Sequence record: OR594183
DNA length: 44,517 nt
Direction: 5' to 3' (one strand)
Source of the DNA: Escherichia phage vB_EcoM_SHAK7858
The notes beneath the pieces are model-generated. The model was not told the DNA's origin, ran no database searches, and saw only the letters and a list, made by a program, of their open reading frames with translations. How positions within the stretch are numbered: position 1 is the first letter of the stretch; each line of letters opens with the position of its first letter. The translations under genes and the position numbers were made by a program. This document shows, one piece after another, positions 1-44,517 of this stretch.

Positions 1-1224
1 ATGCATTGCAAGTTTCCGGCATTCGTAGCTGGCTTCGGTACGGGTAAATCCGAAGTTATGTGCAACTCTGCACTACTCGACAGCATGGAAGGTGGTAGCG
101 ATTCTATCATCGCCATGTATGAGCCGACTTATGACCTGGTGCGCCTCATCCTTGCACCGCGTATGGAAGAAAAGCTCACCGACTGGGGTATCCGGTACAA
201 ATACAACAAGTCTGACAACATAATCTATACGTCTTCCGGACAATTTGGGGATTTTGTTCTGCGTACACTTGATAATCCAGCACGAATCGTTGGCTACGAA
301 TCGTTTCGTGCGAAAATCGACGAGTTGGACACCCTTAACATGGAGCACGCCGAGCACGCGTGGAACAAAGTCATCGCCCGTAACCGCCAGTTGCCGCGGA
401 CATATAAACCTATTACACCGAAACCTGCTAATACCGTTTCCGTGTTCACTACCCCGGAAGGATTCCGTTTCGTACATGACCGCTGGGTAGTCAAAAAGAA
501 TCCAGGCTACGAGATGATTCAGGCGTCCACCCTGTCTAACCCGTTCCTGCCAGAAGATTATGTGCAGTCGTTACGCGACACATACCCAGGTCAGTTGATT
601 GACGCCTACATCAACGGCGAGTTCGTCAACCTGACGGCGGGGACTGTCTATTACGCCTATGACCGCAGGAAAAACAGCAGCCGCGAAACAATAAAACCAG
701 GCGAGACTCTGTATATCGGGCAGGACTTTAACGTAGGCCACATGGCTAGTACAGTTTACGTGCAACGTGGCAAAGTCTGGCATGCAGTCGCCGAGTTGGT
801 GGATATGTTCGATACGCCCGATGTGGTGAGAGCCGTAACAGAGCGCTGGAAAAGTAAGGGCCACTATATCGTTATGTACCCCGACGCAAGCGGTAAAAAC
901 CGTAAAAGTAACAACGCCAGCACATCTGATATTGCCCAGTTACAGCAGGCCGGCTTCGAAGTGCGCGCTAAATCGACAAACCCACCGGTTAAAGACCGCG
1001 TAGCGGCGATGAATAAGGCGCTTGAATCTGGTATGGTCATGATTAATGAACAGGCTTGCCCTGTTACCGCACGATGCCTGGAGCAACAGGCTTACGACAA
1101 GAACGGCGAACCGGATAAATCAGGCGATGTGGACCACCAGAATGATGGAACCACATACCCTATAGCGTATGAAATGCCGATTCGCAAACCAGTTATTAAC
1201 GTCCCGGTGACTTTCGCACTTTAA
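1..1224 (+). CDS. Terminase large subunit, C-terminal 407 aa of the gene; the 5' end appears to lie at 44470-44517
   Basis: Walker-A-like AGFGTGKS at the N-terminal end of the fragment, RNase-H-like nuclease-type C-terminal region, position directly upstream of portal. Reading frame is continuous across the window junction. Confidence 0.85.
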   Translation: MHCKFPAFVAGFGTGKSEVMCNSALLDSMEGGSDSIIAMYEPTYDLVRLILAPRMEEKLTDWGIRYKYNKSDNIIYTSSGQFGDFVLRTLDNPARIVGYESFRAKIDELDTLNMEHAEHAWNKVIARNRQLPRTYKPITPKPANTVSVFTTPEGFRFVHDRWVVKKNPGYEMIQASTLSNPFLPEDYVQSLRDTYPGQLIDAYINGEFVNLTAGTVYYAYDRRKNSSRETIKPGETLYIGQDFNVGHMASTVYVQRGKVWHAVAELVDMFDTPDVVRAVTERWKSKGHYIVMYPDASGKNRKSNNASTSDIAQLQQAGFEVRAKSTNPPVKDRVAAMNKALESGMVMINEQACPVTARCLEQQAYDKNGEPDKSGDVDHQNDGTTYPIAYEMPIRKPVINVPVTFAL

Positions 1225-1236
1225 GAGGATTATTCA

Positions 1237-2712
1237 ATGTTAACTATGAACGGTCAGAATCAGGGTGTTAAGACAAAACACCGGGAATGGCTGCATCACT
1301 TCGATAAATGGCAGAAGGTACGCCACGCTCTTGAAGGCGACCTTATCCGCTATCTGCGCAACGTCGGGAAGAACGAGCCTGACCAGACCTACGCAGCACA
1401 GCGACAGGAAGAATACGAGAACGGCGCTATCTGCTACAATTTCACCAAACGCACGCTGGCGGGGATGACGGGGTCAGTGATGCGCAAAGACCCTGAGCAG
1501 ATTATCCCGCCTGAACTTGAGTACCTGTTGCACAACGCTGACGGTTCAGGTGTCGGGCTGTGGCAGCACGCGCAGGATACGCTGATGGAGATTAACTCGA
1601 TAGGCCGTGGCGGGTTGCTGGTGGACGCCCCGGAAACAGCCGCAGCAACGGCGGCAGAGCAGAACGCGGGATTATTAAACCCGGTAATCGCATTCTATAC
1701 CGCGGAGAACATTATCAACTGGAGACTCACCCGCATCGGTTCAGTGAACCGCGTGACGATGGTTGTATTGCGTGAGGCATGGGAATACTCGGAACCAGGC
1801 GCTGAGTTTGAAACAAAATTCGGCGAGCAATACCGCGTCCTTGACCTGATTGACGGTCGCTACCGCCAGCGCATCTACCGCTTCGATGCCGAAGGTGGCG
1901 CACAGGATGAAGTAATCGAAATCTTCCCGGAACTCGGCGAACAGTTGCGCGGTAAAATCCCGTTCACGTTCATTGGCGCAAGCAACAACGACGCCACTAT
2001 AGACGATGCGCCTTTACTGCCGTTAGCTGAGCTAAATATAGGACACTTCAGAAATTCGGCCGATGTGGAAGAGGCCAGCTTTATAGTAGGTCAACCGACA
2101 CTGTTCATTGCCCCCGGCGAGAACATGAGCATGGAGCAGTGGAAAGACGCCAACCCACACGGCATACGCATGGGGTCGCGTTCAGGCCACAACATCGGCT
2201 CCGGCGGAAATGCGTTTCTGGTTCAGGCGGCGGAAACTAACCTCGCCAAACAGAATATGCTGGATAAAGAGAATCAGGCCATCCAGATTGGCGCGCAGCT
2301 TATCACCCCGACGCAGCAAATCACCGCGGAATCGGCCCGCCTGCAACGCGGCGCCGACACGTCAGTCATGGCAACAATAGCACGTAATGTAAGCATGGCG
2401 TATACCGATGCGTTGCGCTGGGTTGCGGGTATGCTTGGGCTTAGTGAAGATACTGAGTTCAAGCTGAATATGGAATTCTTCCTGCAACCTATGACAGCTC
2501 AGGACCGCGCTCAGTGGATGGCGGATATTAACGCTGGCCTGCTACCCGCCACCGCTTACTATGCTGCGTTGCGCAAGGCAGGTGTGACTGACTGGACAGA
2601 TGAGGACATTCAGAACGCTATTGAAGACGCACCTCTGCCGTTGGGTTCTGTTGCTCAGGTAGCGGGAGAGATTCCGCAGTCGGCGCAGCAACAGGACACC
2701 ACTCAGCAGTAA
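1237..2712 (+). CDS. Portal protein
   Basis: 491 aa ORF immediately after the large terminase and before the Mu-F-like head protein; call is by size and gene order. Confidence 0.7.
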   Translation: MLTMNGQNQGVKTKHREWLHHFDKWQKVRHALEGDLIRYLRNVGKNEPDQTYAAQRQEEYENGAICYNFTKRTLAGMTGSVMRKDPEQIIPPELEYLLHNADGSGVGLWQHAQDTLMEINSIGRGGLLVDAPETAAATAAEQNAGLLNPVIAFYTAENIINWRLTRIGSVNRVTMVVLREAWEYSEPGAEFETKFGEQYRVLDLIDGRYRQRIYRFDAEGGAQDEVIEIFPELGEQLRGKIPFTFIGASNNDATIDDAPLLPLAELNIGHFRNSADVEEASFIVGQPTLFIAPGENMSMEQWKDANPHGIRMGSRSGHNIGSGGNAFLVQAAETNLAKQNMLDKENQAIQIGAQLITPTQQITAESARLQRGADTSVMATIARNVSMAYTDALRWVAGMLGLSEDTEFKLNMEFFLQPMTAQDRAQWMADINAGLLPATAYYAALRKAGVTDWTDEDIQNAIEDAPLPLGSVAQVAGEIPQSAQQQDTTQQ

Positions 2713-2722
2713 GTTCACCTAT

Positions 2723-2744
2723 AGCCCCGAAAGGGGCTTTCTTA
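2723..2744 (+). terminator. Hairpin plus T-rich tract after the portal gene
   Basis: agcccc-gaaa-ggggct followed by ttctta. Confidence 0.4.
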
Positions 2745-2748
2745 TAGT

Positions 2749-3825
2749 ATGCTATTAACTTTAGCGCCACAGGGTTTATCTATGAGCTTACTTACATCCC
2801 TAATCAGCCATCAGATATGGCTGCAACGCACCGCATCCGGTGAGGTGAAAGACCTCACGCCGTTCATTCAGGAGATAAGGGATGAAATCAAACGGCAGGT
2901 GCTGTTATTCGGTGACGACGGTCGCAGCACTGCGCGACTGAATAAACTGTTACGCGACCTGGAAGAAGCACTAACCGGTATTACGGGTGACTGGCAAACA
3001 AAGCTAACAGACGACCTTAAGGAACTGGCGGCGTACGAGGCTGAGTGGAACGTAAAGACACTGACCGCCAACGTAGACGCGGAATTTGTTACGCCTACCG
3101 CTGAGCAGGTATGGGCCGCTGCCGAGTTTCAACCATTATCATTGAGCGACAAGCCCGTTGATTTCACCAAGCTGATGTCTGGATGGGGCGAAACGGAAGT
3201 AGCACGTCTTGTAACTGGAGTTAAGATGGGCTTTGTGCAAGGTCAAACCACACGGCAGATTGTTAAGAATGTTGTTGGCGCTGGTGGACTAGCCGACATC
3301 TCAGAACGTAACGCGACTACGGTAATCCGCACCGCGCTGTCCCACGTATCCAACGAGGCCCGTAACGAGACGTACCGCCAGAACGACGACATCATCGAGA
3401 AGTACGAGTGGGTGTCAACGCTTGACAGCCGCACCAGTACGATTTGCAGGGTCAGAGACGGGATGACGTGGGAAATTGGTAAGGGGCCGATGCCCCCAGC
3501 CCATCCGAACTGCCGGTCGTGCACGGCTCCGGTAATCAGTTCCGAGTTCGACTTCCTCGATAAAGGCGCAAAACGCGCGGCTAAAGGCGCGGAAGGTGGC
3601 ACTCAGGTAAGCGCAGACACCACTTACTACGAGTTCCTTAAACAACAACCGGCGTGGTTTCAGGACCAGGCGCTCGGCCCGGTGCGAGGTAAGATTTTCC
3701 GTAACAGCGGTATATCGCCGGAAGAGTTTCGCGTAATATCTGTAGATGGTTTCGGGAATCCGCTCACGCTTAAGCAGATGGCGGAACTCGATAAACGTGT
3801 TGCTGATTATCTGAAAGGGGAATAA
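2749..3825 (+). CDS. Head morphogenesis protein (Mu gpF-like minor head protein)
   Basis: Conserved C-terminal HPNCRSC motif typical of the Mu F family; position after portal. Start could be 2749 or the ATG near 2779. Confidence 0.75.
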   Translation: MLLTLAPQGLSMSLLTSLISHQIWLQRTASGEVKDLTPFIQEIRDEIKRQVLLFGDDGRSTARLNKLLRDLEEALTGITGDWQTKLTDDLKELAAYEAEWNVKTLTANVDAEFVTPTAEQVWAAAEFQPLSLSDKPVDFTKLMSGWGETEVARLVTGVKMGFVQGQTTRQIVKNVVGAGGLADISERNATTVIRTALSHVSNEARNETYRQNDDIIEKYEWVSTLDSRTSTICRVRDGMTWEIGKGPMPPAHPNCRSCTAPVISSEFDFLDKGAKRAAKGAEGGTQVSADTTYYEFLKQQPAWFQDQALGPVRGKIFRNSGISPEEFRVISVDGFGNPLTLKQMAELDKRVADYLKGE

Positions 3826-4286
3826 TGATGGGCTTTTTCAAAGTAACTGACGTACCGTCTCGTCGCGTAGTCCAGTACGCCCGCGTGTCTGGCTCGGGCG
3901 AGAACGTGGTATTTATTGAGGACGAAAGTGTACTCGGTACACCGGTAGATGATATGCCGTTTGCAGATAAAACCGGTATTGCGTTGCCCGCCGCCGGTGT
4001 GCTTTATGAAATTCCGTATCTGGCGGACGCTGGCGACGTGTATTTCTCTGTGCAACCGAAAGACGCTGAACTGGCAGACGGCAGCGCGACTATCACTGTC
4101 GAAGTTAAGGCGGGTAAAGCGCCGTATACGCTGACCTGGTACAAAGACGGTAAGGAAGTGGTAAACGCCCCAGAAGAGGCTTTGTCTCTGTCGGTTAATG
4201 CGGTAGGTGAATACTTCGTTAAAGTTACTGATGCCGATGGCGTAGAGGTGGTGAGTAAAGCGGCGAAGGTCACTAAGCCAGAATGA
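3825..4286 (+). CDS. Ig-like domain protein (possible head decoration or accessory protein)
   Basis: C-terminal PYTLTWYKDGKEV...GEYFVKV pattern resembles an Ig-like fold; paralogous to the ORF at 7601-7951. Confidence 0.5.
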   Translation: MMGFFKVTDVPSRRVVQYARVSGSGENVVFIEDESVLGTPVDDMPFADKTGIALPAAGVLYEIPYLADAGDVYFSVQPKDAELADGSATITVEVKAGKAPYTLTWYKDGKEVVNAPEEALSLSVNAVGEYFVKVTDADGVEVVSKAAKVTKPE

Positions 4287-4290
4287 CAAA

Positions 4291-4321
4291 AGGCCCCGTT
4301 ATGGGGCCTTAGTTTTATTTT
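4291..4321. terminator. Bidirectional rho-independent terminator
   Basis: aggcccc-gttat-ggggcct followed by a T-run; lies between convergent genes. Confidence 0.6.
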
Positions 4322-4523
4322 AACGGAACCTTGTGTTTATGTAATCCTCATGCACGACCCTCAGAACAGTGTCGTAGTCCCCGTATCTTGCAGGGTCAAA
4401 TACATATAACGCCCTCTCAGCAGAATTTACGTCAGGGAAAACCTGAAGAACCTTTTTAACCCGGCACAAGTCGCCATCAAATTCTTCATCGAACTCTTGA
4501 ACTACTTCGCAAATCGCATACAT
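4320..4523 (-). CDS. Hypothetical small acidic protein (67 aa), reverse-strand orphan inside the head module
   Basis: ORF with a strong SD (aggagg) before the ATG, its own upstream promoter with the recurrent palindrome, terminator downstream. Confidence 0.55.
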   Translation of the reverse strand: MYAICEVVQEFDEEFDGDLCRVKKVLQVFPDVNSAERALYVFDPARYGDYDTVLRVVHEDYINTRFR

Positions 4524-4549
4524 TTCCGCCTCCTGTTTAATTTGACTGA

Positions 4550-4578
4550 ATAGTACCCTATTATGTTGTGGTGTGCAA
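4550..4578 (-). promoter_or_regulatory. Sigma70-like promoter (TTGCAC-N17-TACTAT) with embedded palindrome TGAATAG-N4-CTATTAT
   Basis: Hexamers and spacing read on the minus strand; palindrome at about 4547-4564; directly upstream of the 4320-4523 gene. Confidence 0.45.
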
Positions 4579-4644
4579 ACTATTTGTTTACGTATTCCAG
4601 TTATTCCACTCGATTGTAAATGTAGGAATAAACTATTCGAATAG

Positions 4645-4787
4645 TTGACTTTTCACTAAAAATGTGCTAAGCTCCACCTGAGCTTGTGAAGTATGAACAA
4701 GCGACCGCGGCGCGGGCAGGTAACGGAGCGGGACGTAAGTCCTGAGTGTAGTTACGCTGACGCGTTCGGAAGGGCCATACTCTATTG
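4645..4787 (+). promoter_or_regulatory. Conserved promoter-leader element, copy 1 (TTGACT-N17-TAAGCT plus about 115 nt of leader)
   Basis: About 80 percent identical by eye to 36228-36370, with a 51-nt perfectly identical core at 4660-4710; inverted repeat aagctc-cacct-gagctt at the -10/+1 region. Confidence 0.5.
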
Positions 4788-4853
4788 CTTGTGTAAAAAG
4801 TAACAGGTTTACTTAGATTACGCCGTTTCTATGTTTAAATGATAAGGACTAGC

Positions 4854-4880
4854 GCCCTGCTTTAAGGCAGGGCTTTACTT
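4854..4880 (+). terminator. Terminator-like hairpin in the leader upstream of the spanin genes
   Basis: gccctgc-tttaag-gcagggc followed by tttactt, about 190 nt downstream of the promoter at 4645. Confidence 0.4.
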
Positions 4881-4897
4881 ATCGAGAAAGGAGAAAC

Positions 4898-5284
4898 ATG
4901 AATCTTAAAGCAACCGTCGTAGCAGGAGCATGTTTCATCATCCTGGCTTACACACACGGCATTTATCAGTACCGCAGCGGCTGGCACGAAGGCCGGGCGA
5001 ATCTCGTTTCGCAGCAACAGCAGAAAGCGCAGGCGGAGTTAGCGAAGAAAACACAACGGCAGCAGCAGGACGAATCAAAGGCCGCCGCCGCCGACAACGA
5101 AGGCAAGACGAAATCAGAGGTGATTACCCGTGAAGTCGTTAAATACATTAAAACGCCGGGTCGCAGCGTGTGCACTTTCGACGATGCTCGCGTCCTGCTC
5201 AAGTCCCACGCCGTCGCAAACGCTAATTCCATTACCGGATACGACGATGATGCAGCCTCCGTGCAAACTGGCAGCGCCAAGTAG
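4898..5284 (+). CDS. Inner-membrane spanin component (Rz-like)
   Basis: N-terminal transmembrane segment followed by a Gln/Ala-rich helical region; a lipoprotein ORF overlaps in another frame. Confidence 0.55.
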   Translation: MNLKATVVAGACFIILAYTHGIYQYRSGWHEGRANLVSQQQQKAQAELAKKTQRQQQDESKAAAADNEGKTKSEVITREVVKYIKTPGRSVCTFDDARVLLKSHAVANANSITGYDDDAASVQTGSAK

Positions 5285-5393
5285 CGACGCTGACGAGGAT
5301 TTAGCTATCGACGTTCAGAACGCTGAATGCGTACGGCAGCTGCGGCTGAAAGTGTTCATGTTGCAGGATTACGTGAGGAATATTCTGGAATAG
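5130..5393 (+). CDS. Outer-membrane spanin component (Rz1-like lipoprotein), GTG start
   Basis: Signal peptide with lipobox LASC, proline-rich mature region, overlaps the 3' part of the Rz-like gene in a different frame and extends beyond it. Confidence 0.55.
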   Translation: MKSLNTLKRRVAACALSTMLASCSSPTPSQTLIPLPDTTMMQPPCKLAAPSSDADEDLAIDVQNAECVRQLRLKVFMLQDYVRNILE

Positions 5394-5475
5394 TTGCCTT
5401 GTATGTTGGAATAATTTATTCTTGACATGTAAATCCGGGAGGCCCGGATTCCAACGTCCAGGGGACATACTGACT

Positions 5476-6180
5476 ATGAATCGTTTTTTACGTTATCCGT
5501 TCCAGGAAGAAGCTGGGGCAGAAGATAAAGCTGGTGGCGGTGACGCGCCTAAAATGTTCACCGCTGAAGAAGTTCAGGCGCTGATTGAGAAAGAAGTTGC
5601 CGGGCTTAAGGCTAATCAGGAAGCATTGTTGGCGGAGAAGAAAGAAGCCGCTCGCAAAGCAAAAGAGGCCGAAGAAGAACGGCAGCGCGCGCACCAGGAG
5701 GCGTTAAAAGCCGCTGGTAAGATGGATGAGTTCGAAAAGACGATTCGTAGCCAGTATGACCCGGTGCTAGCCGAGAAAGATGGTCGCATCTCCAAAATGG
5801 CAGAGCGTATCCTCGGCAGCGAACGTAAAGCGGTGCTAGGCTCTTTCGCGGGTGACTTTATTACCCCAGAAGCAGTGGACATTCTTGCTCCGTTCGTTAA
5901 GACTGAGTTTGAAGGCGATGACGTGGTTACTAAGTTTGTTGGCGCAGACGGCAACGTAATCACGACTGACCCGGAACAGTTCCGCAAATACTTGCGAGAA
6001 CACAAAGCGTTTTCACATTTGATTAAAGCAAATGCAGCTTCCGGCGGCGGGGCTTCCGGTAGCAAAGGCGGCGGGGCCGCACCAGCGTTTAAAGACATGA
6101 GTGAAGCGGAGCGTATCGCTCTGTACGAATCGAACCCTGCCGAATTTGAACGGCAACTTAAAGCCCTGAGGAAAAAATAA
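5476..6180 (+). CDS. Head scaffolding protein (putative)
   Basis: Helical, charged, Ala/Glu/Lys-rich protein immediately upstream of the major capsid gene. ORF track opens at 5422 (TTG); the first ATG is at 5476. Confidence 0.5.
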   Translation: MNRFLRYPFQEEAGAEDKAGGGDAPKMFTAEEVQALIEKEVAGLKANQEALLAEKKEAARKAKEAEEERQRAHQEALKAAGKMDEFEKTIRSQYDPVLAEKDGRISKMAERILGSERKAVLGSFAGDFITPEAVDILAPFVKTEFEGDDVVTKFVGADGNVITTDPEQFRKYLREHKAFSHLIKANAASGGGASGSKGGGAAPAFKDMSEAERIALYESNPAEFERQLKALRKK

Positions 6181-7229
6181 TGGCAATTACTACTATCGGC
6201 GACATCGTAACTGGTAAAGAATCGGTAATCCTGTCCTACATGACAGAGGACCCGGTAGAGAAAACCGCGTTCTTCCAGTCCGGTATCCTTACCTCGACTC
6301 CGTATGCCGCCGCTATCGCAAACGGCCCGTCCAACAAAGCGGTCCTGCCGTACTGGAAAGCTATTGATACCTCTATCGAGCCGAACTACTCGAACGACGT
6401 ATATCAGGACGTCGCCACCCCGCGTAACGTGCAAACCGGTGAGATGGATGTTCGCGTAGCTTACCTGAACGAAGGTTTTGGTCAGGCGGATTTGACTGTC
6501 GAACTGACCAGCCAGAACCCGCTGCAATCCGTAGCGTCCCGTCTGGATAACTTCTGGCAGCGCCAGGCACAACGCCGTCTGATTGCTACCGCGCTCGGTC
6601 TGTACAACGACAACGTAGCTGCTACCGATGCTTACCACGAGCAGAACGACATGGTTATCGACGTGTCTGCTACTCTGGGCTTCGATGTGGGCGCGTTCAT
6701 CGACGCTACCCAGACTATGGGCGATGCTCTGACGGGCAACGGCGGTGAAGTGCTGGGGGCTATCGCGATGCATAGCTTCGTTTATGCGCAGGCACGTAAG
6801 CAGCAGCTTATCGACTTCATCCGTGACGCGGACAACAACACCATGTTCGCCACCTACCAGGGCTACCGCGTGATTGTTGACGACAGCATGACCGTAGTCG
6901 GCACTGGCCCGACCCGTAAGTTCATCTCCATCATCTTCGGCAACGGCGCTATCGGTTACGGCGAAGGTTCTCCGTCCAACCCGCTGGAATACGAGCGCGA
7001 AGCGTCCCGCGGCAACGGCGGCGGCGTTGAAACCCTGTGGACCCGTAAGACCTGGTTGCTACATCCGTTTGGTTACAGCTTCACCAGCGCAGTAATCACC
7101 GGTAACGGCACCGAGACTGTCGCACGTTCTGCTTCCTGGCAGGACCTGGCGAACGCCTCTAACTGGAGCCGTGTTGTTGACCGTAAGCACGTACCGATTG
7201 CCTTCCTGGTAACTGGTGTCGGTGCTTAA
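6180..7229 (+). CDS. Major capsid protein
   Basis: 349 aa ORF directly after the scaffold, followed by a strong terminator; call by position and size. Confidence 0.75.
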   Translation: MAITTIGDIVTGKESVILSYMTEDPVEKTAFFQSGILTSTPYAAAIANGPSNKAVLPYWKAIDTSIEPNYSNDVYQDVATPRNVQTGEMDVRVAYLNEGFGQADLTVELTSQNPLQSVASRLDNFWQRQAQRRLIATALGLYNDNVAATDAYHEQNDMVIDVSATLGFDVGAFIDATQTMGDALTGNGGEVLGAIAMHSFVYAQARKQQLIDFIRDADNNTMFATYQGYRVIVDDSMTVVGTGPTRKFISIIFGNGAIGYGEGSPSNPLEYEREASRGNGGGVETLWTRKTWLLHPFGYSFTSAVITGNGTETVARSASWQDLANASNWSRVVDRKHVPIAFLVTGVGA

Positions 7230-7246
7230 GGTTAAGCTATAATCGA

Positions 7247-7273
7247 GAGGGACTTCGGTCCCTCTTTTCATTT
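7247..7273 (+). terminator. Rho-independent terminator after the major capsid gene
   Basis: gagggac-ttcg-gtccctc followed by ttttcattt. Confidence 0.6.
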
Positions 7274-7288
7274 ACTAAGAGGTAAATT

Positions 7289-7588
7289 ATGGTCAAGACC
7301 GGAAAAGGCTTGCCGCGCAGCCTTCAGAATGTCGATTTCGGCGACTTTGATATCCCAGTCACGCCTGCTACTACCAGCGTAGTTGGTGGGGTTAAAAAGT
7401 CAGCTACTGTAGCCGCACCTGCGGCGGTTACCGCTGGTAAAGGAGCGCAGTCCGCCGCGGCACCGACTAAGGAAGAGTTCGACGCCCTTGTAGCGGAGTA
7501 CAACAAACTCCAAACCGATGTTACCGCGCTGCGCACTACCGTAGCAAATCTGTTGACTGCGCTTAAAAACGCAGGAACCGTAAGCTAA
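7289..7588 (+). CDS. Hypothetical head-associated protein (99 aa)
   Basis: Ala/Thr-rich ORF between capsid and neck genes. Confidence 0.45.
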   Translation: MVKTGKGLPRSLQNVDFGDFDIPVTPATTSVVGGVKKSATVAAPAAVTAGKGAQSAAAPTKEEFDALVAEYNKLQTDVTALRTTVANLLTALKNAGTVS

Positions 7589-7600
7589 AGGAGCTTAAAA

Positions 7601-7951
7601 ATGGTTGATGTAATCAAACGTCGTATTACCGGTGTTTCTGATGATTCTCCTGCCGATGGTCAGGTTGAAATCGATATGGCGAATATCTCGCCAGCGTCTT
7701 TTTCTACCGCGCTTGCGGCTACCACCGCAGTTACGGTGGGGCGGACTATGACTCTTACCGTAGTGGTAACTGGCGGTCTGGAGCCGTATTCCTACCAGTG
7801 GTACAAAGATAACAACGCCATCGACGGAGCCACCGCAGCTACCTATGCGAAGGCGTCCACTACTACCGCAGATTCAGGCACGTATAAAGTGGTTGTTCAC
7901 GATGTGTATGGTAATATTATCTCCAGCAGCACCGTAGCAACTGTGTCTTAA
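7601..7951 (+). CDS. Ig-like domain protein
   Basis: EPYSYQWYKDNNAI...GTYKVVV pattern; paralog of 3825-4286. Confidence 0.5.
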   Translation: MVDVIKRRITGVSDDSPADGQVEIDMANISPASFSTALAATTAVTVGRTMTLTVVVTGGLEPYSYQWYKDNNAIDGATAATYAKASTTTADSGTYKVVVHDVYGNIISSSTVATVS

Positions 7952-7987
7952 TACAACGGCCCTTCGGGGCCGTAATAAGGAAAGGTC

Positions 7988-8167
7988 ATGGCAGATAATT
8001 ACGTAATCCGCGAAAAGTATACCCACGTTGATATCGTTGACGGACAGGTGATGCCTGTTCGCGGTGTGGTAGAAGCGGATGAACTGGTTGCAACCCAACC
8101 AGACAATGAAGAAGCGCACAACAACGGCGGTGGTACTAAGCGTCGTCGCCGTAAGTCAGAGGAATAA
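7988..8167 (+). CDS. Hypothetical protein (59 aa, below the ORF-track cutoff)
   Basis: Uninterrupted frame with SD aaggaaagg upstream, fits the gap between neighbouring genes; basic C-terminus KRRRRK. Confidence 0.4.
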   Translation: MADNYVIREKYTHVDIVDGQVMPVRGVVEADELVATQPDNEEAHNNGGGTKRRRRKSEE

Positions 8168-8170
8168 TTT

Positions 8171-8683
8171 ATGCCGCTAATCGTGGAAACTGGGGTGATC
8201 GTCCCAAATGCCGACAGTTACATTAGTCTGGCTGACGCCCGCGCGTTAGCGGCTAATTATGGCCTTGAGCTGCCGGAAGACGATACCGCAGCAGAGGTGG
8301 CCTTACGCAACGGTGCTACTTATGTAGGGCTTGCAGAACCGCAGATGTGCGGTCGTCGAGTATCCGCCGAACAGTCTCTTGCATACCCCCGCACCGGCGT
8401 TACGTTAAACGGGTTCCCGGTGGTCAACAACGCCATTCCGAAACAGGTGATTCTTGCGCAGGTAATCGCTGCCGCTACATATGGCGAGGGCACCGAAGTC
8501 CGGGCTAACTCAGACGGTCGCGCCGTGCAGACTGAGCGTGTCGAGGGTGCGGTAACAGTGACCTACTTCAACAATGGCAACAGTGGCGCTACGACCGCGA
8601 TTACCGCTGCTGACGACGCTTTACGCCCGTTATTGTGTGGCGGTCTTAACAATGGTTTCTCGTTTAACGTGTACCGGGGTTAA
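8171..8683 (+). CDS. Putative head-tail connector/adaptor protein
   Basis: Position in the neck region; no diagnostic motif recognised. Confidence 0.4.
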   Translation: MPLIVETGVIVPNADSYISLADARALAANYGLELPEDDTAAEVALRNGATYVGLAEPQMCGRRVSAEQSLAYPRTGVTLNGFPVVNNAIPKQVILAQVIAAATYGEGTEVRANSDGRAVQTERVEGAVTVTYFNNGNSGATTAITAADDALRPLLCGGLNNGFSFNVYRG

Positions 8684-8685
8684 AA

Positions 8686-9300
8686 ATGGCGAAGACTAAA
8701 TCAGAGATATTCACGCTAATCGGTTCCGAGCTACCGGACAACACGACCGGACTTATTACGCCTGCGAAGTTGCGCGGGGTATTAACCCAGATGGCTGACT
8801 CACCTATTTACGCCACTCCGGGTGTTAAAGAGGTTGAAGTTCTCCGCGCTGCGTCGACAGTAGCGCAAGCGCCTACCGCAGTAGATACGGCGTTGCAGGT
8901 ATCGTTCGGCTCTGATCAGGGTAGTGCATCTGACCCGGTAATGATTAATGCTGCGGGGCTGGTTACATTCAACACCGCGGGTAACTATGCCGTTCGCATC
9001 AAGTTACAGGCCGGTCGCTCCGGCGCTAGCGGAACGTCTATCCTGTTGTCGCGTATCCTCATTAACGGCGCTCAGTACGGCTCACCAGCAGCTACGAAAC
9101 TTGTTAGCTCGGAAACCACCATCCCTATTGAATCCCGTGTAGTGATTAACCCAACCGCCGGGCAAACATTCGCCGTTCAGATTATGCGAGATAGCGCCGG
9201 GACTAACTTCGGAGGCGTATACCCGCGGGTGGCTACTGTAACTGCATGGGGCACGGCACCGTCCGCGCTACTGGTTATTTCGAGACTGGAGGCTGCCTGA
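8686..9300 (+). CDS. Hypothetical structural protein
   Basis: 204 aa ORF in the neck region, translationally coupled to its neighbours. Confidence 0.4.
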   Translation: MAKTKSEIFTLIGSELPDNTTGLITPAKLRGVLTQMADSPIYATPGVKEVEVLRAASTVAQAPTAVDTALQVSFGSDQGSASDPVMINAAGLVTFNTAGNYAVRIKLQAGRSGASGTSILLSRILINGAQYGSPAATKLVSSETTIPIESRVVINPTAGQTFAVQIMRDSAGTNFGGVYPRVATVTAWGTAPSALLVISRLEAA

Positions 9301-9659
9301 TGAGCACTGCTTTCAGTAAACGTATGCAAGGCGTGGGTACACGCCTGCTAACCAAATTCGGTAGCACGGTATCTCTGATTCGCGCTGGCTCGAAAGTGTG
9401 GGATGAAGTTCTCGGTGAGTACGTCTGGTCTGCGGACGAAGTGTTGCCGTTGAAGGCCGTTCCGGTTCCTGTTAATGCGGGTCTGGTGAACGGTACGACG
9501 ATTCAGGCTGGTGACATGATTGTTAAAGCCGATTACAGCGTCGTTCCTAAGATGGAAGACAAAGTGCAATTCGGCGGCGAGCAATGGTCCGTCGTAGCCA
9601 TTGAGAAGAAGGTGGTTAACGATGATGTTGTGGCCTACTTTATTCAGGTGAGAAAATGA
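9300..9659 (+). CDS. Putative head-tail joining protein
   Basis: Position only; SD tggagg before the ATG at 9300. Confidence 0.4.
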   Translation: MSTAFSKRMQGVGTRLLTKFGSTVSLIRAGSKVWDEVLGEYVWSADEVLPLKAVPVPVNAGLVNGTTIQAGDMIVKADYSVVPKMEDKVQFGGEQWSVVAIEKKVVNDDVVAYFIQVRK

Positions 9660-10051
9660 GTTTCGCGCTGGACGTCTCTAAGTTCGTGGAAAAGGCGAAG
9701 AAGAACCCTGAGAAGGTGATGCGTCAGGTGTCTATCAAGCTGTTTTCCGCTATTATAAAGGCGAGTCCGGTAGATACTGGTCGGTTTCGCATGAACTGGA
9801 TGGCATCTGGCGGTACTCCTGCTTCCGGGATTACGGATGCTACGGATAAATCAGGAAACACAGCAACCGGAAACGCTACAAGTTTCGTGCTGAAAGCCAC
9901 CGACTGGCATGAGTTCACGCTGACAAATAACCTGCCGTATGCACAACGGCTGGAGTATGGCTGGTCGCAACAGGCCCCGCAAGGATTCGTCAGGACTAAC
10001 GTGTCCCGCTTCCAGCAACTCATTAACGAAGAAGCTAGCAAGGTGAGATGA
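9656..10051 (+). CDS. Putative neck/tail-completion protein (HK97 gp10-like)
   Basis: DTGRFRMNW motif resembles the gp10 family signature; position. Confidence 0.4.
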   Translation: MSFALDVSKFVEKAKKNPEKVMRQVSIKLFSAIIKASPVDTGRFRMNWMASGGTPASGITDATDKSGNTATGNATSFVLKATDWHEFTLTNNLPYAQRLEYGWSQQAPQGFVRTNVSRFQQLINEEASKVR

Positions 10052-10464
10052 TGGGCTACTTTGAGGACTTAACAAAAGCGTTTGATGTGCCGCTGGTAGC
10101 CTTCGGAACCACCAACGGCATCAAGGTAGCGCTTGAAAACATCGACGCGCCGACGTCAACAGATACGCCGTATCTGGCAAGTTACATGTTGCTGGCGGAT
10201 ACCGAGCAGGCTGACTTATTCTTCACGGAACAACGCGCCGGTGTCTATCAGATAGACATTAACTACGCATCGGTGAAAGGTAGCGCGCCAATCAATAAAA
10301 TGGCAGACTTACTTAACACGGCGTTTAAATCAGGTAAGGCATTTTCGCGTAACGACATCTGCGCCGAGGTTCAATCGGTTAGCCTGGGGCCGCTGATTGT
10401 AGAAAACGGATGGGCCAAACGACCATTGTCAATTAACTTTATTGCATTCACCAAGAGGCTGTGA
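10048..10464 (+). CDS. Putative tail terminator/completion protein
   Basis: Position immediately upstream of the major tail protein gene. Confidence 0.4.
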   Translation: MMGYFEDLTKAFDVPLVAFGTTNGIKVALENIDAPTSTDTPYLASYMLLADTEQADLFFTEQRAGVYQIDINYASVKGSAPINKMADLLNTAFKSGKAFSRNDICAEVQSVSLGPLIVENGWAKRPLSINFIAFTKRL

Positions 10465-10466
10465 AT

Positions 10467-11633
10467 ATGGCTACAACTCCTTTTAAGGGCGCGAATACCG
10501 CGCAATTCTATGTGGCGGAAAATACCCCTGGCGTAACACCGACTAACCCGGTATGGTCGCCGTTGCGTAACACGGGCGGCGTTCCCGCTGTAACCCGCGA
10601 TGCACTGACTTCCAACGAACTGGACGGCAGCCGTGAAACTACATCCATCCGAACCGGTAACAAACAGGTTAGCGGGGAGTACGCCATCGAACTTAGCTCT
10701 CGTAGCCAGGATGATTTCCTTGCGGGAGCGATGACTTCTACGTGGCAAGCTGGGGTAGAGATTACTGGCGCCGAAATTACGGTCGCCCCAGCAGGTAAAA
10801 CATTCACCCGCGCTGCCGGTAGCTTCATTACTGACGGTGTAGAAGTTGGCGACCTGATTGCGTTCACCGACTTAACCGGCGACAACGCAAAACCGTTTAT
10901 CGTGACCGCGGTTTCCGCTCTGGTAGTTACGGGCGCAGGTATTCAGCACACGCTGACAGCAGAGACAGTAACCACTGACGCAAAAACTGGCGACAAGCTG
11001 GAAACCGGTAACGCGTGTAAGACGTTCTCCATCCTGACGTGGTTCAAGGGCCAGTGTGGTAACCCGGGCGCGTACATGCTGACCAAAGGTGTGGAAATCT
11101 CTGGCTTTACCGTAGAGCAGGCGGTTAACGCCATGGTCACCGGCAGCTTCCCGTTCATCGGCCTGAGTCAGGAGATTCTTACCGCGCCGCCGTCTGGCTC
11201 TGATTTCTCTCAGGTTACGTTCACCGATGAGCCGTTCTCGTCGGTAGATGTGTCGGTGTTCGATGGCTCCACGCCGTTGCGTTGCGATACTCTCACCATC
11301 ACCAACGACAACGGAGCTTCCGCGCAGTTCGAACTCGGTAACAGTAGCGTGGCGTTCGTCGAACGTGGACGCGCAGCTAACACATTCTCTATCTCTGGCA
11401 AGCTGTACGACATGGCGATGATTCAGAAGTTTATCAACGAGCAGCAGGTAGAGATTAACTCTATTCTGGCGGGGGTAAACGGGGCTATGTCTTTCAGTTT
11501 GAAACGCGCAGAGCTTACGGCGGTTACACCAGAGATTGGCGGACCTGAGTCAATCACTCAGTCCATTGAGGGGCAGGCCACCGGCAACCAGTACCAGTCG
11601 TCTATCGTAATTCAACGTATCACCTACGCATAA
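10467..11633 (+). CDS. Major tail protein (putative)
   Basis: 389 aa ORF between the neck genes and the chaperone/tape-measure genes, with SD aagagg and a strong terminator downstream. Confidence 0.55.
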   Translation: MATTPFKGANTAQFYVAENTPGVTPTNPVWSPLRNTGGVPAVTRDALTSNELDGSRETTSIRTGNKQVSGEYAIELSSRSQDDFLAGAMTSTWQAGVEITGAEITVAPAGKTFTRAAGSFITDGVEVGDLIAFTDLTGDNAKPFIVTAVSALVVTGAGIQHTLTAETVTTDAKTGDKLETGNACKTFSILTWFKGQCGNPGAYMLTKGVEISGFTVEQAVNAMVTGSFPFIGLSQEILTAPPSGSDFSQVTFTDEPFSSVDVSVFDGSTPLRCDTLTITNDNGASAQFELGNSSVAFVERGRAANTFSISGKLYDMAMIQKFINEQQVEINSILAGVNGAMSFSLKRAELTAVTPEIGGPESITQSIEGQATGNQYQSSIVIQRITYA

Positions 11634-11638
11634 AACTA

Positions 11639-11662
11639 AGGCCCCTTTCGGGGCCTTTTTCT
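11639..11662. terminator. Bidirectional rho-independent terminator
   Basis: aggcccc-tttc-ggggcct with T-run on the + strand and A-run upstream; between convergent genes. Confidence 0.65.
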
Positions 11663-12216
11663 TACAAACCTAATTTTAAAGCAATGTCTATAACGTTCGA
11701 TTTAACGTCACCCGGTATGATGTAGGTGTCGTAATCTTTTACACCACTAACATCATACAGATAGCCACGGCTATCGCCGATGAACGTATAGCCGTCACGA
11801 TGGAGGCGGACGATTCGCACGTCATGCCCCGCGGCGACGATAGGGGCAACTTCACTGGCGAATCCACCATCGGACACTACAAAAACTTCGTCGCCGTCAG
11901 GCAAGTTTTCAGCAAGATACTTACCGAAATAATCATCGCCGAATACCGGTTTAATGAATTGCTCAGAAATGGCAATCATTAACCGGCGGCGGGACAACCC
12001 ATTAAGAAAACCCTCGGGTTTTTCTTTCCGCGCCCGGTCGTCGTAGCCGTCGAGAAAGTCGTGGTAAGCATCCGGGCCTAACGCTGCCAAAGCAATATTG
12101 AACATTGGATTCTTGAAACTGGTAGTTCCTTTCGCAAAGCCCATTTCTACCAGCGCCATAGCAAGCGTGTCTTTCCCGCAACCCGCAGGGCCATTAAGAA
12201 TAATTACCTTAGCCAT
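11662..12216 (-). CDS. P-loop nucleotide kinase (dNMP-kinase-like)
   Basis: N-terminal Walker A GPAGCGKDT resembling phage deoxynucleoside-monophosphate kinases. Confidence 0.6.
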   Translation of the reverse strand: MAKVIILNGPAGCGKDTLAMALVEMGFAKGTTSFKNPMFNIALAALGPDAYHDFLDGYDDRARKEKPEGFLNGLSRRRLMIAISEQFIKPVFGDDYFGKYLAENLPDGDEVFVVSDGGFASEVAPIVAAGHDVRIVRLHRDGYTFIGDSRGYLYDVSGVKDYDTYIIPGDVKSNVIDIALKLGL

Positions 12217-12704
12217 TATTTATCGCTCCCGTGTGGTTTTAAGTGTGTAGAGTTCCCGTTACAGTCGTATTCGGTAACTGCGTGTGCGGTTATGCCGAGG
12301 TCACGGAAATGCTTTATTACCGCTGGAGAGTCGTCGAACGCACACAAGATTCTTTCCAGTCCGAAAGCACGCAACACCTCTTCTTTAATTACGATGTCTT
12401 TTCTGTTGTCGTGTTTGCTGCGCATGATTAGCGTGTCAAACCTAACGTTATTCTCTCGTAACCATTCGCGAGTCTCCTCCTCAGCGTCATCACTTCGCCC
12501 GGTAAGGATAATTATAGTAAGTCCGGAATGCCACAGTACGCTACACAAATGGATATTGTCGTATATCGGAGCGTCATCTTTGCAGGCCATGTTAAATGGC
12601 TTCCACGCCCACGTTTCTCCGTAGTTATCTTTTGGTAACAGGTGTAAGCGATGGGTACCGTCGGCCAATGTCCCGTCTAAATCGAAAATTACAATATCTT
12701 TCAT
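12216..12704 (-). CDS. HAD-superfamily phosphatase (5'-nucleotidase or polynucleotide 3'-phosphatase-like)
   Basis: Motif I FDLDGTL at the N-terminus, downstream motifs consistent with the HAD fold. Confidence 0.65.
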   Translation of the reverse strand: MKDIVIFDLDGTLADGTHRLHLLPKDNYGETWAWKPFNMACKDDAPIYDNIHLCSVLWHSGLTIIILTGRSDDAEEETREWLRENNVRFDTLIMRSKHDNRKDIVIKEEVLRAFGLERILCAFDDSPAVIKHFRDLGITAHAVTEYDCNGNSTHLKPHGSDK

Positions 12705-13831
12705 CCCAGCATCTCCGGTGAAATAGTTAAACGTGCGACCTCGCCATATTCGGCGCTATAAGTAATTACATTTGCACTGCGGCCCGACATCCATCCGCCG
12801 CGAGAGGCGTAGGCGTCTTTAGCCGCTAAGGTGCGGTGTTGCTCAACAATCATGTTACGGCTTTCTACAATCTTCTGGTGGTGCAGATGGCCTACGTGGG
12901 CGTAGCTGTAAACACTCTCGCCGAACGCTTTACGGAACTTGGCAATCATAACCGGTTCGATAGCGTCGAATCGTGCTTTATGCCCGTGATGGAAGAACAG
13001 CGTCGTTTTGCCGTGTTGCACCATCTTATAAACATCCGGCGACGTATCGACGAATACACGAGGCTCGTTGTCGTACAGTGTGCTGAACATCTCCGCCAGC
13101 CAAATCATCCCGGATTCGTCGTGGTTCCCCTGAACTATAAGCAAGCGAACAGTTTTATGCTTAACCAGAGCCATATCAACAACACGGCGGACCATGCGAA
13201 TCATGTAGCGGACAAGTTTCTGGTAACGCGTGTCGGCGTCAAGGACATGACCACTCGCCGGTGTAACGGCGTCAAGACTATCGAAGTGAGCTAAGTCGCC
13301 AAGAAGATTAATAACCCCCGTACCTGCATCCGGTGCTTTCTGAAACGCAGCATCAAACCAACGAGAGAATAAGTCCTCCGCGATTTTCATATCCCAGTCG
13401 TCGCCGCTCTCGTCAGCCCAGGCTAACATACCGAGATGGAAATCAGACACGGTGTACAGGTTAAGCAGCTTGTCGTCACGTTTAGCCCGGGCGGCCTTAA
13501 CTGGCGGAACGGGAGTAATCTCCGACTTCATGCCTTCGACTACGGCTTTCATCAACTCAACCTGACGTTCGGCATCGGTGTCTGTCTTAACCCACTGCAA
13601 CTTAGTGTTACCGAACTCGTCCACCAGAGACGACGTGCCTTTAATCTTGTAGCCGTCTGGTACAAGGTGGCTTACGTCCCGCCCGTGGCCTACGCCTTTC
13701 TTAGCCAGCTTCGCTTTACGGATTCGGATAACGCGGTCTGAGATTCCGTATTTACGGGCGATATCGATATTCTTCATCCCGGCGTTCAATTCTTCCTGTA
13801 ATTGCTCGTCGGTTATTTTCTTCTGGGCCAT
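12701..13831 (-). CDS. HTH-fused calcineurin-like metallophosphoesterase (Mre11/SbcD-like motifs)
   Basis: N-terminal HTH (NIDIARKYGISDRVIRIRK), then DFHLG, GDLAH, GNHD, HHGH and GHLHH motifs. Start taken at the ATG with SD gaggaag; ORF track extends to 13936. Confidence 0.65.
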   Translation of the reverse strand: MAQKKITDEQLQEELNAGMKNIDIARKYGISDRVIRIRKAKLAKKGVGHGRDVSHLVPDGYKIKGTSSLVDEFGNTKLQWVKTDTDAERQVELMKAVVEGMKSEITPVPPVKAARAKRDDKLLNLYTVSDFHLGMLAWADESGDDWDMKIAEDLFSRWFDAAFQKAPDAGTGVINLLGDLAHFDSLDAVTPASGHVLDADTRYQKLVRYMIRMVRRVVDMALVKHKTVRLLIVQGNHDESGMIWLAEMFSTLYDNEPRVFVDTSPDVYKMVQHGKTTLFFHHGHKARFDAIEPVMIAKFRKAFGESVYSYAHVGHLHHQKIVESRNMIVEQHRTLAAKDAYASRGGWMSGRSANVITYSAEYGEVARLTISPEMLG

Positions 13832-13869
13832 GCTTACTTCCTCGTGTTTAGGATTTGTCTTATAGTAGC

Positions 13870-14061
13870 CTACTTCTCTTTCACGTTCGAGTTGCAAGCC
13901 CAGATTAAAATGAATACCCACGGCAACAGAATCCACCCGAGAAATAAGTTAGCCATGAATATCGCCAGCTTTGCTTTATGGTTACGCATATGTGCCACCA
14001 AAAACGGGATAAAATAAACGGCTACAAAAATAATTAAGAAGAACATAGTGATACCGGTCAT
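13870..14061 (-). CDS. Small two-TM membrane protein, superinfection-immunity (Imm)-like
   Basis: Two hydrophobic helices and NLFLGW motif; AT-rich. Start taken at the internal ATG preceded by SD aggag; ORF track extends to 14088. Confidence 0.5.
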   Translation of the reverse strand: MTGITMFFLIIFVAVYFIPFLVAHMRNHKAKLAIFMANLFLGWILLPWVFILIWACNSNVKEK

Positions 14062-14103
14062 AACATAACTCCTGATTTGAGATAACATCGTTGGTGTAAG
14101 TGA

Positions 14104-14132
14104 ATAGTACGCTATTATATTGGGGTGTGCAA
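14104..14132 (-). promoter_or_regulatory. Sigma70-like promoter (TTGCAC-N17-TACTAT) with embedded palindrome TGAATAG-N4-CTATTAT
   Basis: Same architecture as the promoter at 4550-4578; drives the reverse-strand cassette. Confidence 0.45.
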
Positions 14133-14239
14133 GTAGTGTGCTAGAATAATTTTGCGCCTAGTGTCGCACACGAAAAGCGGGTGGTTCCCGTCTGGCGCAT
14201 TTCCTTTAACCAGTAACCTCTTAACCAAAGGATTAAAGA

Positions 14240-14656
14240 ATGAAACTTTCTGATTTTTATTACGAAGCGGAAGCCGAAAAGGGCGCACGTATGCCGATAC
14301 CGCTAAAAGACGGTACTGATTCCGGGGAATGGCTTAATGTTGTTTCTCCTGAGGCGGACGTTGCCGTTAAGGCTATGCGCGCGTTCACCCTTGCATACCG
14401 GGCAGTATTAGGGAAATTAAAACCGCTTCGTGATAAGTGCGAAGAGATGAAAGATTTCTCTGAATACAACCTGAAGATGGAAGACGCGGCGACGGACCTT
14501 AACCGTCAGTTAGCGATTGAATTGGTTAACGGGTGGAGCCTTGACGACGAATTCAATAAAGAGAATCTGAACACACTCCTGACGCAATATAAACGACTCG
14601 CGGAACTTGTTGTTGTGTTTCATAACGAACAACTGCACCAGCTACAGGAAAAGTAG
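14240..14656 (+). CDS. Tail assembly chaperone (gpG-like, putative)
   Basis: Position immediately upstream of the tape measure gene. Confidence 0.5.
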   Translation: MKLSDFYYEAEAEKGARMPIPLKDGTDSGEWLNVVSPEADVAVKAMRAFTLAYRAVLGKLKPLRDKCEEMKDFSEYNLKMEDAATDLNRQLAIELVNGWSLDDEFNKENLNTLLTQYKRLAELVVVFHNEQLHQLQEK

Positions 14657-14661
14657 ACGCG

Positions 14662-15021
14662 TTGCTCCAGTTCGCCCGTTGGAACTTCATAACCCGCCAC
14701 AAACGGCGGGAATTTGACAGTATCGCCGATGGGCATAAAGCCGCGCTAATTGCTATGGGGGTTATGCAAGACGCGCCGGATGCAACGCAGGCCGCTGGGC
14801 CGGAATGCCCCCCTGAGCTACTAACCACATTTGAGAAGTACAGGGAAATTAAATTCACCCGCCGAGTGGACGACGACGGCATCAAGATGTATCCGCGTGA
14901 ACAGTTAAGATGGTCGGATTTAGTGGCATATAGCACCGTTTCAGGCCAGAATATAGGCATGTTTGAATCTGACATCATCATGAGCTTAGACGCTATTTTC
15001 GAGGGTAGAAACGATGGCTGA
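14662..15021 (+). CDS. Tail assembly chaperone second frame (possible -1 frameshift extension, gpGT-like)
   Basis: Lies in the -1 frame relative to 14240-14656, and that frame is already open from about 14626; no canonical slippery heptamer identified. Confidence 0.35.
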   Translation: MLQFARWNFITRHKRREFDSIADGHKAALIAMGVMQDAPDATQAAGPECPPELLTTFEKYREIKFTRRVDDDGIKMYPREQLRWSDLVAYSTVSGQNIGMFESDIIMSLDAIFEGRNDG

Positions 15022-17353
15022 TGTAGCTAGTTTAGTTGTAAAAGTATCAGAGCAAGGCGCGAAAGCTACATCAGACCGTCTTGATAACCTTTCCAAGTCT
15101 GCAAAGGTAGCCGGAGCTGCGGTAGCGGGCCTCGCTTCCATCGTCGCCGCTACCGCTTACAAGGCCGCACAGGAACTGGTAGAATCCCAACGGCAACTGG
15201 ACAAGATGTCCGCCAGTTTGAAGACCTTAACAGGAAGTACCCAAGGTGCTAAACAGGCGCTAAGTATCCTGCAAGATTTTGCCCGCGATACCCCATACGG
15301 ACTGGAGCAGGCGGTAGAGGGATTCCGTAAGCTGGTGGCCCTTGGCCTTACCCCATCCGAGGAGGCGTTGCGGTCCTACGGCAATACCGCATCGGCTATG
15401 GGCAAGGACCTTAATCAGATGATTGAGGCGGTAGCCGACGCCAGTACGTTTGAGTTCGAACGCCTAAAAGAATTCGGCATCAAAGCCAAGCAGAACAAAA
15501 ACGACGTAGAGTTTACATTCCAGGGGACAACAACCGTAGTTAAGAAAAGCGCTGCCGATATTGAGCAGTATTTACTTAATATTGGTAACGTAAATTTTGC
15601 CGGTGCCATGGCGGACCAGGCCAACACCCTTAATGGCGCTATCGCGAGCGCCAGTGACTCATGGTCGCAGCTAAAAATGACGCTTGCCACCAGTCTTGAT
15701 GTTGGCGCACTTGCGGAACCTATCAGGTATATCGATGACTTGATCCAGGAATTAAACGCGTCTGTTGCTTCCGGTGAATTAGCCGCTGAAATGCAGATGT
15801 GGGGCGACATAGCGTCGGAAGTAGGAAGCGCTATCGAGATGTCATTCGACGCTGCGTTTGGCTTTGTTGGTGATGCCATCAACGGGCTTAATGAACTGTG
15901 GGATTTCAGCAGCAAGAGTATTACCGATAGCGGAGAACAAACGGCCACCACCATCGCTGAATCCGCCGCCGATGCTCTTGACTTCATAGCGGAAGAGTTC
16001 ACCGCGATGGAGAGATTCTTTGAAGATATGGTTAAAGGTGCTCAGGACGCTGGCCGTCTTGTACGCGCCGCTTTTACCCCCGGGGAATCAGTAGACGTAG
16101 CTAAAAATATCAACTTCCAGCTTGGCATGGCTTTGGATACCCAGCGCGATGTCGCCGACGTTACGCGTAAAAGTTTCCGCGAACAGGTAGAAGCTCAACA
16201 GGATATTGTAGCGTTAAAACGCGCGGCGTATGACATCGATAAGGAGTCCGCAAAAGCTGAGGGGTTAAACAAATTTAAGGTAACCGGAACCGGCGGCGGT
16301 TCTGACGATGACGGGTCAGCCGCAAAAGCCGCTAAGAAAGCAGCGGACGCGTTCGAGCGCCAGAAAAAGGCGGCGGAAGACTTCTACTATCAGTCAATCC
16401 ATCTTAATGATGACGTATTTCAGAAAATAGAAGCTAACCAGGAAGAGCAACTGTCTAAGTTGCAGGATTTTTATAGCAATAAGCTTCTTAGCGACCAACA
16501 GTACGAAAACGCCAAGACGCAGATTATGCTCTCTGCCGAACAGGCCCGCCAGGAAGAACTGGACAAGAAAAGGAAAGAAGCCCAGGAGAAGCAGCAGAAA
16601 GGTGATGATTTCATGGCTCAGATTATGGGCCAGAACGCCACCGAGCTTGAGCTTCTGGATATTCAGGAACAGCAGAAACTGGCGGTAGCCGATAAGTACC
16701 GGGAACAAGGTCTGATTAGCGAGAAGCAGTATCAGGCCGCGCTTAACGCCATCAACGAGCAGTACGCAACCAAGCGTGCCGACGCAACGGCAACAGCTTT
16801 CGGTAACATGGCCTCAAACATCGGGTCTGCGTTGGGCGAGGCTTCTGGCGCGTATAAGGCATTCGCTATCGTACAGGCTACTATAGCCACGTACACCGCA
16901 GCTATTGAGGCATACAAGTCAACGGCGGCTATCCCTGTAGTCGGTCCGTTCCTGGCCCCAGTAGCCGCTGCTGCTGCTGTTGGGGCCGGTATGGCGCAGG
17001 TTTCCGCTATCAGGTCCGCGCGTGAACAGGGCGGTCAGTTATCAGCAGGACAGGCATCTACCATCGCCGAACGCGGTAAACCTGAGGTAATTATGCCGGC
17101 GGGGGCGTCGCGAGTACGCACCGCGCAACAAATGAAAGAGATTATGGGCCAAAACGGGTCTTCTTCCGGCCCATCTAATGTTACTATCGTAAACAACACG
17201 AGTTCGCAAATCGGCAACGTATCTACTGAACAGGATGATGAAGGGCGTCTGCGCATCATCATCGAGGAGCAGGTAGCTGCCTCTTTGCAGAACAGTAATA
17301 GTAAGATTAGCAAGGCCCGCAAGGCCACAAGAAACGCGCCGGGGTTTAAATAA
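15014..17353 (+). CDS. Tail tape measure protein
   Basis: 779 aa, helical with Ala/Gln/Glu-rich repeats and a Gly/Ala-rich hydrophobic segment near the C-terminus; canonical position. Confidence 0.85.
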   Translation: MADVASLVVKVSEQGAKATSDRLDNLSKSAKVAGAAVAGLASIVAATAYKAAQELVESQRQLDKMSASLKTLTGSTQGAKQALSILQDFARDTPYGLEQAVEGFRKLVALGLTPSEEALRSYGNTASAMGKDLNQMIEAVADASTFEFERLKEFGIKAKQNKNDVEFTFQGTTTVVKKSAADIEQYLLNIGNVNFAGAMADQANTLNGAIASASDSWSQLKMTLATSLDVGALAEPIRYIDDLIQELNASVASGELAAEMQMWGDIASEVGSAIEMSFDAAFGFVGDAINGLNELWDFSSKSITDSGEQTATTIAESAADALDFIAEEFTAMERFFEDMVKGAQDAGRLVRAAFTPGESVDVAKNINFQLGMALDTQRDVADVTRKSFREQVEAQQDIVALKRAAYDIDKESAKAEGLNKFKVTGTGGGSDDDGSAAKAAKKAADAFERQKKAAEDFYYQSIHLNDDVFQKIEANQEEQLSKLQDFYSNKLLSDQQYENAKTQIMLSAEQARQEELDKKRKEAQEKQQKGDDFMAQIMGQNATELELLDIQEQQKLAVADKYREQGLISEKQYQAALNAINEQYATKRADATATAFGNMASNIGSALGEASGAYKAFAIVQATIATYTAAIEAYKSTAAIPVVGPFLAPVAAAAAVGAGMAQVSAIRSAREQGGQLSAGQASTIAERGKPEVIMPAGASRVRTAQQMKEIMGQNGSSSGPSNVTIVNNTSSQIGNVSTEQDDEGRLRIIIEEQVAASLQNSNSKISKARKATRNAPGFK

Positions 17354-18750
17354 TGAGCGACTTATACTTTCCACGTAGCCTTAAGCCGGTGGTATCAAAA
17401 GGCTACTCAATGACCAGACGTAACAACGTCTGGAGTGTAGATTTAGCCGGTGGCGGGGTGCGTCAGGGCCGTGACACGTATTACGACGTGTTCCCTGTTA
17501 GCGTAACCCTGATTACATCCGCAATGGGGCGACAGGCGTTTCTGTCGTTCCTCGAAAAAGTAGACGGCGGTGCGTCAAGTTTCTGGATGGCGCACGACTT
17601 CGGCATGGGCATTGAGGATTACCAGGTAACAATTACATCCACCATCGCGGAGTCCACCGAAGACGGCATTAACTGGACGATTACCTTCACGGCAACCGCC
17701 GAGAAATCGCCGTTCCAGGACCAAGAGAACCAGTGCCTGATTAACAATCTTCCAGATTTGTACGGTTGTTACGGGGATTGTCTGGGTAGTTTCCTGAAAA
17801 TATACGCGAACTACGAAACTACGTTCCCGCGCATCTGGAGCAATGAAGGGCCTGCCGGGTATCCACCGATTAACCTTCTGGCGTCGACTCTTGATAGCCG
17901 CATTGTTTACGATGGGCCACAGGTTTACTACATCAACAGAAATGGCAATCTTGTGCAGTCCGCCGCCAATGAATGGCCTCTTACGTTCATTGATGGTGTT
18001 GCGGTCGGGCGTGTGCCGCCAGAATCCACATCCAGCAATATCCTGATTAAATCGTCGAAATTATCTGACGCATCGTGGACTAAAACTAGAGCAACAGTGT
18101 CGGATGCAGTTGACGGATTTCTAAACGGTGGTACGTTCTCGCTAGTCCCGAACCAGACAAACGGCACCCATCTCGTATATCAATCGGTGTCTTCCGCTTT
18201 TGCGGAGGGTGATGTATACACTCTCAGTTACGTTGCTAAGGCATATGGTTATAATTATGCGAGACTTCGCGCCGCTGATGATGCTGGGTTTATCGCGGAT
18301 TGTGTTGCTAACTTATCGACAGGGGTTATTTACGCGGGCGCCCCCGGCAGCGATATAGCAGAGCTTGGCGATGGTTGGTATCGATTTACAGAAACGGTAG
18401 CTATACGCCAGGGCGGCGCATCTTCTCTGCTTTTAGCGTCATGGGTGTACAACAACTCCGCCGTTGTTTCATTTGTCGGTGACGGGGTTAGTGGGATATT
18501 AGTGTGCGCGATGCAAATAGAAAAATCACCTTTTGCCACGTCGCCAATAGTAACCGAATCGTCACCGGTAACCCGAACGACGGCATCGGCAAAAGTAGTA
18601 ATGAACGGTGCAACAAGCATTGATATTACATATTCAGACGGCTCTGTGGTAAACGTTCCGTCTGTTGACGGTTACGCCGCCATCCCTCAAGCAGACTCTG
18701 CGTGGGGAAGCAAGTACATCACCCGTATTGATTTTAATGTGGACAGTTAA
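17353..18750 (+). CDS. Minor tail protein (possible distal tail protein)
   Basis: Position immediately after the tape measure gene. Confidence 0.5.
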   Translation: MSDLYFPRSLKPVVSKGYSMTRRNNVWSVDLAGGGVRQGRDTYYDVFPVSVTLITSAMGRQAFLSFLEKVDGGASSFWMAHDFGMGIEDYQVTITSTIAESTEDGINWTITFTATAEKSPFQDQENQCLINNLPDLYGCYGDCLGSFLKIYANYETTFPRIWSNEGPAGYPPINLLASTLDSRIVYDGPQVYYINRNGNLVQSAANEWPLTFIDGVAVGRVPPESTSSNILIKSSKLSDASWTKTRATVSDAVDGFLNGGTFSLVPNQTNGTHLVYQSVSSAFAEGDVYTLSYVAKAYGYNYARLRAADDAGFIADCVANLSTGVIYAGAPGSDIAELGDGWYRFTETVAIRQGGASSLLLASWVYNNSAVVSFVGDGVSGILVCAMQIEKSPFATSPIVTESSPVTRTTASAKVVMNGATSIDITYSDGSVVNVPSVDGYAAIPQADSAWGSKYITRIDFNVDS

Positions 18751-18753
18751 CTT

Positions 18754-19269
18754 ATGAGCCAGGAATCAGTAGAAGCCGCCTATCGCCGTAAGCTGGCCTC
18801 CAACCCCGACGGCGAGATGGACTACATCACGTTGCAAATCAGCCACCCGTTGCTGTCTAAGACGTACTATCTTGTGCGCGGGTTACAGGAACTCACGGCA
18901 ACACTGGAGACAGGCGAAATTATCACGTTCGAGCCAACCCCGATGGAGGCGTCGGGGGCGGCTAACAACAGTGATATGGACCAGACGACTACGTTTACTT
19001 TACCGGATATTCTCAATCAACTTGACGATGAGATGGATAAAATCCCTATGAGTAACACCGAGTTGCCGAAGTTCGTCTTCCGTCGTTACGTCAGCACAGA
19101 CCTGTCTTATCCGGCTGACGGTCCTGTCATGTATGAGTTGCAGGCCATCAACCAGGAGAAGGGCGAGTTCTCCGCGGATGTTGGTACACCTATGCTGAAC
19201 CAGCGAAGCACTGGTATACTGATGACACCTAAAGAGATACCGTTATTACGCGGCCTGTTGACCACATGA
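18754..19269 (+). CDS. Minor tail protein
   Basis: Position in the tail-tip cluster. Confidence 0.45.
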   Translation: MSQESVEAAYRRKLASNPDGEMDYITLQISHPLLSKTYYLVRGLQELTATLETGEIITFEPTPMEASGAANNSDMDQTTTFTLPDILNQLDDEMDKIPMSNTELPKFVFRRYVSTDLSYPADGPVMYELQAINQEKGEFSADVGTPMLNQRSTGILMTPKEIPLLRGLLTT

Positions 19270-19631
19270 ATATTAACGACTACACGGGCATACCTTACGA
19301 CTTTCGCAAGCGCAATTGCTGGCATCACGTGCGCATTGTCCGCGCGGATGCCGGGTTAGAAACCCCTGCGTTCGACGTTACAAGCCCAACGGCAATTAAC
19401 GAAGCGTTTGACGAAGGCCACCGTGACACGAAGGGGCTTACAAAAATTGATAAGCCTGAAAACTTCTGCGCGGTGCTTATGGGTTATCGCCGCGGGGGTC
19501 GTATCGTGTGGCACGCTGGAGTTTACTTCGACGGGATGGTGAGTCATTGCGAGCTTGCATCCCGTCAGGTACGACTTGACCGGCTGGCGGACCTCAGAGA
19601 CACGTACACGGAGATTGAATTTTGGCGATAA
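19266..19631 (+). CDS. Tail assembly protein with NlpC/P60-like Cys-His signature (lambda gpK-like)
   Basis: NCWHHV and WHAGVYFDG...SHCE motifs; position before the J-like gene. Confidence 0.45.
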   Translation: MNINDYTGIPYDFRKRNCWHHVRIVRADAGLETPAFDVTSPTAINEAFDEGHRDTKGLTKIDKPENFCAVLMGYRRGGRIVWHAGVYFDGMVSHCELASRQVRLDRLADLRDTYTEIEFWR

Positions 19632-22189
19632 TCCTGCACTACACGCGAAATGCCGACGGGGCTTTCGACCGTACAAAACACGTCGGGATGCCGATAGATT
19701 TTGTCGTTAACCATATTCCTGACGGGGTGCCTGCGCGCGTCTACCTCGGCGAGATTGGCGATGATACTGATGTTACAGACGACTTCGAAGCGCTTAAAGA
19801 CGAAGACGCCGTGTATCATATTATAGAGGGTGCTGGCGGCGGCATCGGCGACGCTATCGGTAGTGTATTCAGTTTCATCCTTAAGCCAATTGCCAAATTG
19901 TTCGGGCTAAACACAGCAGCTAACGCTAATTATTCCGCTACCAACAATCAGGCTACGTCGCCTAACAACAGTCTTACCGACCGCTCAAACAAGCCACGAC
20001 CTTACGAGCGTTCTTATGATATCTGCGGGACAGTGCAGACCATCCCCAATGACCTGATGCAAACATATAAGGTGTTTAATGCCTCTGGGGTACTTATTGA
20101 ATATGCGTACTATGACGCCGGTCGAGGGTATCTGCATATTGAGGAAGACGGTGTAACTGAGGCAGATACCCGAATCAGCGAGATAACTGGCTCGTCGGTG
20201 GTGGTGTATTCCCCTTACACTTCGCCGAATAACACCAACGCCCCACAATTGCATATTGGCGACCCGATAGACCAGAAGTTGTACGTTACATTTAAGAATG
20301 CCGATGTCGATGGCGCTGTTCTTCCCGCACCTAATGACATTGCTATAGACGTGCAGGGCTACACCGTCCAACGGCAGGGAACAACCGGCGTTGTAGTAGG
20401 CGATGACGCTGGTTTCGATGAGTTTTTGGCGGTCGGAGACATGGCATATTTCGATAACGTATATGCAGACACAACCCCAGGGTCTTTAGGTAATGAGGTT
20501 AACCTGGACGGGGGGTACACTGTCCTTTCGGTTAGTGAAACCACGCTAACGGTAGATATCAGCCCTAATCAATCAGTATGGAACCAGCTAGGGACGTCTG
20601 TGTGGTTTATAGGTGAAGAGGGCAACCATCTTATAGGCCCGGCGGATACTTACGCGGCTTCCCTCTCTGAATGGGCGTACATCACCCGCGGAACCGTCGA
20701 CCGTGTTGTAGCCAATGTGGCTGCCAGCAACGGCATGTACAAATACAACGGCGACTATAACCGCGCTTCAGTGACAGTCGAACTGCAATACCAGATGGTA
20801 GATGAATTGAAACAGCCTGTAGGTGACATATTTACCGTACGAGGAACCGTAACAGGCCGGAACACGGATTACACAGGGATTACTCTTTACGGAAGTTTAC
20901 CAACTGCTTCCAGATTCCGCGCCCGTATGCGTCGTGTTTCGGACACCGATAAAGATTTTGAAGGTACTGTTAGCGACGAGGTTACTTTCACTAATCTGTA
21001 TGGGCAGTCGCTGGACACAACCCCCCACTACGGCAACCGTACTACCGTACACTGCGCCCGTAAACAAACCCCACGTGCAGCCGAGGTGTCCGAACCGGAA
21101 CTGCGCATGATTGCAACCGAGATGTGCTACAAATACTTAGGTAACGGCGTATTCGATACGGTAATGACACCGAACACTCAGGCCGTGCAGTCGCTAATCA
21201 GGCTGGCGCGTGACCCTGTGGTGGGTAATCTGGAACTGACAACGGCAAATATGGACAAGTTACTTGCCGTGCAGGAAGAAATTGAGTCGTATTTTGACAG
21301 TGAATTAGCCGGGCAGTTCTGCTACACATTCGACGACTACGACACAACCATGCAAGACATCGTTCAGACCATCGCGGAAGCCGTGTTTTGTACGGCATAC
21401 CGTAAAGGTGCTGATATTATGCTGCGATTCGACCGTCCTGTTGCGGGGCCTGAGATGGTTTTCACCCACCGCAGCAAAACGACCGGTACGGAGAAATGGA
21501 CGCGCACGTTCAACGATTCGACAACCTACGATAGCCTGTCGTTCTCGTACATTGACCCGGATACAAACGTACAGGAGACGATTTATATCCCGGAAGAACT
21601 CGGCGCGAACACCGAGGAGTACGAATCGAAGGGTGTACGTAACTATCAGCAAGCGTACTGGCTGGCGTGGCGTCGCTACCAGCGCAACACGTTAAGTAAA
21701 GTTGTCGTAGAGTTCGAAGCTACCGAAGAAGGCGCTCTCGCTACTCCCGGCGGCGTAATCAGTGTGGTTAAAGGCTCGCGTATCGCGCCGCAGGATGGTT
21801 ATGTTGTTGCCGTCAATGGCCTTACGCTGACGCTGTCTCAGCCTGTTACGTTTACTCCTGGTGATGACCATTCCATCATTCTTAAGAAGCGCGACGGCTC
21901 TGTGCAGAGTATTTCTGTTATCAAAGGAAGCCACGACCGCGAAGTGATTATGCTCTCCGCGCCGGAGGAGGCAATCTACACGGGGAATAGTGCGCTAAAA
22001 ACTGAGTTTTCATTCGGCAACGAAGCAAGGCATAATGCTCAGAAGATAGTTGTTTCTTCAATCGACCCCGGCGACGACCGCACGGTCAAGATTACGGGCT
22101 ACAACTATGATGACGGATTCTATAAATACGACGGCGTCGCGCCATACGGCAGCGGTTTCTCCGACGGATTCAGCAATGGTTTTAATTAA
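19622..22189 (+). CDS. Tail tip / host specificity protein (J-like central fibre)
   Basis: 855 aa ORF at the canonical position. ORF track opens at a TTG; the first in-frame ATG is at 19688. Confidence 0.6.
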   Translation: MAIILHYTRNADGAFDRTKHVGMPIDFVVNHIPDGVPARVYLGEIGDDTDVTDDFEALKDEDAVYHIIEGAGGGIGDAIGSVFSFILKPIAKLFGLNTAANANYSATNNQATSPNNSLTDRSNKPRPYERSYDICGTVQTIPNDLMQTYKVFNASGVLIEYAYYDAGRGYLHIEEDGVTEADTRISEITGSSVVVYSPYTSPNNTNAPQLHIGDPIDQKLYVTFKNADVDGAVLPAPNDIAIDVQGYTVQRQGTTGVVVGDDAGFDEFLAVGDMAYFDNVYADTTPGSLGNEVNLDGGYTVLSVSETTLTVDISPNQSVWNQLGTSVWFIGEEGNHLIGPADTYAASLSEWAYITRGTVDRVVANVAASNGMYKYNGDYNRASVTVELQYQMVDELKQPVGDIFTVRGTVTGRNTDYTGITLYGSLPTASRFRARMRRVSDTDKDFEGTVSDEVTFTNLYGQSLDTTPHYGNRTTVHCARKQTPRAAEVSEPELRMIATEMCYKYLGNGVFDTVMTPNTQAVQSLIRLARDPVVGNLELTTANMDKLLAVQEEIESYFDSELAGQFCYTFDDYDTTMQDIVQTIAEAVFCTAYRKGADIMLRFDRPVAGPEMVFTHRSKTTGTEKWTRTFNDSTTYDSLSFSYIDPDTNVQETIYIPEELGANTEEYESKGVRNYQQAYWLAWRRYQRNTLSKVVVEFEATEEGALATPGGVISVVKGSRIAPQDGYVVAVNGLTLTLSQPVTFTPGDDHSIILKKRDGSVQSISVIKGSHDREVIMLSAPEEAIYTGNSALKTEFSFGNEARHNAQKIVVSSIDPGDDRTVKITGYNYDDGFYKYDGVAPYGSGFSDGFSNGFN

Positions 22190-22201
22190 AGAGGACTCTA
22201 T

Positions 22202-24187
22202 ATGTCAAGCGGATGCGGTGACGTTTTAAGCCTGGCGGATTTACAAACCGTCAAGAAACACCAAATTTTTGAAGCCGAGGTTATCACCGGTAAATCCGGC
22301 GGGGTTGCTGGTGGCGCCGATATTGATTACGCGACCAACCCTGTTACCGGGCAGACCCAGAAGACGCTTCCTGCTGTGTTGCGTGATGCCGGTTTTTCTC
22401 CCGTATCGTGGGACTTTTCCACCGGCGGTACGTTAACAGTTAATGACCGCGACAAAGTGGTGTATGACCCCGTAAGCAAGACGTGGTACTCATATGCGGG
22501 TACGTTGCCGGTTGTTGTTCCCGCGAGTTTTAATCCAGTCGGTAACGCTAACTGGAAGCCGCAGACAGACCCAAATTTGCGTAATGATTTGGCGTCAAGT
22601 ACCGCCGGTTTAGGGGCTTCACTGGTGTCTTTTTCCAACGGTAACACCGTTGAAACATTATCTGACGCGGAAGGTGCCAAGAACATAGGCAGTGGCGAAA
22701 GGAGTTTGCTTGCACGTAACAATGATATTAAGCATTCTGGCGACTTTTCTACCCTTCAAGCCGCGGTAGATGCGTCGTTAACTAAAAACGACTTAATTGT
22801 TTCTCCGGGTGAGTATACAGAAGCAATCACTCTGGGTAGTAAGCAGATAAAAGGTGTAGGTGGTGCTGCAATATTAAAACCATCGGCAAACTATGCAAAT
22901 ACTGTACAGGTTAATTTATCCACCCCGCACTGGCAGTTTCGACACAGCGGTGGTTTTGCCGTAGATGGTACAGGTACAACTGGGGCCGTAGGTATTAGTT
23001 TTGACCCGTCAGACCAATATTCCGGACGTCATAATTTTAGTGATTTATACATCCACAACATCAACAAGGCCATTCAGAAGCCTTCCGGGAACATCGGCAA
23101 TACGTGGAGAAGTATTGGGGTATCTACGTGTGATTGGGGGTATTACGCGATTAGTGGCTCGGAGATGCATTGCGGGGCCGATACCCTCTACAATATCCAC
23201 TTCGACGGCATCTCCACCTATGCCGTCTACCTAAACGGTACTGTCGATAACGGCGGGATAGGCGGATGGTGGCTTAAAGACTCCATTATTGAGGCTTCCG
23301 GAGGCGGCGGGATATACTTAAAAAGCAAATCGGGTGACTGTCCTACATCTCCATGCGGGGTATCCAATGTATGGATGGAAGCTATTGCAACATCATCGGC
23401 TGTTCAGGTAGATGGCGTGGCGCAAAAACCGCGAGTTCTCAAGTTGGTAGACACCGCGATATTCTTTGCTGAGTATTCTTATCTCAACAACATCGAGCTA
23501 TCCAACTCCAACTTAGTAACTTATGGTTGCCGTTTTGACAACGCTAATGGTAATCAGGATATTGTAGTGGATGCACAAAGCACCATTGTAGCCCACGATG
23601 TGTATTTAAACGGCAGTTCTGGAAAGGACGTTATTGTAGAGTCTGTCGCGTCGCAATCCGCAACGATAGCCACTACAAACTTGTCTCTACGAGGAAATTT
23701 AACAAGGGGACGAGTGTTTAATACGCCGACGGGGAATAAGTTAAAAGCTATCACATTTGACTCAGGTAGCCATAATTTTTCTGGTAGCGGTACCGTTAAC
23801 GGTTCGACTGTATCTGACGGACTTCACGCCGCTACATGTACAGAATTTTCATTCCCTGGGTCCGGTTTATATGAAATGGTAGCGTCAAGAACGACACTTA
23901 CATCCGGTAGATGGTACGTGTGGGGCGTCAACTCTCGCCTCCAATCAGGAACAGCAGATGTGAGTATAACGTTAGGTATTACTATGGGTAGCGTTTATAC
24001 TAAGTCTGGTGAGTGGATTAGCACATTTGGGGTGGGTAAAGCTTCCGCTAACGGTACTGTAGGTCTGTACGTCTCTACTGGGGGAGGTTCAGGTGCTGTT
24101 ATCAGATTTAGTGACTTCTTCATCGCTGAGTTTACGACGCAGGCTCAGGCTTTAGCTTTCGCTAACTCCCGAATGTCGTTGGCTTAA
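22202..24187 (+). CDS. Tailspike or tail fibre protein (probable beta-helix receptor-binding protein)
   Basis: 661 aa, last gene of the tail module, Gly/Ser/Thr/Asn-rich repetitive central region typical of beta-helix spikes. Confidence 0.6.
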   Translation: MSSGCGDVLSLADLQTVKKHQIFEAEVITGKSGGVAGGADIDYATNPVTGQTQKTLPAVLRDAGFSPVSWDFSTGGTLTVNDRDKVVYDPVSKTWYSYAGTLPVVVPASFNPVGNANWKPQTDPNLRNDLASSTAGLGASLVSFSNGNTVETLSDAEGAKNIGSGERSLLARNNDIKHSGDFSTLQAAVDASLTKNDLIVSPGEYTEAITLGSKQIKGVGGAAILKPSANYANTVQVNLSTPHWQFRHSGGFAVDGTGTTGAVGISFDPSDQYSGRHNFSDLYIHNINKAIQKPSGNIGNTWRSIGVSTCDWGYYAISGSEMHCGADTLYNIHFDGISTYAVYLNGTVDNGGIGGWWLKDSIIEASGGGGIYLKSKSGDCPTSPCGVSNVWMEAIATSSAVQVDGVAQKPRVLKLVDTAIFFAEYSYLNNIELSNSNLVTYGCRFDNANGNQDIVVDAQSTIVAHDVYLNGSSGKDVIVESVASQSATIATTNLSLRGNLTRGRVFNTPTGNKLKAITFDSGSHNFSGSGTVNGSTVSDGLHAATCTEFSFPGSGLYEMVASRTTLTSGRWYVWGVNSRLQSGTADVSITLGITMGSVYTKSGEWISTFGVGKASANGTVGLYVSTGGGSGAVIRFSDFFIAEFTTQAQALAFANSRMSLA

Positions 24188-24192
24188 AACTA

Positions 24193-24226
24193 GGGCCCCT
24201 ATAGGGCCCCTAACGGGGCCTTTTCT
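24193..24226. terminator. GC-rich hairpin cluster with T-run between convergent late and replication blocks
   Basis: gggcccc-taac-ggggcc followed by ttttct; additional gggccc palindrome. Confidence 0.6.
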
Positions 24227-24364
24227 CTACTCTTCTGATAACTTCTCCAGTACAAACGCCAGTTGCGCATTAGCGGCGTCTCTTTGCTGACGTAGCCGCA
24301 GAACCTCTTCTTCGAGTTCCTTGATACGTTTTTGCAATGCCGGAATTGGGGCTATGATGTTCAT
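24227..24364 (-). CDS. Hypothetical small coiled-coil protein (45 aa)
   Basis: Uninterrupted frame with ATGA start/stop overlap with the upstream Toprim gene; Leu/Glu/Arg-rich heptad-like sequence. Confidence 0.35.
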   Translation of the reverse strand: MNIIAPIPALQKRIKELEEEVLRLRQQRDAANAQLAFVLEKLSEE

Positions 24365-24876
24365 CTGGTAAATTTCCTCGCAAGATACGTTATTTCTTCT
24401 TCACAAAGTTCATCAAGGTCGTTAGATACAAATCCTCTGGTGAATGTTTTGCTGAACTTTAATCCAGCTTTATCATTGTCGCCAGCGCACACCCAGTCAT
24501 ACGGCAAAAGTGACATTTGCTGCCGTAGGTCTGTTGATATATTTGACCCCAGTGCGCTTACAGCATTGAACCCGCAATTCATCAAGGCTACGGCTTTGAA
24601 TATGCTTTCGGTAACAAATACCACCCCGCTTCCCGGCAAATACTCAAGCCCCCATAAACACGGCCTTGTTGTTCTGGTAAAGTACCGCGCGTCTTTAGGG
24701 TTTTTACAGTTCTTTTCGGCATGTGGTTTGTAATGCTGGTATCCGCGAAGCCTACCGTCAAACCCCCACAGGTAAAACGTAGCTACTCCAGGGGCTAAGA
24801 CTACCTGGAGACGGTCAGCGTCAAACCCACGCGCCAGCAGATGAGCTTTAAGTAGAAACTCTTCGAAATCCATCAT
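24361..24876 (-). CDS. Toprim-domain protein
   Basis: Conserved Glu (VFVTES) and DxD (AGDNDKAG) arrangement typical of the Toprim fold. Confidence 0.5.
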   Translation of the reverse strand: MMDFEEFLLKAHLLARGFDADRLQVVLAPGVATFYLWGFDGRLRGYQHYKPHAEKNCKNPKDARYFTRTTRPCLWGLEYLPGSGVVFVTESIFKAVALMNCGFNAVSALGSNISTDLRQQMSLLPYDWVCAGDNDKAGLKFSKTFTRGFVSNDLDELCEEEITYLARKFTR

Positions 24877-26303
24877 TTCTTACCTCGTCTCTTCATGTAA
24901 TTAAGCAACTCTTCCTGTACCGATTTCTTCTCGTCGGTACGCGCGGCGACAACCTCGTCCAGAGTGTCTTTAGCAACGATGTGATAAAGGAACACCGGGC
25001 GCTCGTGACCCGCCTGTTTCTGGCGGACTGGGCCTATGCGCTCAACAACCTGCAAATAGTGCTCAAGGTTCCAGCCTTGCGAGATGAACGCCAGATGATG
25101 ACCCCCGTCCTGTAAATTCAAACCATGCCCGGCTGACGCAGGATGCACGCATAAAATCTCGATTTCCCCACGGTTCCACGCTTCCATCTGCTTGTTCCCC
25201 CTAGCGCCTTTGGCGAACGCCTGTGCCTGTGGGAATCGCTTAAGGATACGCTCCAGTTCGTGTTTAAACTGATAGGCTACCAGCAACGGCGCACCCTGCA
25301 ACTCCTCAACAATCGACTCGAGCGCATCCAGTTTCGTGTCGTGCACTTTCTCCCAGTCTTTGGTCGCTTCGCCATCCGGCCCTGACACATACACGGCACC
25401 AGATGCAATCTGCAAGCACTTTGAGGTCTTCGCCGCAGCGTTAGCCGCTTCAACTTCCCCGCTCTCCAGTTCTGCGAATAACTTCTCCTCCATATCTATG
25501 TACGCCTGACGCGCTTTCTTCGGCAGGTCTATTTCCACCGGTACGATAACAGGCGCTTCACAACCAAACCACTCGGCAGGGTCTATGGTCAGGCTGATGT
25601 CTTTCATCTTCTGATGAATCTCATTATCCGCACCCGGTCGTGCATGATACTCGCGGGCCATAGCCGATTTACCTTTCTGTACCGAGTTAAACCAGCGGTC
25701 TGTGAATGCCGTATACGAAGAGCCGAGGCGCTCGCCAGCGTCGATAAACCAGTTCTGACCCCACAAGTCTTTGAGGCCGTTTGGTGACGGTGTGCCCGTC
25801 AGGTTGATGAAACGCTTAACCTTTCCGAACGCGACCTTGCTGAGCGCCTTTGCCCGCTTGCTACCACCCGAACGGCTGCGGAACGATTTAAGCTTCGTGC
25901 TTTCATCGGCAACGATAACCGTAAAAGGCCAGTCGTCTTTGCCGTAGTAGTCAATTAGCCACTCGATAACTTCGTAGTTAGTGCACACCACGTTAGCATC
26001 TGACTCCAGCGCCGCGATGCGGCGCTTCTCCGAACCAGTTGCATCTACGACACGCAGACAAGGGAATTGCCATTTCTCTTGTTCAGCGGGCCACGTACCG
26101 GACGCAACACGTAACGGGGCAAGGATTAACACGCGGTCCTCTTCCGTAAGCTGCCCGTTGCGGAACAGGCGGTTGAGCACCCACATAGTGGAGGAGGTTT
26201 TACCTCCCCCCATTCCGCACCAGATATTACAGCGCGGGTGTTGCAGCATGAACGAAGTCATGAGCTTCTGGTACTCTCGACGGATAAATTTAGACATGTT
26301 CAA
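24873..26303 (-). CDS. SNF2-family DNA-dependent ATPase/helicase
   Basis: Walker A GMGGGKT, DExx-type box VIVADESTKLK, LTGTP motif. Confidence 0.8.
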   Translation of the reverse strand: MNMSKFIRREYQKLMTSFMLQHPRCNIWCGMGGGKTSSTMWVLNRLFRNGQLTEEDRVLILAPLRVASGTWPAEQEKWQFPCLRVVDATGSEKRRIAALESDANVVCTNYEVIEWLIDYYGKDDWPFTVIVADESTKLKSFRSRSGGSKRAKALSKVAFGKVKRFINLTGTPSPNGLKDLWGQNWFIDAGERLGSSYTAFTDRWFNSVQKGKSAMAREYHARPGADNEIHQKMKDISLTIDPAEWFGCEAPVIVPVEIDLPKKARQAYIDMEEKLFAELESGEVEAANAAAKTSKCLQIASGAVYVSGPDGEATKDWEKVHDTKLDALESIVEELQGAPLLVAYQFKHELERILKRFPQAQAFAKGARGNKQMEAWNRGEIEILCVHPASAGHGLNLQDGGHHLAFISQGWNLEHYLQVVERIGPVRQKQAGHERPVFLYHIVAKDTLDEVVAARTDEKKSVQEELLNYMKRRGKK

Positions 26304-26494
26304 TCCTTAACGTAGAGTACCAGCTCTTTACGCCCGAACGCGGTAACGTTGCCTGTTACATCTTCGATAACCAGTTTACCGTTCGACTCGACGAACACCG
26401 TATCAACGGCAACAGGGCGACGTGTCTTAACGTTGAAAATCATGTCGCCAGGTACGATGTCACGTGCTGGTTTACGGTCATATTCGTGTTTCAT
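26300..26494 (-). CDS. Hypothetical protein (64 aa)
   Basis: ORF with SD aagga, first gene after the promoter at 26528-26556. Confidence 0.45.
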   Translation of the reverse strand: MKHEYDRKPARDIVPGDMIFNVKTRRPVAVDTVFVESNGKLVIEDVTGNVTAFGRKELVLYVKD

Positions 26495-26524
26495 TTCTCA
26501 ATTCCTTATATTGTTGGTGTAAGG

Positions 26525-26809
26525 CTAACTATAATAGTTCGCTATTAGGTCGTCAACCTGTTTAAACGAACCAACGACAAAAACATTTGCACCGCGTTTA
26601 CGGAATCTTTCATGCTCGCGTAACTGGTGGGGGTCAGGCTTCGTGTTTTCGTCTTTCTTAATCTCGACGAACCAGATGATACCGCCGGGGAGAATTACCA
26701 GCAGGTCCATGGCGGCTCGCCGGCCTTCAAATGCCATCTTGCGAACGAGGCCGCCGATGGCCTCGAATTGCTCTTTTGCGTATTTCTGTATTTTGCCTTC
26801 CGGGGTCAT
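26525..26809 (-). CDS. VRR-NUC domain nuclease
   Basis: PD-(D/E)XK-like pattern D...EIK (DLLVILPGGIIWFVEIKK) in a 94 aa protein adjacent to an SNF2 helicase. Confidence 0.7.
   Translation of the reverse strand: MTPEGKIQKYAKEQFEAIGGLVRKMAFEGRRAAMDLLVILPGGIIWFVEIKKDENTKPDPHQLREHERFRKRGANVFVVGSFKQVDDLIANYYS
26528..26556 (-). promoter_or_regulatory. Sigma70-like promoter (TTGACG-N17-TATAGT) with embedded palindrome ATAATAG-N4-CTATTAG
   Basis: Read on the minus strand; overlaps the 3' end of the VRR-NUC coding region. Confidence 0.45.
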
Positions 26810-26958
26810 GAGCGCAGAACCCAGGTTATAAACGCTCCTCCGAGAACGGCAACGCCAACAAACTTAAAGAACAGGCCGTAACAGAACATCGCAGCTATTC
26901 CCGCGCCGAGTAACAGTGCGAGCATGGTTACTATGGTCCTAAATACAAACATTGTCAT
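26806..26958 (-). CDS. Hypothetical small membrane protein (50 aa)
   Basis: Uninterrupted frame, SD gaggggtg, ATGA coupling to the VRR-NUC gene, two hydrophobic segments. Confidence 0.35.
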   Translation of the reverse strand: MTMFVFRTIVTMLALLLGAGIAAMFCYGLFFKFVGVAVLGGAFITWVLRS

Positions 26959-27040
26959 AATACACACCCCTCACGTTTCGTATGCTCAATCCCGCAGCGC
27001 GGACAGATTCGGCAGTCTTCTTCGTATAACCAGTAAATTT

Positions 27041-27172
27041 TCATTCCAGCACCCACAGATAAATTGCTACTAACATACCCAATACGGCGACCATCATGCC
27101 GTATCGGCCCTCGTGACAGTAGACAACTGCGGCGAATCCCGCCAGTACCGCGATAATCAGTTTACTTAGCAT
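27041..27172 (-). CDS. Hypothetical small membrane protein (43 aa)
   Basis: Uninterrupted frame overlapping the 3' end of the polymerase gene; hydrophobic. Confidence 0.3.
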   Translation of the reverse strand: MLSKLIIAVLAGFAAVVYCHEGRYGMMVAVLGMLVAIYLWVLE

Positions 27173-29342
27173 AGCGCTTCATCTCCGCACCTTCCGCCAC
27201 AAGAGGGAACCCCTCCGCCCATTCCGGTAATTCACACATCAACCGCTCAAGCTCTGCAACATTGTATTCCGGTAAATCAGGTGTCTCGCAGATAATCTCA
27301 TCGTGTACATGAAGCACAATATGGTAGCCGTTTGCCTCTACGTTCAGCAGGGCGTTAGCCAGCAAATCACGGCACAGCGCCTGAGTACAGTTTTCCACCA
27401 GTTTACCAGAGTAGGTGTACTGGAAACCCCACTGCCTGGTTAACTGATTTTCACCCTGATACTTGATGCGCACGTTAGTAGAAACTTTTCCGTCTTCGTC
27501 TGTCTCTTTCGACACGCTCAACCCGACGCCCGGGTATGACATAACGCGACCTGACGGCAACGTCATGCGCAACCACCAACCAGCGACTTTGTTGCCGTTG
27601 TTGTCTGTTTCTACGTTGCGAGAAAACTTAACCCCGCGAGGGCCAGCGGTGAACTCTTTCCCCGGATTACGGATTGCTGCCATAGCTGCGTCTTCAATAT
27701 CACGCCAGAAAGCTACTGTTTCCGGGTGGGACTCCCGCCACATACGCTTAATTGCGTCGCATGTACGCCAGACTTTCTTATCAAGAATATATGATGGTCG
27801 GTCATCCTTTTCACCCGGACGCGGTGGTCGCTTGGCTTCCTGAATACGCGCCCACTCGTACCCGCGCGCGGTAGCGGCCCAGATGTGGTCAGGGAAAGTA
27901 CCGTCCATTGTTTTAGCCATATCAACCAGGTCAAGGCCGAGGTTTTTAGCGAACTGAACGAAAGCACCGACACCGCCCGCGTATCCGAGGCCCAATTCGC
28001 AGGCTTTACCAATCTGGCGTAAGTCTTTACGTTCTTTCTTAATGTAATCCGGCTCCATGCCGAACATCTTACCTGCTGTTACGCAGTAAATATCCAGTCC
28101 GGCGCGGAACGTATCTAGCGCGGTTTCTTCGCCCGCCAGCCACGCAAGACCGCGGCCTTCGACGTTAGAGTAATCGGCGATGACAAACTTATGTCCGGCT
28201 TCCGGGATAATGCAGCTACGAACGGTCGACGCCGTCAGCTTGGCTACGTCAAATCGGCGGTGCGCCCGGCCCTTAAGTAACGCTGAAATGCCTTTATCCA
28301 GTTCATCATCGTGATAGTACCCACGCGCCAGGTTCTGTGGCTGGAAGCCTTTACCCGCGAACCGTAACGTACGCTTTGCCCCACCGTACTGGATACAACC
28401 GCGGCGTCGGTCGTCCGACGAGCGGCCTAACAGCAGCGGGTTATATTTCGTGGACGCTGTTGACGCGGCCCCGAGGCGCATTTCGATAATCATCCGGGCG
28501 TCGTCCGGTAAATCATCATCTGCCAACAGGTCGTTAAGCGTCGACTTCTGTGCATTGTGTATGCGGTGCGCGGGCGCAAGTTCACGCAGAATCGGAAGGA
28601 AGTCTTTACCGGTAAGCGAGCCGCCGTATTTACGTTGAGCTTCTTCCTGTAACTGTGCCTTGTGCTTCTCTACGGCTTCAATCGCGGCTTCCGCCAGTGC
28701 GACGTCAACCTTAAATCCGCGGTCGTTGATTAACTGGTCAAGTTCCAGTACACGGTCTTCGAACTCGGAGTTACCCCAACGCGGCAGCTTATGGAAGACT
28801 TCACGCATCGCAGTGATGTCGCTCACGGCGTACCTGATGAACATCGCCCACTCGTCAGGGTGAGTTTCTGCGGTGTAGCGGCGGATTTTGTAGTTCTTCG
28901 GCGTCGGTTTAGAGAAACGCTTAATCAGAGCCTTGCCGCGTTTATCTTTCGCGTTGTCTGCAGACACGCCCAGCACTTCGCACAGCGCATCAAGAGAACC
29001 CGGCAGCGCGTGACGGAACGCCCAAATCATAGTATCAATGGTGTTACTTACCGGAATATCAAAGTCCCAGCAGTGTTTCATGATTAGGCGATCGAAAAGT
29101 CCACCGTTGTGCCACACCATCTTGATGCGGCTGTTGGGCTTAACAAGGCGGCGCAGTGCGCGGTGTAAATCCCCCGGCATGTCGCTGCCGTCGGTGCAAT
29201 CCCATACCCGCACAGGTTCGTCGTCAAAAGCATATGTACAGATAAGCACTTCGGTTGACGGGTGTTCGGCGTAAGCGTAAGAACCGACTTTCTTCAAATC
29301 GGCTTCTGAGAATGTTTCAAAGTCTAAGAACAGGTAACTCAT
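27162..29342 (-). CDS. Family A DNA polymerase with N-terminal 3'-5' exonuclease domain
   Basis: Exo I FLDFETFS; polymerase motif A DYSNVEGR, motif B K..ELGLGYAGG, motif C HVHDEI. Confidence 0.9.
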   Translation of the reverse strand: MSYLFLDFETFSEADLKKVGSYAYAEHPSTEVLICTYAFDDEPVRVWDCTDGSDMPGDLHRALRRLVKPNSRIKMVWHNGGLFDRLIMKHCWDFDIPVSNTIDTMIWAFRHALPGSLDALCEVLGVSADNAKDKRGKALIKRFSKPTPKNYKIRRYTAETHPDEWAMFIRYAVSDITAMREVFHKLPRWGNSEFEDRVLELDQLINDRGFKVDVALAEAAIEAVEKHKAQLQEEAQRKYGGSLTGKDFLPILRELAPAHRIHNAQKSTLNDLLADDDLPDDARMIIEMRLGAASTASTKYNPLLLGRSSDDRRRGCIQYGGAKRTLRFAGKGFQPQNLARGYYHDDELDKGISALLKGRAHRRFDVAKLTASTVRSCIIPEAGHKFVIADYSNVEGRGLAWLAGEETALDTFRAGLDIYCVTAGKMFGMEPDYIKKERKDLRQIGKACELGLGYAGGVGAFVQFAKNLGLDLVDMAKTMDGTFPDHIWAATARGYEWARIQEAKRPPRPGEKDDRPSYILDKKVWRTCDAIKRMWRESHPETVAFWRDIEDAAMAAIRNPGKEFTAGPRGVKFSRNVETDNNGNKVAGWWLRMTLPSGRVMSYPGVGLSVSKETDEDGKVSTNVRIKYQGENQLTRQWGFQYTYSGKLVENCTQALCRDLLANALLNVEANGYHIVLHVHDEIICETPDLPEYNVAELERLMCELPEWAEGFPLVAEGAEMKRYAK

Positions 29343-29357
29343 TATTTTTGACCCCTA

Positions 29358-29388
29358 GTAAAAAGGCCCAATGAAGGGCCTTAGTTAA
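29358..29388 (-). terminator. Hairpin plus T-run on the minus strand between the SSB-like and polymerase genes
   Basis: aggccc-aatgaa-gggcct with A-run upstream on the + strand. Confidence 0.45.
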
Positions 29389-29401
29389 ATTGATTCAGAT
29401 A

Positions 29402-30028
29402 TTAGCGGCGGCGACGTTCGCGGCGCGGTGCTTCGTCTTCTTCGTCGTCTTCCAGGTCATTGACGCTCGCAGCGACTTTAGAACCGCCGAACGCTTTGCC
29501 TTCGCCAACGTATTTAATCGCCAGCAGGTTAACGCCGAGGACTTTGTATTTCTGGCTGAACCAGATTTCAACGCTTACGTTAGCTAAGCATCCGCTGTAA
29601 ACCTGTTCACCTTCAATCTGTTCACCGTCTACATTGAAGTCCTGTTCTACCTGAGTCTCACCTTTTTTAGAGGTTACAATCAGCGGCTGCTTCTGTGCCT
29701 TCGCTTTGAAGTAGAAGCCTTCCGGGAAGTCTTCAAACGGATTGTCACGCTCGGCAATGTCTTTAATCGCACATTTATCCATGTGCTTACCTTCGCCGTA
29801 GTTGGACTTCATCCACTTCTCGGCGGCGGCTGCACCTAACGCTTCTTCAACTACAGCGTAAACGGTGTCGTAGAGCGCGTCGATTTGCGCGTGGTCGGAC
29901 GGCAGGATAATAGTCGCGCTGTACTGACCTTTAGTGATTGAACCATCATCATTTTCACGGTCTTTTTCGCGTTCGAATACGTTAACCCATGCAGTGTTTA
30001 CTTTACGCAGATTCAGTTTAATGCCCAT
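29402..30028 (-). CDS. SSB-like protein (DUF2815-like) with acidic C-terminal tail
   Basis: C-terminal DLEDDEEDE tail, position beside the polymerase and Cas4-like nuclease. Confidence 0.5.
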   Translation of the reverse strand: MGIKLNLRKVNTAWVNVFEREKDRENDDGSITKGQYSATIILPSDHAQIDALYDTVYAVVEEALGAAAAEKWMKSNYGEGKHMDKCAIKDIAERDNPFEDFPEGFYFKAKAQKQPLIVTSKKGETQVEQDFNVDGEQIEGEQVYSGCLANVSVEIWFSQKYKVLGVNLLAIKYVGEGKAFGGSKVAASVNDLEDDEEDEAPRRERRRR

Positions 30029-30082
30029 CGTGATTTCTCGCTTTTAAGTTTACTCCGGGAAGCTGCCCGGCCAGTGATTAGA

Positions 30083-30111
30083 ACTATAATAGCTAACTAT
30101 TCATGTGTCAA
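30083..30111 (-). promoter_or_regulatory. Sigma70-like promoter (TTGACA-N17-TATAGT) with embedded palindrome ATAATAG-N4-CTATTCA
   Basis: Read on the minus strand, upstream of the SSB-like gene; palindrome at 30086-30103. Confidence 0.45.
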
Positions 30112-30330
30112 ATAAAATTTTGCAATAGGGATTATGTTCTCGAAATTAAGCATATCGGCCGGTTCGAACTCATCTTCTACAGGGTCGTATCGCATCATGG
30201 TACCGTTCAAGAACGTGAACGATTCCGAGTGTAGATACCCATCCCAGCGCCATACCATCAAAAAATCTTTATCAGTCGGCATTTCATTTACTTGAATAAT
30301 TCTAAATCCTCCTCTGTAACCTGATTCCAC
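30097..30330 (-). CDS. Hypothetical protein (77 aa)
   Basis: ORF overlapping the Cas4-like nuclease gene end. Confidence 0.4.
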   Translation of the reverse strand: MESGYRGGFRIIQVNEMPTDKDFLMVWRWDGYLHSESFTFLNGTMMRYDPVEDEFEPADMLNFENIIPIAKFYLTHE

Positions 30331-31538
30331 TCAGGACGTTTGTCATCTGCCGTTGCGACACATGGTGCGCCTGGCTTACGTGTAATGAAGTCTTTCAGTC
30401 CATCTTCAGGCACAACTTTAACCGCTTCGGTTGGCGTCATGAGCACTTGCTTCATTAGCGCTATGCCATACTTGCCAGCCACTTTCTCCGCGTCTTTCCA
30501 CACGCGATTACCCTGACGACCTTCAACCAGCTTGTACCCAGGCACTTTCTTACCGGAATGCAAAGCGGCAGCCATAGCTTTCTCAACCTTATCGATGTGC
30601 TGGCGCAGCAACGGCAACTTCTCATACTCAGCTACGAGTTGTTCAGGCGTCAGTTCCAGCGCAAAGTCGTCCTCCAGTTCTTCCGCCAGTACAGAATTAA
30701 CCGTCTTTGTACGCGCGGCGCACTGTTCAGAGAACCGACACCACTGACAACCATCGACCGACGGCTTGAAGTCCGACGCTTTCAGGTTCTTCTTGCCACG
30801 GGAATAGGCATCTAACGCTAACAGCGCACGTTTCTGCGCGAACTTAGCGAACAGTTCCAGACCTTCAACCGAGATGTCCCACTCCGACGCGCCCCCGGCG
30901 TACGGCTGGAAGATGACCAGGCGCACTACTGAGATGTTATAGCGTCTCTTGAGTCGACGATAAACACCGAGAGCGTAAAGCATAAGCTGCTTGTTTTCTT
31001 TCGCTTCGACGCGATGCCGCCCTGTTTTCAGGTCGCCGATAATGAGCATGTGCTCGTCGGTGTTTGCCAGTTCCTGGACAGCAACGAGGTCAGCGGTTCC
31101 GAACGTCTCAACGCCTTCATACCCCGGATGCAATACCTCAGTAAGATTGACCCGCATTTCCAGCTTAGCGTAAGCCGCTACGTCGATAATCGCTTTGCAG
31201 TAGTCGGTGTACTTGCGCACCTGCTCAATCATGTCCGCCGTAATCAGTACAGCACCTTTCATCGGGCTGATTAGCGCCTTAATCTGGCCTTTACCCTCGT
31301 CCAGCACGTAAGCGCCAACTTCACGCTCTAACGGCAGTGCAGTTCCGCGGATATAGGCGTTGAGATGGACCTCCGCTATGGTGTGGCACGCTGTACCTGT
31401 AACGGCGGCTTTACCTGACGTGTTGGGAATATCTTTCTCACAGGCCAGCGATGCGGCGCAGCTTAGCCACTTTTTAGCCCCTGACGGCGACAGCAGGGCG
31501 TGCACATCGTTATTGCCGCCGCGTTCTTTTAAAATCAT
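30288..31538 (-). CDS. PD-(D/E)XK nuclease with Cys cluster (Cas4-like / DUF2800-like)
   Basis: GTADLV...IIGDLKTG nuclease core plus CQWCRFSEQC cluster. Start taken at the ATG with SD gggagg; ORF track extends to 31553. Confidence 0.7.
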   Translation of the reverse strand: MILKERGGNNDVHALLSPSGAKKWLSCAASLACEKDIPNTSGKAAVTGTACHTIAEVHLNAYIRGTALPLEREVGAYVLDEGKGQIKALISPMKGAVLITADMIEQVRKYTDYCKAIIDVAAYAKLEMRVNLTEVLHPGYEGVETFGTADLVAVQELANTDEHMLIIGDLKTGRHRVEAKENKQLMLYALGVYRRLKRRYNISVVRLVIFQPYAGGASEWDISVEGLELFAKFAQKRALLALDAYSRGKKNLKASDFKPSVDGCQWCRFSEQCAARTKTVNSVLAEELEDDFALELTPEQLVAEYEKLPLLRQHIDKVEKAMAAALHSGKKVPGYKLVEGRQGNRVWKDAEKVAGKYGIALMKQVLMTPTEAVKVVPEDGLKDFITRKPGAPCVATADDKRPEWNQVTEEDLELFK

Positions 31539-31807
31539 ACCCTGACCTCCCACTGGTCAATTAAATGTCGTGTCTTGTGGTCACAATGCATCGCCCAGCT
31601 ATACATCGACTCGAAGACATAAAAGTCAGGCTTGGCGAAAGTTGTGCGCTTAATCTGTGACACGTGACGGCCTATGTCTTTAGGCCGTGGTACTTTTCCT
31701 AAGTACGCCATCTCTTCCATCTGGTGCGCACCGGACGGAGCACGCAATAGCCATAGCGCCTCTGTGTTATCACGCCTGTCGACGGCTCGGTAGAGTTGGT
31801 AAATCAT
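31535..31807 (-). CDS. Hypothetical protein (90 aa)
   Basis: ORF translationally coupled (ATGA) to the nuclease gene. Confidence 0.45.
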   Translation of the reverse strand: MIYQLYRAVDRRDNTEALWLLRAPSGAHQMEEMAYLGKVPRPKDIGRHVSQIKRTTFAKPDFYVFESMYSWAMHCDHKTRHLIDQWEVRV

Positions 31808-31850
31808 AATTCCGACCCTCAGTTAAAGCGGCCCGAAGGCCGCGAGATAG

Positions 31851-32369
31851 TTATTCTTCTTCGAAATACTTGTTCTTGATTGCTGTCAGGCGTTCCAGGT
31901 ACTCAACCAGGTCTTCGTCTTTAATCGCGGCAATCTTCATCTTCTTACCTGTGAACTCTTCCAGCAGTTCATCAGAATCATCGCACGCGGCATCGCTAGG
32001 ACCTTCATTAATTGCATCGTCGATGGCCTGAATCTGGTCACGCAGAGACTTGTAATCGACTTCTTCTTTCTCTTCTTCCGGTTCTGGCGCAGGTTCCTCT
32101 ACTTTAGCTTTACGCGGCTTGCGTTTTGGCTTCTCTTCCTCCGCCGGTTTAGTGTCAACTACGTCTTCACCCTCGACCGGGATTTCTTTTGTTTCTTCTT
32201 TTACAACAGTAGGCGTGATTGTTGCAGTTTCTGCGACACCACTGTCGACGTCTTTACCATATGGCGCCGTGATAGCCTTCGGCAGTTCAGTACGGCGTGC
32301 ACTGTTCGCAGCAATCAGTTCATGCGCAACTACGAAACGTTCCAGTAATACTAAGAATTTCTCTAACAT
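31851..32369 (-). CDS. Hypothetical acidic protein (172 aa) with a basic KPKRKPRKAK patch
   Basis: Glu/Asp-rich ORF, second gene of the leftward operon. Confidence 0.5.
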   Translation of the reverse strand: MLEKFLVLLERFVVAHELIAANSARRTELPKAITAPYGKDVDSGVAETATITPTVVKEETKEIPVEGEDVVDTKPAEEEKPKRKPRKAKVEEPAPEPEEEKEEVDYKSLRDQIQAIDDAINEGPSDAACDDSDELLEEFTGKKMKIAAIKDEDLVEYLERLTAIKNKYFEEE

Positions 32370-32393
32370 TATTTATTCTCCTGTTTATTTGGG

Positions 32394-32621
32394 TTACTCG
32401 CCGTCGCCTTCTGTAAGGCTATCGTCTATTAATTCAAATTTACCGTTTGGGTGTTGAATAGCTTCTTGCCCGCAATGGTCGCAGACAACAAGTTTATCGA
32501 ACCCATCAAACTCGTCCCCGACTACGCAAGAAAGTACAAATTTATGTTTTGTGCACACTTCCTGCGATTCTCCGAAAATTGCTAGAAAACCTTTAGCTAT
32601 GGCTCCCGTTATTGTGTTCAT
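32394..32621 (-). CDS. Small zinc-ribbon-like protein (75 aa)
   Basis: Cys pairs CTKHK...C and CDHCG; first gene after the promoter at 32650-32678. Confidence 0.45.
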   Translation of the reverse strand: MNTITGAIAKGFLAIFGESQEVCTKHKFVLSCVVGDEFDGFDKLVVCDHCGQEAIQHPNGKFELIDDSLTEGDGE

Positions 32622-32649
32622 ATCCGCCCCTCTCGTTTGGTATGGGCTA

Positions 32650-32678
32650 ACTATAATAGCGAACTATTCACATGTCAA
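32650..32678 (-). promoter_or_regulatory. Leftward promoter (TTGACA-N17-TATAGT) with embedded palindrome ATAATAG-N4-CTATTCA
   Basis: Read on the minus strand; palindrome at 32653-32670; part of the divergent control region next to the HTH gene. Confidence 0.5.
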
Positions 32679-32696
32679 TGGGCTTTTCTAAAATAA

Positions 32697-32714
32697 TTAA
32701 TATGGTACTATTCA
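32697..32714 (+). promoter_or_regulatory. Second, degenerate palindrome copy (TTAATAT-N4-CTATTCA) overlapping a TACTAT -10 for the HTH gene
   Basis: Lies about 40 bp from the first site and about 30 bp upstream of the HTH start codon; SD aaggag follows. Confidence 0.4.
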
Positions 32715-32742
32715 CATATCAACTGACTAAGGAGTAATTGAC

Positions 32743-32958
32743 ATGCAACCATCTGAACTAGGTATCCGTGTAGAACAACGCCGTAAAGAACTCGGCATCT
32801 CCCAGCGCCGTTTGGCGGCCCTGACCGGCGTTTCCCAGGGCGCGATTAACCAACTGGCACTTGGAGTAACTCAGGACGTCCGCCCGGCAACGCTGTTCAA
32901 ACTGGCGGAAGTTCTGGAAGTAGACGCCAAGTGGCTGGCGTTAGGTGAAGGGGCTTAA
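32743..32958 (+). CDS. Cro/CI-type (XRE-family) helix-turn-helix DNA-binding protein
   Basis: Classic HTH LGISQRRLAALTGVSQGAINQL; strong SD; terminator downstream. Confidence 0.85.
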   Translation: MQPSELGIRVEQRRKELGISQRRLAALTGVSQGAINQLALGVTQDVRPATLFKLAEVLEVDAKWLALGEGA

Positions 32959-32975
32959 AGCCCCTTTCTTTTTAT
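32949..32975. terminator. Rho-independent terminator after the HTH gene
   Basis: aggggc-ttaa-gcccct followed by ttctttttat. Confidence 0.6.
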
Positions 32976-33286
32976 AGCAACTTATCGAGTTCTTCCAAAT
33001 TCTTAATAGTGTGTTGCACGTTCAGGTACTGAATCCAGGCGAGAAACCACGCACTTACAGGAAAACTTATAACAATAGTTATCGATATAATTAATTTGAA
33101 AAGGCACTTTATAATCTCTGCCAGCGTCATGTCTAAAATGTCTTTAAACTCCGCAAAAATCCCCGCTGCATACACACAAAAAGTCCACCAGTTGTTGCTT
33201 ACAGCGGAAACACATGTCAGGTATGACGGGCGGTATCCTGCCTTCACTGCTTTAAACGGGTTATCTATAAAATCGTAAATATTCAT
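32972..33286 (-). CDS. Hypothetical membrane protein (104 aa), AT-rich
   Basis: Hydrophobic helices; noticeably lower GC than flanking genes. Confidence 0.45.
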   Translation of the reverse strand: MNIYDFIDNPFKAVKAGYRPSYLTCVSAVSNNWWTFCVYAAGIFAEFKDILDMTLAEIIKCLFKLIISITIVISFPVSAWFLAWIQYLNVQHTIKNLEELDKLL

Positions 33287-35535
33287 TCCAAATCCTCCTC
33301 GGTCACTGTCAGCATTTCATTCGGTTCGTATATTGTCTTCGGAATCTTGTTATCTGTTATCATGGTGTTCAGTCTGTAACGGCCTGGGATTATCTGATTG
33401 TTTTCGTCAGTACCCGGAACAAGATACCCAGCCTCAACCATTTTCTTAATCTTCCCGCGTTCTATGGCTTCTTTGGAGTTAAACGCCTTTGCGTTGGGGT
33501 CAGACTGCGCGAGCTTATTCGCTGCGGATACCGTGATGCCCTCGTTGCCGTTGTAGGTCCCCTCCGCCAGTTCAAACGCCGCGAGTATCGTGGCCTCGGA
33601 ACTGTTGACGGCGTTCTCTATGGTTTTACGTACATTTTGTTTACCTTCGTTAGTTAACCCTTCTTCCCTCTCTTTCTCCTCGTCGGTCTTGAATGGCTCG
33701 AAGCCCCACGGCATCAATACAAGCGCCTTGTGCGGCTCAGGCAGGTCGAGGTTTACTATTGTGCCGTATTCCTCTGTGCTACCGAGGAACTCAACCGCGC
33801 GGTACTCTTTCGGCGGCGGTGCTTCACGGAACTGTACAGACTCCAGTACCATGCCAACCGTCTTCTGTTGCGGACCGTGCTTAAATTTAGAGTGGTATAC
33901 GTTTATCTGACGGTCGGTAGCGCGTTCGATTGTCAGTTCCACGTCGACACCCGCATACAATGCTCCACTGCCGCGGGCTTTCTTTCCGCCCTTCGGAGTA
34001 TGGTGAACGACACCGACAGCGGCTTTAGTTGCATCGCGCACTTCTTTCAGGATGGCGATAACTTTACCCATACCGATTGCCGTTGATGAACTGTTCTCGT
34101 CGAACTTATCAATCGTCAGGGCCAGCGTCTGGTTAAGGGTGTCGAAGGCAACCATGCCAATAGGTTCATCCCCTGCGGTTTCGCGCATCCTGCGGATTAG
34201 AGCTGGAATTTTTTTATCACCATGCGTAGCGAGTATTTCGCCCATATCGATGACATGTACATAATCTTTACCTTCCTCGCCATATTTAGCCGCGAGTGCA
34301 TCAATACGTGTTCGTGTAGCTGCACCACCCTCGCCGTCAATATAGAAATGGTGGCAACGTTGGGTGTCAGCCCCCGCAAACCGGTACCCGGCGGCGCTCA
34401 GGTACATCATCCCCAGCGTATAGAATGATTTGTACGTGCCGGATTCCCCGACAATATCCCAGATACAATCCGACGGCATGTACCCCTCAACGACGAAATC
34501 AGCCTTTACCGGTTCTGGTAACTCGTCCTCTTCTTCAAGGTCTTCCAGCGTGCAAGTTACAGGCTCCTCGTTCTCTGTGCGGTGCAGTTCTTCAATCTCT
34601 TCATCCGGTAAATCAGGCAGAGCCGCACGAATGCTGTTAATACTGATAGGTTGCTTGTCTACGTTAAGCTCGTCCGGCAGGCCGCACATACGCAGGGCCA
34701 AATGCTGTCGGCGGTTAAGCTCGGTGCAAGCGCCGTTGTTTGTATGCTGGCACACAAAGCGCACTTCTTTACCATCAAGCATGATGCTTGTGGAGCCTTT
34801 GCCTGTATGCAGATGTTCGTTAGGGCATGGGACTTCGTACCCGCGCCCGGAAGATAAAGCGTCAAGGCCAAGCTCGGCTTCGCAGAAATGCGCTATATCA
34901 GCATTAAGCCCATACTCATCGGCGGCAAGTGTCTTAACTTCACGTTTACTCAACCCCATCTCTTCGGCTTTCTTGATGTACCGCTCGGCACGGATAACAC
35001 GCCCTTCTGTAACCGTTATCTTTGACTCTCTATGTGGCAGATAGATAAGGCGGTTGCCGTCTTCCGTGCAGTGGTCACGCAAGGCTTCATCTATTTCTAA
35101 CTCTGCACAAATAGCCCGTTGGACCATCCACGCGTCGTTAGAGTTAAACGGCGTGCGAGCCGGAACCAGAACGCGGAAGGCGTAATCACCGTTTTTACAC
35201 ACATGCTGATGCGATGCCGTTGTATGCAGAATATTGAAGAACGGTGCGTTCTTGAATTTGCGGGTAAGGTCGCGGTACTGAGTACGGTTGAGATGGTCAA
35301 AATCGAACTTAACCACACTGTCTTCCAGGATAGCGTTTTTACGGCGACCCCCAACAGGCGCAATAGCTTTCTGCTTAATCTTGGCAGCGTCGTACTCTTC
35401 CTTAGACCACGACGGATCCACGGATAAACGCTTCGATGTATCGCAGACATACTCCACAAACTGCTCGAGCGGCATCTCACGCGCTACAGGGTTTTTATCG
35501 AATGTGTTGCGCAGCGTTGCAAAAACAATATTCAT
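33283..35535 (-). CDS. DNA primase / RecA-like replicative ATPase fusion
   Basis: N-terminal primase-like region with a Cys/His zinc-binding segment; C-terminal Walker A GESGTYKS, Walker B MVAFDTL and VVHHTPKGG. Confidence 0.75.
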   Translation of the reverse strand: MNIVFATLRNTFDKNPVAREMPLEQFVEYVCDTSKRLSVDPSWSKEEYDAAKIKQKAIAPVGGRRKNAILEDSVVKFDFDHLNRTQYRDLTRKFKNAPFFNILHTTASHQHVCKNGDYAFRVLVPARTPFNSNDAWMVQRAICAELEIDEALRDHCTEDGNRLIYLPHRESKITVTEGRVIRAERYIKKAEEMGLSKREVKTLAADEYGLNADIAHFCEAELGLDALSSGRGYEVPCPNEHLHTGKGSTSIMLDGKEVRFVCQHTNNGACTELNRRQHLALRMCGLPDELNVDKQPISINSIRAALPDLPDEEIEELHRTENEEPVTCTLEDLEEEDELPEPVKADFVVEGYMPSDCIWDIVGESGTYKSFYTLGMMYLSAAGYRFAGADTQRCHHFYIDGEGGAATRTRIDALAAKYGEEGKDYVHVIDMGEILATHGDKKIPALIRRMRETAGDEPIGMVAFDTLNQTLALTIDKFDENSSSTAIGMGKVIAILKEVRDATKAAVGVVHHTPKGGKKARGSGALYAGVDVELTIERATDRQINVYHSKFKHGPQQKTVGMVLESVQFREAPPPKEYRAVEFLGSTEEYGTIVNLDLPEPHKALVLMPWGFEPFKTDEEKEREEGLTNEGKQNVRKTIENAVNSSEATILAAFELAEGTYNGNEGITVSAANKLAQSDPNAKAFNSKEAIERGKIKKMVEAGYLVPGTDENNQIIPGRYRLNTMITDNKIPKTIYEPNEMLTVTEEDLE

Positions 35536-35660
35536 TTCTTTTTCTCCGCACGTTCTAAGGCTTCCTGCATACGGCGCATTGCGCGGTTCATCTTTACCGG
35601 TGCGAAGAAGTCAGCGCCGTGTTTCTGGCGGCGTAGCTGTGGAACTATTAACTTTGTCAT
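35532..35660 (-). CDS. Hypothetical small basic protein (42 aa)
   Basis: Uninterrupted frame with SD aagga and stop/start overlap with the primase gene. Confidence 0.3.
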   Translation of the reverse strand: MTKLIVPQLRRQKHGADFFAPVKMNRAMRRMQEALERAEKKK

Positions 35661-35728
35661 TGTATAATCCTTATGCTTACTTTGATGATTTGTACTTTAG
35701 CCCCGACGTTCTGGCGTTGGGGTTTCTT

Positions 35729-35941
35729 TTACTTAACGCCCGCAATCCACGCACGCTCCGAAGCGTAGAAACGACACTTACTTAAAGCCTCGATTGGCAT
35801 CTTAATAATGCGTGTCGGTTCCAACAAATGATTAGGCTTACATATTTCCGCATAGAATCCGCTGTCAGTAATTTCCGACGCAAACTTAAACCAGTATTTA
35901 ACTTTACAGTTTTCAAAGTAACAACCCATACGCCCAATCAT
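35729..35941 (-). CDS. Hypothetical protein (70 aa)
   Basis: ORF translationally coupled to the upstream HTH gene. Confidence 0.4.
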   Translation of the reverse strand: MIGRMGCYFENCKVKYWFKFASEITDSGFYAEICKPNHLLEPTRIIKMPIEALSKCRFYASERAWIAGVK

Positions 35942-36120
35942 TTCACGTTCTCCTTAATCCATGCTTCAACTTTATTACGGTCAAATGTTCCTGGTAAACG
36001 GCGACCCATAACCTTAATACAGCAATCAGGGAATTTACCGCTGCGCAACCAGTTATTAATTGTTTGACGTGTCACCCCGATACGTTCAGCCACTTCATTC
36101 TGTGTCATGTAATGCTGCAT
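35938..36120 (-). CDS. Small HTH DNA-binding protein (AlpA/excisionase-like fold)
   Basis: MTQNEVAERIGVTRQTINNWLRSGKFP; start taken at the ATG with SD aggagat. Confidence 0.55.
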   Translation of the reverse strand: MQHYMTQNEVAERIGVTRQTINNWLRSGKFPDCCIKVMGRRLPGTFDRNKVEAWIKENVK

Positions 36121-36151
36121 TTTTATATCTCCTGTTTGTTTGGTGAAAACG

Positions 36152-36180
36152 AGTATAGGATAGCGTGAATGTAAAAGCAA
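36152..36180 (-). promoter_or_regulatory. Leftward promoter (TTGCTT-N17-TATACT) for the replication-side operon
   Basis: Read on the minus strand; followed by an aaacaggag leader before the HTH gene. Confidence 0.4.
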
Positions 36181-36227
36181 CCAAAACACCACACAAAGTT
36201 ACTAATATACAAAAGATGCTAATGGTA

Positions 36228-36370
36228 TTGACTTTTACTAAGAAATGTGCTAAGCTCCACCTGAGCTTGTGAAGTATGAACAAGCGACCGCGGTGCGGCA
36301 GGAAACGGAGCGGTGCGTCAGCACTGAGTGTAGTGTCGCTGCCTGCATTCGGAAGGGCCATAATCTATTG
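36228..36370 (+). promoter_or_regulatory. Conserved promoter-leader element, copy 2 (TTGACT-N17-TAAGCT plus leader)
   Basis: Same length as copy 1 at 4645-4787, identical 51-nt core at 36243-36293, diverged centre retaining the 10-mer ctgagtgtag. Confidence 0.5.
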
Positions 36371-36457
36371 TAAATCCCGTCTAAATAACCCAAGTCACTA
36401 ATAATTAAAAGTTTCTATAGTTGCCGTAAGCAAGGTAGAGAGTACTTCACTCCGCTG

Positions 36458-36477
36458 GGGTGGGCTAAAGCCCACCC
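36458..36477 (+). other. GC-rich hairpin in the leader downstream of promoter-leader copy 2
   Basis: gggtgggc-taaa-gcccaccc, not followed by a clear T-run. Confidence 0.3.
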
Positions 36478-36536
36478 GCTGCGTTGCGTACTCTTTAAAG
36501 AAACAAAAGAATCACAACGGCAACGTAACTAATCTC

Positions 36537-36565
36537 TTGCACACCCCAACATAATAGGATACTAT
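36537..36565 (+). promoter_or_regulatory. Sigma70-like promoter (TTGCAC-N17-TACTAT) with embedded palindrome ATAATAG-N4-CTATTCA
   Basis: Palindrome at 36551-36568; about 35 nt upstream of the ATG at 36600. Confidence 0.45.
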
Positions 36566-36599
36566 TCACTTATCGAAACGAGACATAAGGAATTTAGAA

Positions 36600-36818
36600 A
36601 TGAACAAAGCGACCGCAAGCGTAGTTTCCGCAATCAAAGAAGTTTACGGCATCGATATCTCAGAGCGCGTAATTATCGGGAACAAGCGCAACTTCTTTAC
36701 GTTCGACACCGACGGAATGGATGAAAATGATTTTGTTAACGTACAACGTTTCGCTAACGGTAAAGGACTTCGTAACGAGCCAGCGGGTTACAAGAAATTT
36801 GCTATCTACTTTAAATAA
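36600..36818 (+). CDS. Hypothetical protein (72 aa)
   Basis: ORF with SD and upstream promoter. Confidence 0.5.
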   Translation: MNKATASVVSAIKEVYGIDISERVIIGNKRNFFTFDTDGMDENDFVNVQRFANGKGLRNEPAGYKKFAIYFK

Positions 36819-36836
36819 GACAGAGGAGTGATGGTT

Positions 36837-37022
36837 ATGTTTAAGAAGAGTCAGTTGGTTCGGAATAAATCCACCGGCGATTTATTTACGGTAATAGAGT
36901 CGGAGTTAATGTGGTTCGGTTTTGTAGAGGTTAATAGCGTAGTTGGGTTTGGTAAAGGGTTACTCCGTAAATGTGATTTAGAACTCATCGGCAACAATTT
37001 TAAATTCAAAGGGGCGAAGTGA
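36837..37022 (+). CDS. Hypothetical protein (61 aa), AT-rich
   Basis: ORF with SD agaggag; start chosen by spacing. Confidence 0.4.
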   Translation: MFKKSQLVRNKSTGDLFTVIESELMWFGFVEVNSVVGFGKGLLRKCDLELIGNNFKFKGAK

Positions 37023-37462
37023 TGATTAAGCTAGAGATTAAATCGAAAGAGACAAGACAAACCGTAGCCAGTAAAGAATTCAACAGTAAATCTGAAATTG
37101 GCCCCTGGCTAAAACAGTACGCACATTTGCAGACTGTTTACATCCTTCTGACGAAAGCAAGTGGTGTAGTCACTTTACTTGAACCGGCATCGAATCATGA
37201 TGCTTGTGCCGACGACTATGAGGGGGGGGGGGTTGCCGTGAATAATATTTTAATTGCGGGGGTTGGTATGAGTCCGTATAACGAATTCCGCTTACGCCGT
37301 CTGATTGGCGGTCTGCGCGCCGCCGAGTTTGGTGTTGAATGCCGGGAAAAGGCGAAGTACGCCCCGTGGAAGTCGTGGCATTTGGCTCATGCTAAGGCGG
37401 TAGCACAGTACCGTGAGTACAAGTTAAACAGTTTTCTTAAGCACCACGGGGTTGAGTTATGA
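37019..37462 (+). CDS. Hypothetical protein (147 aa) containing an 11-G homopolymer
   Basis: ORF overlapping the previous stop; poly-G at 37222-37232 encodes EGGGV. Confidence 0.45.
   Translation: MMIKLEIKSKETRQTVASKEFNSKSEIGPWLKQYAHLQTVYILLTKASGVVTLLEPASNHDACADDYEGGGVAVNNILIAGVGMSPYNEFRLRRLIGGLRAAEFGVECREKAKYAPWKSWHLAHAKAVAQYREYKLNSFLKHHGVEL
37222..37232 (+). repeat. Homopolymeric G11 tract inside a coding region
   Basis: Eleven consecutive G read directly; position confirmed against the ORF frame. Confidence 0.9.
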
Positions 37463-37605
37463 GAGAAGCATTTGAACGTCGGGCCGTTGCAGATGGTCTG
37501 CCTGTCAACAAGGGCTCGCGGAACGAGTACCTTAGCGCTAAGACGCGTCTCGCGTGGCGGATGTGGAAAGCTGGTGTGCAGTATGCGATGAATACGAGGT
37601 GAGAT

Positions 37606-37794
37606 ATGGGCGAGTGGATTAAGTGTAGCGAGCGGATGCCGGAGCCTTATGAATACGTTCTTGTAACTGATGGTTTTGTCGGTTGTGAGGTTATGCGTGT
37701 TAATTCAGATGGCTACTGGGGACCAGCGAAGAGTTTATACCACGGCGATATCTCCCACTGGATGCCCTTACCTGAGCCACCGGCGCCGGTGTAA
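37606..37794 (+). CDS. Hypothetical protein (62 aa)
   Basis: ORF with SD; terminator downstream. Confidence 0.45.
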   Translation: MGEWIKCSERMPEPYEYVLVTDGFVGCEVMRVNSDGYWGPAKSLYHGDISHWMPLPEPPAPV

Positions 37795-37828
37795 CAGGTC
37801 AATAGTTTACTATTTGGCTTTGTGACTT

Positions 37829-37866
37829 ACGCTGCTACACAGCAGCGTATCATTTTTCTCATTTTT
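37829..37866 (+). terminator. Rho-independent terminator
   Basis: acgctgct-acac-agcagcgt followed by atcatttttctcattttt. Confidence 0.6.
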
Positions 37867-37942
37867 GTTCTATTTCACCAAACGCAACAATCGAAGCGAC
37901 TATTGCAGGAGATGCAACAATACAAACACCAATAAAATTTAC

Positions 37943-37971
37943 TTGCACACTAAAATAGAATAGGCTACTAT
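37943..37971 (+). promoter_or_regulatory. Sigma70-like promoter (TTGCAC-N17-TACTAT) with embedded palindrome AGAATAG-N4-CTATTCA
   Basis: Palindrome at 37957-37974; followed by the aaacgagaggagagacagag leader. Confidence 0.45.
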
Positions 37972-38001
37972 TCATTTACACAAACGAGAGGAGAGACAGA
38001 G

Positions 38002-38151
38002 ATGGTTACTTTAATGGTTGTGGAATTCGAAAACAGCACTGCAACTTACCGCGAGATGACTATGGCGCAGGCGTATCACCTGGCCTCAAACGGCAACTTC
38101 TACAAGGCGCAAATCATCAATGAGTTCGGGGTAATTGACTATGAATTTTAA
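38002..38151 (+). CDS. Hypothetical protein (49 aa, below the ORF-track cutoff)
   Basis: Uninterrupted frame preceded by the conserved leader and SD gaggag. Confidence 0.4.
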   Translation: MVTLMVVEFENSTATYREMTMAQAYHLASNGNFYKAQIINEFGVIDYEF

Positions 38152-38413
38152 CAGTTACACCGTTACCGTTGATTTTGAGGGGCTGGAGCTGCCCCTCCCC
38201 AACAACTACCGGTATATCTCACGCGACTGTAACGGGTTTATTCAGGGGTGGAGGAACAAACCAACAGACACTGAGTTCGGGATGTCAGGAGGAGAAGAGC
38301 TGCCGATCACGTTCGGGCACCAAAGTAGTAATGAAGAGCTTAAAACTGTGATTCGTAAGTATCGCCGCCGCGGTAATACTGGGCTTATAGCAATAACAGG
38401 CGCTGTTGAATAA
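38141..38413 (+). CDS. Hypothetical protein (90 aa)
   Basis: ORF; start chosen at the ATG rather than the upstream TTG of the track. Confidence 0.4.
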   Translation: MNFNSYTVTVDFEGLELPLPNNYRYISRDCNGFIQGWRNKPTDTEFGMSGGEELPITFGHQSSNEELKTVIRKYRRRGNTGLIAITGAVE

Positions 38414-38431
38414 ACGAGAGGAGAGACAGAG

Positions 38432-39181
38432 ATGAGTAACAAAAACGAAGTATTCGAGTACCTGATTGATCAACTACGGCAGCAGGTAAATAAGAAAGAT
38501 GTCACATCTTTCAATGTGTCTGTGCAGATATCCGACCTTGATGAGGTCAAGCAGGTAATTCACAACCTACAGCAGCATATCGCAGGTAAGGATGACGAAA
38601 TACGTGCGCTGAAAGACAGTTTACGGCAGCAGGTAAATAGCAACCAGTGCGAAGACCTGGCGCATGAGGTGCAGTCACTAAAGAATCAGTTACGTGATGC
38701 TTCGGCGCTGGTGGCGGAGTTGCAGGAAGACAACATTAAGAAATCCGACCATATATCACATCTGACCGGGCAATTGTCCGCATATCGCAATGATGCGTTG
38801 CGCTTTCAAGCGCAAGTCGGGGACCTGGTAAAACGACTGGCTAAGGTCACTGGCGACGAGTCTGTGCAGATTAAGGAGTTGACGCTCGCGCTAGATAGTT
38901 TAGATAACGAGGTTATGTGTCTTCGTTCAATCGTTGACCTGGACCCTAAAGGCGCGATTGGGTACATCCGGCGGGCAAATAGTGCAATGACTGACACCCT
39001 GCGCCGCCAATACCTTAGCAAAGCACTTGAGGAACTCGGATGTAAGGATGCGCCAGAACAATCCGGTTGCCGAAAGGAAGACGCTCAACTACCTGTATGC
39101 TCGTGCATTCCGGCTCACTGCGGAACTTACTACGGCAACACTGTAGTCTGTGATAACTGTGGTGGAGCTATAACCGAATGA
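38432..39181 (+). CDS. Coiled-coil protein with C-terminal Cys-rich (zinc-ribbon-like) tail
   Basis: Heptad-like Gln/Leu/Glu-rich N-terminal two-thirds; CSCIPAHCG...CDNCG at the C-terminus; shares a 28-aa motif with the ORF at 41656. Confidence 0.5.
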   Translation: MSNKNEVFEYLIDQLRQQVNKKDVTSFNVSVQISDLDEVKQVIHNLQQHIAGKDDEIRALKDSLRQQVNSNQCEDLAHEVQSLKNQLRDASALVAELQEDNIKKSDHISHLTGQLSAYRNDALRFQAQVGDLVKRLAKVTGDESVQIKELTLALDSLDNEVMCLRSIVDLDPKGAIGYIRRANSAMTDTLRRQYLSKALEELGCKDAPEQSGCRKEDAQLPVCSCIPAHCGTYYGNTVVCDNCGGAITE

Positions 39182-39381
39182 CCAGCATCTTATTTATCTG
39201 GGTATTGTCGGCAGGCCAGATGCAACTAGCGGCATCAGAAACGTTTTACTCGATGGAGGCGTGCCAGTCAGCGGCACGCGCCGCAGAGAACGCGCACTTC
39301 CTGTTTCAGGGCGACAAGCCCAACGATTCAGAGGTACGAGCTATCTGCTCACCTAAGCGACTTGGTAAACAGGAGAAGTGA
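39178..39381 (+). CDS. Hypothetical small protein with signal-peptide-like N-terminus
   Basis: Hydrophobic N-terminal stretch MTSILFIWVLSAGQMQLAASE. Confidence 0.4.
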   Translation: MTSILFIWVLSAGQMQLAASETFYSMEACQSAARAAENAHFLFQGDKPNDSEVRAICSPKRLGKQEK

Positions 39382-39566
39382 TTATGGTGCAGAGATATAC
39401 CTACGACCAGATATTCGGGTTTACTCCTGATGTTGAGGGCGTGTTAGTGCTTTACGAAGATTACGCGAAACTTGAAGCTGAGTTACAGAAATACAAAGAC
39501 CAGTACCCTGATTACGTCGAGTGCGCGAACTGTGGGTCGGTTACACATGTGGAGGGGGTGGAGTGA
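39378..39566 (+). CDS. Hypothetical small protein (62 aa)
   Basis: ORF with CANCG motif. Confidence 0.4.
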   Translation: MIMVQRYTYDQIFGFTPDVEGVLVLYEDYAKLEAELQKYKDQYPDYVECANCGSVTHVEGVE

Positions 39567-39859
39567 TGTCGTTAGCAACTGACATCCTGAAACGAAGCGG
39601 CCTTGCGCCGCTGTCACCGAGAGCGAAGACACGTATACACAAGCGTCGCCGTAACGTGCTGTACCCAGAGATACAAGAACGGCGTAAAGCTATCCGCGCC
39701 TGTGGATTCCAGAACGGAAAGGCCGTGAATCTAGGAGAGTTTAAAACACAGGAACGCGCGGCAATCGCTAATCGGTTATTTAATTACTGGAAATCGCTCG
39801 GATACGATGATATTCCGACTAAACCGCAGAGACGACAATACATCTGGCGTCATAAATAA
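39566..39859 (+). CDS. Hypothetical basic protein (97 aa)
   Basis: ORF with SD ggaggggg; start chosen at the ATG rather than the earlier track start. Confidence 0.4.
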   Translation: MSLATDILKRSGLAPLSPRAKTRIHKRRRNVLYPEIQERRKAIRACGFQNGKAVNLGEFKTQERAAIANRLFNYWKSLGYDDIPTKPQRRQYIWRHK

Positions 39860-39889
39860 ACCGTTATTAAGATAATTCCTAACCGTGCT

Positions 39890-39929
39890 ATCCTCCAGTT
39901 ACTGCATACTTAATACGCACCTGGAGGAT
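39890..39929 (+). promoter_or_regulatory. Perfect 9-bp inverted repeat (atcctccag ... ctggaggat) whose 3' arm contains the holin Shine-Dalgarno
   Basis: Arms separated by 22 nt; GGAGGA lies in the 3' arm, 6 nt before the TTG start at 39935. Confidence 0.45.
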
Positions 39930-39934
39930 TCATC

Positions 39935-40243
39935 TTGGATAAATTTACTGAAACAGTGACGGGGTGGCTTCTCGCTGCCGCATTAGCTGGTGGGGTAATA
40001 GGCTTACGGCAACACAAAGCCACTATTACCGGCCCTGTAGATGCTCTCTGTTTTCTCGCCACTGGCTTTGCGTGCGCCGTATTCGGTGCGCCTCTCGCCG
40101 CTCAATGGTTCGGTATCGCAGGTGAACGCGAAATAGCGGGCCTTGGATTCATCATTGCTATTCTCTGGATGCCAATTTATTCACGTCTCTCTGGCATTGT
40201 CGCTGGAGAATACATCGCACGTCGCGGAGGTGGTAATGAATGA
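39935..40243 (+). CDS. Holin (three predicted TM segments), TTG start
   Basis: 102 aa with three hydrophobic helices and a charged C-terminus; precedes a second membrane protein and the lysozyme. Confidence 0.55.
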   Translation: MDKFTETVTGWLLAAALAGGVIGLRQHKATITGPVDALCFLATGFACAVFGAPLAAQWFGIAGEREIAGLGFIIAILWMPIYSRLSGIVAGEYIARRGGGNE

Positions 40244-40508
40244 GTTATTCTGGTTTGGTGGTATGCTCGCAATCGGGAGCACATCGCTGTTTAACGTATA
40301 CCACCCCAGCGTAGATGATGGCCTGTTCGGGCGTGTGCTTTATATTCTGACTGCTATTGTCTGCGCCGCCGGATGTATCCACCTGTTACAGGGCAGCATG
40401 TCACCTACGCTGCCTGAGACATTAATTACATTAGTTGCGCTGCGTCAGATTCGTCAGGCGTGGCTGTCGTACGGAGGACATAAGCGTGTCTCGAAACATT
40501 TCAGATAA
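40236..40508 (+). CDS. Small membrane protein (second holin or antiholin-like component)
   Basis: Two hydrophobic helices; ATGAATGA overlap with the holin stop; SD ggagg. Confidence 0.45.
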   Translation: MNELFWFGGMLAIGSTSLFNVYHPSVDDGLFGRVLYILTAIVCAAGCIHLLQGSMSPTLPETLITLVALRQIRQAWLSYGGHKRVSKHFR

Positions 40509-41001
40509 TGGACTTAGCCATGACTATGTTCGTAGCGTTTTAGAATACAACCCTGACACAGGATTATTCACGTGGCTTAAGACGGTTAGTTCAAAAGCCC
40601 CTAAAGGGACTGTGCCTGACGGGATAGACCCGGACGGGTATAAAGTAATCATGCTCAAAGGTAAATACCTACGGCAACACAGGCTTGCATGGTTTTATAT
40701 GACCGGAGAGTGGCCGATAGGGCAGATAGACCACCGGAACGGGGTAAGAGACGATAATAGGTTTTGTAACCTGAGAGAATGTGATTCGCAGGATAACAAC
40801 CGCAACCGTGGGCTGTCGCGCAACAACACCAGTGGGGTATCAGGAGTCCATAGACAGCAAGGGAAATGGATGGTAAGAATCCGTTTGCAAAAAGGTGTGC
40901 GCAAGTTTTTCGGTTACTTCGATGACCTTGAGTTCGCTGAGTTAGTAGCTAGCGAAGCCCGAGATAAATATCACAAGGAGTTCTCTTTATGCGCTCGATG
41001 A
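40486..41001 (+). CDS. HNH homing endonuclease with AP2-like DNA-binding domain, GTG start
   Basis: QHRLAW...IDHRNG..DDNR..NLRECD..NNRN HNH core followed by GVSGVHRQQGKWMVRIRLQKGVRKFFGYFDD; SD ggagg 8 nt before the GTG. Confidence 0.8.
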   Translation: MSRNISDNGLSHDYVRSVLEYNPDTGLFTWLKTVSSKAPKGTVPDGIDPDGYKVIMLKGKYLRQHRLAWFYMTGEWPIGQIDHRNGVRDDNRFCNLRECDSQDNNRNRGLSRNNTSGVSGVHRQQGKWMVRIRLQKGVRKFFGYFDDLEFAELVASEARDKYHKEFSLCAR

Positions 41002-41474
41002 GTGACAACGGCCTCAAGTTTACTGCGGCTTGGGAAGATTTCCGTGGGACCGCCTACCGCGCGACACCTTCGGAAAAATACTTAACCATAGGCTACGGAA
41101 GCTATGGCCCTCATGTGTATGAAGGACAGACCATCACACCAGGGCAAGGCCTCCTGTTACTGAATCGTGATATGGCTAAAGCCGTTGCTGCGGTCGATGC
41201 GGCAGCACACCATTCGCTTACACAGGCGCAGTTCGACGCTGTGTGTGACCTGGTATACAACGCAGGTGCTGGTGTGATTGCTGCTACTACCGGCACGGGT
41301 AAGGCACTGCGTTCTGGTGATATTGCAACGCTGCGGGCTAAGCTGGCGCTGTTCATCAACCAGAACGGCAAACCGTTACTAGGCCTGCGTCGCCGTACCG
41401 CCGGTCGTCTGGCGCTGTTCGACGGTAAACCGTGGCAAGAGGCAGAGGCTATCGGGCGCGCGGTGAAAGGTTGA
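40989..41474 (+). CDS. Endolysin, lysozyme-type muramidase
   Basis: N-terminal catalytic pattern (E in WEDF, D/T, TIGYG) reminiscent of phage lysozymes; SD aaggag; terminator downstream. Confidence 0.7.
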   Translation: MRSMSDNGLKFTAAWEDFRGTAYRATPSEKYLTIGYGSYGPHVYEGQTITPGQGLLLLNRDMAKAVAAVDAAAHHSLTQAQFDAVCDLVYNAGAGVIAATTGTGKALRSGDIATLRAKLALFINQNGKPLLGLRRRTAGRLALFDGKPWQEAEAIGRAVKG

Positions 41475-41540
41475 CACCTAAGACTAATCCGACGATACTT
41501 AAATCACCTCCTGCTCCATCCCTCTGCTCTCCAGTTTTAT

Positions 41541-41570
41541 CCCGGCCCTGACCCAGCCGGGATTTTTTTT
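41541..41570 (+). terminator. Rho-independent terminator after the endolysin gene
   Basis: cccggc-cctgaccca-gccggg followed by a T8 run. Confidence 0.7.
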
Positions 41571-41592
41571 ATCTATTTTCTGTGATGACTAG

Positions 41593-41621
41593 TTGACTAT
41601 TATCCTCGACCCTATTATATT
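41593..41621 (+). promoter_or_regulatory. Sigma70-like promoter (TTGACT-N17-TATATT) carrying two CTATTAT half-sites
   Basis: Hexamers and spacing; followed by an acaacgagaacggag leader. Confidence 0.45.
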
Positions 41622-41655
41622 TACTTCATCGACAACGAGAACGGAGTAGAGAGAA

Positions 41656-41856
41656 ATGGGCAACGTATCGACGATAGAAATAACCGAAGAACTCGAAGTT
41701 AAATGTATCGCATCAGCTATAATAGGGAATGGTTCGGTGGAAAAACTACAGATGAGGGCTGCTGCGGGCTACATACGCAGGGCTAATAGCGCGCAGACTG
41801 ATGTTTTACGTAAACGTTACCCCGTGAAAGCGTTAGAAATACTGGAGAATAACTAA
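41656..41856 (+). CDS. Hypothetical protein (66 aa) sharing a motif with the 38432 ORF
   Basis: GYIRRANSAQTDVLRKRYPVKALE matches GYIRRANSAMTDTLRRQYLSKALE. Confidence 0.45.
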   Translation: MGNVSTIEITEELEVKCIASAIIGNGSVEKLQMRAAAGYIRRANSAQTDVLRKRYPVKALEILENN

Positions 41857-42005
41857 TGAAAATCACAGATATCGAAGCATTCAAAGACGCGCAACTGATG
41901 GCGCGCATCGCAGTTAGTAACCTGAGCAACAGCATTCCTGCGGGCGCGTTCTGGTTCGCTGCTATGCAGACACTTAAAGCAGCTTATGCAGGAGAGAAGA
42001 AATGA
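41856..42005 (+). CDS. Hypothetical protein (49 aa, below the ORF-track cutoff)
   Basis: Uninterrupted frame with TAATG and ATGA coupling to both neighbours. Confidence 0.35.
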   Translation: MKITDIEAFKDAQLMARIAVSNLSNSIPAGAFWFAAMQTLKAAYAGEKK

Positions 42006-42199
42006 AAGTTAAAGCCGCTAAAATTCTCTGGTTAGCCGCCCTTGACTATGTGACAGAGGGTAAAGTGTATGATGTATACAACCCGACAGCTACTGGTTTC
42101 GGTTATATAGACTCCGACGACGACTGCCATATTTTCATAGACTTTGGTAACGATGAAGGTGATGGCTTCCACGGCGTTAAATGGGAGATTGTAGAATGA
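42002..42199 (+). CDS. Hypothetical protein (65 aa)
   Basis: ORF, translationally coupled. Confidence 0.45.
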   Translation: MKVKAAKILWLAALDYVTEGKVYDVYNPTATGFGYIDSDDDCHIFIDFGNDEGDGFHGVKWEIVE

Positions 42200-42354
42200 G
42201 CGAACAAGGTCAAGTAAGCCAACCACTACGGGTAGGCCGTAAAGTCAGCCACACCCCGTTCCCGACACGCGAGGAACTGATGAAACGTAACAGTTTCCCT
42301 GGGCCGGACAAGAACAAGTATCTCAATCGCATGTGGGGAGAGCGTAAAGTATGA
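42196..42354 (+). CDS. Hypothetical protein (52 aa, below the ORF-track cutoff)
   Basis: Uninterrupted frame with ATGA coupling on both sides. Confidence 0.35.
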   Translation: MSEQGQVSQPLRVGRKVSHTPFPTREELMKRNSFPGPDKNKYLNRMWGERKV

Positions 42355-42575
42355 CTAATAACGAATATGAAAAAGCATGCGTCGAATCCGCGACCGGTGA
42401 ATCTGAAATAGCGTGGATTGACACCCACATCGAACACCACTTACGGCAGGTGGATAATCTTATGGAACGCCGCCGTGAGCTGATTAGCCGCTTCAACATG
42501 AACAAGGGGCGCGCTATTTCTGACGATTTCGATGGGGATTACCGAAATGGCGATTTTTATGAGGGAGCCGAATAA
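42351..42575 (+). CDS. Hypothetical protein (74 aa)
   Basis: ORF, translationally coupled. Confidence 0.45.
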   Translation: MTNNEYEKACVESATGESEIAWIDTHIEHHLRQVDNLMERRRELISRFNMNKGRAISDDFDGDYRNGDFYEGAE

Positions 42576-42865
42576 TGCCTAAAATCACAATCGCGTCACT
42601 TGAGCGTCGTATTCTGGTCCTTGAGTCAGAGAAACAGACGTTAGGCGGGCAACTGTCAATTAACGGTGAGTTTCAACTGGAGGCGTTTAAGGAGTTACTG
42701 GCTATTAAGACGCAAGAACCGAACGTGTACGCGGGGTTGTTCGTCGGTGAAGACAGTTCTTCGCTGGCTTATTACAACACGGCAACCGCAGCTTCAAAGG
42801 ATGGGGCTGATGTGATAATCCCGCTGTACGACAATGTTGTCGGACCAGAAGATGAAAGCGCCTGA
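42575..42865 (+). CDS. Hypothetical protein (96 aa)
   Basis: ORF, translationally coupled. Confidence 0.45.
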   Translation: MPKITIASLERRILVLESEKQTLGGQLSINGEFQLEAFKELLAIKTQEPNVYAGLFVGEDSSSLAYYNTATAASKDGADVIIPLYDNVVGPEDESA

Positions 42866-43034
42866 ACCGGTAGTTATTGATGGCGTCCTGTGGAAACCAT
42901 ACTCGGTTAACCACATCGACGCCGACGGGAAGAAGTTCAGCTTCTACATTTTTGCAATTAGCCGTGAGCATGCTGCCTGTGTGGTCGATGATATACGAGA
43001 AACGGCGTGGCTCGGTGATGAGATAGTGGGGTAA
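42852..43034 (+). CDS. Hypothetical protein (60 aa)
   Basis: ORF; start chosen at an internal ATG of the track ORF. Confidence 0.35.
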   Translation: MKAPEPVVIDGVLWKPYSVNHIDADGKKFSFYIFAISREHAACVVDDIRETAWLGDEIVG

Positions 43035-43121
43035 GAGTATGAGTCTTGAGGTTGTTATTGGCCTGGTCGGTCTTAGTTACTTCATCGGACTATTGGTTGG
43101 GTTTCTGTGGGGCAGATACTA

Positions 43122-43292
43122 ATGTTCAGTGACATCAACGCAGCAATCGAAGAGGCAATCTGGCGACGCTACAACGGCGAGCAGCAACGGCACTTCTGCC
43201 TGGTGCAACGCGGCAACATGGTCGCCGTAGTGCAGGACCGCGATAACAAATATCCGAATGCGATGTGGACGACGAGGAATTTCTTAGGATGA
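43122..43292 (+). CDS. Hypothetical protein (56 aa)
   Basis: ORF; start chosen at the ATG. Confidence 0.35.
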   Translation: MFSDINAAIEEAIWRRYNGEQQRHFCLVQRGNMVAVVQDRDNKYPNAMWTTRNFLG

Positions 43293-43525
43293 TTACCAGC
43301 ATTCCTAACCTTATTAAAGAATTTGGCACGATGGCGGAGACGTGCCGACAAACAGGCCTCAACGAAATGACGATTGCGAAGTACAGCAAAGACGTGAAAT
43401 GCGAGCGCCATGTAATTTATAATAACCGCCTTATGACGCACGTTAAGACAAGCCCGGTGTTATTCACGCGCCGTGGTATCACTAAAACAGAGCAACGCAT
43501 TGCGCGAGAGGAGAGCGGGGAATGA
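43289..43525 (+). CDS. Hypothetical protein (78 aa)
   Basis: ORF; ATGA coupling. Confidence 0.4.
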   Translation: MITSIPNLIKEFGTMAETCRQTGLNEMTIAKYSKDVKCERHVIYNNRLMTHVKTSPVLFTRRGITKTEQRIAREESGE

Positions 43526-43794
43526 TTGAATATGATAACTACCACATAAACCGGTGTGAGGCACTTGAATTTTTGTCCAGAAACTTCCACGATTTCCCAG
43601 AACACATGCCTAATGTACGCGAAGTTGCGGAGGGTATTTCCGAGAACATATTCAAAGGCTGGCGATTCGTCGTTATTGATTCTGGTGAGTTGGTTTTCGC
43701 TGATTGCCTTTCACCATGTATTCGTAAAATAGACCTTGAGGAATTTAATGCAACTTTTAGTCTTTCCGAATGCCTGGGTTATAGCGGTAGCTAA
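43522..43794 (+). CDS. Hypothetical protein (90 aa)
   Basis: ORF followed by a terminator. Confidence 0.45.
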   Translation: MIEYDNYHINRCEALEFLSRNFHDFPEHMPNVREVAEGISENIFKGWRFVVIDSGELVFADCLSPCIRKIDLEEFNATFSLSECLGYSGS

Positions 43795-43854
43795 CGACCA
43801 TTACGGCGGCGACGGTAAACGAGCGCCACGCCACGGCCTATATAACTGATACAA

Positions 43855-43878
43855 GCCCTCTACGGAGGGCTTTTCTGT
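43855..43878 (+). terminator. Rho-independent terminator
   Basis: gccctc-tacg-gagggc followed by ttttctgt. Confidence 0.65.
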
Positions 43879-43970
43879 ACATCCCGCCCAATCCCCTTAT
43901 ATAATCCCTTTAGACGCGTAGGGCGCGTCTGGTGCGCTCTGATGGTCAGACGCATATGCAAGGGGATTCT

Positions 43971-44480
43971 ATGAAGCTGAAACTTAAGCAGCCATCGCCA
44001 GAGGTGGTACAAGCTGCACATGAAGAAGCTGTTAGCGCAAACCGTCGCCGTAAACGACCGCGCGGTAAACAGAGCCTTTATCAATCATCCCGTAATTCTG
44101 CGGCATTGTGGGACCCGGACTACTGTGACGCGTTAATCGAGTTCTTCGACCGCACGTCGTGGGAGCTTGTGCCTACGTCTAAGGGTGACGAACGCCCGCT
44201 GATTCAGGATAAACCACCGTCACTGGCCCGCTTCGCCTTACACATCGGAGTCACTATCCCGATTATTAAGCTTTGGCTGCGTGAGATTCCCGCATTTGCA
44301 GAAGCCTGGGAGACAGCACAGGCGCTGGAAGAGGCATACTTCACTGAAACGGGGGCCGCGGGCATCTCTGCTACGTTTGCTGCCGCGAAACTGGGCCTGA
44401 ATAAAACAGTTGTCGCCGAAGAAGTACGCGACGAGCCAATCAGCGAAGTAACAATTAAGGTGGTGTCCGGTGAACGTTAA
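43971..44480 (+). CDS. Terminase small subunit (putative)
   Basis: 169 aa ORF immediately upstream of and overlapping the large terminase start, with a basic N-terminus and helical DNA-binding-like segment. Start could also be 43932 or 43956. Confidence 0.55.
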   Translation: MKLKLKQPSPEVVQAAHEEAVSANRRRKRPRGKQSLYQSSRNSAALWDPDYCDALIEFFDRTSWELVPTSKGDERPLIQDKPPSLARFALHIGVTIPIIKLWLREIPAFAEAWETAQALEEAYFTETGAAGISATFAAAKLGLNKTVVAEEVRDEPISEVTIKVVSGER

Positions 44481-44517
44481 TATCACGGCAACGGAGCCGC
44501 AAGGCGCGTTTCTCGGT
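44470..44517 (+). CDS. 5' end of the large terminase gene (GTG start), continuing in frame into position 1
   Basis: GTG preceded by SD aaggtgg; frame opens after a TAA at 44449-44451, runs to the last base of the window and is in phase with the ORF starting at position 1. Confidence 0.5.
   Translation, partial: MNVNITATEPQGAFLG

What the first reader, a model, noticed from the sequence alone, without database searches (positions are those of the whole stretch)
26806..27172. Chain of three translationally coupled micro-ORFs between the polymerase and VRR-NUC genes
Between the polymerase stop and the VRR-NUC start are three overlapping minus-strand ORFs joined by ATGA junctions: a 43-aa hydrophobic peptide (27041-27172), a 29-aa Cys-pair peptide (CRICPRCG, about 26955-27044) and a 50-aa hydrophobic peptide (26806-26958). 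The unbroken coupling from polymerase through to VRR-NUC argues that they are translated rather than random frames.
Basis: seen in the sequence. Interest (0 to 1): 0.4.

Follow-up and report, generated by a model that had tools for sequence, protein, structure and literature searches.

The report
Three tiny conserved phage genes
Between the DNA polymerase and a DNA-cutting enzyme gene of this E. coli phage lie three real but very small genes: a 29-residue cysteine-rich peptide kept by nearly every phage of the group, and two optional membrane peptides. All three are already listed as "hypothetical proteins" in related genomes, so this is a sound but ordinary finding.

Summary
On the minus strand, ORF1 (27172-27041, 43 aa) starts 8 nt before the polymerase stop. 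ORF2 (27044-26955, 29 aa), ORF3 (26958-26806, 50 aa) and VRR-NUC (26809-26525) follow, each joined by an ATGA overlap.

The window is a Kagunavirus-like phage (Guernseyvirinae). All three ORFs match PHROG families of unknown function and are annotated as hypothetical proteins in close relatives.

Across 57 related loci the frames, lengths and junctions are kept. dN/dS is 0.22, 0.07 and 0.18 for ORF1-3, similar to flanking genes (0.08-0.13). Off-frames and antisense frames give 0.6-2.9. They are therefore protein-coding.

The three are not equivalent:
- ORF2 is core: 57/57 loci, and 446 GenBank phage records against 451 with a close VRR-NUC.
- ORF1 (223 records) and ORF3 (120) are optional. In some relatives they are deleted, replaced, or joined by HNH homing endonucleases.

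ORF2 keeps at least four of five metal-ligand candidates (C11, C14, C17, H21, C27) in every locus, so it is probably a zinc-binding knuckle. ORF1 and ORF3 look like two-helix membrane hairpins. ORF2 and VRR-NUC lack a Shine-Dalgarno sequence, which fits termination-reinitiation. Function is unknown and I found no homologues outside the subfamily. Interest is low to moderate.

The parts
27162..29342 (-). Family A DNA polymerase (726 aa). Its last codons (..R Y A K stop) overlap the first codons of ORF1.
   Evidence: Pfam DNA_pol_A 4.7e-16 and DNA_pol_A_exo1. ORF list. Annotated as DNA polymerase I in relatives.
27183..27186 (-). GGAG Shine-Dalgarno for ORF1, 10 nt upstream of its ATG and inside the polymerase coding sequence.
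   Evidence: Sequence. Conserved in most relatives. SD:anti-SD pairing -6.6 kcal/mol against a background mean of -2.7.
27041..27172 (-). ORF1: 43-aa hydrophobic micro-protein, predicted two-helix hairpin (helices 2-18 and 23-42, turn CHEG). An accessory gene of the subfamily.
   Evidence: phrog_10404, 3.6e-29. dN/dS 0.215. AF2 pLDDT 82. Found in 223 GenBank phage records. Replaced by a 7-codon stub fused to ORF2 in some Jerseyvirus genomes.
26955..27044 (-). ORF2: 29-aa Cys-rich micro-protein. Ligand candidates are C11 (27014-27012), C14 (27005-27003), C17 (26996-26994), H21 (26984-26982) and C27 (26966-26964). Core gene of Guernseyvirinae and a probable zinc knuckle.
   Evidence: phrog_38225, 2.7e-21. 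Present in 57/57 loci. 446 GenBank records against 451 with VRR-NUC at 60% identity or more. dN/dS 0.074, with 22 of 28 third positions variable. At least 4 of 5 ligand candidates kept in every locus.
26967..26972 (-). GAGGGG Shine-Dalgarno inside the end of ORF2 (codons R-E-G), 8 nt before the ORF3 ATG. In relatives without ORF3 the same motif precedes the VRR-NUC start.
   Evidence: Pairing -8.8 kcal/mol.
26806..26958 (-). ORF3: 50-aa hydrophobic micro-protein with two hydrophobic segments (about 8-31 and 33-48) and small-residue motifs GAGIAA and GVAVLGGA. An accessory gene.
   Evidence: phrog_14925, 1.9e-33. dN/dS 0.182. About 100 database clusters, nearly all 50 aa; where a long contig is available it is about 41-46 kb, phage-sized. 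120 GenBank records. Hydropathy.
26525..26809 (-). VRR-NUC nuclease (94 aa). Its start overlaps the ORF3 stop (ATGA) and it has no Shine-Dalgarno of its own in this arrangement.
   Evidence: phrog_93 5.8e-30 and phrog_5702 (Holliday junction resolvase) 2.4e-17. SD pairing -3.1 kcal/mol, at background level. Annotated VRR-NUC or Holliday junction resolvase in relatives.

Best explanation
These are three genuine protein-coding micro-genes in the replication and recombination operon of a Kagunavirus-like phage. They are read from the same minus-strand message as the polymerase and VRR-NUC.

Expression (inferred). ORF1 and ORF3 start on their own Shine-Dalgarno sequences, which lie inside the preceding gene. 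ORF2 and VRR-NUC have none and are most likely started by ribosomes that terminate at the overlapping TGA of ATGA and reinitiate. In this arrangement, VRR-NUC synthesis would then depend on translation of ORF3.

The products differ in standing.
- ORF2 is the invariant core of the interval. It is a soluble 29-residue peptide that most likely folds around one zinc ion as a small beta-hairpin knuckle (CPRCG turn), using four of C11/C14/C17/H21/C27. It probably acts in trans as a small partner or regulator of a replication or recombination protein, or of a host target.
- ORF1 and ORF3 are optional two-helix membrane hairpins. They are lineage-specific cargo in a recombination hot spot that also takes up an unrelated 64-aa gene and HNH homing endonucleases.

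Shown: the ORFs exist, are conserved, and are under purifying selection in these frames. ORF2 is universal and ORF1/ORF3 are facultative. The Shine-Dalgarno pattern is as described.
Inferred: translation, reinitiation, zinc binding, membrane insertion and any cellular role.
For: - Coordinates and junctions.
- Taxon: 96.5% identity to Escherichia phage vB_EcoS-22664BS2 (Kagunavirus), where all three are annotated CDSs of 132, 90 and 153 nt. The same holds in Schulenburg and fPoEco01.
- PHROG families 10404, 38225 and 14925.
- Selection: dN/dS 0.215, 0.074 and 0.182 against 0.08-0.13 for neighbours. Off-frames give 0.76-2.9 and antisense 0.64-1.05. Frames are open in 19/19 distinct canonical relatives for ORF1 and ORF3.
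- Prevalence: ORF2 in 57/57 loci, with ORF1 and ORF3 variable, across about ten arrangements with polymerase-to-VRR-NUC gaps of 89-1125 nt. GenBank counts are 446, 223 and 120 against 451 for VRR-NUC.
- Deletion variants keep ORF2 by fusing it to the ORF1 start (MLSKLII-YYFHEEDC...).
- Ligand pattern.
- AF2: a beta-hairpin for ORF2 at low confidence (pLDDT 57) and a helical hairpin for ORF1 (pLDDT 82).
- Shine-Dalgarno energies. Junction conservation.
- ATGA overlaps support termination-reinitiation coupling in bacteria (PMC6728339), and such pairs often encode subunits of complexes (PMC10666635).
Against: - There is no direct evidence of translation: no ribosome profiling or proteomics exists for this phage group in the sources I searched.
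- Metal binding is inferred from residue conservation only. The AF2 model of ORF2 is low confidence. No Pfam, NCBIfam or PDB match is significant.
- C11 is replaced in 6 of 57 loci and C17 in one, so the ligand set is not fixed.
- ORF1's hydrophobic segments are 14-17 residues, short for membrane spans.
- No interaction partner is identified. The only fusion hint for VRR-NUC is one distant locus (L085) with an N-terminal Cys/His extension.
- 4-nt overlaps are generic in this genome, so coupling says little about function.
Confidence: 0.8

Rival explanations
1. The ORFs are chance open frames in a non-coding spacer between the polymerase and VRR-NUC and make no functional product.
For: They are very short. 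ORF2 is left unannotated in 5 of the 8 GenBank relatives I inspected. None has a known domain.
Against: Complete tiling occurs in only 5/5000 shuffles. Length, starts and junctions are conserved. dN/dS of 0.07-0.22 is seen only in these frames. Third-position variation dominates (ORF2: 8, 7 and 22 variable columns at codon positions 1, 2 and 3).
Confidence: 0.03
2. The ORFs matter only as a translational relay. Ribosomes must read through the interval to deliver VRR-NUC expression, and the peptide sequences themselves are irrelevant.
For: ORF2 and VRR-NUC lack Shine-Dalgarno pairing above background. Overlap junctions are conserved in every arrangement. The minimal arrangement is a single 36-codon ORF bridging the polymerase stop to the VRR-NUC start.
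Against: A pure relay would not constrain amino acids, yet dN/dS is 0.07-0.22 and ORF2's Cys/His pattern is kept. ORF2 stays conserved when other genes (ORF3, the 64-aa gene, HNH) separate it from VRR-NUC. Relatives without ORF3 use the GAGGGG motif directly for VRR-NUC, so a relay is not needed.
Confidence: 0.07
3. The conserved 59-nt core of ORF2 is a nucleic-acid element, such as an RNA structure, a promoter or a homing-endonuclease target, rather than a peptide gene. This would explain its 96.6% identity in otherwise diverged Salmonella phages.
For: A 59-nt block (window 27023-26965) is the only megablast match in many Jerseyvirus genomes. HNH endonucleases insert immediately next to it. 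Its 3' end carries the Shine-Dalgarno for the next gene.
Against: Synonymous divergence in ORF2 is as high as in neighbours (pS 0.38, with 22 of 28 third positions variable). The RNA folds no better than shuffles (z = +1.14). There is no Rfam family here. Promoter- and terminator-like sites occur at chance frequency.
Confidence: 0.05
4. The real gene lies on the opposite (plus) strand, for example the 49-aa ORF at 26924-27073 or the 84-aa ORF at 26627-26881.
For: Plus-strand ORFs of 30-84 aa overlap the region. One antisense stretch stays open in 16 of 19 relatives.
Against: Antisense dN/dS is 0.64-1.05. The whole block from about 35.5 kb to 24.4 kb is transcribed on the minus strand, judged from gene orientation. 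No relative annotates the plus-strand ORFs at ORF1-3. The only opposite-strand CDS in the loci I inspected lies downstream of VRR-NUC, in MZ234010.
Confidence: 0.02
5. ORF2 is a decaying remnant of the zinc finger of a homing HNH endonuclease that once sat in this hot spot.
For: HNH genes and a decayed 43-aa HNH stub occur at exactly this position in relatives. CxxCG-type motifs are typical of HNH zinc fingers (general knowledge).
Against: ORF2 is universal and has the strongest purifying selection of the three. It is always 29-36 aa. It shows no HMM similarity to HNH families. The real HNH stub in L054 has an unrelated sequence.
Confidence: 0.03

Closest known systems
PHROG families phrog_10404, phrog_38225 and phrog_14925 (unknown function), and the corresponding 'hypothetical protein' CDSs of Kagunavirus/Jerseyvirus genomes such as MZ234010 22664BS2_057/056/055
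   Same: Full-length matches (E 3.6e-29, 2.7e-21 and 1.9e-33). Same lengths, same order and same overlaps.
   Different: Nothing differs. These are the same genes. The families carry no functional annotation.
Translationally coupled overlapping gene pairs (ATGA, termination-reinitiation), as described in PMC6728339 and PMC10666635
   Same: Co-directional genes with a -4 nt overlap. The downstream cistrons ORF2 and VRR-NUC lack a Shine-Dalgarno.
   Different: Coupling is not measured here. ORF1 uses an 11-nt overlap with its own GGAG, and ORF3 has a strong SD, so only part of the chain need depend on reinitiation.
Zinc knuckles and zinc-ribbon knuckles (retroviral-type zf-CCHC CX2CX4HX4C; CPxCG knuckles such as that of COX5B)
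   Same: A CPRCG turn preceded by an aromatic-rich strand. C-x2-C...H...C spans the same total length as a CCHC knuckle. AF2 gives a beta-hairpin centred on the knuckle.
   Different: The spacing is CX2CX3HX5C, with an extra upstream Cys. No significant Pfam or PDB sequence match (best E 0.2-0.3). Metal binding is untested. The peptide is free-standing, not a domain.
Small early or middle phage proteins encoded just after the DNA polymerase gene, such as T7 genes 5.3-5.9 (from my own knowledge, not tested here)
   Same: A cluster of very short ORFs directly downstream of the polymerase in the replication operon. They are lineage-specific and variable between relatives.
   Different: No sequence relationship. 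The T7 proteins are soluble host-takeover factors, whereas two of the three here are hydrophobic.
Small two-TM phage membrane proteins (class II holins/pinholins; superinfection-exclusion proteins such as T4 Imm)
   Same: ORF1 and ORF3 are short two-helix hydrophobic hairpins.
   Different: They are not in a lysis cassette. The PHROG holin match is only E 0.37. They are much shorter, at 43 and 50 aa. No functional data exist.

Membership tests
PHROG phrog_10404 / phrog_38225 / phrog_14925 | Full-length significant match to the family profile | tested here: met
   E 3.6e-29 (1-43 of 43), 2.7e-21 (profile 5-32 of 36) and 1.9e-33 (1-50 of 50).
Protein-coding gene (as opposed to a chance ORF) | Purifying selection specific to the proposed frame, with conserved length and start codon in relatives | tested here: met
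   dN/dS 0.215, 0.074 and 0.182. Other frames 0.76-2.9 and antisense 0.64-1.05. Starts and junctions conserved.
Protein-coding gene (as opposed to a chance ORF) | Direct detection of translation or of the peptide | not testable with these tools
   No ribosome-profiling or proteomic data available. The literature search returned only genome descriptions.
Termination-reinitiation coupled gene pair | Co-directional genes with overlapping stop and start (ATGA or TGATG) | tested here: met
   ATGA at ORF1/ORF2, ORF2/ORF3 and ORF3/VRR-NUC, conserved in relatives.
Termination-reinitiation coupled gene pair | Downstream translation depends on upstream translation | not testable with these tools
   Indirect only. 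ORF2 (-3.7) and VRR-NUC (-3.1 kcal/mol) have SD pairing at background level (mean -2.7).
zf-CCHC zinc knuckle (PF00098) | CX2CX4HX4C spacing and a match to the Pfam model | tested here: not met
   Spacing is CX2CX3HX5C. No zf-CCHC hit at E up to 10.
Zinc-binding mini-protein (generic) | Four conserved Cys/His ligands | tested here: met
   Every one of 57 loci keeps at least 4 of C11, C14, C17, H21 and C27. C14 and C27 are invariant.
Zinc-binding mini-protein (generic) | Stoichiometric metal binding | not testable with these tools
   Needs the peptide and metal analysis.
Holin / pinholin | Significant family match and location in a lysis cassette next to the endolysin | tested here: not met
   Best holin match phrog_1527 at E 0.37. 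The genes sit between the polymerase and VRR-NUC in the replication block.
Type I toxin-like hydrophobic peptides (TisB) | Match to the family model | tested here: not met
   PF13939 at E 0.64, 11 bits against a cut-off of 25.
Anti-phage defence components (PADLOC) | Match to any PADLOC model | tested here: not met
   No hits at E up to 1.

The most novel reading that the evidence does not exclude
ORF2 is an unrecognised essential 29-residue zinc-knuckle subunit or cofactor of the Guernseyvirinae replication and recombination machinery. Candidate partners are the VRR-NUC resolvase it originally abutted, or the Toprim-only 171-aa primase-like protein, which lacks a zinc-binding domain of its own. 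ORF2 would then be a core gene that many genome annotations omit. ORF1 and ORF3 would be optional membrane partners. Rare ORF1::ORF2 and ORF2::ORF3 fusions in metagenomic contigs are compatible with this, but they may be sequencing errors or an artefact of gene callers picking up only the longer fused ORFs.
Probability: 0.15. Interest if true: 0.5.

Novelty: already known. Interest (0 to 1): 0.25.

Why it matters
The practical value is mainly for annotation. A 29-codon gene is under stronger purifying selection than its neighbours and is present in essentially every Guernseyvirinae genome. Yet it is left unannotated in 5 of the 8 GenBank relatives I inspected. Gene callers evidently skip it because it is only 90 nt and overlaps a neighbouring gene at both ends.

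Guernseyvirinae phages are widely proposed for Salmonella and E. coli biocontrol and therapy (many of the papers), so a universal gene of unknown function is worth recording.

Biologically, the interval shows how a replication operon tolerates a hot spot for small cargo genes and homing endonucleases while keeping translation continuous. It does not point to a new kind of system.

Tried and rejected
- **Protein homologue search for ORF2.** I reran it with the 68-aa stop-free extension of the frame. This found only 9 proteins, all gene-caller artefacts or frameshift fusions from the same phages.
- **Exhaustive HMMER search** of the 33-aa GTG-extended ORF2 against 1.84 billion representatives gave only 2 hits, both the same family. 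No distant relatives or domain fusions were found.
- **ORF1 and ORF3 searches** returned near-identical proteins of essentially the same length, from phage-sized (about 41-46 kb) or shorter contigs.
- **Family and structure libraries.** Pfam, NCBIfam, PADLOC and PDB sequence searches gave nothing significant.
- **AF2 of ORF2** reached only pLDDT 57, so I did not run fold searches, which would be meaningless at that confidence.
- **RNA-level explanations** were rejected: fold z = +1.14, no Rfam hit in the region, and promoter/terminator scans at chance level.
- **Rosetta-stone idea that ORF2 is a split-off N-terminal zinc ribbon of VRR-NUC.** Only 1 of 31 distant loci (L085) has such an extension, so it remains a lead, not evidence.
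- **Recurring small TM peptides** ending in ..LE(L/F)Q between the polymerase and VRR-NUC in a few distant relatives (L067, L083, L085) are too few and too short to claim homology with ORF1.
- **Leader-peptide or Mu Com-like activator of VRR-NUC.** This is disfavoured because ORF2 stays conserved when one to three other genes separate it from VRR-NUC.
Full report
**What is there**

I read the minus strand of window 26500-27500 and listed the ORFs.
- The polymerase gene (29342..27162, 726 aa) ends with ..R-Y-A-K-TAA.
- ORF1 starts inside those last codons (ATGCTAAGTAA; ATG at 27172) and runs 43 codons to a TGA at 27043-27041.
- That TGA is part of ATGA, whose ATG (27044) starts ORF2 (29 codons, MKIYWLYEEDCRICPRCGIEHTKREGCVL).
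- ORF2 ends in another ATGA (26958-26955), which starts ORF3 (50 codons).
- ORF3 ends in a third ATGA (26809-26806), which starts the VRR-NUC gene (94 aa).

The only imprecision is that the polymerase/ORF1 junction is an 11-nt overlap, not ATGA. Complete same-strand tiling of this stretch occurred in 5 of 5000 dinucleotide-preserving shuffles. Four-nucleotide overlaps are common throughout this genome, so the junction style is not special.

**Where the window comes from**

The region is 96.5% identical to Escherichia phage vB_EcoS-22664BS2, a Kagunavirus of the subfamily Guernseyvirinae. It matches 356 phage records, almost all Salmonella or Escherichia phages of the genera Jerseyvirus and Kagunavirus.

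In 22664BS2, Schulenburg and fPoEco01, three CDSs of 132, 90 and 153 nt are annotated as hypothetical proteins at exactly these positions. The three peptides match PHROG families 10404, 38225 and 14925, all of unknown function, over their full length. As annotated features they are therefore already known.

The surrounding minus-strand block is a replication and recombination module. In order it contains:
- an AAA_25 helicase-like protein
- a DUF2800/PD-(D/E)XK nuclease
- an Enc34-type ssDNA-binding protein
- the family A polymerase
- the three micro-ORFs
- VRR-NUC
- a 64-aa protein
- an SNF2 helicase
- a Toprim-only protein

**Are they genes?**

I fetched 79 loci from IMG/VR by VRR-NUC similarity and 8 GenBank loci. 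I then mapped the polymerase C-terminus, ORF1-3, VRR-NUC and the 64-aa gene by tblastn. Fifty-seven loci, including the window, are Guernseyvirinae.

Pooled Nei-Gojobori estimates:

| Gene | dN/dS |
|---|---|
| ORF1 | 0.215 |
| ORF2 | 0.074 |
| ORF3 | 0.182 |
| Polymerase C-terminus | 0.11 |
| VRR-NUC | 0.13 |
| 64-aa gene | 0.076 |

- The other two sense frames of the same segments give 0.76-2.9, and the antisense frames 0.64-1.05.
- Variable columns concentrate at third codon positions. For ORF2 the counts are 8, 7 and 22 of 28 at positions 1, 2 and 3.
- Lengths are constant at 43, 29 and 50 aa. In 19 distinct canonical relatives the ORF1 and ORF3 frames are open in all 19, and the longer stop-free stretch that contains ORF2 in 17. 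ORF2 itself was recovered in all 57 loci.
- Start codons and overlap junctions are conserved.

The estimates are pooled pairwise values on related sequences, not a phylogenetic model, but the contrast between frames is large.

**Nucleic-acid alternatives**

Many Jerseyvirus genomes match the window only in a 59-nt block inside ORF2 at 96.6% identity, which suggested a nucleic-acid element. Several results argue against it:
- ORF2's synonymous divergence is as high as in its neighbours (pS 0.38).
- The RNA folds no better than shuffles (z = +1.14).
- Rfam finds nothing here.
- Promoter- and terminator-like matches are at chance frequency.

The block is conserved because the peptide is conserved, and because its end carries the GAGGGG Shine-Dalgarno sequence for the next gene.

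**The three ORFs are not equivalent**

The polymerase-to-VRR-NUC interval has about ten arrangements.

| Gap (nt) | Content |
|---|---|
| ~89 | A single 33-36 codon ORF: the first seven codons of ORF1 fused in frame to the ORF2 core (MLSKLII-YYFHEEDCRICPRCGIEHTKREGCIDEYA). Its end overlaps the VRR-NUC start. |
| ~205 | ORF1 + ORF2 |
| 236 | Fusion ORF + ORF3 |
| 352 | ORF1 + ORF2 + ORF3 (the window's arrangement and the most common, 20 loci) |
| 394 | ORF1 + ORF2 + an unrelated 64-aa gene |
| 543 | ORF1 + ORF2 + the 64-aa gene + ORF3 |
| 693, 884 | An added 165-aa HNH endonuclease right after ORF2 or after the 64-aa gene |
| 729, 1125 | Another HNH-type gene between the polymerase and ORF1 |

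ORF2 is present in all 57 loci. In GenBank phages, tblastn finds these record counts:

| Protein | Records |
|---|---|
| ORF2 (60% identity or more) | 446 |
| ORF1 | 223 |
| ORF3 | 120 |
| VRR-NUC (60% identity or more) | 451 |

ORF2 is therefore a core gene of the subfamily. ORF1 and ORF3 are accessory, and the interval is a hot spot for small cargo genes and homing endonucleases. ORF2 is unannotated in 5 of the 8 GenBank relatives I inspected.

More distant relatives keep the polymerase-to-VRR-NUC order but lack all three ORFs. They have either an intergenic hairpin or other small genes in the gap.

**What the peptides look like**

ORF2 is hydrophilic, with an aromatic-rich N-terminus and the motif EEDCRICPRCGIEHTKREGC.
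- Among 57 loci, C14 and C27 are invariant.
- C11 is replaced in six loci (R or F), C17 in one (Y) and H21 in one (Q).
- Every sequence keeps at least four of the five candidate ligands.
- The CPRCG turn is a typical zinc-knuckle signature. The best, non-significant PDB match aligns it with the zinc-ribbon knuckle of COX5B (E 0.3).
- AF2 gives a beta-hairpin centred on the knuckle, but at pLDDT 57.
- The spacing CX2CX3HX5C is not that of the zf-CCHC family, and no Pfam or NCBIfam model matches.

I therefore call it a probable zinc-binding knuckle, not a member of a named family.

ORF1 is predicted as a helical hairpin (helices 2-18 and 23-42, turn CHEG, pLDDT 82). ORF3 has two hydrophobic segments separated by a single lysine and is rich in small-residue motifs. 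Neither matches holins, type I toxins or defence proteins. Neither lies in a lysis cassette.

**Homologues elsewhere**

- An exhaustive HMMER search of ORF2 against 1.84 billion representative proteins found only two members of the same family.
- Word-indexed searches of ORF1 and ORF3 found near-identical proteins of essentially the same length (43 and 50 aa). Where long contigs are available they are about 41-46 kb, phage-sized.
- The few longer hits are frameshift fusions of ORF1 to ORF2 or of ORF2 to ORF3 from metagenome assemblies. They may be real variants or sequencing errors. They are enriched in the hit list because gene callers only pick ORF2 up when it is extended.

**How it most likely works**

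Shine-Dalgarno pairing energies (background mean -2.7, 10th percentile -5.9 kcal/mol):

| Start | Pairing (kcal/mol) | Motif |
|---|---|---|
| ORF1 | -6.6 | GGAG |
| ORF2 | -3.7 | none |
| ORF3 | -8.8 | GAGGGG |
| VRR-NUC | -3.1 | none |

ORF1 and ORF3 can therefore initiate on their own sites, which lie inside the preceding gene. ORF2 and VRR-NUC most plausibly rely on reinitiation at the ATGA overlap, a mechanism documented for such overlaps in bacteria (PMC6728339).

In relatives without ORF3, the same GAGGGG sits in front of VRR-NUC. Insertion of ORF3 thus appears to have taken over that site and left VRR-NUC dependent on coupling.

The peptide functions are inferred only.
- ORF2 is probably a zinc-stabilised micro-protein acting in trans on a replication or recombination protein, or on a host target. 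Its universal retention, its place in the operon, and the tendency of overlapping pairs to encode complex subunits (PMC10666635) point that way.
- ORF1 and ORF3 are probably optional membrane micro-proteins with a host-interaction role.
- A leader-peptide or Com-like role specific to VRR-NUC is unlikely, because ORF2 stays conserved when other genes separate it from VRR-NUC.

**Verdict**

- The genes are already catalogued as hypothetical proteins, and the type of feature (small overlapping genes in a phage early operon) is ordinary.
- What this analysis adds: ORF2 is a core, often unannotated, probable metal-binding micro-gene. ORF1 and ORF3 are accessory. The interval is a hot spot for homing endonucleases.
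- Interest is low to moderate (0.25).

Noticed in passing
window 14151-14215 (+): Rfam int-alpA RNA (RF02996) match just above the gathering score (36.6 against 35.8 bits, E 4.7e-4, full model length), in the intergenic stretch before the ORF at 14240.
   Followed up: no
L045, L052, L006 (after ORF2); L054; L035 and L012 (between the polymerase and ORF1): The polymerase-to-VRR-NUC interval of relatives is a hot spot for HNH homing endonucleases. A 165-aa HNH gene starts at the ATGA after ORF2 or after the 64-aa gene. L054 keeps a decayed 43-aa stub of it. Different 171-aa and 231-aa HNH-type genes sit between the polymerase and ORF1.
   Followed up: partly
L005 (Salmonella phage horsemountain), polymerase ORF 49-2478: The polymerase carries a large internal insertion that looks like an intein. 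A related record, S142, annotates its polymerase as 'intein harbouring protein'. The window's polymerase (726 aa) has none.
   Followed up: no
window 24361-24876 (-): A 171-aa protein with only a Toprim_2 domain (E 9.7e-5) and no zinc-binding domain, at the end of the replication operon. I mention it as a speculative partner for the Cys-rich ORF2 peptide.
   Followed up: no
L057-L062, between the polymerase stop and the VRR-NUC start: More distant relatives (VRR-NUC 45-53% identical) have no micro-ORF chain. They have a conserved intergenic box TATAGTATTGTATTAT followed by a hairpin GGTGATGG...CCATCACC, sometimes with one unrelated small ORF after it. This looks like a promoter/operator or terminator element.
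   Followed up: no
L085 1315-1821: One distant VRR-NUC homologue carries an N-terminal extension of about 60 aa with CxxxH...CxxC (MLKRYEDKTRCPEGH...FCKECG). It is preceded by a 37-aa hydrophobic ORF ending LELQC. It is the only one of 31 distant loci with such an extension.
   Followed up: partly
P0001-P0009 (metagenome and Logan contigs): Database proteins of 68-79 aa are ORF1::ORF2 fusions with frameshifts at seven different positions, or ORF2::ORF3 fusions. They are either natural frameshift variants or assembly errors. They are the only form in which ORF2 entered the protein database.
   Followed up: partly
window 26300-26494 (-): The 64-aa gene downstream of VRR-NUC (phrog_4879, unknown function) has the same distribution as ORF2. 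It is present in all 57 Guernseyvirinae loci and absent from the distant relatives, with very low dN/dS (0.076).
   Followed up: no

What the first reader, a model, noticed from the sequence alone, without database searches (positions are those of the whole stretch)
31851..32621. First genes of the leftward operon: zinc-ribbon protein and acidic 172-aa protein
Directly downstream of the operator-controlled leftward promoter are a 75-aa Cys-pair protein and a 172-aa strongly acidic protein with a basic KPKRKPRKAK patch, followed by replication genes. Promoter-proximal position in the first-transcribed operon is where phages commonly place host shut-off and anti-defence genes. The acidic protein could be a DNA mimic or a replication accessory protein.
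Basis: inference. Interest (0 to 1): 0.45.

Follow-up and report, generated by a model that had tools for sequence, protein, structure and literature searches.

The report
Two uncharacterised early phage genes
Both genes are real but differ in kind: the 75-aa zinc-ribbon gene is a small mobile cassette swapped between unrelated E. coli phages, and the acidic 172-aa gene is a conserved, uncharacterised part of the phage DNA-replication module, not a restriction-blocking DNA mimic.

Summary
The window is a Kagunavirus (Guernseyvirinae) E. coli siphophage. Both ORFs sit at the stated coordinates behind a strong sigma-70-like leftward promoter with two repeated boxes, opposite an HTH_3 regulator gene.

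No library (Pfam, NCBIfam, PDB, fold searches) gives a function. The two genes behave very differently.

**zn75 (accessory cassette)**
- It is a low-GC, 258-nt cassette in a hypervariable slot next to the promoter.
- It is present in 56 phage records.
- About 92% identical copies lie in the early region of T7-like Kayfunavirus podophages. dN/dS is 0.06.

**acid172 (core gene)**
- It is found in about 485 phage records.
- It is always the first conserved gene of the HTH <-> acid172-(hyp90)-DUF2800 nuclease-gp2.5-like SSB-PolA module, down to about 31% identity.
- It has a near-invariant N-terminal helix, a disordered linker of acidic and basic patches, and an acidic three-helix bundle.
- A structurally conserved hairpin follows its stop codon.
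- The linker resembles the phage SSB tail.

Published plating data show close relatives carrying both genes are restricted 10^-3 to 10^-6 by type I, II and III systems. That argues against Ocr-like anti-restriction.

Best reading: zn75 is a mobile early accessory gene, and acid172 is a non-enzymatic replisome or recombination adaptor. Both functions are inferred.

The parts
32394..32621 (-). zn75: 75-aa acidic (pI 4.46) CxxH...CxxC zinc-ribbon-like protein, PHROG 32657, function unknown
   Evidence: ORF. Invariant C23, H26, C32, C47 and C50. PHROG hit 7e-51. No Pfam, NCBIfam or PDB match. dN/dS 0.06 against the Kayfunavirus copy.
32377..32634 (-). About 258-nt mobile cassette (RBS + zn75 + downstream AAATAAACAGGAGA) shared with Kayfunavirus LM33_P1 gp4; flanks are unrelated
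   Evidence: DNA alignment A3. GC 43% against 50.6% for the genome. Present in 56 phage records, roughly half Kagunavirus-size (42-45 kb) and half Kayfunavirus-size (39-40 kb) genomes.
31851..32369 (-). acid172: 172 aa. N-terminal amphipathic helix (2-27), disordered acidic/basic linker (28-105, KPKRKPRKAK at 80-89), acidic three-helix bundle (106-170). PHROG 3127, named '13.88 kDa late protein' in some records
   Evidence: ORF. PHROG hit 7.5e-67. 2350 clusters. AF2 model with C-terminal domain pLDDT about 90. Alignment A2. Domain charges.
31828..31843 (-). GC hairpin GCGGCC-UUCG-GGCCGC followed by UUUAAC, directly after the acid172 stop codon: a weak terminator or attenuator, or an mRNA-stabilising stem
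   Evidence: A hairpin is present in nearly all of about 70 relatives, with different stem sequences. 4 of 6 pairs show compensatory changes.
32650..32678 (-). Leftward sigma-70-type promoter P_L (TTGACA-17-TATAGT)
   Evidence: 11 of 12 positions match. Conserved across Kagunavirus loci.
32654..32722 (.). Two 25-nt direct repeats (32654-32678 and 32698-32722) with core GTGAATAGT: candidate operators of the HTH regulator. Box 1 lies in the P_L spacer and on the -35 of the rightward promoter. Box 2 lies in the HTH leader.
   Evidence: The box sequence changes together with the HTH variant in the loci carrying a 48%-identical HTH (GTAATAGTAC / ATAATAGAGTAC).
32667..32694 (+). Candidate rightward promoter of the HTH gene (TTCACA-16-TAAAAT)
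   Evidence: 10 of 12 positions match.
32743..32958 (+). 71-aa HTH_3 (Cro/CI-type) regulator, divergent from P_L, followed by an intrinsic terminator at 32947-32967
   Evidence: Pfam HTH_3 3.9e-13. Terminator.
27162..31807 (-). Downstream genes of the same unit: hyp90 (31535-31807), DUF2800 nuclease (30288-31553), hyp77 (30097-30330), internal promoter box (30096-30111), gp2.5/Enc34-type SSB (29402-30028), PolA (27162-29342)
   Evidence: Synteny in 72 loci.

Best explanation
The region holds two unrelated kinds of gene behind one host-RNA-polymerase promoter. That promoter is probably repressed by the divergent HTH protein through the two GTGAATAGT boxes. (1) zn75 is a horizontally mobile accessory cassette. 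It encodes a small acidic zinc-ribbon protein and is inserted in a promoter-proximal hot-spot. The same cassette sits in the host-RNAP-transcribed early region of T7-like Kayfunavirus phages. It most likely binds a host or defence protein early in infection (host take-over or counter-defence), but it does not act against the R-M systems tested. (2) acid172 is a conserved, non-enzymatic core component of the DUF2800 nuclease / gp2.5-like SSB-annealase / PolA module. An invariant N-terminal helix and an acidic three-helix bundle would act as two protein-binding ends. They are joined by a disordered linker whose acidic-run-plus-K/R-P-K/R-R patch copies the charge pattern of the phage SSB C-terminal tail. 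The protein would therefore dock on, or compete for, the partner that reads the SSB tail, or would capture the Arg-rich SSB tail with its acidic bundle. That would organise or regulate the replisome or recombination complex. The conserved hairpin after its stop codon would let it be made in excess over the downstream enzymes. Shown: gene reality, distribution, synteny, architecture, promoter and box sequences, hairpin conservation, and lack of R-M protection in relatives. Inferred: every binding partner and the mechanism.
For: Identity of the phage. zn75: narrow family of 7 clusters. Found in 56 phage records split between siphovirus Kagunavirus and podovirus Kayfunavirus. In LM33_P1 it lies between the 0.7-like kinase gene and the RNAP gene. 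The cassette has sharp boundaries. dN/dS is 0.06. GC is 43%. The slot is empty in about half of 72 loci and otherwise holds ORFans, HNH endonucleases, ParB-like or Nmad5 genes. Variant copies sit elsewhere in K1ind1, L027 and L034. acid172: present in about 485 phage records. The order HTH <-> acid172-(hyp90)-DUF2800-SSB-PolA is kept down to 31% identity. In the distant locus L072 a protein with the same N-terminal helix again precedes DUF2800 and the SSB. The N-helix is conserved at the protein level. Tripartite AF2 model. The hairpin is conserved in structure but not in sequence. Linker against SSB-tail similarity: mean z 2.4 over 64 pairs, up to 7.8. In Enc34/Chi-like phages the positional analogue ORF3 ends EEEEV/EEDDV, like its SSB tail DEDEV/EDEV. 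The duf2800-gp2.5-polA module is described in PMC8093625.
Confidence: 0.45

Rival explanations
1. acid172 is a host-directed inhibitor. Its acidic domain or linker acts as a decoy or DNA mimic for a host nuclease such as RecBCD. It would play the role of lambda Gam or T7 gp5.9, which are encoded next to the phage exonuclease and annealase genes.
For: It is strongly acidic. It is the first conserved gene upstream of the exonuclease and SSB/annealase genes in all relatives. That placement is analogous to lambda gam-bet-exo and T7 5.9-6 (own knowledge). The N-helix stays near-invariant while the phage replication proteins diverge to 30-50%, as expected for a conserved host target. Kagunaviruses show variable to complete sensitivity to P2 Old. 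In lambda, Old sensitivity depends on red/gam functions (own knowledge).
Against: No sequence or fold similarity to Gam, Abc2, gp5.9 or Ocr. Old sensitivity ranges from EOP about 1 to below 1e-8 among Bas70-76, although the phage search and the Bas70 and Bas76 records indicate the gene is shared by this group. I did not compare alleles. Most of the acidity lies in a disordered linker and a small bundle, not in an extended DNA-like surface.
Confidence: 0.22
2. acid172 is an Ocr/ArdA-like DNA mimic that blocks restriction-modification or other DNA-targeting defences.
For: Acidic composition and an early, promoter-proximal position.
Against: Bas70 carries both genes. Its 7-kb stretch around them matches the window at 93% nt identity over the 86% that aligns. 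It plates at about 1e-5 on EcoKI, 1e-4 to 1e-3 on EcoCFT_I, about 1e-5 on EcoRI, about 1e-6 on EcoRV and EcoCFT_II, and about 1e-5 on EcoPI. Bas71-76 are likewise restricted. No Pfam Ocr or ArdA hit. It is a conserved core gene rather than a variable one.
Confidence: 0.03
3. acid172 and/or zn75 are transcription factors that redirect host RNA polymerase (a temporal switch or host shut-off), not DNA-metabolism or anti-defence proteins.
For: These phages encode no RNA polymerase that I found among the genes examined. Both genes are first behind a sigma-70 promoter. acid172 is separated from downstream genes by a hairpin. zn75 is a zinc-ribbon-like protein, a fold common in nucleic-acid and RNAP binders (own knowledge). 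In Kayfunavirus it sits next to the 0.7-like kinase gene, which in T7 is a host shut-off gene (own knowledge).
Against: acid172 stays linked to DUF2800 and the SSB even in L072, where the rest of the module is rearranged. zn75 is dispensable, being absent from about half of Kagunaviruses, so it cannot be the essential temporal switch. No similarity to AsiA, Gp2, p7 and the like was found.
Confidence: 0.12
4. zn75 has no selected function in this phage and is merely hitch-hiking DNA.
For: Sporadic distribution and low GC. No phenotype correlates with its presence among Bas70-76 for R-M, RexAB, PifA, Fun/Z or Old.
Against: dS 0.58 with dN 0.035 between copies in two unrelated phage lineages. 34 invariant positions, including all metal ligands. 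It is retained with its own RBS in at least three genomic contexts.
Confidence: 0.08

Closest known systems
duf2800-gp2.5-polA replication/recombination module (Enc34 ORF3-ORF7; PMC5686142, PMC8093625)
   Same: Same gene order: divergent regulator, small first gene, second small gene, DUF2800 nuclease, Enc34/gp2.5-type SSB, PolA. Enc34 ORF3 has the same layout as acid172: an N-terminal helix containing E-x-I-A-A-N, a K-rich linker and an acidic helical C-terminus.
   Different: No significant sequence or profile similarity between acid172 and ORF3. ORF3 is also uncharacterised. UniRef's name 'RecT protein' for it has no Pfam support.
Salmonella phage MB78 '13.88 kDa late protein' (UniProt Q9T1Z8)
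   Same: True homologue: 70% identity and top BFVD hit. It is the source of the name carried by many records.
   Different: It is annotated as 123 aa, shorter than the 150-175 aa family. No function is attached. I could not check it because the MB78 papers are not in the library.
T7 gp2.5 and gp4 acidic C-terminal tails as replisome docking motifs
   Same: The works-like analogy: a short charged tail motif shared by several replisome proteins that bind the same partner (own knowledge). Here the acid172 linker and the SSB tail share a charge pattern, and Enc34 ORF3 and its SSB share an acidic-aliphatic end.
   Different: In Guernseyvirinae the SSB tail ends in an Arg-rich stretch, not an acidic-aromatic end. 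No interaction has been shown.
Lambda Gam, T7 gp5.9, P22 Abc (RecBCD inhibitors beside exonuclease/annealase genes)
   Same: A small acidic protein encoded directly upstream of the phage exonuclease and annealing-protein genes.
   Different: No sequence or fold similarity. No functional test.
T7 Ocr (gp0.3) and other class I early accessory proteins of T7-like phages
   Same: In Kayfunavirus, zn75 sits in the same host-RNAP-transcribed early block. One assembly even holds an Ocr::zn75 C-terminal chimera.
   Different: zn75 is a Cys/His metal-binding protein, not an Ocr fold. Carriers Bas70, Bas73 and Bas75 are as R-M sensitive as non-carriers.

Membership tests
Ocr/ArdA-type anti-restriction DNA mimics | Sequence or fold membership (Pfam Ocr PF08684 / ArdA) | tested here: not met
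Ocr/ArdA-type anti-restriction DNA mimics | Protects the phage from type I (and often other) R-M systems | tested here: not met
   Published EOPs of close relatives carrying the genes: Bas70 about 1e-5 on EcoKI and 1e-4 to 1e-3 on EcoCFT_I. Bas71-76 are similarly restricted (PMC11990801 S1 Data).
Zinc ribbon (zn75) | Two metal-binding knuckles (CxxC/CxxH), invariant in the family | tested here: met
   C23-x2-H26 and C47-x2-C50 are invariant in 7 clusters and kept in the Kayfunavirus copy.
Zinc ribbon (zn75) | Beta-hairpin/three-stranded sheet fold carrying the knuckles | tested here: inconclusive
   AF2 places strands at 28-30, 43-47, 53-56 and 62-64 next to the knuckles, but mean pLDDT is 54. 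Foldseek against PDB gives no match below E = 0.99.
Zinc ribbon (zn75) | Binds zinc | not testable with these tools
   Needs metal analysis of purified protein.
Accessory ('moron'-like) mobile gene cassette (zn75) | Variable presence among close relatives, own translation signals, atypical composition, occurrence in unrelated genomes | tested here: met
   Present in 5 of about 70 IMG/VR loci at this slot and in 56 phage records across two unrelated genera. The cassette includes an RBS and has sharp boundaries. GC 43% against 50.6%.
duf2800-gp2.5-polA replication module (acid172 as a component) | Conserved co-occurrence and order with the DUF2800 nuclease, Enc34/gp2.5-type SSB and PolA | tested here: met
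   72 loci down to 31% identity, plus L072 with only the N-helix conserved. Pfam assignments of the neighbours.
duf2800-gp2.5-polA replication module (acid172 as a component) | Physical or functional interaction with module proteins | not testable with these tools
   No multimer prediction or experiment was available. There is only an indirect motif resemblance to the SSB tail.
RecBCD inhibitors (Gam / gp5.9 / Abc2) | Homology or fold similarity to a known inhibitor | tested here: not met
RecT/Redbeta annealases (name UniRef gives the Enc34 positional analogue) | RecT (PF03837) domain | tested here: not met
Cro/CI-type divergent promoter-operator switch | HTH_3 regulator gene divergent from a promoter that overlaps repeated operator-like sites | tested here: met
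   HTH_3 3.9e-13. Promoters. 25-nt repeats. Boxes co-vary with the HTH variant.
Cro/CI-type divergent promoter-operator switch | The regulator binds the boxes and represses P_L | not testable with these tools
   Needs EMSA or footprinting and transcription start site mapping.

The most novel reading that the evidence does not exclude
acid172 defines an unrecognised class of replisome or recombination adaptor for gp2.5-type phage modules. It would carry a copy of the SSB tail motif and a near-invariant helix that docks on a conserved host or phage protein, with an independent analogue in Chi/Enc34-like phages. Separately, zn75 would be a cross-family mobile zinc-ribbon effector that disables a host function or defence system of extraintestinal E. 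coli.
Probability: 0.2. Interest if true: 0.6.

Novelty: new member of a known kind. Interest (0 to 1): 0.3.

Why it matters
Kagunavirus and Jerseyvirus phages are common therapy and biocontrol candidates with small, engineerable genomes. The duf2800-gp2.5-polA module is widespread in phages of Gram-negative and Gram-positive bacteria. Its first gene has never been characterised, so a defined role for acid172 would fill a gap in how these replisomes are organised.

zn75 is a compact candidate for screens of host take-over or counter-defence proteins. It is strongly conserved in both a siphovirus and a T7-like podovirus lineage of E. coli phages. Several carriers are recorded on K1, UPEC or ExPEC hosts.

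The practical result here is negative: neither gene explains resistance to R-M, because carriers are R-M sensitive.

Tried and rejected
**Library and structure searches that found nothing**
- Pfam, NCBIfam and PDB-sequence searches of both proteins gave nothing.
- An exhaustive HMMER search of 1.84 billion representatives with acid172 found 28 hits, all the same family, with no fusion to a known domain.
- BFVD gave only uncharacterised homologues.
- The zn75 AF2 model was too poor, and its PDB Foldseek search had no hit below E = 0.99.

**Hypotheses tested and not supported**
- Remote homology between acid172 and Enc34 ORF3 is not significant, with or without an ORF3-family profile.
- An origin or iterons inside the acid172 linker-coding DNA (a lambda-O-like arrangement): only codon-level low-complexity repeats, and no skew feature.
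- A zn75 paralogue elsewhere in the window: none.
- Correlation of zn75 presence (Bas70, Bas73, Bas75) with any BASEL defence phenotype: none.

**Literature that did not settle timing**
- The K1B4 transcriptome paper does not give the temporal class of the acid172 homologue.
- The MB78 papers are not in the library.

Full report
**What the window is.** A 7-kb stretch around the finding matches Escherichia phages of the genus Kagunavirus (Guernseyvirinae). Identity is 91-94% over more than 80% of its length, for example to KMB35 and to BASEL phages Bas70-76. The Bas70 annotation of the homologous stretch reads, leftward: hypothetical, hypothetical, hypothetical, exonuclease, hypothetical, Gp2.5-like ssDNA-binding/annealing protein, DNA polymerase. 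A divergent 'transcriptional regulator' and a replicative helicase-primase lie on the other side.

**Observation.**
- Both ORFs exist at exactly the stated coordinates, each with a good Shine-Dalgarno sequence.
- The 75-aa protein (zn75) has invariant C23-x2-H26, C32 and C47-x2-C50.
- The 172-aa protein (acid172) is 19.4 kDa with pI 4.54. It has 45 acidic against 26 basic residues, and KPKRKPRKAK at residues 80-89.
- The intergenic region carries a minus-strand TTGACA-17-TATAGT promoter at 32678..32650, matching 11 of 12 positions.
- It also carries a 25-nt direct repeat at 32654-32678 and 32698-32722.
- A plus-strand TTCACA-16-TAAAAT promoter faces the HTH_3 gene at 32743..32958.

**Regulatory region.**
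- The box core GTGAATAGT recurs on the minus strand at 30096-30111, upstream of the SSB gene. It recurs again at 36561-36576, at the head of the leftward cluster. That makes four matches against 0.57 expected by chance.
- The leftward replication cluster therefore has at least three similar promoters. The finding's two genes are first behind an internal one, not necessarily the first transcribed.
- Across Kagunavirus loci both boxes are nearly invariant. In the loci whose HTH protein is only 48% identical to the window's, both boxes change together to GTAATAGTAC and ATAATAGAGTAC. This fits operators read by the HTH protein, but it is not proof.
- The one Kagunavirus transcriptome (PMC12645636) names four early genes. 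The only one it identifies is an excisionase-like HTH gene. It classes the HTH_3 gene as middle and does not state the class of the acid172 homologue.

**zn75.**
- The family is tiny, with 7 clusters at 90% identity. It has no Pfam, NCBIfam or PDB relative and belongs to PHROG 32657, function unknown.
- In the phage collection it occurs in 56 records. These split roughly evenly between 42-45-kb Kagunavirus siphophages and 39-40-kb Kayfunavirus (T7-like) podophages, at about 92% amino-acid identity.
- In LM33_P1 it is gp4, lying between the 0.7-like kinase gene and the RNA polymerase gene. That is the class I early block.
- The two contexts share about 258 nt, from the RBS to AAATAAACAGGAGA after the stop codon, with unrelated flanks.
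- dS is 0.58 and dN is 0.035, giving dN/dS 0.06. GC is 43% against 50.6% for the genome.
- In 72 related loci the space between the promoter region and acid172 is empty in about half. Otherwise it holds zn75, other ORFans of 37-86 aa, HNH endonucleases, a ParB-like protein or an Nmad5 protein. Variant copies sit elsewhere in K1ind1, L027 and L034.
- One assembly holds an Ocr::zn75 chimera.
- zn75 is therefore a mobile accessory gene in a hypervariable early slot.
- Its structure model is poor (pLDDT 54) and gave no fold match.

**acid172.**
- It belongs to PHROG 3127, function unknown. It has 2350 clusters at 90% identity, but only 28 representatives at 50% identity in an exhaustive search, with none fused to a known domain.
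- It occurs in about 485 phage records, mainly Salmonella and Escherichia phages of Guernseyvirinae type.
- In all 72 IMG/VR loci the order is HTH <-> [variable slot] acid172-(hyp90)-DUF2800 nuclease-SSB-PolA. This holds down to 31% identity, where the helicase-primase is only about 30% identical and inverted.
- In the distant high-GC locus L072, a 294-aa protein shares only the N-terminal helix. It again sits directly upstream of a DUF2800 nuclease and an Enc34-type SSB.
- The family is tripartite:
  - a near-invariant helix, MLxKFLxLLERFVVAHELIAANS;
  - a variable linker with acidic runs and K/R-P-K/R-R or RGR-type basic patches;
  - a conserved acidic C-terminal domain.
- AF2 gives a helix at 2-27, disorder at 28-105 and a three-helix bundle at 106-170 with pLDDT about 90.
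- Invariant helix residues use several synonymous codons, so the constraint acts on the protein, not the DNA.

**New features around acid172.**
- A GC hairpin follows its stop codon (31828-31843, then UUUAAC). Nearly all relatives have a hairpin there, with different stem sequences, and 4 of 6 pairs show compensatory changes. This suggests partial termination or transcript stabilisation, and so higher expression of acid172 than of the downstream enzymes. That step is inference.
- The phage SSB tails in this lineage are unusual: an acidic run followed by an Arg-rich end, such as EDDEEDEAPRRERRRR. Distant relatives have KPKRRPSRDEDDEEEERPRKKRRNYEDDEE.
- The acid172 linker shows the same pattern. 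Local alignments exceed composition shuffles with mean z 2.4 over 64 pairs, up to 7.8.
- In Enc34/Chi-like phages the same module begins with ORF3, which has the same three-part layout. Its C-terminus (EEEEV, EEDDV, DEDEV) resembles its own SSB tail (DEDEV, EDEV, DDDEV).
- Homology between the two families is not detectable, so this is analogy. The resemblances involve low-complexity sequence and are only suggestive.

**Against the DNA-mimic anti-restriction reading.**
- The BASEL paper reports that all Kagunavirus isolates are highly sensitive to R-M systems.
- The raw data show Bas70, which carries both genes, at EOP about 1e-5 on EcoKI and 1e-4 to 1e-3 on EcoCFT_I. It is at about 1e-5 on EcoRI, about 1e-6 on EcoRV and EcoCFT_II, and about 1e-5 on EcoPI.
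- Bas71-76 behave similarly whether or not they carry zn75.
- RexAB, PifA and Fun/Z do not affect them.
- Old sensitivity varies from EOP about 1 to below 1e-8, with no relation to zn75. That sensitivity keeps a RecBCD-related function somewhere in these genomes conceivable (own knowledge of lambda Spi). This is why the Gam-like rival for acid172 is retained at moderate probability.

**Conclusion.** The finding is real and its two genes should be separated. zn75 is a mobile early accessory cassette with a plausible but untested host take-over or counter-defence role, and it does not act against R-M. acid172 is a conserved, non-enzymatic component of a known replication-recombination module. 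It is most likely an adaptor or regulator that shares the SSB tail motif. Both belong to catalogued families of unknown function, so novelty and interest are modest. The leads are concrete and cheap to test.

Noticed in passing
window 30096-30111, 32663-32678, 32707-32722, 36561-36576 (all minus strand): A shared extended promoter/box motif, TTGAYAnnTGAATAGT...TATTATAG, sits upstream of three leftward gene blocks. This suggests one regulon for the whole replication cluster, possibly under the 71-aa HTH protein.
   Followed up: partly
window 31828-31843 (minus strand): A hairpin directly after the acid172 stop codon is conserved in structure but not in sequence across distant relatives. It is followed by only 3-4 U, so it is probably a leaky terminator or a stabiliser.
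   Followed up: partly
window 32972-33286 (minus strand): A 104-aa predicted membrane protein gene (PHROG 2638, GC 38.7%) lies between the HTH gene and the helicase-primase gene. It is present in only a minority of relatives and absent in Bas70, so this is a second variable slot.
   Followed up: partly
window 29402-30028 (minus strand), C-terminus: The gp2.5/Enc34-type SSB ends with an acidic run followed by PRRERRRR. Distant relatives have longer alternating acidic and Arg-rich tails. This is unusual for SSB tails, which are normally purely acidic.
   Followed up: partly
protein P0127 (E. coli assembly contig, 1867 nt): A 129-aa chimera joins an Ocr (PF08684) domain to the last 24 residues of zn75. 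This implies recombination between ocr and zn75 in some T7-like phage, or an assembly artefact.
   Followed up: no
L075 3681-4055 (Enc34 ORF3) and homologues P0156-P0275: UniRef names this 124-aa family 'RecT protein', yet none of the 24 members tested hits the RecT Pfam model. The name looks unfounded.
   Followed up: yes
L023, L053, L054, L059 (slot between the HTH gene and acid172): The same promoter-proximal slot holds HNH homing endonucleases, a ParB-like protein or an Nmad5 (nucleotide-modification-associated) protein in other relatives.
   Followed up: partly
L072 6001-6885: A 294-aa protein from a distant high-GC phage shares only the acid172 N-terminal helix. It carries an 'RPWDKRIH' motif in a different C-terminal part, and its neighbouring SSB has a long Q/P-rich tail.
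   Followed up: no
phage records MZ234009-MZ234011 (names vB_EcoP-22664BS1, vB_EcoS-22664BS2, vB_EcoP-22664UKE3-2): A Kagunavirus and two Kayfunavirus phages that all carry zn75 share the strain label 22664 in their names. This suggests isolation on the same host, which would give an opportunity for the cassette exchange.
   Followed up: no
window 30097-30330 (minus strand): The 77-aa ORF between the DUF2800 nuclease gene and the SSB gene is present in only a few relatives. This is another variable insertion inside the replication module.
   Followed up: no

What the first reader, a model, noticed from the sequence alone, without database searches (positions are those of the whole stretch)
32622..32742. 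Recurrent palindrome embedded in at least seven promoters, with a divergent switch-like region beside a Cro-like HTH gene
The 18-bp inverted repeat ATAATAG-N4-CTATTCA (half-site AATAG) occurs inside promoter-like sequences at about 4547, 14101, 26531, 30086, 32653, 36551 and 37957, plus a degenerate copy at 32697. It appears in two promoter contexts: TTGCAC-N17-TACTAT (4550, 14104, 36537, 37943) and TTGACA/G-N17-TATAGT (26528, 30083, 32650). At 32622-32742 two copies about 40 bp apart sit between a leftward promoter for the replication-side operon and the start of a 71-aa XRE-type HTH gene. This is the geometry of a repressor-operator switch in a genome with no integrase. The HTH protein, or the AlpA-like HTH at 35938-36120, is a candidate to bind the palindrome and time early transcription genome-wide, including the inserted cassette and the orphan at 4320-4523.
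Basis: partly seen in the sequence, partly recalled or inferred. Interest (0 to 1): 0.75.

Follow-up and report, generated by a model that had tools for sequence, protein, structure and literature searches.

The report
Cro-type operator in phage promoters
A 14-bp palindrome (AATAG-N4-CTATT) sits inside every strong promoter of this virulent E. coli phage and is most likely the binding site of its small 434-Cro-like repressor. That would be an ordinary kind of regulator used genome-wide, and the motif was previously misread in the literature as a phage-polymerase promoter.

Summary
AATAG-N4-CTATT occurs 8 times against 0.04 expected. It is the top palindrome and the top recurrent motif of the genome. 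It lies in all 7 strong sigma70-type promoters, in two registers.

The window is a Kagunavirus (Guernseyvirinae), a virulent siphovirus with no phage RNA polymerase or integrase annotated in close relatives. In 40 related genomes the half-sites are as conserved as the -35 and -10 hexamers, while the central N4 and the neighbouring spacer positions vary.

In related lineages that lack the AlpA-like gene, the same promoters carry symmetrically altered operators (AATAC-N4-GTATT, ATTAG-N4-CTAA). These lineages have different Cro recognition helices, and each has sites next to cro.

The 71-aa protein is a 434-Cro/P22-c2-type HTH. Best reading (about 0.65): it is a Cro-only, autoregulated, genome-wide repressor circuit that turns down the strong promoters. 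It is not a bistable switch, and AlpA is disfavoured.

Main caveat: Kagunavirus and Jerseyvirus share the core operator although their Cro helices differ. No binding data exist. The motif was already published as a "PHIRE phage promoter".

The parts
32655..32668 (.). O1: perfect operator AATAGCGAACTATT, in the spacer of leftward promoter P32678
   Evidence: Present in 37 of 37 Kagunavirus-like loci about 88 bp upstream of cro.
32699..32712 (.). O2: one-mismatch operator AATATGGTACTATT overlapping the cro -10. Part of a 25-nt direct repeat of O1 plus the P_L -35 (32654-32678 versus 32698-32722, 84% identity).
   Evidence: Invariant in 32 unique Kagunavirus sequences; the G-to-T change at half-site position 5 is fixed.
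32703..32711 (+). Probable cro promoter: extended -10 TGgTACTAT with no good -35. An alternative candidate is TTCACA-N16-TAAAAT at 32667-32694.
   Evidence: Direct reading of the sequence. SE2 and L062 have a -35 17 nt upstream of the orthologous -10.
32743..32958 (+). cro-like gene: 71 aa, HTH_3/XRE, recognition helix S31-Q-G-A-I-N-Q37. Candidate operator-binding repressor.
   Evidence: Pfam HTH_3 49.7 bits against a cutoff of 23. PDB sequence hits to 434 Cro, 434 repressor and P22 c2. AF2 pLDDT 81 with XRE-type fold hits.
32947..32967 (+). Intrinsic terminator directly after cro, making the gene monocistronic
32650..32678 (-). Class B promoter P_L: TTGACA-N17-TATAGT, with the operator in the spacer. 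Drives 32394-32621, 31851-32369, 31535-31807 and the exonuclease gene 30288-31553.
30083..30111 (-). Class B promoter with operator 30088-30101. Drives the ssDNA-binding/annealing gene and the DNA polymerase gene.
   Evidence: gene annotation from relatives
26528..26556 (-). Class B promoter with operator 26533-26546. It lies in the last codons of the upstream resolvase-like gene and drives 26300-26494 and the DNA helicase gene.
36537..36565 (+). Class A promoter TTGCAC-N17-TACTAT with operator 36553-36566 (right half-site inside the -10). Drives the rightward small genes 36600-37794.
37943..37971 (+). Class A promoter with operator 37959-37972. Drives 38002 onward, including the lysis genes.
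14104..14132 (-). Class A promoter with operator 14103-14116. Drives the superinfection-immunity (Imm) gene 13870-14088 and the leftward cassette 11662-13936.
   Evidence: (PF14373),
4550..4578 (-). Class A promoter with operator 4549-4562. Drives the orphan gene 4320-4523.
37801..37814 (.). Orphan perfect operator AATAGTTTACTATT with no -35, between the stop of 37606-37794 and a terminator hairpin. Present in only some Kagunaviruses.
41588..41601 (.). Relaxed operator ACTAGTTGACTATT overlapping the -35 of promoter TTGACT-N17-TATATT (41593-41621, + strand), upstream of 41656 and the terminase-side operon
   Evidence: ACTAG...CTATT is found in nearly all Kagunaviruses, while all Jerseyviruses have the swapped AATAG...CTAGT. 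The upstream flank varies.
4640..4653 (.). Weak candidate half-operator AATAGTTGACTTTT over the -35 of TTGACT-N17-TAAGCT (4645-4673, + strand)
   Evidence: Its paralogue at 36228 lacks the half-site, so the evidence is weak.
35938..36120 (-). AlpA-like HTH_17 gene. Considered as the binder and disfavoured. Its own promoter (TTGCTT-N17-TATACT, 36152-36180, - strand) lacks the operator.

Best explanation
AATAG-N4-CTATT is the operator of the phage's own 71-aa 434-Cro/P22-c2-type HTH protein (32743-32958), which would bind it as a symmetric dimer.

One operator is built into each strong sigma70 promoter. By inferred positions it is centred at about -12.5 in class A, about -18.5 in class B, and about -33.5 at P41593. 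Bound protein would therefore occlude host RNA polymerase.

cro is a monocistronic unit with its own terminator and a weak promoter (extended -10, no -35). That promoter is overlapped by a fixed lower-match operator, O2.

Inferred sequence of events:
1. After infection, host RNA polymerase fires all strong promoters.
2. Cro accumulates, helped by rising genome copy number.
3. Cro progressively shuts down the perfect-operator promoters: the replication/recombination operons, the rightward small-gene operons, the Imm cassette and the orphan gene.
4. At higher levels Cro also represses the one-mismatch sites, namely its own promoter (negative autoregulation) and P41593.

This is a Cro-only circuit in a virulent phage, not a lysogeny switch.

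Shown: the existence, statistics, placement and conservation of the operators, the lineage-specific changes, and the fold/family of the protein.
Inferred: binding, repression, the order of events, and transcription start sites.
For: 1. Enrichment and exact spacing: 8 observed against 0.04 expected. It is the top palindrome and top repeat. Half-sites pair only at N4, and site density is 115-fold higher in intergenic DNA.

2. Independence from promoter elements:
- The operator occupies two registers in the window, a third in SE2, L062 and VSiA, and a fourth over a -35.
- A perfect copy exists without any promoter (37801).
- In SE2 the same asymmetric 14-mer occurs in both orientations relative to transcription.

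3. Operator-like conservation. In promoters defined only by their -35 and -10 (54 class A and 65 class B unique sequences from 40 genomes), the spacer-embedded half-sites carry about 2 bits per position, like the hexamers. The N4 centre and adjacent spacer positions vary.

4. Link to Cro:
- O1 and O2 are the only substantial inverted repeats upstream of cro, and O2 is invariant.
- Relatives without an AlpA-like gene keep the same promoter architecture but with symmetric operator changes that accompany different Cro helices, always with sites next to cro. L062 (TQGGIGH) has AATAC-N4-GTATT at P_L, P_cro and two more promoters. L077 and L080 (SQGYISH) have ATTAG-N4-CTAA. L090 and L085 have TGTAG-N4-CTACA. 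L082 has GTATA-N6-TATAC.
- The -10 hexamers change with the operator half-site: TACTAT, TATTGT, TAAAGT, TAATAT.

5. The protein: HTH_3 at E = 4e-13. Closest solved sequences are 434 Cro (also 71 aa), 434 repressor and P22 c2. The AF2 model matches dimeric operator binders.

6. No other recognisable DNA binder fits the phylogenetic profile.
Against: - There is no binding or expression data of any kind.
- Kagunavirus, Jerseyvirus and Tsm2 share the core AATAG operator, yet their Cro proteins are only 42-48% identical with different helix-3 residues (SQGAINQ, SQSLITH, SQGMLNH). Meanwhile the flanking replication genes are 88-97% identical between the window and SE2. The only operator difference seen is a preference for T at position -1 in Jerseyvirus.
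- In Jerseyvirus, Tsm2 and Cornellvirus the cro-proximal sites are degenerate, so the strict recurrence test is uninformative there.
- Helix-to-half-site covariation does not reduce to a simple code, and the number of independent lineages is small.
- A conserved relaxed operator on the promoter upstream of the terminase-side operon complicates a simple early-to-late switch.
Confidence: 0.65

Rival explanations
1. The palindrome is bound by a different phage protein of unrecognised fold. An example is the conserved 90-aa phrog_4965 protein (31535-31807) in the P_L operon. Under this reading Cro regulates only itself or something else.
For: The 90-aa protein is 96% identical in SE2 and 64% in Tsm2 (both AATAG-type) but only 30-35% in L062, VSiA and SE1, which have altered operators. 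This tracks the operator type at least as well as the Cro helix does. It would also explain why the operator is unchanged between genera whose Cro helices differ.
Against: It has no Pfam or PDB similarity, and its AF2 model is unreliable (pLDDT 41; beta-rich, no HTH). Its identity pattern mirrors the general divergence of the whole replication module. It is absent from L082 and L090, where cro-adjacent recurrent palindromes still exist. A 14-bp dyad with half-site centres 9 bp apart is the textbook site for a 434/P22-type HTH dimer.
Confidence: 0.1
2. The AlpA-like HTH_17 protein (35938-36120) binds the palindrome.
For: It is a DNA-binding HTH. It is 82% identical between Kagunavirus and Jerseyvirus, the two genera with the most AATAG sites.
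Against: It is absent from Tsm2, which has perfect AATAG palindromes at orthologous promoters. It is also absent from L062, L077, L080, VSiA and SE1, which keep the operator-in-promoter system. Its own promoter lacks the operator. From general knowledge, small Xis/AlpA-type winged helices usually bind as monomers to direct or irregular repeats rather than to tight dyads.
Confidence: 0.07
3. No dedicated regulator exists. The palindrome is an intrinsic feature of a family of paralogous promoter cassettes, or the site of a host factor, and is kept because it makes strong promoters.
For: All seven strong promoters carry it, and within each class the promoters are similar beyond the palindrome. 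The half-site resembles -10-like sequence (CTAT / ATAG). The core A.TAG-N4-CTA.T resembles the E. coli trp operator ACTAG-N4-CTAGT (from memory, not tested).
Against: It occupies three to four registers relative to the -35 and -10, and one copy has no promoter. The spacer half-site is conserved where sigma70 reads no bases. Lineage-specific changes are symmetric on both half-sites in phages of related hosts. Only 8 of 37 TACTAT/TATAGT hexamers have it. The G-to-T difference from CTAG falls in the part of the trp operator that is critical for TrpR (from memory).
Confidence: 0.1
4. The motif is a phage-RNA-polymerase promoter, which is how PHIRE-based genome papers labelled it.
For: PMC9825357 reports seven 'phage-encoded RNA polymerase' promoters with the consensus tgAATAGTa-ccTATTat-T. 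PMC7203180 lists seven PHIRE promoters.
Against: No RNA polymerase gene is present in the window or in annotated relatives. The ORFs longer than 600 aa are the tape measure, tail, tailspike, DNA polymerase and helicase-primase genes. Every site is embedded in a near-consensus sigma70 -35/N17/-10.
Confidence: 0.01

Closest known systems
Phage 434 Cro / 434 repressor with 14-bp operators (ACAA-N6-TTGT), and lambda-type Cro turn-down of PL and PR during lytic growth
   Same: The protein is a small HTH_3 protein of identical length (71 aa) with significant sequence similarity (E about 1e-5) and the same fold class. The operator is a 14-bp dyad overlapping promoters. The divergent promoter region contains the gene's own promoter, which implies autoregulation.
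   Different: There is no cI partner, no PRM, no tripartite OR/OL and no integrase. Each promoter has a single operator. At least 8-9 promoters across the whole genome are targeted, in several registers. The half-site sequence is different.
P22 c2 / Cro operators (ANTNAAG-N4-CTTNANT; consensus recalled from memory)
   Same: Half-sites flank a 4-bp non-contacted centre. The N-terminal 41 residues align without gaps, and G29-V-S31, A34-I35 and Q37 are shared (sequence recalled from memory; PDB hit).
   Different: Half-site bases differ (AATAG versus TNAAG). P22 c2 is a two-domain lysogeny repressor with clustered operators.
Genome-wide repressor regulons of temperate phages (P1 C1 operators; mycobacteriophage L5 gp71 'stoperators'); from general knowledge
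   Same: One small repressor has many dispersed sites across the genome, including a site not associated with a promoter (37801).
   Different: Those are immunity repressors that maintain lysogeny, and their sites are asymmetric. Here the phage is virulent, the sites are dyads, and nearly all lie inside promoters.
Restriction-modification controller (C) proteins with paired C-boxes
   Same: Structural neighbours in the fold search (C.BclI, C.AhdI, C.Esp1396I). A small XRE dimer with a strong and a weak operator at its own promoter gives concentration-dependent autoregulation.
   Different: C proteins activate and then repress a single operon. Here many unrelated promoters are targeted, and no activation geometry is evident.

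Membership tests
Cro/CI-type HTH (Pfam HTH_3, XRE family; 434 Cro-like) | HTH_3 domain scoring above Pfam's gathering threshold | tested here: met
   49.7 bits against a cutoff of 23, E = 3.9e-13, residues 11-65
Cro/CI-type HTH (Pfam HTH_3, XRE family; 434 Cro-like) | Sequence similarity to solved 434 Cro / 434 repressor / P22 c2 DNA-binding domains | tested here: met
   434 Cro E = 8.5e-6 over residues 6-68; 434 repressor E = 1.1e-5; P22 c2 E = 5e-3
Cro/CI-type HTH (Pfam HTH_3, XRE family; 434 Cro-like) | Compact all-helical XRE fold | tested here: met
   Single-sequence AF2 model: pLDDT 81, helices at 5-17, 21-28, 32-39 and 48-68. Foldseek TM-scores of 0.6-0.7 to HipB, C.BclI, 434 Cro (39% identity), SinR and P22 c2, but all E-values are above 1e-3.
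Cro/CI-type HTH (Pfam HTH_3, XRE family; 434 Cro-like) | Binds a dyad-symmetric operator as a dimer | not testable with these tools
   Only inferred, from the 14-bp dyad next to the gene and from lineage covariation
Lambda-type bistable CI/Cro lysogeny switch | A second, divergently transcribed repressor (CI) sharing the operators | tested here: not met
   The divergent first gene 32394-32621 has no HTH or Pfam hit. It is absent from Bas71, which keeps all operators. No other XRE or CI gene was found.
Lambda-type bistable CI/Cro lysogeny switch | Tripartite operators (OR1-3 / OL1-3) with graded affinity | tested here: not met
   One operator per promoter. Only O1 (perfect) and O2 (one mismatch) lie near cro, 44-45 bp apart. 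The spacing is not conserved across genera (55 bp in SE2, 65 bp in L062).
Lambda-type bistable CI/Cro lysogeny switch | Integrase or other lysogeny module | tested here: not met
   None in the annotation of close relatives. PMC7203180 reports no lysogeny genes.
Phage-RNA-polymerase promoter (the PHIRE label in the literature) | A phage-encoded RNA polymerase that reads the motif | tested here: not met
   No RNA polymerase gene in the window ORFs or in annotated relatives. Every site lies within a sigma70-type -35/N17/-10.
AlpA/Xis-type HTH_17 regulator as cognate binder | Co-occurrence of the protein with the operator system across relatives | tested here: not met
   Absent by tblastn from Tsm2, L062, L077, L080, VSiA and SE1, which retain promoter-embedded operators

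The most novel reading that the evidence does not exclude
The Cro/operator pair may be more than an internal timer. Because every strong promoter of these virulent phages carries the operator, Cro made in an already infected cell would silence a superinfecting relative. That would be repressor-based exclusion without lysogeny. Under this reading, the lineage-specific, symmetric half-site switches (AATAG, AATAC, ATTAG, TGTAG) together with altered recognition helices are 'heteroimmunity' groups of strictly lytic phages. They would also be a natural set of orthogonal repressor/operator pairs.
Probability: 0.15. Interest if true: 0.7.

Novelty: new member of a known kind. Interest (0 to 1): 0.42.

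Why it matters
Guernseyvirinae (Kagunavirus, Jerseyvirus and relatives; more than 500 genomes in the phage collection searched) are widely isolated for therapy and biocontrol, and some are used as engineering chassis. Their transcriptional programme has not been studied.

If the reading is right, three things follow:
- It supplies the promoter and operator map and a single candidate master regulator.
- It corrects published annotations that call the motif a phage-RNA-polymerase promoter and that omit or mislabel cro.
- It predicts how inserted payload genes will be timed.

It also offers a compact example of a Cro-only global circuit in a virulent phage, with naturally diversified operator specificities.

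Tried and rejected
- Natural knock-out test. Bas71 and Bas74 annotations lack a 'transcriptional regulator', but tblastn shows an identical cro in both. It was an annotation miss, so there is no knock-out.
- Phylogenetic profile of all window ORFs against palindrome-bearing and palindrome-free genomes. Only shadow ORFs and one unknown 96-aa protein (42575-42865, no domains) matched. VSiA and SE1 later proved to carry a degenerate version of the operator, which weakens the test.
- Pfam scan of 29 small proteins for other DNA binders. This gave only a weak, sub-threshold NinH-like hit at 43265-43525.
- Structure prediction of the 90-aa rival protein failed (pLDDT 41), and it has no PDB sequence hit.
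- Strict recurrence test of cro-proximal perfect palindromes. It is informative in Kagunavirus, L062, L082 and L090, and uninformative where the cro-proximal site is imperfect.
- Helical phasing of O1 and O2. The spacing is 44/45, 55, 65 and 51 bp in different lineages, so obligatory cooperative phasing was rejected.
- A conserved ATATG-N10-CATAT dyad over O2 as an alternative operator. It is not conserved in Jerseyvirus, so it was rejected.
- Literature searches for transcriptomes or Cro studies in these genera found nothing relevant.

Full report
**Identity of the window.** The 44.5-kb window is essentially a complete genome of a Kagunavirus-like coliphage (Guernseyvirinae). It is 90-94% identical over the replication region to phiEc4, Bas70-76, Golestan and others. 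Annotated relatives show a virulent siphovirus layout with terminase, head, tail and lysis genes on one strand and replication genes on the other. They have no integrase and no RNA polymerase. PMC7203180 likewise reports no lysogeny genes.

**Checking the observation.**
- AATAG-N4-CTATT occurs 8 times exactly, against 0.04 expected from dinucleotide-preserving shuffles. The eighth (37801-37814) was missed.
- An unbiased enumeration of all 5-mer/N0-10 palindromes ranks it first by far in the window (8 copies) and in Bas71 (7 copies). A PHIRE-like scan for recurrent 16-mers also ranks it first.
- A generic strong-promoter regex (TTG[AC][AC]N, 16-18 nt, TA[CT][AT][AG]T) finds exactly seven sites in the genome, and all seven carry the palindrome.
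- Class A is TTGCAC-N17-TACTAT, with the right half-site inside the -10 (4578-, 14132-, 36537+, 37943+). Class B is TTGAC[AG]-N17-TATAGT, with the whole palindrome in the spacer (26556-, 30111-, 32678-).
- Only the inner 14 bp is symmetric.

**Is it just -10 composition?** No.
- AATAG and CTATT each occur about 40 times, but when they pair they do so only at N4.
- Only 8 of 37 TACTAT/TATAGT hexamers carry the palindrome.
- With 5.7% of the genome intergenic, site density in intergenic versus coding DNA is 115-fold for perfect sites, 49-fold for one mismatch, 3.8-fold for two and 1.6-fold for three.
- One-mismatch sites include O2 at 32699 (over the cro -10) and ACTAGTTGACTATT at 41588 (over the -35 of TTGACT-N17-TATATT).

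**Population conservation.** I fetched 37 Kagunavirus-like loci around cro from IMG/VR, plus Bas71 and Bas74.
- The palindrome is present at every orthologous position.
- To avoid ascertainment bias I defined promoters by their -35 and -10 only. Of 195 generic hits, 170 have the perfect palindrome. The remainder are coding-region chance matches or orthologous promoters with a single change (AGTAG, ACTAG, CTACT, CTAGT).
- Column profiles of 54 class A and 65 class B unique sequences show the spacer-embedded half-sites at about 2 bits per position, equal to the hexamers. The N4 centre and neighbouring spacer positions are variable.
- This is the signature of a dimer-binding operator rather than of sigma70 contacts.

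**The cro-proximal region.**
- O1 (32655-32668, perfect) lies in the spacer of the leftward promoter P32678.
- O2 (32699-32712, AATAT...CTATT) overlaps TGgTACTAT, an extended -10 for cro. There is no good -35.
- Both O2 and the TGn motif are invariant in 32 unique sequences.
- O1 plus the P_L -35 (32654-32678) is directly repeated at 84% identity as 32698-32722. O2 therefore looks like a degenerate duplicate recruited as the cro promoter.
- O1 and O2 are the only substantial inverted repeats upstream of cro.
- cro ends in its own terminator.
- In SE2 and L062 the orthologous -10 has a proper -35 17 nt upstream, which supports this promoter assignment over the alternative TTCACA-N16-TAAAAT.
- O1-O2 spacing varies between lineages (44/45, 55 and 65 bp), so strict phasing is unlikely.

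**The proteins.**
- The 71-aa product is HTH_3 (49.7 bits against a cutoff of 23). Its closest solved sequences are 434 Cro (also 71 aa), 434 repressor and P22 c2.
- A single-sequence AF2 model (pLDDT 81) matches XRE-type dimeric operator binders.
- The second HTH (35938-36120) is HTH_17/AlpA-like. Its promoter (36152-36180, - strand) has no operator.
- No other small protein shows a DNA-binding domain.

**Who binds? Comparative evidence.**
- The AlpA-like gene is present only in Kagunavirus and Jerseyvirus. It is absent from Serratia phage Tsm2, which still has perfect AATAG palindromes at orthologous promoters.
- Searching IMG/VR with an alignment of five Cro homologues gave 43 further loci. 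Lineages with different helix-3 sequences carry different recurrent dyads in the same class A/B promoter architecture, always including sites next to cro, and none has AlpA:

| Lineage | Cro helix-3 | Operator |
|---|---|---|
| L062 | TQGGIGH | AATAC-N4-GTATT at P_L, P_cro (one mismatch) and two more promoters |
| L077 / L080 | SQGYISH | TTAGC-N2-GCTAA (= ATTAG-N4-CTAA) |
| L090 / L085 | SDSMLHK / SDSALNK | TGTAG-N4-CTACA, flanking cro |
| L082 | SKQSISH | GTATA-N6-TATAC |

- The L062 change is a symmetric G5-to-C / C10-to-G substitution at the orthologous P_L.
- The -10 hexamers co-vary with the operator (TACTAT, TATTGT, TAAAGT, TAATAT). The operator therefore shapes the -10, not the reverse.
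- With a generalised half-site (AWTAS), VSiA and SE1 (Cornellvirus-like), which first looked palindrome-free, have 4-5 promoter-embedded sites against about 0.6 expected. L058-L063 also have such sites.
- A strict test asked whether the best perfect palindrome within 160 bp upstream of cro recurs elsewhere more than palindromes from random windows. It is positive for Kagunavirus, L062, L082 and L090. It is uninformative where the cro-proximal site is imperfect.

**Caveats.**
- Kagunavirus, Jerseyvirus and Tsm2 share the core AATAG operator, yet their Cro proteins are only 42-48% identical with different helix-3 residues. The flanking replication genes are 88-97% identical between the window and SE2. 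The only operator difference I found is a stronger T at position -1 in Jerseyvirus (TAATAG...CTATTA).
- A conserved 90-aa protein of unknown function (31535-31807, phrog_4965) has an identity pattern that tracks operator type about as well. However, that pattern also mirrors overall module divergence. The protein has no Pfam or PDB similarity, and its AF2 model is unreliable.
- The 75-aa gene divergent from cro is absent from Bas71 although the operators are intact there, so it is excluded as the binder.

**Mechanism (inferred).**
- The operators are centred at about -12.5 (class A), about -18.5 (class B), about -15.5 (a third register in SE2, L062 and VSiA) and about -33.5 (P41593). All overlap the RNA polymerase footprint and the spacers are an optimal 17 bp. 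Repression, not activation, is therefore expected.
- cro is weakly and autonomously expressed. Perfect operators would be filled first. The fixed one-mismatch O2 and the conserved one-variant operator at P41593 would be filled later. At P41593 nearly all Kagunaviruses have ACTAG...CTATT, and all Jerseyviruses have the swapped AATAG...CTAGT.
- Promoters without a full operator are P_alpA, the two TTGACT-N17-TAAGCT promoters, and TGTACA-N18-TATAAT upstream of the small terminase gene.
- This resembles lambda/434 Cro turn-down of early transcription, but as a Cro-only, genome-wide regulon in a virulent phage. It is not a bistable switch.

**Prior knowledge.**
- The motif has been reported. PMC9825357 lists seven PHIRE 'phage-encoded RNA polymerase' promoters with the consensus tgAATAGTa-ccTATTat-T. 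PMC7203180 lists seven PHIRE promoters.
- GenBank records variously call the gene 'Cro', 'transcriptional repressor' or 'DicA'.
- I found no paper linking the motif to Cro, and no transcriptome for these genera.

**Verdict.**
- The kind of system is well known, while its genome-wide deployment and lineage-specific operator changes are a modestly new and testable picture.
- Interest 0.42.

Noticed in passing
window 4645-4790 and 36228-36375 (+ strand): A duplicated element of about 150 nt. It consists of promoter TTGACT-N17-TAAGCT followed by a conserved transcript (CCACCTGAGCTTGTGAAG...), with about 88% identity between the two copies. In relatives the internal ATG is lost and indels break the reading frame, while stems change in a compensatory way: RNAalifold on 14 unique copies gives 22 pairs, 4 of them with compensatory changes. 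There is no Rfam family at gathering threshold. It is probably an undescribed structured small RNA or leader, currently annotated as a small CDS (for example Bas71_0007).
   Followed up: partly
window 14151-14215 (+): An Rfam int-alpA RNA motif (RF02996) scores 36.6 bits against a gathering score of 35.8. It lies in the divergent intergenic region between the Imm-cassette promoter P14132 and the tail-chaperone gene.
   Followed up: no
L003 (Bas71, PQ850615.1) 32649-32861; L004 (Bas74, PQ850627.1) 33202-33414: The GenBank annotations of Bas71 and Bas74 omit the cro gene, whose product is 100% identical to the window protein. They call a 96-nt opposite-strand ORF instead.
   Followed up: yes
window 37801-37814: A perfect operator copy with no -35, between a stop codon and a terminator hairpin, about 158 bp upstream of the P37943 operator. 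It is present in only some Kagunaviruses. It could be an auxiliary or roadblock site, or a relic of a promoter cassette.
   Followed up: partly
window 36152-36180 (- strand): The promoter of the alpA / helicase-primase operon (TTGCTT-N17-TATACT) is the only good leftward promoter without the palindrome. It contains two direct ATAG/CTAT elements instead.
   Followed up: no
window 32394-32621 (- strand): The first gene of the P_L operon encodes a 75-aa protein with a CxnC...CxxC pattern that looks like a zinc ribbon (phrog_32657, unknown function). It is an accessory gene, absent from Bas71 and Bas74.
   Followed up: partly
window 32743-35535 compared with L005 (SE2): Mosaicism: cro and the helicase-primase gene are only 46-48% identical between Kagunavirus and Jerseyvirus. 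The adjacent replication genes (helicase, exonuclease, the 90-aa protein and the 64-aa protein) are 88-97% identical. This suggests module exchange or accelerated divergence at the cro-primase block.
   Followed up: partly
window 43265-43525 (+): A weak, sub-threshold Pfam hit to phage NinH (E = 4e-4, 20.6 bits against a cutoff of 29.8). NinH is a Fis-like DNA-binding protein (from memory), so this could be another small DNA binder.
   Followed up: no

Follow-up and report, generated by a model that had tools for sequence, protein, structure and literature searches.

Escherichia phage vB_EcoM_SHAK7858 (sequence record OR594183) carries, on its minus strand, a small gene for a protein of 104 amino acids, lying between a gene for an HTH regulator and the gene for the replicative helicase-primase. 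The window, by which we mean the whole stretch of 44,517 nucleotides that was analysed, shows 90-98% nucleotide identity over this region to Escherichia phages of the genus Kagunavirus (Guernseyvirinae). The closest record in the phage collection over 25 kb is that of vB_EcoS-22664BS2 (94%), and no identical record is present there. The genus comprises siphoviruses that are small and virulent and whose targets are surface glycans (PMC11990801). The initial annotation had placed the 104-aa gene between the HTH regulator and the primase, convergent to the former, and the ORF coordinates (32972..33286, minus strand) agree exactly with this placement. The features of the locus are as follows.

32743..32958, plus strand: gene for a Cro/DicA-like HTH regulator of 71 aa, the convergent left neighbour (Pfam HTH_3, E 3.9e-13; annotated as Cro or repressor in relatives)
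32947..32971, plus strand: hairpin GAAGGGGCTTAAAGCCCCTTT followed by a T-run, predicted intrinsic terminator of the HTH gene, with the HTH stop codon in the loop (terminator scan, RNA folds)
32972..33286, minus strand: coding sequence of the accessory membrane protein, 104 aa, with an ATG start and a TAA stop at 32972-32974 (phrog_2638, E 6.9e-33; homologues; dN/dS)
33029..33109, minus strand: robust predicted transmembrane helix, codons 60-86, with a near-invariant Pro76 in an F/Y-P motif (hydropathy; AlphaFold2)
33197..33286, minus strand: N-terminal motif, codons 1-30, MNIYDFI..P.KAV.AGYRPSYLTCVS (alignments A3 and A4)
33283..33286, minus strand: ATGA overlap of the 104-aa gene's ATG (33286-33284) with the helicase-primase TGA (33285-33283) (sequence and ORF coordinates)
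33293..33300, minus strand: Shine-Dalgarno sequence GAGGAGGA for the 104-aa gene, inside the last primase codons (..T E E D L E *) (read from the sequence)
33283..35535, minus strand: replicative helicase-primase gene, 750 aa, upstream in the same leftward transcription unit (phrog_3228, E 0; Pfam AAA_25, E 2e-20)

The ATGA overlap of the 104-aa gene with the primase gene is a sequence arrangement indicating translational coupling. With the ribosome-binding site also embedded in primase codons, both co-transcription and coupled translation would be expected, and the 104-aa gene is accordingly predicted to be the translationally coupled last cistron of the replication operon. The Shine-Dalgarno sequence at this junction is kept in the phages that carry cargo here (this phage, ST20 and K1G), and K1ind2, in which the position is empty, has GAGGAAGA at the same place. 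A sigma-70 consensus scan of the minus strand across the 3' part of the primase gene detected no promoter-like site upstream of the 104-aa gene, a verdict that refers to consensus matching only; the sole good promoter-like sites, which are divergent, lie at 32650-32694, beyond the HTH gene. An Rfam search of the gene region returned no RNA element. At its other end the gene abuts the hairpin at 32947-32967, which had been read as a terminator common to the HTH and 104-aa genes. The hairpin is indeed shared, folding as RNA with -17.3 kcal/mol on the plus strand and -12.7 kcal/mol on the minus strand, but by its sequence it is a proper intrinsic terminator for the HTH gene only, because the U-run is found on the plus strand (the HTH side) and the minus strand continues with UUCACCUAACG.

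The 104-aa gene is real and under purifying selection. Homologues were found by tblastn in 13 phage records, 11 of them from Kagunavirus, and pairwise dN/dS among the Kagunavirus alleles ranges from 0.10 to 0.39. The homologous proteins fall into 25 clusters at 90% identity, and a search among 1.84 billion proteins gave 39 clusters at 50% identity. The position of the start codon is fixed, because the N-terminus MNIYDF is conserved.

Base composition had been the first reason for regarding the gene as foreign, with a sliding-window GC and codon-usage calculation proposed as the check. The gene is certainly AT-rich relative to its neighbours: its GC content of 38.7%, versus 50.6% for the whole window, is the lowest of the 75 ORF-called genes (mean 49.5%, sd 4.4) and stands at the 0.35th percentile when ranked against every 315-nt sliding window (mean 50.5%, sd 4.1). 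The further step from low GC to lateral acquisition holds up less well, in that codon usage lies within the normal range and most of the GC deficit can be traced to the protein itself. From its amino acids and the genome-average codon usage, a GC content of 42.3% would be expected, and amino-acid composition (the residues responsible being Ile, Phe, Leu, Lys, Asn and Tyr) accounts for 7.2 of the 10.8 percentage points of the deficit, or about two thirds. After this correction the residual is -3.6 points (rank 15 of 75), while GC3 (45.7%) ranks 11th and codon-usage likelihood 14th among the 75 genes, both in the normal range for small genes. Homologues elsewhere likewise have a GC content 3-9 points below that of their surroundings. 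Because the low GC mostly follows from the amino acids of the protein, composition alone is weak evidence of a foreign origin; strong evidence for accessory status comes instead from the pattern of presence and absence among related sequences.

A second gene that had been singled out as AT-rich, at 36837-37022, is third lowest of the 75 genes (GC 39.5%). Its product of 61-64 aa (36828/36837-37022, plus strand) belongs to phrog_12538, with homologues in 57 phage records, most of them below 60% identity. As judged from these matches, the gene is more widely distributed than the 104-aa gene, yet very variable.

To follow the junction through the genus, an evenly spaced sample of 60 out of 116 matching related phage records was typed by record spans. 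The position between the terminator and the primase stop codon was empty in about 43 of the 60 (~72%), held a different gene of the K1G ORF39 type in about 7 (~12%) and held the 104-aa gene in about 7 (~10%); one record (BEU33) was rearranged and 2 were unresolved. A four-way alignment of the junction gave exact borders for this slot, the left one directly past the T-run of the terminator and the right one at the primase stop. The slot is filled with the 104-aa gene in this phage and in ST20. In K1ind2 it is empty, with the primase stop codon TAG only 3 nt off the terminator, a distance of 3-8 nt being found in K1ind2-type phages generally. The hairpin at 32947-32967 forms the left border of the slot and is present in all three states, including the empty one. 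The initial annotation had named a comparison of this junction in related genomes as the way to examine the accessory status of the gene, and the comparison bears that status out: the gene is absent from about 90% of the relatives, most of which have a precisely empty slot.

The alternative cargo, K1G ORF39, is a 198-bp gene (positions 1573-1770 of the K1G locus; insert GC 43%) that shares with the 104-aa gene the same insertion point, an ATGA overlap with the primase stop and the terminator hairpin as left border. Its product differs in being unrelated in sequence, 65 aa long and soluble, without a hydrophobic segment. Where they adjoin the terminator, the two cargo genes end in 10-16 nt that look alike (TTGCA[A/C]CTT...), and these similar 3' ends may be the trace of a recombination joint. 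A direct repeat of 8 nt, TTCCAAAT, found close to the two borders of the slot (33288-33295 and ~32993-33000), was also considered as a deletion or insertion joint and was rejected when the joint that it predicts proved to be missing in empty-slot phages.

Alleles of the 104-aa gene fall into three lineages with about 74% DNA identity, 63-67% protein identity and dS of 0.7-1.8, the flanks being 90-95% identical, and a central segment evolves fast between alleles. Three lineages at this dS are not what a recent arrival would leave, and the gene is, on this comparative evidence, best described as an old, exchangeable cargo. The slot itself is a three-state, recombination-tolerant site at the 3' end of the leftward replication operon.

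Several irregularities were noted in the sequences around the slot. In phage BEU33 (OM632667, a record flagged UNVERIFIED_ORG), positions 1924-2170 of the fetched locus hold a piece homologous to the 75-aa gene at 32394-32621, placed within the 3' end of the helicase-primase gene and preceded by a second copy of the primase C-terminus, so that the sequence has either been rearranged or is a chimera of the assembly. The helicase-primase gene (33283-35535, minus strand) is mosaic among relatives: its 3' 600 nt are 90-93% identical and its middle 82-88%, and the 5' 635 nt are 91-93% identical in Schulenburg and 22664BS2, the two relatives whose fetched locus extends that far. Near the locus, ST20 (MF153391) is about 77-96% identical to this phage, and its record has the opposite orientation.

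These observations bear on the earlier proposal that the gene is a moron, a term that in the sense of Juhala and Hendrix denotes an extra gene that separates two genes adjacent in relatives and that has a promoter and a terminator of its own. The first half of this description applies well: the 104-aa gene is an accessory gene in a variable junction, carried by some phages and missing, with exact borders, from the same junction in others. The second half does not, and it is highly improbable that we are dealing with a classical moron, that is, an autonomous and recently acquired foreign transcription unit whose low GC content reflects an outside origin. Such an origin would suit a gene with the lowest GC in the genome that occurs in only some relatives and adjoins a terminator hairpin. 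However, the ATG lies on the primase stop and the Shine-Dalgarno sequence within primase codons, and no promoter of its own was seen (in a consensus scan only). The single hairpin is that of the HTH gene, which already exists in empty-slot phages and carries no U-run on the cargo strand. The GC criterion is equivocal, with the lowest rank of 75 offset by the expected 42.3% and by ordinary ranks for GC3 (11/75) and codon usage (14/75), the amino-acid composition taking up 7.2 of the 10.8 points. Moreover, searches of 185,579 species-representative bacterial genomes and of 5,426 E. coli genomes found no close homologue, and the three Kagunavirus allele lineages, with dS of 0.7-1.8, are old.

By sequence, the 104-aa protein is a member of an already catalogued family of unknown function, PHROG 2638, which it matches with an E value of 6.9e-33, its residues 1-98 aligning with positions 2-96 of the 120-position profile; each of the 35 relatives in the alignment hits this PHROG and no other. 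The family comes with no annotated function, Pfam or NCBIfam model or solved structure. Searches with all 35 members found nothing above threshold in Pfam (E<=0.01) and NCBIfam, where the Pfam matches below threshold were spurious transmembrane ones (DUF4750, TatC), and no match in the PDB by sequence. The PADLOC-DB 2.0 models for defence and abortive-infection proteins gave no family at E<=1 for the 104-aa protein. A fold search with its model returned generic matches, the structural neighbours being long helical hairpins only, and a literature search yielded nothing on the gene or on PHROG 2638.

The initial annotation had described the product as a small hydrophobic membrane protein, and hydropathy gives one transmembrane helix in all 35 family members. 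The Kyte-Doolittle maximum of the 104-aa protein over 19 residues is 2.2, at residues 65-83; over 17 residues, within residues 55-92, the maximum is at least 1.3 in 35 of 35 members and at least 1.55 in 34 of 35, with a median of about 2.3. An AlphaFold2 model is all-helical (pLDDT 89.5) and places the transmembrane segment within a long helix at 55-103. A conserved hydrophobic helix long enough to cross the bilayer, as expected of an integral inner-membrane protein, is thus found in 35 of 35 members and is helical in the model, the localisation being a predicted one. The second hydrophobic stretch is less uniform. Segment 22-46 has transmembrane-like hydropathy in about 7 of the 35 members and bears on average about 2 positive and about 2 negative charges, and the middle helix (~22-52) is moderately amphipathic, with a hydrophobic moment of 0.42 versus 0.30 for shuffled sequences. 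On family averages over the 35 members, the loop leading into the transmembrane helix is acidic, with a net charge of -0.9, and the C-terminal tail basic (4.3 K+R).

Conservation is concentrated at the N-terminus. Alignment A3 has invariant residues I3, Y4, D5, F6, I7, P10, A13, V14, A16, G17, R19, P20, Y22, T24, C25, V26 and S27, and in alignment A4, which contains 35 distant members, G17 is still invariant and P10, Y18 and P20 are conserved in at least 90%. The family signature comprises the N-terminal F..P..AV..GY.PSYLDC(V/W)S, a D-M-T turn near residue 53, a transmembrane helix with (F/Y)-Pro76 and a basic tail. Together, the alignments and the model suggest an alpha-helical inner-membrane protein composed of an N-terminal motif of about 30 residues, an amphipathic helix at ~22-52, a transmembrane helix at ~60-86 and a basic C-terminal tail. 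Most likely, the chain forms a helical hairpin whose two termini face the cytoplasm; it may instead cross the membrane only once, because the second hydrophobic segment is transmembrane-like in only about 7 of the 35 members.

PHROG 2638 appears from these searches to be a rare family that is found in phage sequence only. No close relative of the 104-aa gene was detected in the 185,579 species-representative bacterial genomes, and no copy at the DNA level in the 5,426 complete E. coli genomes; the former search covered close relatives, alignment A4 of the distant members having diverged too far to be scanned by pattern. Two IMG/VR contigs from sample 3300045988 encode a protein identical to that of this phage. 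Beyond Kagunavirus, a member lies directly behind the helicase-primase gene of Jerseyvirus TS3, and others are present in Enterobacter phage Mulvp2 and in Dickeya jumbo phages. In a lambdoid contig the family member sits in the nin region, three genes past O and DnaB-type replication genes, and in another contig it is part of a pL-like operon that spans from a Dam methylase to an integrase. Several distant homologues are located on short contigs or among arrays of unannotated ORFs, and wherever the context can be read, the family member is a single small gene among densely packed early or accessory genes. A conserved partner gene was sought in a phiTE_015-family neighbour of distant homologues, a candidate that was dropped when the neighbouring proteins at two such loci (L016 and L017) turned out to be unrelated. 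Directly upstream of one distant homologue (P0028; locus L015, 1870-2160) lies a gene that weakly resembles the restriction-alleviation protein Lar in a Pfam match below threshold (E 2.6e-4; 21.6 bits versus a cut-off of 28.6), which hints that this neighbourhood may be an anti-restriction or accessory array.

The anatomy of the gene can be stated with considerable assurance: it is very probably an optional cargo of one gene that closes the leftward replication operon of a virulent Kagunavirus at its 3' end and encodes a small membrane protein. For its function, the initial annotation had named superinfection exclusion or abortive-infection-like activity; the most plausible candidate, by analogy, is superinfection exclusion at DNA entry, to which we assign a probability of roughly 0.3. 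Under this proposal the gene would be transcribed with the helicase-primase gene and translated by coupling to it, so that its product would be an early protein, the early expression alongside the primase being inferred from gene order. The protein would act at the inner membrane of an already infected cell and block a membrane step of a competing infection, and exclusion would protect the cell that the phage already occupies. Any such benefit must be conditional, because about 90% of kagunaviruses do without the gene.

Small membrane proteins that bring about superinfection exclusion at DNA entry include T4 Imm, P22 SieA and HK97 gp15. The last of these, annotated as a moron product in NC_002167, is reportedly a superinfection-exclusion moron (Cumby et al. 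2012, J Bacteriol 194:5012, as listed in PMC13190303). The 104-aa protein, as predicted, resembles it in that both are small, helical and located in the inner membrane, and in that each is the product of an optional gene of an E. coli siphovirus, set between two conserved genes and next to a terminator. It differs in that gp15 has 62 aa, its transmembrane helix being N-terminal and its C-terminal part soluble, and is encoded in the late tail operon of a temperate phage with its own annotated terminator; gp15 is expressed from the prophage. The two proteins have no sequence relationship (hhalign probability 2.4%). A second parallel is offered by T4 Imm (and Sp), which are small early membrane proteins of a virulent phage that act at the inner membrane of the infected cell. 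The 104-aa protein would likewise be a small membrane protein of a virulent phage, made early as far as gene order indicates, but T4 imm is fixed in its phage group, whereas the 104-aa gene occurs in about 10% of its genus. No PHROG 2638 member matches any Pfam family above threshold, and Pfam presumably holds models for T4 Imm and SieB. Across these comparisons (Pfam and NCBIfam with the 35 members, PADLOC, and hhalign against HK97 gp15), no homology to known exclusion or defence families was found.

The same early, optional and membrane-located anatomy could also belong to an effector of counter-defence or host takeover, which would neutralise a component of the host inner membrane for instance a defence system embedded in the membrane, a protease, or a protein of division or transport. 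The strongly conserved N-terminal motif is of a size to lie in the cytoplasm and suggests a specific protein partner, and the central segment that varies among alleles would suit an arms race, such that this alternative may fit the conserved motif and the fast-evolving middle almost as well as exclusion does. The family is patchily spread over unrelated phage types, as is typical of anti-defence accessory genes. Its case is helped by the existence of membrane-bound defences that act at genome injection (PMC13190303). Set against it are the lack of similarity to any characterised anti-defence protein and the report that BASEL kagunaviruses, none of them shown here to be a carrier of the gene, are broadly sensitive to restriction-modification and Old. 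We consider counter-defence slightly less probable than exclusion.

Two further functions are suggested by the shape of the protein and by its neighbour, respectively, and both are less probable. A small two-helix hairpin with a weakly hydrophobic first helix and a charged C-terminal tail formally resembles class II holins, and the size of the 104-aa protein, its possible two-helix hairpin, the Ser/Thr/Cys/Ala/Gly-rich first helix of this allele (YLTCVSAVSNNWWTFCVYAAGIF) and the charged C-terminal tail would agree with a holin-like protein, of pinholin or antiholin type, that modulates membrane integrity or lysis timing. It is improbable that this is its role, given that the gene lies in the replication operon at a distance from the lysis genes, that holin, endolysin and spanin genes are annotated elsewhere in ST20, that none of the 35 members matches a Pfam holin family, that about 90% of relatives lack the gene and that the first helix of most alleles contains several charges. 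The proximity to replication genes would alternatively point to a membrane tether comparable to phi29 p16.7 or p1, made alongside the helicase-primase and anchoring replication to the membrane. The gene is translationally coupled to the helicase-primase gene here, and family members lie directly after the primase gene in Jerseyvirus TS3 and within three genes of a DnaB-type helicase in the lambdoid contig. Yet the Kagunavirus and Jerseyvirus contexts are homologous and hence not independent, and other family members are located away from recognised replication genes. Most kagunaviruses, moreover, replicate with the slot empty or holding an unrelated soluble cargo, and DNA-binding features are not visible in the protein, all of which makes a tether very unlikely.

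Returning to superinfection exclusion as the preferred function, a broader and equally tentative proposal can be made for the family. PHROG 2638 might represent a previously unrecognised class of early phage membrane effectors, which would use the N-terminal motif F..P..AV..GY.PSYLDCVS to bind a particular machine at the membrane, candidates being the DNA-entry route of incoming siphovirus genomes and a membrane-embedded host defence, and whose gene would be a plug-in moving between virulent, temperate and jumbo phages and borrowing the translation signals of operon ends. If a membrane step of infection or a membrane-bound defence is indeed blocked, a new sequence family would join the few characterised phage membrane effectors, and close kagunaviruses with the slot empty, with the 104-aa gene or with an unrelated gene would provide a natural test system. 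The slot is also of practical use, as a site where insertions are naturally tolerated and translation signals are already in place, in a small phage genus that has been described as attractive for synthetic biology (PMC11990801). At present, the 104-aa gene is one more uncharacterised accessory ORF, an ordinary accessory gene.

Two minor observations were made elsewhere in the window. An Rfam match to the int-alpA RNA (RF02996) at 14151-14215 (plus strand), in the structural or late part of the genome, scored 36.6 bits against a gathering threshold of 35.8 (E 4.7e-4). The HTH gene and the leftward 75-aa gene (32394-32621) are separated by 120 nt, where the promoter-like sites at 32650-32694 stand back to back, with TTGACA-17-TATAGT (11 of 12 matches) on the minus strand and TTCACA-16-TAAAAT on the plus strand. 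By sequence this region resembles a divergent control region of the Cro type, the phage itself being regarded as virulent.

What the first reader, a model, noticed from the sequence alone, without database searches (positions are those of the whole stretch)
36228..36477. Duplicated promoter-leader element, copy 2, in the divergent control region between the replication block and the rightward genes
Second copy of the element described at 4645-4787. It sits in a 480-bp non-coding region (36121-36599) that also contains a leftward promoter (36152-36180), a GC-rich hairpin (36458-36477) and a palindrome-bearing rightward promoter (36537-36565). Two tandem rightward promoters of different classes in front of the same gene block suggest temporally distinct transcription, one of them shared with the spanin/head operon.
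Basis: partly seen in the sequence, partly recalled or inferred. Interest (0 to 1): 0.7.

Follow-up and report, generated by a model that had tools for sequence, protein, structure and literature searches.

The report
Duplicated structured leader RNA in phage
In front of two late-gene blocks of this E. coli phage sits a strong promoter followed by a ~107-base RNA that folds into two evolutionarily conserved hairpins; this RNA has not been described before and most likely helps RNA polymerase read through the stop signals downstream, though that role is untested.

Summary
The element is more than a duplicated promoter. Behind an extended -10 sigma-70 promoter (TTGACT-17-TGnTAAGCT) lies a ~107-nt RNA starting at about +1. 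It has a 5' hairpin P1, a 1-2 nt linker, a long irregular hairpin P2, and an invariant single-stranded tail (GGAAGGGCC..UCUAUUG). Across Kagunavirus and Jerseyvirus versions, 16 of 29 base pairs show compensatory changes and 94% of cells pair (28-40% in slid controls). Four of the pairs that differ between the window's own two copies are fully compensated. It is not a gene: the overlapping ORF is broken or lacks a start in many variants. It matches no Rfam family, is absent from E. coli genomes and is not in the literature searched. Each copy is followed by a GC-rich hairpin and heads a block of late genes containing further terminators. My best reading (confidence 0.4) is a promoter-proximal, cis-acting antitermination leader analogous to HK022 put, but not homologous to it. 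An mRNA stabiliser, a stand-alone sRNA and a protein-loaded (Q/AlpA-like) site remain open.

The parts
36228..36256 (+). Copy 2 promoter. -35 TTGACT (36228-36233), 17-nt spacer, TG (36248-36249), -10 TAAGCT (36251-36256). This is an extended -10 sigma-70 type.
   Evidence: Read from the sequence. The pattern occurs exactly twice in the window, 0.00 expected. Across relatives the TG is kept while the n of TGn varies C/G/A. The same site was predicted as 'host promoter 1' in phage fBC-Eco01.
36263..36369 (+). Copy 2 structured leader RNA, covering model positions 1-107. P1 is 36265-36270 paired with 36280-36285, with a 9-nt loop. The linker is GA (36286-36287). P2 is 36288-36352, with its apical hairpin P2c at 36311-36326. 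The conserved single-stranded tail AAGGGCCAUAAUCUAUU(G) is 36353-36370.
   Evidence: The covariance model scores it 116.3 bits. The minimum-free-energy fold gives the same two hairpins. Covariation: 16 of 29 pairs have compensatory changes and 94.3% of cells pair.
36262..36267 (+). TGAGCT, an echo of the -10 hexamer at about -1..+5. It could be a sigma-dependent pause element.
   Evidence: Read from the sequence. In the Jersey lineage both the -10 and the echo are TACGCT, so the two covary. Whether it causes pausing is inference only.
36371..36457 (+). A/U- and C-rich spacer between the RNA element and the GC hairpin. It contains UUGCCGUA (36423-36430), a motif found in all leader types.
36458..36477 (+). 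GC-rich hairpin GGGUGGGC-UAAA-GCCCACCC with no U-tract. It sits at the position where the other leader versions have their hairpin or terminator.
   Evidence: It was not called terminator-like. Other lineages have a different hairpin at the same place.
36537..36565 (+). Second rightward promoter, of the other class: TTGCAC-17-TACTAT with the palindromic operator AATAGGATACTATT (36553-36566).
36152..36180 (-). Leftward promoter-like site TTGCTT-17-TATACT, in front of the HTH_17 regulator gene (35938-36120).
   Evidence: It is conserved in Bas70.
4645..4673 (+). Copy 1 promoter. -35 TTGACT (4645-4650), TG (4665-4666), -10 TAAGCT (4668-4673).
4680..4786 (+). Copy 1 structured leader RNA (P1, P2 and tail).
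   Evidence: The covariance model scores it 133.6 bits. Fold.
4854..4873 (+). Terminator-like hairpin GCCCUGC-UUUAA-GGCAGGGC followed by UUUACUUAUC. It lies 11 nt upstream of the ribosome-binding site of the spanin gene (4898-5284).
   Evidence: Called terminator-like. The stem covaries between genomes: GCCCUGC/GGCAGGGC versus GCCCCGC/GGCGGGGC.

Best explanation
The element is a transcription cassette for late genes. A strong extended -10 host-type promoter starts transcription at about 36263 (4680 in copy 1). The first ~107 nt of the transcript fold into a 5'-terminal hairpin (P1), a 1-2 nt linker, a long irregular hairpin (P2) and a conserved single-stranded tail. I propose that this nascent RNA acts in cis on the RNA polymerase that made it, alone (as HK022 put does) or with a host or phage factor (as a nut site does). 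The effect would be that the polymerase ignores the GC-rich hairpin or terminator 70-100 nt downstream and the further terminators inside the long late blocks. Shown here: the promoter motifs, the RNA structure and its covariation, its non-coding nature, its position, and the downstream hairpins and terminators. Inferred: the transcription start, the action on polymerase, and read-through.
For: 1. The structure is under selection. On the structure-blind MAFFT alignment, 93.6% of cells pair against 29-41% when the partners are slid, and the covariation score beats 500 of 500 shuffles. On the alignment of Kaguna-type and Jersey-type versions, 16 of 29 pairs carry compensatory changes in all three helices. 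Within the window, 4 of the 6 base pairs that differ between the two copies are changed on both sides and still pair.
2. The junction and tail (ACCGCGG .. UUCGGAAGGGCC .. UAUUG) stay invariant while helix sequences and the P2c loop are free to vary (GUAA, GUCA, GUUA, CUCG, CACA and others). This points to recognition of a folded platform rather than of a loop.
3. The RNA begins at the predicted +1. The promoter hexamers and the TG are conserved, and the n of TGn varies.
4. Every version is followed by a GC-rich hairpin. Its sequence differs by lineage, its position is kept, and its stem covaries.
5. Strong rightward terminator-like sites lie inside the downstream blocks. After copy 1 they are at 4854, 7245 and 11638. 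After copy 2 they are at 37828, then 2723 and 4290 around the circular map.
6. Those blocks hold late genes. Copy 1 heads spanin, scaffold, capsid and tail genes. Copy 2 heads holin, endolysin, terminase and portal.
7. The architecture parallels HK022 put as described in PMC9378689: two adjacent irregular stem-loops starting at the 5' end of the transcript, with two diverged copies per genome.
Against: 1. The covariance models find nothing in HK022, so there is no homology to put. The parallel is architectural only.
2. The copy 2 hairpin lacks a U-tract and is not terminator-like. The Jersey-type hairpin is followed by UUAGCGU. So a terminator right after the leader is clear only for Kaguna-type copy 1.
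3. An RNA-only antiterminator would give no temporal control over late genes.
4. Most relatives have only one copy, and the copy 2 slot can hold an unrelated cassette. The tail-gene block has a different leader. So the element is not needed by every late block.
5. The weak -10-like motif in the P1 loop, which in putL may aid folding, is not conserved here.
6. No transcript data exist at this resolution. The one Kagunavirus RNA-seq paper is gene-level only.
Confidence: 0.4

Rival explanations
1. The element is a 5'-UTR stabiliser or processing element. A hairpin at the extreme 5' end, plus a second large hairpin, would protect the long late mRNAs from 5'-end-dependent decay (RppH/RNase E), as the ompA 5' UTR does. 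The downstream GC hairpin would mark a processing or protection point in front of the first gene.
For: P1 begins within 2-3 nt of the predicted 5' end in both lineages, although its sequence differs. Helix sequences are free to vary as long as they pair. The copy 2 slot can hold a quite different hairpin cassette of the same design, which suits a generic structural role. The downstream hairpins are poor terminators in several lineages. The ompA comparison rests on my own knowledge.
Against: A generic stabiliser does not explain why the junction and the single-stranded tail (ACCGCGG, UUCGGAAGGGCC, UAUUG) are invariant across genera while neighbouring genes diverge by 10-15%. It also does not explain why P2 keeps its particular pattern of bulges and G-U pairs.
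Confidence: 0.25
2. The element is a stand-alone small RNA gene. Transcription from the extended -10 promoter would end at the downstream hairpin, giving an RNA of about 195-215 nt that acts in trans on host or phage targets or binds a protein.
For: The unit has its own promoter, a structured body and a hairpin. Copy 1 has a terminator-like end at 4854-4873 followed by UUUACUU, which would give an RNA of about 200 nt. Different cassettes occupy the same slot in different genomes, as accessory sRNA genes often do. A conserved single-stranded stretch could serve as a seed.
Against: Copy 2 has no U-tract after its hairpin, so transcripts should run on. In the copy 1 slot of the phages examined, the element sits directly before the first gene of a block that has no other evident promoter: the spanin ribosome-binding site is 11 nt after the hairpin. 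The conserved tail is purine-rich and resembles a ribosome-binding site, so it is not an anti-ribosome-binding-site seed.
Confidence: 0.15
3. The element is a DNA-level loading site for a protein antiterminator of the lambda Q or Pseudomonas AlpA type. RNAP would pause at a -10-like element just after the start, a phage protein bound at the promoter would load onto it, and the complex would then ignore terminators. The RNA structure would be secondary.
For: A hexamer echoing the -10 lies at about -1..+5 and covaries with it: TAAGCT/TGAGCT in Kaguna and TACGCT/TACGCT in Jersey. PalpB has its pause element at the same position (PMC9371919). The layout of promoter, ~200-nt leader, terminator, then lysis and morphogenesis genes mirrors lambda PR'-6S-tR' (own knowledge). 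P1 is invariant within Kagunavirus. An HTH_17 'AlpA/excisionase-like' gene lies next to copy 2.
Against: It does not explain the compensatory changes in P1, P2 and P2c. The Kaguna echo has G where the essential A of a -10 element should be. The promoter spacer, where a Q- or AlpA-binding element would lie, is not conserved between lineages. The HTH protein is only 60 aa and shows only generic HTH similarity to solved structures, whereas AlpA residues up to 142 are described and its N-terminal part forms the exit-channel ring. No antiterminator is annotated in Bas70.
Confidence: 0.1
4. The region encodes a small protein: the ORF at 36276-36401, annotated as a hypothetical CDS in some relatives.
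For: An ATG-initiated ORF of 41 codons exists in the window. Relatives carry 'hypothetical protein' annotations over the element, namely fBCEco01_09 and Bas70_0007.
Against: The distance between the conserved flanks is 79, 80, 81 or 82 nt in different genomes. The reading frame contains stops in 7 variants, and the ATG is absent in L022, L064 and all Jersey-type versions, which nevertheless keep the RNA structure. There is no good ribosome-binding site.
Confidence: 0.01

Closest known systems
HK022 put RNAs (putL, putR): cis-acting, factor-independent processive antiterminator RNAs
   Same: Both lie promoter-proximal and start at or near +1. Both consist of two adjacent irregular stem-loops separated by 1-2 nt. 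Both occur as two diverged copies per genome, each heading a long operon with terminators. In both, the conserved part lies at the junction of the stems. (PMC9378689; this work.)
   Different: There is no detectable sequence or structure homology: models R1 and R2 find nothing in HK022. This element is longer (about 94 nt of helices plus an 18-nt conserved tail, against about 72 nt). It sits in virulent Guernseyvirinae phages rather than a temperate lambdoid phage, and in front of late rather than early genes. Most relatives carry one copy only. Its function is untested.
Lambda nut sites with N protein (boxA + boxB)
   Same: Both are RNA elements in the leaders of two operons that would make RNAP resistant to terminators. 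A boxA-like CUCUUUAA lies after the copy 2 hairpin, at 36491-36498.
   Different: There is no boxB-like hairpin with a conserved loop: the P2c loop varies freely. The boxA-like string is not found in copy 1. No arginine-rich N-like protein was identified.
Lambda PR'-6S RNA-tR' with Q, and Pseudomonas PalpB-tB with AlpA
   Same: All share the layout of a constitutive-looking promoter, a leader of about 200 nt, a hairpin or terminator, and then lysis and morphogenesis genes. All have a -10-like hexamer at about -1..+5.
   Different: Those systems work through DNA sites and a protein that forms a nozzle on RNAP, and their leaders show no conserved RNA structure. Here the RNA structure covaries and no Q- or AlpA-like protein is evident.
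ompA-type 5'-UTR stabilisers (own knowledge)
   Same: Both have a 5'-terminal hairpin followed by a second hairpin in a long leader.
   Different: Stabilisers tolerate sequence change. Here the junction and tail are invariant across genera.
Rfam families (4,227 models)
   Same: None.
   Different: No match at the gathering threshold, and nothing meaningful up to E = 10. Rfam also fails to detect the genuine putL in HK022, so it holds no put model.

Membership tests
HK022 put antiterminator RNA | Sequence and secondary-structure homology to putL/putR | tested here: not met
   Covariance model R1, run with filters off on the HK022 loci holding the immunity region and the putL located there (L046, L047), gave no hit up to E = 10.
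HK022 put antiterminator RNA | Two adjacent stem-loops with bulges and internal loops, located just downstream of a promoter | tested here: met
   P1, a 1-2 nt linker and an irregular P2, starting at the predicted +1. The transcription start is inferred from the promoter, not mapped.
HK022 put antiterminator RNA | Two diverged copies per genome, heading separate operons | tested here: met
   Met in this window. Only about 42 of 180 related records have a second place.
HK022 put antiterminator RNA | Read-through of terminators without protein factors, dependent on the RNAP beta-prime zinc-binding domain | not testable with these tools
   This needs in vitro transcription or rpoC mutants.
Q / AlpA-type promoter-loaded antitermination | A -10-like pause element in the initially transcribed region | tested here: inconclusive
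   The echo is TGAGCT at 36262-36267, with G at the position of the essential A. In the Jersey lineage it is an exact TACGCT. The echo covaries with the -10.
Q / AlpA-type promoter-loaded antitermination | A Q- or AlpA-like protein encoded by the phage | tested here: not met
   The adjacent HTH_17 protein is 60 aa and shows only generic HTH similarity. No antiterminator is annotated in Bas70. Not every small protein was examined.
Q / AlpA-type promoter-loaded antitermination | A conserved protein-binding DNA element between -35 and -10 | tested here: inconclusive
   The spacer is similar between the two window copies, but it is not conserved between the Kaguna and Jersey lineages.
Lambda nut site | A boxB hairpin with a conserved loop, plus boxA | tested here: not met
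   The apical loop varies: GUAA, GUCA, GUUA, GUUAA, CUCG, UGUAG, CACA, CGCA. A boxA-like string is present only after copy 2.
Intrinsic terminator (for the hairpin downstream of the element) | A GC-rich stem-loop immediately followed by a U-tract | tested here: inconclusive
   Copy 1 (4854-4873 plus UUUACUUAUC) is called terminator-like. Copy 2 (36458-36477) has no U-tract and is not called.
Protein-coding gene | A conserved open reading frame with a start codon | tested here: not met
   Frameshifting length variants of 79-82 nt, in-frame stops, and a missing ATG in many variants.
Any Rfam family | A score at or above the gathering threshold | tested here: not met

The most novel reading that the evidence does not exclude
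The element is a new, put-unrelated class of nascent-RNA antiterminator. It would bind E. coli/Salmonella RNA polymerase on its own and make it terminator-resistant. This would be the first such RNA in virulent phages, used for late rather than early genes.
Probability: 0.2. Interest if true: 0.8.

Novelty: new variant of a known kind. Interest (0 to 1): 0.6.

Why it matters
Kagunavirus and Jerseyvirus phages are among the most often isolated E. coli and Salmonella phages, and they are used in therapy and biocontrol. Their gene regulation is essentially unstudied. This element is a well-supported, previously unrecognised structured RNA at the head of their late genes, and several genome records annotate it as a hypothetical protein.

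If it acts on RNA polymerase, it would be a second, independent solution to RNA-mediated antitermination after HK022 put. That would make it possible to ask which features of an RNA are sufficient to reprogram the elongation complex. It would also be a compact part for synthetic biology: a promoter plus a terminator-proof leader.

If it turns out to be a stabiliser or an sRNA, it still corrects annotations and defines the late promoter class of the subfamily.

Tried and rejected
- **Rfam.** Searched at the gathering threshold and at E <= 10. Nothing was found. Rfam also has no put model, so this says nothing about put.
- **Direct homology to put.** Rejected by covariance-model search of HK022.
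- **Small-protein reading.** Rejected.
- **Sigma-pause motif in the P1 loop.** AAGTAT matches the NANNAT pattern seen in putL, but it is not conserved in L064 or in the Jersey type.
- **Alternative pairing in copy 1.** The copy 1 minimum-free-energy fold pairs the 5' end with the tail. This pairing is not supported in copy 2 or by the variation at CAUAnU.
- **HTH_17 neighbour as an AlpA-like antiterminator.** It is too small and shows only generic similarity.
- **Tail pairing with the downstream hairpin (anti-terminator switch).** By inspection, no consistent complementarity was found across lineages. This was not computed formally.
- **K-turn or loop-E reading of the P2 internal loop (GGAG / AGUGUA).** The sequences do not fit the consensus as I know it, and the Jersey type has a different loop.
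- **Remote members in phages with scaffold identity of 80% or less.** There was no significant model hit. Only the core motif is visible by eye.
- **Occurrence in E. coli genomes.** None was found.
- **Literature.** Searches on Kagunavirus, Jerseyvirus, put-like RNAs and int-alpA found no prior description.
- **Not run.** The metagenome and bacterial-genome collection scans were skipped, because the short conserved core would give many chance matches.

Full report
**What the window is.** The sequence is a Kagunavirus-like virulent siphophage of E. coli, subfamily Guernseyvirinae. Over the region studied, the best match among deposited phage records is phage Bas70. The map reads as follows:
- terminase, portal, head morphogenesis and a Hoc-like protein (1-4286)
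- a small leftward gene
- a rightward block of spanin, scaffold, capsid, connector and tail tube (4898-11633)
- a short leftward block
- a rightward tail block (14240-24187)
- a leftward replication block (24227-36120)
- a rightward block of small genes, holin and endolysin that runs on into terminase (36600 to the end of the window and on to position 1)

**Checking the observation.** The repeat is real. TTGACT-N17-TAAGCT occurs exactly twice, at 4645 and 36228, with none expected by chance. The similarity continues for about 143 nt.
- the 36121-36599 non-coding gap
- the leftward promoter-like site 36180->36152
- the GC hairpin 36458-36477
- the palindrome-bearing promoter 36537-36565

**What the element is.**
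- *Promoter.* The promoter is of the extended -10 type. TG is kept one base upstream of TAAGCT while the intervening base varies among relatives (C, G or A). This places +1 at about 36263 (4680 in copy 1).
- *RNA architecture.* From that point the sequence folds the same way in both copies. P1 is GCUUGU-9 nt-ACAAGC. A GA linker follows. P2 is a long irregular hairpin with a CCG/CGG base, G-U pairs, bulges, an internal loop GGAG/AGUGUA and an apical stem P2c. The single-stranded tail is AAGGGCCAUAnUCUAUUG.
- *Differences between the two window copies.* They differ at 15 aligned columns, 10 of them in paired columns. Eight of those ten make up four base pairs changed on both sides that still pair (CG->UA, UA->AU, GC->UA, AU->GC). 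One change is GC->GU, and only one breaks a pair.

**Comparative evidence.**
- *Distribution.* The element is detectable by blastn in 180 phage records from E. coli, Salmonella, Raoultella and Shigella phages.
- *Sampling.* I collected versions from IMG/VR contigs with two DNA patterns and by anchoring on the scaffold protein.
- *P2c variation.* P2c exists in at least six sequence versions that all pair: CGGGAC/GUCCUG, CGGUGC/GCACUG, CGGGGC/GCCCUG, CGGAC/GUCCG, CACGU/ACGUG and CACG/CGUG.
- *Structure-blind test.* On a MAFFT alignment of 21 distinct sequences, my explicit structure pairs 93.6% of cells, against 29-41% when the partners are slid. The covariation score exceeds 500 of 500 shuffles.
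- *Copy number.* A covariance model built from that alignment finds exactly two copies in the window (133.6 and 116.3 bits; next best 8 bits).
- *Jerseyvirus version.* The model recovers a diverged version in Jerseyvirus genomes at the same genomic position (35-40 bits). There the promoter is TAGACT-17-TGnTACGCT, P1 is a different hairpin (ACGCU-UUC-AGCGU), and the P2 interior and P2c are different. The ACCGCGG..CAUUCGGAAGGGCC..UAUAUUG core is kept.
- *Both lineages together.* With 26 distinct sequences, 16 of 29 pairs carry compensatory changes, including three in P1. 94.3% of cells pair, against 28-40% in slid controls. That alignment is fitted to the model and so leans towards the structure, but the structure-blind result agrees.
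- *Cornellvirus.* Cornellvirus-type leaders have other hairpins and are not detected by the model. They still show the core CGGAAGGG(Y)C..UCUnUU by eye.

**It is not a gene.** The distance between the conserved flanks is 79, 80, 81 or 82 nt in different genomes. The ATG-initiated frame contains stops in seven variants. The ATG is absent in several Kaguna variants and in all Jersey-type versions. Even so, some genome records annotate a hypothetical protein over the element.

**Context.**
- *Downstream hairpin.* Each version is followed 70-100 nt later by a GC-rich hairpin. Its sequence differs by lineage and its position is kept.
  - Copy 1: GCCCYGC-UUUAA-GGCRGGGC followed by UUUACUU. It is terminator-like, and its stem covaries.
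  - Copy 2 in this window: no U-tract.
  - A second copy 2 type: GGUGCC-UUCG-GGCACC followed by a U-rich stretch.
  - Jersey type: GCCCGGC-UUAC-GCCGGGC.
- *Terminators in the blocks.* Strong rightward terminator-like sites lie inside the downstream blocks.
- *Copy 2 is a subset feature.* About 42 of 180 records have a second place. The closest relative, Bas70, lacks copy 2. In the same slot Bas70 has another cassette of the same design: TTGAAA-18-TGtTATAAT, a different long hairpin, a related tail, then the hairpin GGGCAGGC-UUAA-GCCUGCCC followed by UUUAGUU.
- *Specificity.* The element is absent from 5,426 complete E. coli genomes. The only plasmid-database hit is a 44-kb record that is evidently a Kagunavirus genome.

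**Two promoter classes.**
- *Class 1.* The other promoters carry the palindrome AATAG-N4-CTATT in or next to a -35/-10 promoter. There are eight copies against 0.04 expected. The leftward ones are near-consensus TTGACA-17-TATAGT. This is the motif that earlier authors called a 'phage promoter'.
- *Class 2.* These are extended -10 promoters followed by a structured leader: the two copies here, and TGcTAGAAT in front of the tail block.
- *Possible significance.* From my own knowledge, extended -10 promoters do not need the -35 contact. Several phages exploit this for their late genes, for example through T4 AsiA and Thermus phage P23-45 gp39.

**Mechanism.**
- *Best fit.* The combination that needs explaining is this: a nascent RNA starting at +1, two adjacent irregular hairpins, an invariant junction and tail, free helix and loop sequences, a hairpin or terminator downstream, long operons with internal terminators, and two diverged copies per genome. 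A cis-acting antitermination or antipausing leader of the HK022 put kind matches it best (PMC9378689).
- *Why analogy only.* The element is not homologous to put. It heads late rather than early genes. The copy 2 hairpin is not a canonical terminator. I therefore hold this as an analogy, with confidence 0.4.
- *Factor dependence is open.* Whether the RNA would act alone or with a factor is undecided. An RNA-only mechanism gives no timing, which argues for a factor or for regulation at the promoter. Just upstream of the copy 1 -35 there are GAATA-N3-TATTC and CTATTCGAATAG palindromes related to the operator half-sites. Copy 2 lacks them.
- *Possible pause site (inference only).* The invariant UAUUG lies 14-18 nt after P2. 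That is where the polymerase active site would be when P2 has just left the exit channel. It is comparable to the pause 21 nt after put stem II.
- *Rivals.* A 5'-UTR stabiliser (0.25), a stand-alone sRNA (0.15) and a Q/AlpA-type DNA loading site (0.1) each explain part of the data. They are separated by the experiments listed under next steps.

**Novelty.** There is no Rfam family and no mention in the searched literature. The only related statements are a predicted host promoter, a terminator and a hypothetical CDS in one genome paper. The element is a new structured RNA motif. By its most likely function it would be a new variant of a known kind, namely a promoter-proximal regulatory leader or antiterminator RNA.

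Noticed in passing
window 14139-14215: The tail-gene block (starting at 14240) is headed by an extended -10 promoter-like TGcTAGAAT (14139-14147). It is followed at once by a structured leader that matches Rfam int-alpA RNA (14151-14215), at 36.6 bits against a gathering score of 35.8. The match is borderline and is not found in Bas70, SS7 or Shemara. All three rightward late blocks in this window therefore start with an extended -10 promoter plus a structured leader.
   Followed up: partly
window 4549, 14103, 26533, 30088, 32655, 36553, 37801, 37959: The palindrome AATAG-N4-CTATT occurs 8 times against 0.04 expected. Most copies lie within or next to sigma-70 -35/-10 promoters, for example TTGACA-17-TATAGT leftward at 26556, 30111 and 32678. 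It is probably the operator of a phage regulator, perhaps the 60-aa HTH_17 protein encoded at 35938-36120. Earlier authors read it as a 'phage RNA polymerase promoter', although no phage RNA polymerase is annotated in the close relative Bas70.
   Followed up: partly
L052 (Bas70) 36230-36600, the slot equivalent to window 36185-36530: The closest relative has a different cassette in the copy 2 slot. It consists of the promoter TTGAAA-18-TGtTATAAT, the hairpin GUUGACGAACCCUCCCCGAGGGAUUCGUCAAC, the tail AAGGAUAAGUGUAUCUAAAUC and the terminator-like hairpin GGGCAGGC-UUAA-GCCUGCCC-UUUAGUU. Leader cassettes seem to be exchangeable modules. Cornellvirus Shemara has a similar promoter (TTGACACGTTTTTGTATAATG) in the copy 1 slot.
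   Followed up: partly
window 4682-4688 and 4787-4793; Jersey-type loci L077-L088: In the copy 1 slot, the sequence right after the tail repeats the start of the transcript, and the repeat differs by lineage. Kaguna has GCUUGUG twice and Jersey has GCUUUCAG twice. The repeat is absent from copy 2 and from L037 and L064. It is unexplained: it could be a remnant of duplication or a second start region.
   Followed up: partly
window 4626-4644: Directly upstream of the copy 1 -35 lie the palindromes GAATA-AAC-TATTC (4626-4638) and CTATTCGAATAG (4633-4644), built from the same half-sites as the operator. Similar palindromes precede the Jersey and Cornell versions (for example GGAATAAATTATTCC in L100). 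Copy 2 has none. This suggests that copy 1 is regulated at the promoter by a DNA-binding protein.
   Followed up: no
alignment A3 columns 31 and 91 (loci L041, L043, L064): In P2a, G->U on the 5' side co-occurs with U->C on the 3' side in three different versions. These two columns are not partners in my model: the change turns one G-U pair into G-C and the neighbouring G-U pair into U-U. This may indicate a register shift or a non-canonical contact.
   Followed up: no
window 36491-36498: CUCUUUAA, which matches the core of the rrn boxA (GCUCUUUAACAA, from my own knowledge), lies 14 nt after the copy 2 hairpin. It has no counterpart after copy 1 and may be chance.
   Followed up: no
window 36423-36430 and 36524-36530: UUGCCGU upstream of the copy 2 GC hairpin is complementary to ACGGCAA downstream of it. 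Both strings are kept in the other copy 2 slot cassettes. This could be a long-range helix enclosing the hairpin.
   Followed up: no
plasmid database record CP088689.1: A 44,086-bp 'plasmid' from a human blood E. coli isolate is evidently a Kagunavirus genome with both copies of the element. It is 99.3% identical to copy 2.
   Followed up: no
locus L033 2220-2327: One genome has a copy 1 slot element whose P2 interior is of the copy 2 type (GGUGC/GCAC version). This suggests recombination or gene conversion between the two copies.
   Followed up: no
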